From Pseudogymnoascus verrucosus (Eukaryota), in NCBI GenBank assembly GCA_001662655.1, contig KV460209.1: DNA of 20,112 nucleotides; one strand, written 5' to 3'. A model generated the notes under the pieces. The model was not told the origin of the DNA and ran no database searches. It saw only the letters and a list, made by a program, of their open reading frames with translations. Shown piece by piece: positions 1 through 20,112 of this stretch. A program made the translations under genes and the position numbers. Numbering within the stretch: position 1 is the first letter of the stretch; each line of letters begins with the position of its first letter.

Positions 1-343
1 GGAAACAAAGGGACCTTGTCGCAGCTTTGCACATGGTATACACGGCTTCTTAGCGCTCAAAGTTACATTGGCCCACATTCGGCTTTCGGCCTCGTTCGAC
101 ATTGGGCCAACCCCATTAATCATCTGGGGGGTTGGACATGGATCAGGCCTATAGCCCCATCATTTGTTTTTTGCCTTACACGCTATGGCTGAATTCTCCT
201 GCCGAATTGTCCTGCCGAATTATTAACAATGGTGGTTGCTAGCGGACCTATGCAGAGTTGGCATCCATATAGTTGGTCTTACCGTGGTCCCACAAGTTGT
301 TAGTGTACTAGAGCTCACTAATGAAATCAAACTCTCTGATTCC

Positions 344-424
344 GTCCCACATTGTTGTCCCACATTGTTGTCCCCACATTGCTGTCCCAAATAAAATTGT
401 CCCACATCCTTCTCGCCCCACATC
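344..424. repeat. Imperfect tandem array of GTCCCACATT-like units (about 6 copies, period 13-16 bp) upstream of the FAH gene
   Basis: GTCCCACATTGTT at 344 and 357, GTCCCCACATTGCT at 370, GTCCCAAAT at 384, GTCCCACATC at 399, GCCCCACATC at 415. Confidence 0.9.
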
Positions 425-747
425 GCAGGAAGCGGTAACCCCCTTTGCCACTGTATACCTATCGCATCCGTCGATAATTATGTTGGTCTCCAACTTACAC
501 ATTCTGCAGAGGGTAGTACGGAGTAGGGATTCGGCAAATGTCGTGAGCTTGTATGAAGGTTCCGAGTGATTCTAAGTTGATCGATTGACTCTCTGTTTGG
601 ATGTGGGACTCTTTAGTATCGCTGAACCGCCCTCATGGGGCATCCCACAGCATATAGATACACATCTGCCCAATACATTCGTTGTGTCTCATGATTTAGA
701 AACTCTACCTGATTTATCCCAGCACCTGCCACTGGCTTCTTCAGAAA

Positions 748-1777
748 ATGCCTTCTTGGACTCATCTTATTCGTTTTGTTGCCGTTGAAGACAATCAGTC
801 GCACATCGGACAGTTAGTAGATCCAAGTCGCGATGTCGGATTAGACACCTTGGAGGGGCGCGAGGTGAAAGCATACGAGATTGTCGGCACCATTTTCGAC
901 GGAGAGGTTACCGAAAACATTTTCACCGTGAAATTCGTAAGTTCGACGTTGCCAACTGAGTTCGAATTATAACCTTAACCAAACTTCTAGCTACAATCAC
1001 CTGTTGAACGAGAGAGTTGCAACTATATCAGATGTCTCGGTCTGAATTATAAAGATCATGCACAGGTAAGAGCCCAGGATTAAGCACAATATCAGCAATA
1101 CCTCAACTGTAACTGACCACTATTACAGGAGGGTGGTTTCGCTATTCCGAAGGTTCCTATTCTCTTCACGAAGCCGCGTTCCGCATTGATCGGGCCTTAC
1201 CCAGCCACAGTCAACATCCCCAAATGCGCGCAGGACGGCACTAGCGATTATGAATCAGAGCTCTGCCTTGTAATCGGCAAGACTGGTCGGGATATCTCAG
1301 AAGAAGATGCCTTAGACTATGTTCTAGGCTATACTGCTTCGAACGATGTGTCAGCAAGGACTATGCAGATGATCACAGCTCAATGGAGTATGTCAAAGGG
1401 CTTGGATAGTAGCTGTCCCATTGGCCCTGTCCTGGTTGCCACTTCTGTCATTCCAGATCCACAGACTCTGCAAATCAAGGGCAGCTATAATGGAACAACT
1501 GTACAAGACGGACACACTAGGTAAGGGTTTTAAGCATACCCCCTGATTATCACGCAGACCCACTAACCTAAGAAGCGACATGATCTTCAACATCCGCCAA
1601 CAAATCTCCTACCTCTCTAAAGGAACGACACTCGAGGCAGGAACAATCTTCTTGACGGGCACTCCAGCCGGAATCGGCTACTTTCGTAAGCCAGCTGTGG
1701 TGCTTGAAGATGGTAGCCAGTTTTCTGTCTATATTGAAAAGATCGGGACATTAGTTAATAAAATACGCTACGAGTAG
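748..1777 (+). CDS. Fumarylacetoacetate hydrolase (FAH) family protein, ~285 aa; exons 748-936, 991-1065, 1129-1520, 1576-1777
   Basis: The spliced frame through three GT-AG introns is open. It contains the FAH-family motifs IRCLGLNYKDHA, PILFTKP, DYESELCLVIGK, VLGYTASNDVSAR, KGLDSSCPIGP, TSDMIF and GTIFLTGTPAGIG. The third acceptor could be 1572 instead of 1575, a one-codon difference. Confidence 0.93.
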
Positions 1778-2112
1778 AAGAGCTATAGCCGGATTTGAGC
1801 CGTTCACTTACACGGGTCCGTGTTAGAGAGGAAAATTTTCTACGTTTAGGTATGTGCACGGCACTTTTTAGAATACTAGGTTTATGTCGATGGTTGCCAA
1901 TTACACATTTGAGTCGGAGGAAGAAAGTGACACTAAATTACACCCATAAGTTACTGCTAGAATCTATTCTGTAGACTACTTAAGCTAGATTATCATCAAA
2001 GCATACCTCTATAATGTAATATTCAAGCTAACTGCGGAAATAAAAATAATAAGCGTTTCCGTTTCATATTATTTGCTATGCAGTGGTTCCTACTGTGAGC
2101 GAAGAGGCGTCG

Positions 2113-2174
2113 GACCAATTATGTGGGGGACCAATTATGTGGGGACCAATTATGTGGGTGACCAATTATGTGGG
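2113..2174. repeat. Four tandem copies of GACCAATTATGTGGG upstream of the C2H2 TF gene
   Basis: Exact 15-mer at 2113, 2129, 2144 and 2160, ending 130 bp before the ATG at 2305. Confidence 0.95.
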
Positions 2175-2304
2175 AATGGGTCTTCCCCAGGATTGTTCCC
2201 CGCCATTTCTTTCTCTCTCCGCAACCCCTTCCTATTCACGCTGCATTAGATATGTTGATGCCCCGTCCTCACTACATATTTTAGGACATCTTTTATAACT
2301 AAGA

Positions 2305-5251
2305 ATGTCGACGCCACTAAGGACAATCTCGAGGCGAAGCACTAGGAATCCCTCTGACAGCCGGAACGAACCTGCCGGTGCTGCCGGTGTTCGAAACAAG
2401 GACAAGCATTGCCAATACTGCGAAAAGATATTTAGGAAGACAGAGCATCTTCTACGACATGAGCGAAGCCATACAAAGGAGAAGCCATTTCGTTGTGATA
2501 TGTGCAGTAAGGTTTACACTAGACAGTATCCGCGCCACCTGATTATCTCTATAGTACAGGGCTAAATTGCCATAGTGACACTCTACTTCGACACTCCAAA
2601 ACCCATGACATCGACCTTTCTCATCTCGAAGCCGGCATCACATTATCGCAAATGAACCATGATGGCCATATATCTTCTGAGAACAATAGCCACAGCACAG
2701 AGCAACGTGCGACAGAACGACCTGAAATAAACTTTGATCTTCAAGGTTGGCCAAGTGCAATCCCAGAGCAAATTAACAATAGCACAATGCAAAATGGCTA
2801 TGAGAGCCAGACGTCGCCCTTTCCCACGGTGCACCTAACCGTTGCCGCAGATGGCAACGTACATGATATGCGCACGCAGACTACAATACAGAGTGACAGC
2901 CAGCGACTCTTTATGGAAAACTTATTTCCAGACCCAACGGGAAACCTCACCGGTACTCCACTAATATCTGCGAATATGCCTTGGGGGGGGTCACTGATGT
3001 CTCCAGGGCCGTCATGGTTGGTAGGCTATGATTTCGATCTCGAGGCATTGAACACGTCAGTCTCCACGACCCTGTGCGCCACCGAGCCTTTATTTCAATC
3101 TCAAGTTAATCGAACGGCCATGCCAAGTGCGCTACAGTTGGGAGAGATTCCTGAGGCTGAGATGCATGGAGAACGAAAGGATGTCACAAACGAATGCGTC
3201 CGCAGAGGATGGTTCTCTCATATTGACCCGTTTGATGAAAAGGATGATCATGGCGGTGCCACCACAGGCGAGATGACTCCAGTCACCGCGAGAGATCAAT
3301 ATGACATCGGAGACAGCTTCCGTCACAGGATAAGCCAACGACTTAGAGCTCGCACAATTGATGAGCCGCTCCCGTCGACAAAATTCCTGGTATGCCAATT
3401 TTCTGTCAAATGACTTAGACGAAGACAGAAATCTGATACTAAACGCAGAATCTATCCGTCCAAATATATTTTACTAAATTTAATCCTATATTTCCGGTTA
3501 TACACGGCCAGACGTTTCGACCTACACCGAGGAACTCGCTGCTACTATTATCAATCACGTCCATAGGTAGTTTACTTCTCGGATCAAAGGGAGCAGCAAG
3601 CCAGGGTATACGTATATTTGAAAGGCTTAACAAAGCTATTCTAGCGTCGGTGTGTAATTTGAAACGGCAAACCACTCTACATACGGCTAACCAAACTTCT
3701 AGTGGGAAAATACAGTCTTATCTGACCCAACAGAGGCGGCATCCATGATACAGGCAGCCTTAGTCGGCCAAACATTCGGCTTCTTATCTGGGGTATATTT
3801 GGCCTTGATTAATCTAATGCCGTTTCTAACAATCTATTCATTGGCAGATTTCAAAACATCTTGCTATTGTAGAGGCCTTTCATGGCTCAATTATTGCTGT
3901 AGGTTTCGGGGTACTAAACTCCGCAGTAGTAAGGCTAATGTCTTCCATATAGTGGGCAAGGAGATGTCAAATGTTTAACTATAGAACAAGCCATCCCCAA
4001 GTTGAACATCTAAGTGGTGCGAGTTTGCATGAGGCTTGGAAGGCTTGGGCAAGATCGGAGTCAATTGTGAGGTATGTGGGTATCCAAGGCGGAAAACGCG
4101 TTTACTTATATTGGATACTTTGAAGGACAGTGCTAGGATTGTACATCCATGATGCCAAGCTTGCTTGCATGTTTCATCATGAACCACTTCTCCGTCACGA
4201 TTCAATCCTGGTGCCGGTGGCCGCTGACGACGACATCTTCAATGCACCCAGCGCAGCCATCTGGAGAGAGAAAATGCTCCGTCAGTCGGCATCTCGGATA
4301 CCAGTTCATGAATGTCTACACGTAAATCATCACCACGATCATGGTTCGCGGCTACTGCCCCAGGAATTAAGCTGGAAAAATAGTCACTTCACTGCATATG
4401 TCATACTCTATGGCATCTCCTCGACAATTAGCGAGAAACAACAGATGGGTCAAATACGTCCTGCTTCTGCAAACTTTAACAAATATTTTGAAGCTCTCAT
4501 TTGTTGGTATCGCACCTTTCAAAGAGACGTCGGCGTTTCTGAAAACCAAAATATCCAGCGTCCTGACACGCTCTGCCTCATGGTACTATGGCACACTGTC
4601 TTCATGAGCCTAGTAACTGATTTTAATGTCCTCGAACGCGCTGTTGGCCGCAATGGCGCAGAGAACTGGACGTTGGATGCGGATCTTGCATACGCGACTA
4701 GTTGGGCAACATCGAGAGAAGCCCAGCGCTGCATTCTCCACGCCCATGCCCTGCTCTACTCTCTTGGAGCCTTGCGCCTCGACGCTGAAGCTGCCATCCA
4801 TATTCCACACTGCCTCTTTCTAGCAGGAATAGCCAGTTACTGCTACACACGCTTCCGTCGACCTAGCTCATTTGAAACACATGGCCATAATCAAACCTCT
4901 CACCTAGCCTCCCCTGACTCACAGCTGCAGCCCACCATGGAGTTCCCTGAGTTTACAGTTCGAGGAGTGCCAATACCGCAACACCTCTTCGGTTCGCCAG
5001 CAGCTAGCACTAGTGTAGGCGGTACCTTCCCGGCAACTGATGACGCCAGTAATGCGTTTAGTCCAGAAGAGGATCCTACGACGCGATTCCGACCAACCTC
5101 AGATGTGGGGGCTGCCATGATGTGTACGTTAATCGACATGTTACAACGGATTGGACATTGGGGCATTGCACGGAAGTATGCTGCAACGTTATCCACCCTC
5201 GTGGATGCGGACAGCGATGAGGACTGGAGGTTCATCATGAGCGATCACTAG
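2305..5251 (+). CDS. Transcription factor with two N-terminal C2H2 zinc fingers and a fungal-specific TF domain, ~873 aa; exons 2305-2525, 2576-3389, 3449-3649, 3703-3792, 3848-3898, 3953-4071, 4126-5251
   Basis: After splicing it reads CQYCEKIFRKTEHLLRHERSH-TKEKPF-RCDMCSKVYTRHDTLLRHSKTH. The middle region LPSTKFLNLSVQIYFTKFNPIFPVIHGQTF and the segments AWKAWARSESIVRTVLGLYIHD and HEPLLRH are typical of this fungal C2H2 TF class. Exon lengths sum to 2622 nt, in frame to the stop. Confidence 0.9.
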
Positions 5252-5430
5252 CGGACTCTCACGGGTAACTCAATAACAACCGGCGACACGCTGTGTCAGA
5301 CACTCATTTAAATGCATCGTTTTTAAAAGGGCTATTCATTGTATAATTAGAACTAAAATCAGATACTTCAGATGATCTAGTTCTTCTGGGGCGCACCGTC
5401 AAATTCTCATCGAATCTTTCTCATGGCCGC

Positions 5431-6910
5431 CTATTCCAGGAAATCAGCGGGAACCTCTGGGCCCCACACTGCAAGGGATTCGCTCCCTGCGGGACCAAAG
5501 CCAATAGGTGTATCTTTGTTGACAGTGTCTCCATCCGTGTAGTGCTATTAGAGGAGTTATCAGCAAATGCATTGGAAAGGGCAGAGACATCGAAAGAGAT
5601 GATGGGATAGGAGAAAAAGCGATACAAACGTACCTCGATCATGAAACCGGTAGGGTCCCACCAATAATCAAATATTTGGGACCCCAGGATATGTCGGCCT
5701 ACTCCCCAAACAGATTTGTAACCCTTCTTAGCTAGCCATCTAGAGAAACGTTAGCTCACAAGAGTATGTTTACTTCTGTCGTTACAGATATGATGCGTCA
5801 AACAAAATGGTGGAAACGTACTGGTGTCCCAGTATCTGGGTATCAAAGTCATGCACCTCGAAAGAGGCGTGGTGCACATGTGCCGTCGGGTTCTTGCTCA
5901 TGAAGAAGGTATGATGGTCGACGTAGTCATCGCCCCGGTCGATGTGTGCAAAGAGCGCTACCTCGATACGTGCGGATGGATCGTTCGGGTCCTGAACGTA
6001 CATGAAATCGGACGGGACGAGATTAAAAGTGCGGGTGTAAAATTGGACTTGCTTTTGAAGGTCAAGGACACAGAGGCCGTAGTGGCCGAGCTTGTTGTTT
6101 GTCAGTACGCATCCTCAGACCACGCCCCGAGATATTATTACCTTGTGGACTGCAGCTGGGCCTGCTGTAAAACGCTGGAAGGATCCTATGCGCGGCTTAT
6201 CTTCTTCAAAGTTGTATACGAGCTTCTCAGGGAGCTGGCCTGGTTCGACTAATTCCTGGCCATATAGGAGGTTGACGGGAAAACCTTCCGGGTCATAGAT
6301 TGTAACACGGCTGCCCCCTCCTGGAGCGTTTGTCAACTCTTCAATCTTACTTGCGCCGGGTATTGCCGCAGCCCTAAATTATTATTAGCAATGATGGCCT
6401 CGTCTAGATGCGTAGAAAATGGCTCTCGGGTACCAACCTCTCTAAATCTGCATAACTCTCCACAGTGTACGAACCGCCAAGGAACTTCTTCGGACCTTTC
6501 TCAACCACATATACATAAGGTTCCGAGCCATATCCTCTGTACCAAATGGCGTCCTCTGTTTTCTTCACGCAATGCATCCCAAAGTTCTCCAAGAATATCG
6601 AAATCTCTGTGAAGTCGGGCTGCTGGTAGCGCATATGTGATAGGCATACAAGCCGGATTTGTTTGCTCTGGTCGATTTTCTCTCGGGCCTTCCAGTCGCT
6701 GATGCTCATGCTGTCCCAGCCGATCATTTTCATTGCTTCCTTAGCGGGAAGTGAGTACCCTTCATTGCCATTATTGAGGGGACCGGGTTTAGAAGCCAGG
6801 TCGGGATATGCTTTCTGGCCACCACTATTCTAATTGTGTGAGATGATGATTTTGAAGATGGGATGAGCCACGAGAAGACATACTGTGATGTCGGCCACTG
6901 TAGAAACCAT
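5431..6910 (-). CDS. VOC/glyoxalase-fold extradiol ring-cleavage dioxygenase, trihydroxytoluene-oxygenase-like, ~379 aa; exons 6910-6884, 6829-6438, 6373-6142, 6090-5822, 5739-5634, 5544-5431
   Basis: The spliced product has LSHMRYQQPD, YDPEGFPVNLLYG, VHKLGHYGL, HHTFF, HVHHASFEVHDFD, WGVGRHILGSQIFDYWWDPTGFMIEHYTDGD, giving the His/His/Glu metal triad of type I extradiol dioxygenases. Total length is 1140 nt in frame. The short first exon (MVSTVADIT) is less certain; an alternative start is 6733. Confidence 0.88.
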
Positions 6911-7803
6911 GTCGGAGTATTCAATAGTGAGAAGACCTGAGTGTTGTTTAAAGTCTTCTTAGCCTCAGTTCTGGCCTAACTGAAGGTGATATACGACGCA
7001 CACGGTTTAAGTAGCAATCTTAAAGAATAGGTGCATCTGTACTATAGATATCCTTATGATCATAACACAAAGAGTGTTAGAGTAACCTTTCATACATCAT
7101 ATAAGTCTACTAGCTACCCCGCACAACTGCCGAGGAATTGCAGTTTGTATACGAATAGTTGTTAAAGCCGGTTTCGTTGTCCGGAGAAATGCAAGTACAT
7201 ACGTGAATGGCGGGACGGTGGGATCTGAATGGTGGGACAGTGGGACAGTGGGACAGTAGGACTGTGGGACTGTGGGACTGTGGGACGGGAACGTTTTGGG
7301 ATGAAGATCCACTTTGTCGGACCAAAAAGAACGTTAGGCAGCTTCCCCACTATCCCCACAATCTATCACCTAATCCATACCTGTAAATAATAACTGTTAG
7401 AGAAGTATTCTTCTACAATGTTGCGTCCCTAGTAAGATAGATCGGCTCTACGGAGCAGGCGTTGTTCAATGTGCCTCAGTCCCACCAGTCTCTTTTTCAC
7501 CCCTGCCCCGTCGCAATACTCCCACATATCCGCCTGCGCAACGGGTGTGTTCGTTAGCTCCTAGGTTCTCCGCGGTTTAATGCATGCCAGTCCTTATCCA
7601 AGTCAATCAAAAAAGTAGATCATTAGATTTATGGCAGGTGTTTCCCCTGTGGGCCGGCTACCCGTGGCGTTTCATGGCGCTGCGTTTACTAAAAAGACTC
7701 ACTTGGATAGTTGTTAGCATTGGCTCTGACCCATCTTCATTCTCTTGATCTGTTATTTCACAAGAACATCCGCCGCTGAATTTCTAATAAGCCATAATAA
7801 TCT
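6911..7803. promoter_or_regulatory. Bidirectional promoter shared by the dioxygenase and monooxygenase genes
   Basis: Head-to-head start codons about 890 bp apart, with a central GTGGGAC array. Confidence 0.75.
7232..7287. repeat. Seven tandem 8-bp units GTGGGAC(A/T) in the divergent dioxygenase/monooxygenase promoter
   Basis: GTGGGACA x3, GTAGGACT, GTGGGACT x2, GTGGGACG. Additional isolated GTGGG/CCCAC sites lie near 7218, 7346, 7356, 7481, 7521 and 7649. Confidence 0.95.
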
Positions 7804-10009
7804 ATGGTGGCCTCGTCAGTTACGATGTCCTCAGCAGTGGACGAAGAATTCGAGATAATTATCTGCGGATGTGGTCCTACAGGCGCGCTGCTCTCTGCAA
7901 ACCTAGGACGACTAGGTGTGAGACATCTTATCCTAGAGAAGGAGTCAGATATAACGACGGATCCTAGAGGGATTGTCTTAGATGAAGACGGGATTCGTAG
8001 CCTTCAAGGTGTTGGGAAATATGAGGCGCTCTTTCGAGATGTAGGGAAATGTGAGTCGTGTGAAAGCCATATCGCGGGAGTCTACATTGCTAACCAGATG
8101 CATAGCTGTGGGAATGTTCCGCTTCATTGAGGGAGGAAAAGGCCTTACATGCAAGCCATTCCTGCAGATCAACCAAGATACTGTAAAGATAGCCCCATGG
8201 CGTGCTGTATACGTTTGACAACTACTAACCAGCAGTAGATAACCGGAGGCACCGGCCACGTAGGATTTATGAGCCACAAACAACCAGCATTGGAAAACCA
8301 GTTGAGACTTGCCATGAACAAGACATTTTGCAATTTAAGATCAAATTCAACTGTCGTCGCAATCGAAGAGGTCGAAGAATACGTCTATGTCGAGTATAGA
8401 GATGGAGCCGGTCAAAATCGAAAGGTACGCGCTAAGTTTCTGGTCGGCGCAGACGGAAAAACTGGTTTTACGAGAAAGAATTACCTCGAACCTCGCGGGG
8501 TCATCATGGAAAAAAGCAGGGAGTACATCACCACCATCTTAGTTTGTTTCCTCAAGCTGATCAATATAGGTTTCACTACGAGGCGATTTGGGTTGCCTTG
8601 AACTGGCGTTTAGTTCTGCCCAATCCAAAATCACACCCTAAGTTTCCTCTTTGGGACCTAGGTTACACCCCAGAAGAGGTGTACGATTTATTTTTCCCTC
8701 CATATTTCAACTTCATATGTGATCCTGCCAGACCCTCAGTTTGTGGTCGATTTGGGCGCACTGAAGATCGATTATGGCGGTTCGAATTTGTGGTTAAGGA
8801 AGGTGAAGACAAAAACCAAATGTCATCACAAGAAGAGACGAGGAGGATTATACTCCCATATCTACGCCATCCAGGCAAGAAATACGGGTGAATATAACGC
8901 TATAAGATATCGTTTATTCTATACTGACATTGACACAGCCTACCAGAAGATGTATCTTGGCCAGAAGATTGTATCGAATGCATACGATCCCGCCCCTTTT
9001 CATTCTCGGCAAGAAGTTGCAATCGCTGGTCCTTGGGGCGCGTGATCCTCTGCGGTGACGCTGCTCACGTTTTCCCACCATGTGAGTACCTCGACACTAA
9101 TATATTAGAAGTGACGGTCTGACTATCGCAGTTGGAGGGCAGGGCATCGCGTCCGGATTTCGAGATGCTACATCACTCGCCTGGCGGCTTCGCCTCGCCA
9201 TCAACCCATCCTGCAAGGACTACGACTTCCTCCTCCGCGGCTGGTACGCGGAACGAAAGCAGCAACTCGAACGTTCCTTGGCAGCCACGATTGCAAATGG
9301 GGAATACTGCAATGAGCCATCCCGGATAAAGGCGTTCGTGCGGAAATGGGTGCTTTGGGCTGTACAGCTTGTGCCAGCCTGGAGACAACAGTTGGAACTA
9401 GGCCCTAGAGCCCAAGGCATGACGAAGTACGACTGGGTTCCAGGGATGCCGTTCTTGCCCCAATTTGGAGGCGGAAAGTCCTTCCCCCAAGTCTTTTGCG
9501 CGCCTATTAATGGACCAGCGCCGCCCATTCCAATGTTCACAGACGATGCAGTATTCAAAGCTGAGAAGAACGGCTGTTTTCAGATTGTCGCGCTTCTTGA
9601 TTCGTTGCAACAGCTTCCTGTCGCACTAGAAGAGGTCAAGAGTGTAACCACCCAAATCGGGAATGGCGACATTTTAGACTCAATGGAGACAACCTACTTG
9701 ATCCAGAACCAACGCGGCAGCGCCGCAGGACCAGCATCTGCCCATCTCGACTTACTGCAGGATACGAGCACTTGTGTACGCATCATTGATGCTGAAGAAT
9801 ATACTGCCGCCGGGGCAGGAACAACAGGCTTTACGAGGCCAAACCCGCTATACTATGACGCGAACCGGATAAGGAAGGATCTAGGTGCGAATGCAAGGTA
9901 CATAATCGTGAGATGGGATCGCATGGTTTTTGCGGCGTGTAAGGATGCTGCGGAGTTACAGAAGGCAATATGTCTTGTTGACGGCTGTCTTAATGGTAGT
10001 GCAAATTAG
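7804..10009 (+). CDS. FAD-dependent aromatic monooxygenase (group A flavoprotein hydroxylase, MhpA-like), ~648 aa; exons 7804-8050, 8106-8182, 8239-8522, 8570-8887, 8939-9081, 9132-10009
   Basis: It has the Rossmann motif IIICGCGPTG, the DG motif FLVGADGKTG, and the GD motif VILCGDAAHVFPPFGGQGIASGFRDA assembled across an intron. Total length is 1947 nt in frame. The start could be 7825. Confidence 0.92.
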
Positions 10010-10090
10010 TTAGCGTTGCTGCAGTTACTATAACCACTATTACTATGCACAATCCCTCTTTAGACCTTTAAGCGGCGTAAGTATAATAGA

Positions 10091-10962
10091 CTTGATCTAT
10101 CTGGACTTATTGACCTCGACATGAACAACCCATCTAATGCTCTCGTCCCATTTAACGTACCAAATTCGAGATTCGATTCGGAAGGGTCTCCTAGGACCAG
10201 ATGATCCGCTCATTGCATCTAGTCATTGCATCTAGTCTCAACAATATTGCGCTGTCATATACTGAGACAAGTGACCTTAAGAAGGCATACTCAGCGCACG
10301 AGAAGGCGCTATCAATTCGTCTCCGCGCGGAAACCAGAGTTACTAACACTTACAGCAACATGCCTAGCTTACTTCTTCGAATGAGAAAACCAAATGCAGC
10401 TAAAGAGATGATGTAAAAGTGTCCAGTTCTAAAGGACTTTACTAACGACAGTTTTATAAACACTAGGAACCTACGATACGTTAGTAACATGGTTCTTCTT
10501 TCCTACATACGCTTTGCTTAGGGTTAACTAGACAATGTAATGTGGCTTATAGCTAAGGCTCTTACATTCAGACAGAAATTAAAGGGGAATAGACTTAAGA
10601 CATGTGATTCTCTATATGATGTTATAGATATGCTTATTCGCTAGGGGCGCTTTATCATTAGCTATGTAAGTTTTAGAATTTCTAGAGAGCTTATAAATTC
10701 ACTAGGGCTATAGACTAATATAAAATAGCAAGCTTCTTAAATAGCTTATAGCTATATTAGAGACTATAACTAAGGCTAAAGGATAGCTTACCTAGGCTAA
10801 CTATAAGCTAAGTGTATTATATAGTAAGAAAGAGATGCCTAATAAGAGCTAAATTAGTAAAGCCTAGGCTATTTCTCTAAGAGATAAACTAGGACCTAAA
10901 AGTAAGGATAGACTGTTTAAAGAAAGAGAGTTTATAAAGCTATGTCTTTTATGTTATAGTAA
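10091..10962 (+). pseudogene. 5'-truncated, frameshifted, RIP-mutated TPR-repeat gene fragment (C-terminal part of an NB-ARC/TPR-like protein); ends approximate
   Basis: Reads LGPDDPLIASS/LNNIALSYTE..AYSAHEKALSIRL..TNTYSNMPSLLLRM..KALTFRQKLKGNRLKTCDSLYDV. A 13-bp duplication (CATTGCATCTAGT, 10211-10236) shifts the frame. In-frame TAA/TAG stops increase rightwards. A probable intron lies at ~10666-10728. Confidence 0.72.
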
Positions 10963-11142
10963 AGAAGGAGACTTTAATATTCTTAGTTTATATAGTACTC
11001 TTAATTACTTAACATTATAGGTAATAGCTATATATACTATACCTTAGATAAGTAATTACTATAGGTAGTTAACTATTATTAAGGGAGTAGTTTTAAGGAT
11101 ATATATAATAGTTCCTAGCCTATATAGACTTTAGTAGATTAG

Positions 11143-11671
11143 TGTAACGCTAGGTCTTAAACTATAAGACTTATAGAGGTTTTATTACGTTAGTTTACTT
11201 AATAGAGGAGGTAGGGGATTAGATACTAAAGGCTTTTATAAAACACGTTATAGTATATAACAAATACTATATTAAGTTGAGCACGAAGCTCCTATCTAAG
11301 AACTATCTATCTACTTATATAGTAGCGTTGTACTAAAGGGAATAGTTAGAATAGCAGACTCTCTAACTATTCTTACTATTCCTACTAATCTAATTACGTG
11401 TACATCCTATAAGAGGTGCTACACTTATTATAGGTACTAATTCCTATAGGTGCCCTTCTAAGGAGGCACCTTACTCTATATAGGTGCCTTTCCTAATAGG
11501 TACCTTTCTTTTACTAGGTACCTTCTACAAAAGGTACCTTTTCCTAAAGGTGCCCTTATTAACTAAGCTACCTATAATCTCTATATCTATTTCCTACTAC
11601 TAATAGCTATAAGCTATTTTACCTTATTACTCTATCTTATAGTATATAGGTTGTATGTTTTAGCTATAACA
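11143..11671 (-). repeat. LTR copy A (529 bp), 3' LTR of element 1
   Basis: TG...CA termini (TGTAAC...ATAACA). It is the reverse complement of 15264-15793 apart mainly from transitions. Confidence 0.93.
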
Positions 11672-11676
11672 CTAGG

Positions 11677-11687
11677 TCCCCTCCCTT
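11677..11687 (-). other. Polypurine tract of element 1
   Basis: The minus strand reads AAGGGAGGGGA, ending 5 nt before the 3' LTR start at 11671. Confidence 0.75.
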
Positions 11688-11784
11688 AAGGCCTAGTCCT
11701 ATAGGCCTTACTAACTAAGAATCCTACTAGCCTACTTAAGTGTAGTAGGTCCCCTATATTTATAGGGTAGGTAAGGCTACAACT

Positions 11785-12339
11785 ATGTCTTTCTCTAAAC
11801 ACTTAAAAATTAAAGAATGCAAACTGCTTACTAACTATATAACCTATAAAGGGGTTAAAATGCCTCTCTATTCCTACTATAAGAAATGAGGTCTTTACTA
11901 CCTTGCTTCTACTTCCTCTAAATGATGTAATAAATGTGTTTATATAAATTCTTACAACTATAACGTCTCTAGCCCTTCTACTAGCAACTAGCAGTTATTA
12001 TAGAAAGAAGAAGATTGTCTTTATCTTAAAACTTATATAACCTATAAAGCTATAGTAACTACTATAGCGTGTCTTAACTACCTTAAGCAATAGTAGGATC
12101 TTCTTAAGACCTAAGGTGCTAAGATGCTTTATTATAGTCTAAAGACCCTTAATGAACTAAAGGAGGTTAAAGAACATAAGTAATAAGAAACTAAAGCTTA
12201 TGCTTACCTTGCTAGTCCTTCTATAACTAACCCTAGGAGTGCTGTTCCTAAGCCTAACTATCTATTAGCCCTTTCCCCTAGGTTCTTTAAACGTTAGGGT
12301 ATTAACAGTAGAACTCTACTAGTAACTCTAGGCAGCTAA
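11785..12339 (+). pseudogene. RIP-degraded extra ORF antisense to pol within element 1 (185 codons); Zn2Cys6-like spacing followed by a coiled-coil-like region
   Basis: Runs ATG 11785 to TAA 12339 with no frameshift. All internal stops (TGA/TAG/TAA) are revertible by C>T or G>A. TGT/TAY codons fall at spacing x2-x6-x8-x2-x7. The segment GAKMLYYSLKTLNELKEVKE reverts to GAEMLRRGLKTLDELEEVEE. Confidence 0.6.
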
Positions 12340-14400
12340 GGTTCCCCCTTAACTCCTATAAGTTGTTTATAGGTTTATAACCTTTCTATTTTATTAAAAA
12401 CTCTTCTTAGCGTCCTACTAACCTTCTATCTAAGATTGCCTTAACCTTATATTTAATAATCTTATTCTTAGGTTAAAGTTTAGTGTCTATTGTAATTAGG
12501 GCATCCCCTCTTACTAGTTCTAATAATAAGATATAAAACACTAGGTAGAGTCTAGAGTTCTTAGGTAGCTATAGCTTATAATTAACTAAGCTAACTTTCT
12601 CTAATATCTTAAATAGTCCTAATTTCTTAAAGTCTAACTTTGTACTTAGCTGTTTTGTTTTAATGTGTTTTTAGAGTAGGTATACTTTATCCTCCTCCTT
12701 AAAGGTAGGTTCTATACTATACTTCTTATTTATATATATAGTAGATTGTTTGTTTAAGAACTAGATATCTGTTATAAGTTGTTTCTAGAAGGAAAGTATC
12801 TTTAATACTTCTAACGTTCCTTCCTTAGAATGAAATTTATCTAGTCTTAGCGTCTTATATACCTTTAGTTACTATCTGTTATTAGTAAAGAATAGTAAGA
12901 CCTTTGTTACCTCTAATAGTGCTAAGTTATATATAAACTCTACTAGATGTAGGTACTAGACCTAGTTGTTTTATTTAATATTAACATAGCTTTATAAATA
13001 TACTTCTAACGTCTAGTTAGTTTGTTCTGTTTATCTATCTATTTATAGGTAGAAGGCTATAAACAGCTTATAGTTTGTTCTAAGCTACGCTATAACTATC
13101 TACTAGAATTTAGATGTAAAGAGCTTGTCTTAATCTAAAATTATCTTATCTAGGAGTCTATACGCTATAACAATGACTTTTAAGAAGGTATAAGCTAATG
13201 CCTTTATATCTAATGCTTCTATAAATAGTATAAAGTAGGCTTCCTTTATAAGTTAACAGTTAGAGACTATAATAGAGTCTATAATAAATCCTATTATTAG
13301 TTCTTTTAATGGTAGTAGCTTTATAATAAAGTTAATTACTATTAAGGACTATACTTATCCTAGTGTTAGTAGTGATTTTAAAAGTCTATATAGTACGTGC
13401 CTATTTACTTTTAACTTCTAGCAAATGTTACATCCTAACACTACTATCTCTACTTACTTCCTTAGTCCTAGGAAGTAGTAGTGTTATATAATTTATTTAA
13501 AGGTTTGTATTACTCCCTAATGTCTATGTACTAGCAACAAGTGTTGTTCTTATACTAGTAGGCGTCTTATTTAACTTAGGACATACACTAATCCTTTAAA
13601 TTATATTAACCCTTATTCGTTAATAGAGAAGTTTCCTTTAACTCTATTTAGGGTTCACTTTGCTATTTTATCTATTGTATAAGCGTTCTTAAGTCTCTAC
13701 TTAAGTTCTATATCTTCTATAATAGCAATTATAGCTAGTAGTTCATTATATTATATTCCTACATCTGTTTTCTTTAATATTGCCCTAGGTCTTTCTTCCT
13801 TTAGGCTAATGTAATTAATCCTTCTACTAAAAGCATCTACTCTTACATTCTTAGAGCCCTTATAATAAGTTATTATAAAGTAGTAGGCTATAAGGGTTTC
13901 TACCTAGTAGACTTGTCTATAGTTTAAAACCTTAGTTATAGTAAAGTATATAAGGTTCTTATAATCTATTTATACCTATATAGGGTAGGTAGATCCCTTA
14001 AGATATACTTACTACTACTTAAAGGCAATAATAATAGCTAGTAGCTTCTTATTATAGATGTTATAGTTAAGCTCTATAGGTAACAGTTTCCTAGAGTAAT
14101 ATATAATTAGTTTAAACTTACTATTCTTATCTAGCTAATTTAGATATACTCTAATTACAAAATTAGAAGAGTTTGTCTTAAGGATAATCTTCTTTATAGG
14201 GTTAAATGTAGCAAGGATTAGTACCTTTATAAACTTTATCTTAAGTTCTTAGAAGGCAGCTTCTACTTTGTCTATCTATTTAAACGCAAGGTCCTTCCTA
14301 GTAAGCTCTATAAGTAGTTAGGCTACCTTAGAATATCCTATAATAAACTAGTAGTAGAAGTTAGCAAAGCCTAAAAAGGCTTGTACTTCCTTAACTATAG

Positions 14401-14699
14401 TATAAGGATGCCTCCTTACTTAGGGTAGTTATAGCTGTTATATAGTGCTATTAAGACTTAGGGCTGTTATAGGTTAGTTGCAACTAATAGCCTTAGGTAT
14501 ATAACGTAAGGAAGCCTTAGGCAAATAGGGAGCTAGCTAAGTTAGAGTAGTTTTAGGTATTTTAAGGGAATAGCTATATAGGGTTACACCTTTATCTTTT
14601 TTATATCCTTTATAGTAGACCTATAGGATTATACTAACTTCTATTTAACTTACACTCCTATATGCAACTTCTTGTAATATAGTGCCCTATGTCCTTATA
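14401..14699. mobile_element. 299-bp solo LTR of a second family inserted into pol of element 1
   Basis: Flanked by the 5-bp direct repeat TATAG (14396-14400 and 14700-14704). It has inverted termini TATAAGGA...TCCTTATA, the RIP form of TGTAAGGA...TCCTTACA. Removing it restores colinearity with 19150-19200. Confidence 0.85.
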
Positions 14700-15263
14700 T
14701 ATAGTTAGTATTAGCTATTCTAACACTACTATAACTTTTACTTAGTTCATTTTAATGCTATGTGTTCTAATAATATAACCTAAGAATTTAACTTAGTTCT
14801 TATAAAACTTACATTTCTCTAGCTTTAACAGTAGGTTATATTCCTTTAGCTTCTAAAGGATAAGCTTAACATACTAAGTATATTTGTCCTTGTTTACTAA
14901 GTATACTAGTATATTGTCTAGGTAAACGATAGTAAATATATCTAGATATTTATATAAAGCATTATTCATTAAGCGTTGTATAGATATAGGGGCGTTAGTT
15001 AGCCTAAAGGGTATAACTTAATATTTAAATAGACTATAGTAGGTGTAGAATGCTGTTTTCTACTCCTTACTATTAGCTATCTAGATTAGATTGTATACAC
15101 TATATAGGTCTAGCTTAGTAAAGATCTTAGCTCCTTAGAACCTATTATATAACTTATTAATTAACAGTAAGGTGTATTAATCCTTTATTATTATGTTGTT
15201 TAATGCTTAATAGTCTATATATAGTCGTTTGCTTCTATCCTTCTTAGGAACCTATAACATTAG

Positions 15264-15793
15264 TGTTATAGCTAAAACATATAACCTATATGCTATAAGA
15301 TAGAATAATAAGGTAAAATAGCTTGTAGCTAATTAGCAGTAGGAAATGGACGTAGGGATTGTAGGTAGCTTAGTTAATAAGGGCACCTTTAGGAAAAGGT
15401 ACCTTTCTTAGAAGGTACCTAGTAAAAGAGAGGTGCCTATTAGGAAAGGCACCTATATAGAGCAAGGTGACTCCTTAAAAGGGCACTTATAGGAATCAGT
15501 ACCTAAAATAAGTATAGCACCTCTTATAGGACATATATATAATTAGATTAGTAGGAATAGTGAGAATAGCTAGAGAGTCTACTATTCTAACTATTCCCTT
15601 TAGTATAATGCTACTATATAAGTAGATAGTTATTTCTTAGATAGGAGCTTTATGCTTAACTTAATATAGTATTTTGTTATATACTATAACGTGTTTTATA
15701 AAAGCCTTTATATCTAATCCCCTACCTCCTCTATTAAGTAAACTAACGTAACAAAACCTCTATAAGTCTTATAGTTTAAGACCTAGCGTTACA
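15264..15793 (+). repeat. LTR copy B (530 bp), 5' LTR of element 2
   Basis: TGTTATAGC...GCGTTACA, matching copies A and C. A TATATAAG box lies at 15615-15622. Confidence 0.93.
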
Positions 15794-15841
15794 CTTTAAG
15801 CACTACTTCTATAAGGTACTAGCTTATACACTAAAGCAACT

Positions 15842-17827
15842 ATAGCTCTAAATGTTCTAAGCCTAAGAGGAAGTGTTGTTAGACAACCTAACACACCTAC
15901 CCTATAGTTGTCTTAAAGACCTATTACTAAGAACAAAGAGATGCCTAACGCGCCTATAACATTAGAACTTAGGGAGGCCTTATGTGTTAAGCTCCCTAAT
16001 ACCTCCTCTAGTAATTAAAAGGAACTTAAAGTATTCTTGCTATAGGTTAAACTATATTAGCATTTTAACGACAATAAGTTTCCTACTAGAGAAAGCTATG
16101 CTCTATAGACTTTGTCCTACCTTTAAGGGGAGGCCCTTTAATAGATTGAACCTATCCTTAAGGACTACTTCTAACACAAAAGTACTAATAGAAGCATAGT
16201 AGCTACTTAAACTATATTTAGCAGCTACAAAGGATTCTATAAGGAGATCTAATGTATATTTAGAGATATTAATGAAATCAAGACTATAGTAGACTACCTG
16301 TTTACGCTTAAGTAGATAGGTAGCGCCCTTATATACTCTATAGAATTCTAGAGATATAGCAATTAGACAGGATAGGATGCTAGCGCGCTTATTAGCTACT
16401 ATTAACATAGGCTAAAGAGCTATATATATATAGAACTTACCTGTTTAGAGCAACAACTAACAGACATAGTAACGCTAATTAAGTATATAGTCTAAATTAA
16501 CAATTAGCTATACAAATTCTAGAAGGAACAACAGACCTATAACAAACCTAAGAAAAATTATCCCTACTAAGGAAACAAAGGTAGATAATAGGAACAACAC
16601 CTATAAGATAACTATTAGTTAGACCTAATAGAACTCAATGCTACGTTTAAGCCTAGACGACCCTATAACCTAAAAAAGGACAAGTAATTTAAGGAACGAC
16701 TTTGCTTTAACTATAATAAGCTAGGCTACATAGCCTAAGACTATAGACAGCTAAAGAAGGGAAATAGTAAATATAAATTTAGTAAACAACTCAACGCTAC
16801 CTAGTAAGGCTAAGGAGGCTATAACGCCTTAGGAATGTAGTTAAACGCTACATTTATAAACAAATAGGACTAGGGAATTAATGGCGATAGCACCCTAGAA
16901 GAAGAAAGCTTAGATAAGGAATTAGAGGTAGAATCCCTTACTGTCTTAGAACAAGGAACCTTTAACGAGCTTATACCTATAGAACTAATAAGTCTGTAGT
17001 ATAAGAGCGTAGTATAACGTATAGCAAAACACGCCTACTTAAAGATTAAAACTAAACAAGACAAGCCTAGTGCCCTAAGGAGAATCCCTACACTTAAGGG
17101 CATCTATAGAAACCTGTTATAGGGACTCCTATTAGAGTGTAAGGTAGACGACTACAAGAACGACCTCTAGAGATACTATAACATACTAACTAATAAGCTT
17201 AGACAGCTTAGTACGTTAGTAGAAATAGAAACCTTCTTAGTTTAGGAAGTAAGAGAATTAGGAAAAGATGTTAAATATATAGCTATATTAAAGAATATAA
17301 AGAGCGTTGAACTTTACTACTAGGATAGAAAGAGGGCCCTAAAGAAGTATAACGAAAAAGCTAGAGATATAATTTAATAGGAAAACATAAGACCTACTAT
17401 ACAACTAGAGCGGAGAGCTATAGAACAATTAGAGATGTTTACTACGCCTTTAAGGGAAGATAGTAAATAGGTAAAAGGACAACGGGAATTAGTAAGGGCA
17501 GATGTAATAGAGACTAATTATCCCTAGTATGCGTATGTCTACTAGGAGTACTATAGTAAAGACAACTATAAACTCTACTAGAGAAAGAAACACTAGCATT
17601 AGTTATTCCCTTAATCCTTACCTAAGATACACTTTTAAGACATAGAATAGGTTTATGCCCTTAGACACAGTTAGTCTAAAGGAGAATTACCTATAAAGAA
17701 TAAATAGGTATATAAGAGATACCTACACCTATTAAGGGAAGTAGTAAGATAAGTAGGACTGCCCCTATTAGGACTGCTAATAGAGGACAACGAATATTAT
17801 TCTCCCTCTAATAAGTTAAAAAACTAG
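15842..17827 (+). pseudogene. gag: gag relic of element 2 (~660 codons)
   Basis: The motifs KLPNTSSSN*KELKVFLL (15989), the zinc knuckle CFNYNKLGYIA*DY (= CFNCxKPGHxARDC) and the terminal TAG at 17825 share one frame. The start is inferred at a RIP-mutated ATA at 15842; an intact in-frame ATG lies at 15941. Confidence 0.75.
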
Positions 17828-19781
17828 GAGTCCTTAACAGTAGGCTACTAGTAAGTAATAAGAAGAGGCCTAGTACAAAACAGCTAGGTGCTATAGAAGG
17901 TAGTATATAGCTATATATAGTTGCTAAGATATAATAGTAACACCTCTAAGTAATAATTAACTTTAGAGTAACAGGCAACTTTATAATAAAGAAAGTAGTA
18001 GACACATAAGGTTTTAAGACGTAATTAAAAGCTAATCCTTACCTACTAATAGTTGTAGATAGAGAACCTATCTTAACTAATAAGGGAATAGTAACCTATA
18101 AGACAGTCCTATTAGAAATGGTTATGCTACATAGGCATAAGGAAACGATCTAATTTAACATTATATACATAGATAATCATATATGTATCCTTAGTGTACT
18201 ATAGCTTAAGAAACACAACCCCTAGATTAACTAGTAGAATAAGAAAGTTATAATGAGCTAATGTGTATATAAACAATAAATAGACATGCTACATTAAGAG
18301 AAACCCTCTTAAGGCTAATGTAAGGTATATACAACCTCTATAGAGCCTAGTGACCTAGCCTAGGCACCCTTACTAATGAGTATACTAGTAGAGTATAAGG
18401 AATATAAGTAGTTATTCTAGGAAGGCCCTAAGAACAAGGCGCTTCCTAAGCACTAACTATAGGACTATATAATACCCTTAGAAGAAGGAAAGAGTCTACC
18501 ATTTAGACTAATATACTAGATGTTAGTAGATGAGTTAAAACTGCTAAAAGAATATATTAACGATAACCTTAAGAAAGGATTTATTAGACTGTCTAAATCT
18601 CCTATAGGAAGCCTAATGTTATAGGTTCTTAAGAAGGATAGAAGTAAACAACTATACATAGACTATTAAGCATTAAACAACATAATGATAAAGGATCGAT
18701 ACGCCTTACTATTAATTAATAAGTTACATAATAGATTCTAAGGAGCTAAGATCTTTACTAAGCTAGATCTACATAGCATATATAACCTAATCTAGATAGC
18801 TAATAGCAAGGAGTAGAAGATAGCATTCTATACCTACTATAGCCTATTTAAATATTAAGTTATGCCCTTTAGGTTAACTAACGCCCCTATATCTATGCAA
18901 CGCTTAATAAATGACGCTTTACATAAATATCTAGACATATTTACTATTGTTTACTTAGACGATATACTAGTATACTTAGTAAACAAGGACAAATATACTT
19001 AGCATGTTAAGCTTGTCCTCTAGAAGCTAAAGGAATACAACCTACTGTTAAAGCTAGAGAAATGTAAGTTCTATAAAAACTAAGTTGAATTCTTAGGCTA
19101 CATTATTAGAACGTATAGCATTAAGATAGACTAAGTAAAGGTCATGGTAGTATTAGAATAGCTAATACTAACTATAGTTAAGGAAGTATAAGCCTTCTTA
19201 AGCTTTGCTAACTTTTACCGTTAGTTCATTATAGGATATTCTAAGGTAGCTTAACTACTTATAGAGCTTACTAGGAAGGATCTTGTGTTTAAATGGATAG
19301 ATAAAGCAGAGACTGCCTTCTAGGAACTTAAGATAAAGTTTATAGAGGCACTTATCCTTATAACATTTAACCCTATAAAGAAGATTGTCCTTAAGACAGA
19401 CGCTTCTAACTTTACAATTAGAGCATGTCTAAATTAGCTAGGTGAGAACAGTAAGTTTAAACTAATTACGTACTACTCTAGGAAACTGTTACCTATAGAG
19501 CTTAACTATAACATCTATAATAAGGAGCTACTAGCTATTATCATTGCCTTTAAGTAGTAGTATGTATATCTTAAGGGATCTACCTATACTATATAAGTGT
19601 AGACAGATTATAAGAACCTTATATACTTTACTACAACTAAGGTTTTAAACTATAGATAAGTCTACTAGGCAGAAATCCTTATAGCCTACAACTTTACAAT
19701 AACCTATTATAAAGGCTCTAAGAATGTAAGAGTAGATGCTCTTAGTAGAAGGACTAACTACATTAGCCTAAAGGAAGAAAG
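17818..19781 (+). pseudogene. pol: pol relic of element 2 (protease, RT, RNase H) in the -1 frame relative to gag
   Basis: Protease, RT and RNase H motifs as above, with many RIP stops. The slippery heptamer AAAAAAC at 17818-17824 lies directly before the gag stop. Confidence 0.85.
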
Positions 19782-20112
19782 TGTTACAGCTGAAACATGC
19801 AACCTATATGCCACAAGATAGAATAATAAGGTAAAATAGCTTGCAGCTAATTAGCAGCAGGAAATGGACGCAGAGATTGTAGGTAGCTTAGTTAATGAGG
19901 GCACCTTTGGGAAAAGGTACCTTTCTTAGAAGGTACCTAGCAAAAGAAAGGTGCCTATTAGGAAAGGCACCTATGCAGAGCAAGGTGCCTCCTTAGAAGG
20001 GCACCTATAGGAATCGGTACCTGCAATAAGTGTAGCACCTCTTACAGGACGCACACGTAATTGGATTAGTAGGAATAGTGAGAATAGTTAGAGAGTCTGC
20101 TATTCCAACTAT
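19782..20112 (+). mobile_element. LTR copy C (partial, runs off the window); start of a third same-family insertion or a solo LTR
   Basis: TGTTACAGCTGAAACATGC... aligns to copy B but keeps many CA/TG dinucleotides. It interrupts pol after AAGGAAGAAAG, where element 1 continues ACCTAGG. Confidence 0.9.

Follow-up and report, generated by a model that had tools for sequence, protein, structure and literature searches.

Tandem arrays of a GTGGG core in the promoters of a putative aromatic-catabolism gene cluster of Pseudogymnoascus verrucosus and their candidate C2H2 regulator

The window analysed here, a 20,112-nucleotide stretch of Pseudogymnoascus verrucosus contig KV460209.1 (assembly GCA_001662655.1), contains four genes according to gene models and Pfam searches, encoding an FAH-family hydrolase, a C2H2 and Fungal_trans regulator, a VOC extradiol dioxygenase and an FAD monooxygenase. 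Gene A (748..1777, plus strand, 4 exons, 286 aa) encodes an FAH-family hydrolase, isomerase or decarboxylase of the HpcE/HpaG type, which matched Pfam PF01557 (E 2.8e-34) and PDB 1gtt (E 2.4e-25). The regulator, gene B (2305..5251, plus strand, 7 exons, 873 aa), combines a Fungal_trans (PF04082) domain with a pair of C2H2 fingers at the N-terminus. Gene C (5431..6910, minus strand, 6 exons, 379 aa; Pfam PF00903) encodes a VOC-family extradiol-type ring-cleavage dioxygenase; its exon 2 has 100% identity to P. verrucosus VE01_01676, and its Aspergillus homologues are annotated as trihydroxytoluene oxygenase. Gene D (7804..10009, plus strand, 6 exons, 648 aa) encodes an FAD-dependent aromatic monooxygenase, with Pfam PF01494 found on two exons. 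The cluster may extend past the 5' end of the window, and a large degraded repeat region adjoins it. The linkage of regulator and dioxygenase is conserved across orders, as the Bisporella homologues of the two (KAH8585707.1 and KAH8585710.1) lie on one 31,140-bp contig.

By the gene models, genes A to D have only three promoter-bearing intergenic regions in the window: P1 (gene A), gene B's own promoter, and P3, which is shared by the divergent genes C and D. Tandem repeats were called over the window with TRF, which placed arrays at 344-389 (13 bp), 2112-2174 (16 bp) and 7232-7286 (8 bp), where an initial annotation of this DNA had located them; its statement that all three promoter regions carry arrays is true for the four genes in the window. 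All three arrays are found 130-600 bp upstream of start codons, and copies within an array are 91-96% alike (TRF). Head-to-tail duplication has multiplied candidate transcription-factor sites in these promoters, which hold 4 to 12 GTGGG sites each (a series of 4, 9 and 12), at three spacings and mostly in perfect tandem arrays.

Array 1 (344..424, core on the minus strand) lies 324-404 bp upstream of the gene A ATG. The TRF call over 344-389 has a period of 13-14 bp, 3.1-3.5 copies and 91-93% matches, and the array runs on to 421 via two diverged copies beyond that call. It holds five GTGGG sites (starts 346, 359, 373, 401 and 417) at a spacing of 13-16 bp, and one degenerate TTGGGAC unit, read from the sequence, near 387. 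With the diverged and degenerate copies to 421 counted, the 13-16 bp period and minus-strand core first proposed for this array were borne out. Array 2 (2112..2175, core on the plus strand), in the regulator's own promoter, lies 130-193 bp upstream of the gene B ATG and has a TRF period of 16 bp, 4.0 copies and 93% matches. Each of its four 15-16 bp units consists of a CCAAT box and ATGTGGG. Array 3 (7204..7287, core on the plus strand) lies in the divergent promoter, 294-377 bp from the gene C ATG and 517-600 bp from the gene D ATG. Its 8-bp repeats (TRF 7232-7286, 6.9 copies, 93% matches) make up about seven units of two sub-types, GTGGGACA and GTGGGACT, plus one GTAGGACT variant, and are preceded by a 22-bp duplication at 7204-7245 (TRF). 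Seven GTGGG sites were found in array 3, with the site at 7218 lying in the stretch of the duplication.

The array word also occurs at 9 or more non-tandem sites in the same promoters. In P1, a weak 17-bp repeat (65..109, minus strand; TRF, 64% matches) contains one site (72) abutting a CCAAT box, and single sites are found at 289..293 (GTGGGAC, minus strand), at 599..614 (core 603, plus strand) and at 644..648 (GTGGGAT, minus strand). The second of these reads GGATGTGGGAC, which is the array 1 unit at 394-409 in inverted form, so that the extended word is present at non-tandem single sites too. P3 has a pair of GTGGGG sites, 7346 and 7355, in a mini-array (7344..7363, minus strand; TRF, 9 bp x 2.2), two single sites on the minus strand between 7481 and 7525 (7481, GTGGGAC; 7521, ATGTGGGAG) and a variant GTGGGC site on the plus strand (7649..7653). 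Every single site listed initially exists, at 72, 289, 603, 644, 7346, 7355, 7481 and 7521; the one at 72 reads GTGGGC and so is not the GTGGG(A/G) it was taken for, while that inventory had missed the sites at 7218 and 7649 and the 22-bp duplication.

Short tandem duplications that are motif-free were also called by TRF (191-221, 2372-2389 and 10210-10237), therefore duplication as such is not peculiar to the motif. Within positions 1-10,300, the gene-bearing part, the motif is present in all TRF arrays that exceed three copies, and motif-free rows of 3.3 and 6.8 copies are found in the AT-rich half of the window. Genes B and C, whose 3' ends face each other, are separated by a 179-bp spacer that holds no GTGGG, and none occurs in the whole 10-kb AT-rich half, its repeats included.

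GTGGG occurs 36 times in the window, with 25 of the 36 inside 2,167 bp of promoter DNA. GTGGGR had 29 matches (8.1 +/- 2.6 in 100 shuffles, maximum 16) and TGTGGGR had 19 (2.3 +/- 1.7 in shuffles, maximum 8). An unbiased scan ranked TGTGGG first among hexamers common to the three promoters, with 9, 4 and 6 copies compared to 4 in genic DNA, in agreement with the core that the initial annotation had seen as shared. Each array was then reduced to a single unit before promoter and genic DNA were compared. With the arrays collapsed, promoter DNA had 14 GTGGG in 2,029 bp and genic DNA had 11 in 7,663 bp (p = 1.3e-4), a promoter count of 14 being reached in none of 2,000 first-order Markov resamplings, and TGTGGG occurred 10 times in promoters and 4 times in genic DNA (9.4-fold, p = 7e-5). 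The enrichment over genic DNA was therefore 4.8-9.4 fold (p about 1e-4), and within this 20-kb window one motif is enriched across all cluster promoters, including the regulator's own. The observed consensus is wTGTGGGAC, about 8 bp, with the flanking T at -1 and AC at +5/+6 conserved. The sixth base of the 25 promoter sites is A in 16 (GTGGGA), G in 6 (GTGGGG, at 373, 417, 2123, 2139, 7346 and 7355), C in 2 (GTGGGC) and T in 1 (GTGGGT).

Finger 1 of the regulator (2410..2472, plus strand, residues 36-56) has the helix KTEHLLR, with K, E, H and R at positions -1, 2, 3 and 6, and finger 2 (2494..2606, plus strand, residues 64-84) has RHDTLLR, with R, D, T and R. A 50-nt intron (2526-2575) splits finger 2 within the codon of helix position 1, so the finger is complete, and the helices originally read for both fingers are correct, once it is spliced out. 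The linker, TKEKPF, is TGEKP-like, and Pfam found zf-C2H2 and zf-H2C2_2 on exon 1. The PF04082 match in the exon 3 piece scored 24.9 bits (cut-off 23; E 1.3e-5), and a precomputed PF04082 annotation is present in all 23 listed homologues of the regulator except P0006. Among the structure hits was ADR1 (2adr).

The base preference assigned to each contact residue is established. In the canonical contact map, as given in the available part of PMC3874201, the bases of a triplet are contacted, from 5' to 3', by helix positions 6, 3 and -1, and the triplet of finger 2 precedes that of finger 1 on the 5' side; the helix mapping and finger order proposed initially agree with it. Applied to these fingers, the model predicts G-N-G-G-G-N, which the observed GTGGG(A/G) fits and which an arbitrary 8-mer would fit on either strand with a chance of 2.2%. 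The motif is thus a predicted match to the DNA-contact residues of the regulator. We know of no firm rule by which lysine at -1 prefers A. The family to which the regulator belongs has 281 representative clusters at E <= 1e-10, and, in 25 of 26 members with intact fingers, the contacts are K/(E or D)/H/R in finger 1 and likewise, in 25 of 26, R/D/(T or S)/R in finger 2. The predicted core is therefore not private to the gene B regulator. The idea that the core is the site of the cluster's own regulator held as far as its fit to the prediction, but not in the sense of contacts particular to gene B, whose product is one of several candidate binders per genome, and the 'self-contained regulon' suggested at first is an assumption. 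The Cladophialophora carrionii genome alone encodes at least two proteins of the family (G647_02915 and G647_05354), so a paralogue could be the binder.

We consider that the arrays are probably upstream activating elements, made up of homotypic sites for a two-finger C2H2 protein, which is most likely the regulator encoded by gene B. The genes could form a small aromatic-catabolism route, running from the FAD monooxygenase through the extradiol ring-cleavage dioxygenase to the FAH-type hydrolase. Under the canonical model, finger 2 (R-1, D2, T3, R6) would read GTG and finger 1 (K-1, E2, H3, R6) would read GG(A/G), while the T at -1 and AC at +5/+6 may be recognised by a partner or by parts of the protein other than the fingers. 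If HxnR is a guide, the PF04082 domain could hold the regulator inactive until a pathway metabolite appears. Several adjacent sites would raise occupancy and with it output, so that the arrays may work as an amplifier or a switch, and the four sites in the regulator's own promoter would allow positive autoregulation, resulting in the proposed sharp, self-reinforcing induction. Slippage of short units probably gave rise to the arrays, in three or more local tandem duplications independent of one another, with the sub-families of array 3 pointing to repeated rounds and with possible selection for copy number. As unit lengths and spacers differ around the same core, these are separate local amplifications, as first suggested, and not copies of one array. 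Besides the contact residues common to the family and the motif-free duplications nearby, some observations on the sites go against the activating-element reading: neighbouring sites at 8-bp spacing may not be occupied together, A predominates as the sixth base (16 of 25 sites), and the conserved word of about 8 bp is longer than the footprint that two fingers explain.

The arrays could be regulatory but bound by another G-box-reading C2H2 protein, either a family paralogue or a wide-domain factor of the CreA/Mig1 type, with the cluster regulator acting elsewhere or indirectly. We regard this as rather unlikely, although the contact signature common to 25 of 26 members and the large size of the family are in its favour. 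The CreA consensus is SYGGRG. The 6 of 25 promoter sites that read GTGGGG fit it and the other 19 do not, which argues against carbon-catabolite repressor sites, and SYGGRG is little denser in the promoters, with 4.0-9.5 per kb, than in genes B, C and D, with 3.2-3.7 per kb, a ratio of about 2.5 at most; gene A has 1.0 per kb. Also against this reading, the regulator's own promoter has an array, and the conserved linkage of regulator and dioxygenase favours a cis-encoded regulator.

It is quite improbable that the arrays are neutral mini- or microsatellites from replication slippage whose shared core reflects mutational bias or chance. The motif-free duplications nearby would be in line with slippage, as would the likeness of the array copies, which suggests that the arrays are young, but one 7-8 bp word is common to three arrays of unlike unit length, recurs at the non-tandem sites, stays enriched with the arrays collapsed, is borne by all the higher-copy arrays of the gene-bearing part and fits the site that the code predicts for the regulator next to it (2% by chance). 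An action through DNA structure, in which evenly spaced G3 tracts form G-quadruplexes modulating transcription, is highly improbable. The only canonical G3N1-7 pattern in the window, at 7266-7289 on the plus strand, does fall in array 3, but in arrays 1 and 2 the G tracts are separated by 10-11 nt and make no such pattern, single sites are unable to form a quadruplex, and the conserved flanking T and AC are not needed by one. Barely credible is an origin in a mobile element whose subterminal repeats, once bound by its transposase, would have persisted and lie in promoters by accident. The core is inverted between arrays 1 and 2, which flank gene A, and the degraded repeat region is close by; against this, no terminal inverted repeats or longer homology were found around the arrays (the best inverted pair is 16 nt), unit length varies from array to array, and the AT-rich repeats are without any GTGGG. 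Gene B's product as an activator bound to homotypic sites is the reading that we prefer.

By its domain layout, the gene B regulator belongs to the HxnR/Klf1/AN6733-type C2H2 and PF04082 architecture class. HxnR, of the Aspergillus nidulans nicotinate (hxn) regulon, is described in the available parts of PMC5746545 and PMC8478523 as a protein with a pair of C2H2 fingers at the N-terminus, PF04082 in the centre and a length of 865 aa, close to the 873 aa of the gene B product, and in PMC5746545 as cluster-encoded, pathway-specific and self-regulated. In both, the regulator gene lies inside a catabolic cluster and a G-box site is predicted in the cluster promoters, including the regulator's own. 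For HxnR this is GHGGGG (relaxed, GNGGDG), of which GTGGGG is an instance, given in the available text of PMC8478523 as a prediction without experimental determination; it came from the predictor of the contact map above, applied to a protein of the same architecture. Those two sources, in their available parts, report one putative site in the hxnR promoter, whereas each promoter here has 4-12 sites, most of them arranged as perfect tandem repeats and with A favoured as the sixth base. By indirect evidence, the gene B regulator is not an orthologue of HxnR (AN11197), as its neighbours are an FAH hydrolase, a VOC dioxygenase and an FAD monooxygenase with no hxn-type genes such as hxnS, hxnT or hxnP, and the Capronia coronata orthologue of HxnR is A1O1_07578 (Table S3) while the homologue of gene B is A1O1_04622.

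Adr1 and Mig1/CreA resemble the regulator in having two canonical fingers, a TGEKP-like linker, a G-rich hexamer as target (a predicted one for the regulator), R6 and H3 in finger 1, and R-1, D2 and R6 in finger 2. The gene B regulator differs in having lysine, not arginine, at -1 of finger 1 and threonine at 3 of finger 2, and few of its candidate sites fit the CreA consensus. To our knowledge, Adr1 and CreA are wide-domain regulators without PF04082. Gal4 and NirA are, unlike the gene B product, Zn2Cys6 proteins, and their sites are dispersed and not known to be head-to-tail tandem duplicates. GAL1-GAL10/Gal4 and niiA-niaD/NirA, both mentioned in PMC8478523, are multi-site upstream activating regions of clustered or divergent fungal genes in which, as in the present locus, a bidirectional promoter and each promoter of a co-regulated set hold the same activator site (here a putative one) several times over.

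The cyp51A TR34/TR46 alleles of Aspergillus fumigatus are promoter tandem duplications linked to altered expression (PMC4954732 and PMC9239056, in their available parts), in which local duplication likewise multiplies transcription-factor sites. According to the same portions, the TR34/TR46 unit holds a CCAAT-binding complex site beside an activator site, much as the array 2 unit has a CCAAT box. Those alleles are described there as 2-3 copies of 34-120 bp, recently azole-selected, at one gene, while the present arrays, known from sequence alone, have 4-7 copies of 8-16 bp units in three promoters of one cluster.

A more speculative possibility, which we hold with little confidence, is that the arrays are evolvable gain controls, or 'binding-site microsatellites', in which specificity and output come from the avidity of a tandem array together with the flanking bases. 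With dozens of paralogous C2H2 and PF04082 regulators on one 5-6 bp core, a single site could not insulate a pathway. If this were true, slippage would tune each promoter, the regulator's included, independently and reversibly, and copy number would differ among Pseudogymnoascus strains and set the induction threshold and level of the cluster.

With the gene B product as the probable activator, the locus would be a tidy, putative and unproven example of a familiar kind of gene control. Pathway-specific C2H2 and PF04082 regulators are called unusual in the available part of PMC5746545, and HxnR is the one such protein that has been characterised. The natural series of 4, 9 and 12 sites at three spacings could show how site number and spacing shape induction and autoregulation, and the locus could supply fungal engineering with a regulator and its promoter in compact form. 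Should many paralogues share the motif, one would have to ask how they escape cross-talk. For a family that counts at least 281 representative clusters, the word wTGTGGGAC is a candidate site of unusual explicitness and, as the family shares its contact residues, one binding result could calibrate the whole family.

The three promoter arrays are almost certainly cis-regulatory sites for a two-finger C2H2 protein. All three were recovered by TRF where the initial annotation had placed them. Array 1, in the promoter of the FAH hydrolase gene A (P1, 1-747), lies at 344-389 (period 13-14 bp, 3.1-3.5 copies); array 2, in the promoter of the regulator gene B (P2, 1778-2304), at 2112-2174 (16 bp, 4.0 copies); and array 3, in the region shared by the divergent genes C and D (P3, 6911-7803), at 7232-7286 (8 bp, 6.9 copies). 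A 22-bp duplication (7204-7245) and a 9-bp mini-array (7344-7363) were also reported by TRF. On the motif strand the unit of array 1 is AACAATGTGGGAC; that of array 2 is a CCAAT box followed by ATGTGGGG, and array 3 consists of GTGGGACA and then GTGGGACT. A natural variant, GTAGGAC, is found at 7256 and can be set beside the core-type words GTGGGAC and GTGGGGAC.

As the arrays are alike in their core alone and differ in their units, they were not copied from one another. Together with at least two rounds of expansion visible in array 3, this makes independent local amplification the simplest reading of their origin. The arrays precede the start codons by 130-600 bp. P3, which serves two divergent genes, is richest in sites, and the regulator's own promoter has four. 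The single sites listed in the initial annotation all exist, although the one at 72 reads GTGGGC and those at 7218 and 7649 were missing from the list. T precedes the core at -1 in 19 of the 25 promoter sites and C occupies +6 in 15, while 16 sites have A, 6 have G, 2 have C and 1 has T as the sixth base; the same base pattern is repeated in the set of 14 sites counting one per array. The conserved word is about 8 bp, wTGTGGGAC, at times with 1-2 additional G, and an 11-nt version of it is inverted between two non-tandem sites in P1 (394-409 and 599-614).

The motif was enriched in the window, with 29 copies of GTGGGR (8.1 +/- 2.6 in shuffles) and 19 of TGTGGGR (2.3 +/- 1.7). There are 36 GTGGG sites. 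P1 has 9, P2 has 4 and P3 has 12, which makes 25 in the 2,167 bp of intergenic DNA that carries promoters, and another 11 lie in 7,663 bp of genic sequence (7 in exons, 4 in introns); the window scan found none in the 3' spacer between genes B and C and none in the AT-rich half. When k-mers common to all three promoters were ranked without a prior, TGTGGG came top, with 9, 4 and 6 copies compared to 4 genic ones. Because tandem copies inflate such counts, each array was collapsed to a single unit for the enrichment test. The excess persisted for GTGGG (14 vs 11 genic, 4.8-fold, p = 1.3e-4), TGTGGG (10 vs 4, 9.4-fold, p = 7e-5) and GTGGG(G)AC (6 vs 1, p = 5e-4), and 2,000 Markov resamplings all fell short of the observed collapsed counts.

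In array 2 (2112-2175), a CCAAT box stands 7 nt upstream of the GTGGG core in each unit. Among the CreA, AreA (HGATAR) and CCAAT densities counted, CCAAT alone stood out, in P2 (5 copies, 9.5 per kb vs 1.0-2.7 per kb in genes), because it belongs to the array 2 unit. Another CCAAT box, at 65-85, lies immediately next to a GTGGGC site but is arranged the other way. CCAAT and GTGGG may form a composite element with the CCAAT-binding complex.

A fungal gene cluster whose GT...AG introns measure 47-89 nt can be read in the first half of the window, with a G+C content of about 46-50% in the first 10 kb (about 30% in the second half). Four gene models were built by hand, annotated exon by exon, and are stop-free on translation. 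Gene A (748-1777, + strand, 286 aa; PF01557, E 2.8e-34) encodes a product nearest to HpcE/HpaG-type meta-cleavage pathway enzymes (1gtt, E 2.4e-25). Gene B (2305-5251, + strand, 873 aa) carries C2H2 fingers and a Fungal_trans domain (PF04082) according to Pfam. Gene C (5431-6910, - strand, 379 aa) encodes a VOC/glyoxalase-family dioxygenase (PF00903); its exon 2 is 100% identical to P. verrucosus VE01_01676, which has the same length of 379 aa, its Aspergillus homologues carry the name 'trihydroxytoluene oxygenase', and in the PDB its product weakly matches 2,3-dihydroxybiphenyl dioxygenase (E 0.017). Gene D (7804-10009, + strand, 648 aa) encodes an FAD monooxygenase (PF01494), for whose C-terminal exon no relative was found in the PDB. 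Judging by domain content and the names of homologues, the cluster looks like a route of hydroxylase, extradiol ring-cleavage and hydrolase steps for a phenolic compound. As no fungal catabolic cluster was described among the papers listed on trihydroxytoluene and orcinol in Aspergillus, any substrate taken from homologue names is a guess, and so are orcinol, resorcinol or hydroxyquinol-type compounds as candidate inducers. No RNA family was found by Rfam and no tRNA by ARAGORN. A 15-mer is common to the ends of gene A intron 1 (976-990) and gene B intron 3 (3688-3702), spanning a branch-point-like region through the acceptor AG, which reflects either chance or a common splice-signal context.

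Downstream, from 10000 to 20112, G+C falls to about 0.28-0.37 and there are no long open frames. This part contains a 300-nt direct repeat and large inverted repeats whose arms, 611, 572, 343 and 263 nt long, are about 91% complementary; it looks like nested, RIP-degraded copies of a repeat element directly adjoining the cluster.

In the regulator, the linker TKEKPF connects finger 1 (residues 36-56) to finger 2 (residues 64-84). With the first zinc-binding histidine numbered 7, the helices carry K -1, E 2, H 3 and R 6 in finger 1 and R -1, D 2, T 3 and R 6 in finger 2, and the spliced model bears out the residues given in the initial annotation. Finger 2 needs the removal of a 50-nt intron (2526-2575) that interrupts the codon for helix position 1; the unspliced frame meets a stop 13 codons into the intron, leaving a one-finger stub. 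It is well established that G is preferred by Arg at positions 6 and -1 and by His at position 3. In the canonical model as described in PMC3874201, positions 6, 3 and -1 contact the 5', middle and 3' base, respectively, position 2 reaches the complementary strand in the triplet that follows, and one finger after another reads in the 3' to 5' direction; significant matches are given there for 75-83% of 143 natural proteins. From these preferences and the helix residues, the finger pair should read 5'-G-N-G-G-G-N, with Thr at position 3 compatible with T, and the core GTGGG(A/G) agrees at all determined positions. An arbitrary 8-mer would contain GNGGGN on either strand with a chance of 2.2% (1.2% for GYGGGN), so that the agreement is informative, not proof. 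A PDB sequence search with P0005, a database homologue of the regulator, gave generic zinc-finger matches, ADR1 (2adr) being the only fungal one, and no complex with identical helices. Literature searches on GTGGGG or TGTGGGA in fungi found no characterised factor for the motif, the GTGGGG match concerning CreA and FarB and the TGTGGGA matches being off the subject judging by title or abstract; among the papers found on binding motifs of C2H2 plus fungal-specific domain proteins in gene clusters, none dealt with this family.

Among possible binders, the regulator encoded in the cluster is the strongest candidate and probably the right one. It would bind the arrays, which may serve it exclusively and may act as an amplifier or switch. 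The main alternative, that the arrays are bound by a different G-box reader (a paralogue, or, where the site reads GTGGGG as in six cases, CreA), is clearly less likely. Neutral slippage as the source of the arrays would be in line with a 13-bp tandem duplication at 191-221 (2.4 copies, 94% matches), which is unrelated to the motif and lies in the same promoter as array 1, indicating that short slippage is not confined to the motif; further short motif-free duplications are found at 2372-2389 and 10210-10237. However, within positions 1-10,300 the motif is present in all TRF arrays of more than 3 copies, longer motif-free rows being confined to the AT-rich half, and neutral slippage is made unlikely by the sites outside tandem arrays, by the excess that persists once arrays are collapsed and by the agreement with the finger code.

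The only canonical G-quadruplex pattern in the window (7266-7289, + strand; four G3 tracts, loops of at most 5 nt) lies inside array 3, but as it fits that array only, a quadruplex role is very unlikely. That the arrays are subterminal repeats of a transposon is highly improbable, the flanking homology lending it no support; the mobile-element idea was set aside because the arrays are without long flanking repeats, inverted or direct.

An exhaustive search for homologues of the regulator gave 374 representative clusters at E <= 1e-3; tightening the cut-off to 1e-10 leaves 281, and to 1e-30 leaves 89. Among the matches listed, the nearest relatives are Leotiomycete proteins without names: Pseudogymnoascus proteins with 68-69% identity over the large C-terminal exon, then P0003 (another database homologue, 53%), Phialocephala (50%), and Cudoniella and Bisporella (49%), with remoter relatives in Chaetothyriales and Xylariales. 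The N-terminal finger pair is intact in 26 of the 169 homologues examined; many of the 169 are fragments or models beginning past the fingers. Several homologues, including P0001, P0002 and P0004, begin within finger 2 or beyond it, so that the first exon seems to be often overlooked by automatic annotation, and the position of the finger 2 intron may be conserved.

The contacts are K/(E or D)/H/R for finger 1 and R/D/(T or S)/R for finger 2, each in 25 of the 26 intact homologues, so the contact signature is a family trait. At least two members of the family occur in one genome, that of Cladophialophora carrionii. The reading in the initial annotation is partly supported: its predicted match of core to fingers stands, but the self-contained regulon that it proposed is weakened by a family-wide signature and by genomes that can have more than one member. 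The core alone cannot tell paralogues apart. Either flanks, arrays or a partner must contribute to specificity, or cross-talk exists.

At 90% identity the gene C dioxygenase clusters with seven more full-length proteins from Pseudogymnoascus; V502_02057, V494_04453, V499_01922, VE04_06127, O988_00732 and VE03_05218 are Pseudogymnoascus dioxygenases at least 90% identical to it. Among the matches listed for the regulator, the P. verrucosus protein itself was absent and the nearest full-length Pseudogymnoascus homologues reached only 68-69%. Annotations of these Pseudogymnoascus genomes probably lack the regulator gene or have it in truncated form. In Bisporella sp. PMI_857, homologues of the regulator (KAH8585707.1) and the dioxygenase (KAH8585710.1), three accession numbers apart, share a 31,140-bp contig, therefore the linkage of the two genes is conserved between distant Leotiomycetes.

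The closest known system is HxnR, which regulates the nicotinate (hxn) regulon of Aspergillus nidulans. HxnR is described as an 865-aa protein that has a pair of C2H2 fingers at its N-terminus and PF04082 at 394-668, encoded in the nicotinate cluster, pathway-specific and self-regulated (PMC5746545); its authors termed it 'an unusual specific transcription factor', Zn2Cys6 proteins being the norm for regulators of this kind. In the account of PMC8478523, its site is known by prediction, not by experiment: GHGGGG, or GNGGDG in relaxed form, was the output of the Persikov-Singh predictor and is present in hxn promoters, with one site in that of hxnR itself. GTGGGG is one instance of GHGGGG. In contrast to HxnR, the neighbours of the present regulator are not hxn genes, and Capronia coronata has separate members of the two groups, the HxnR orthologue A1O1_07578 (Table S3) and A1O1_04622 of the present family; on this indirect evidence gene B is not the HxnR orthologue. 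A finger-region search with P0005 returned 11 proteins, HxnR not among them.

Multi-site activating regions in shared promoters are well known, as in GAL1-GAL10 and niiA-niaD, and so are promoter tandem repeats that multiply factor sites, such as TR34 and TR46 of cyp51A. Less usual here is that, within a single small cluster, one core underwent three head-to-tail expansions, each with its own unit length. The locus belongs to an HxnR-like class of cluster-specific C2H2 regulators with predicted cognate promoter sites, in which its tandem architecture is unusually explicit.
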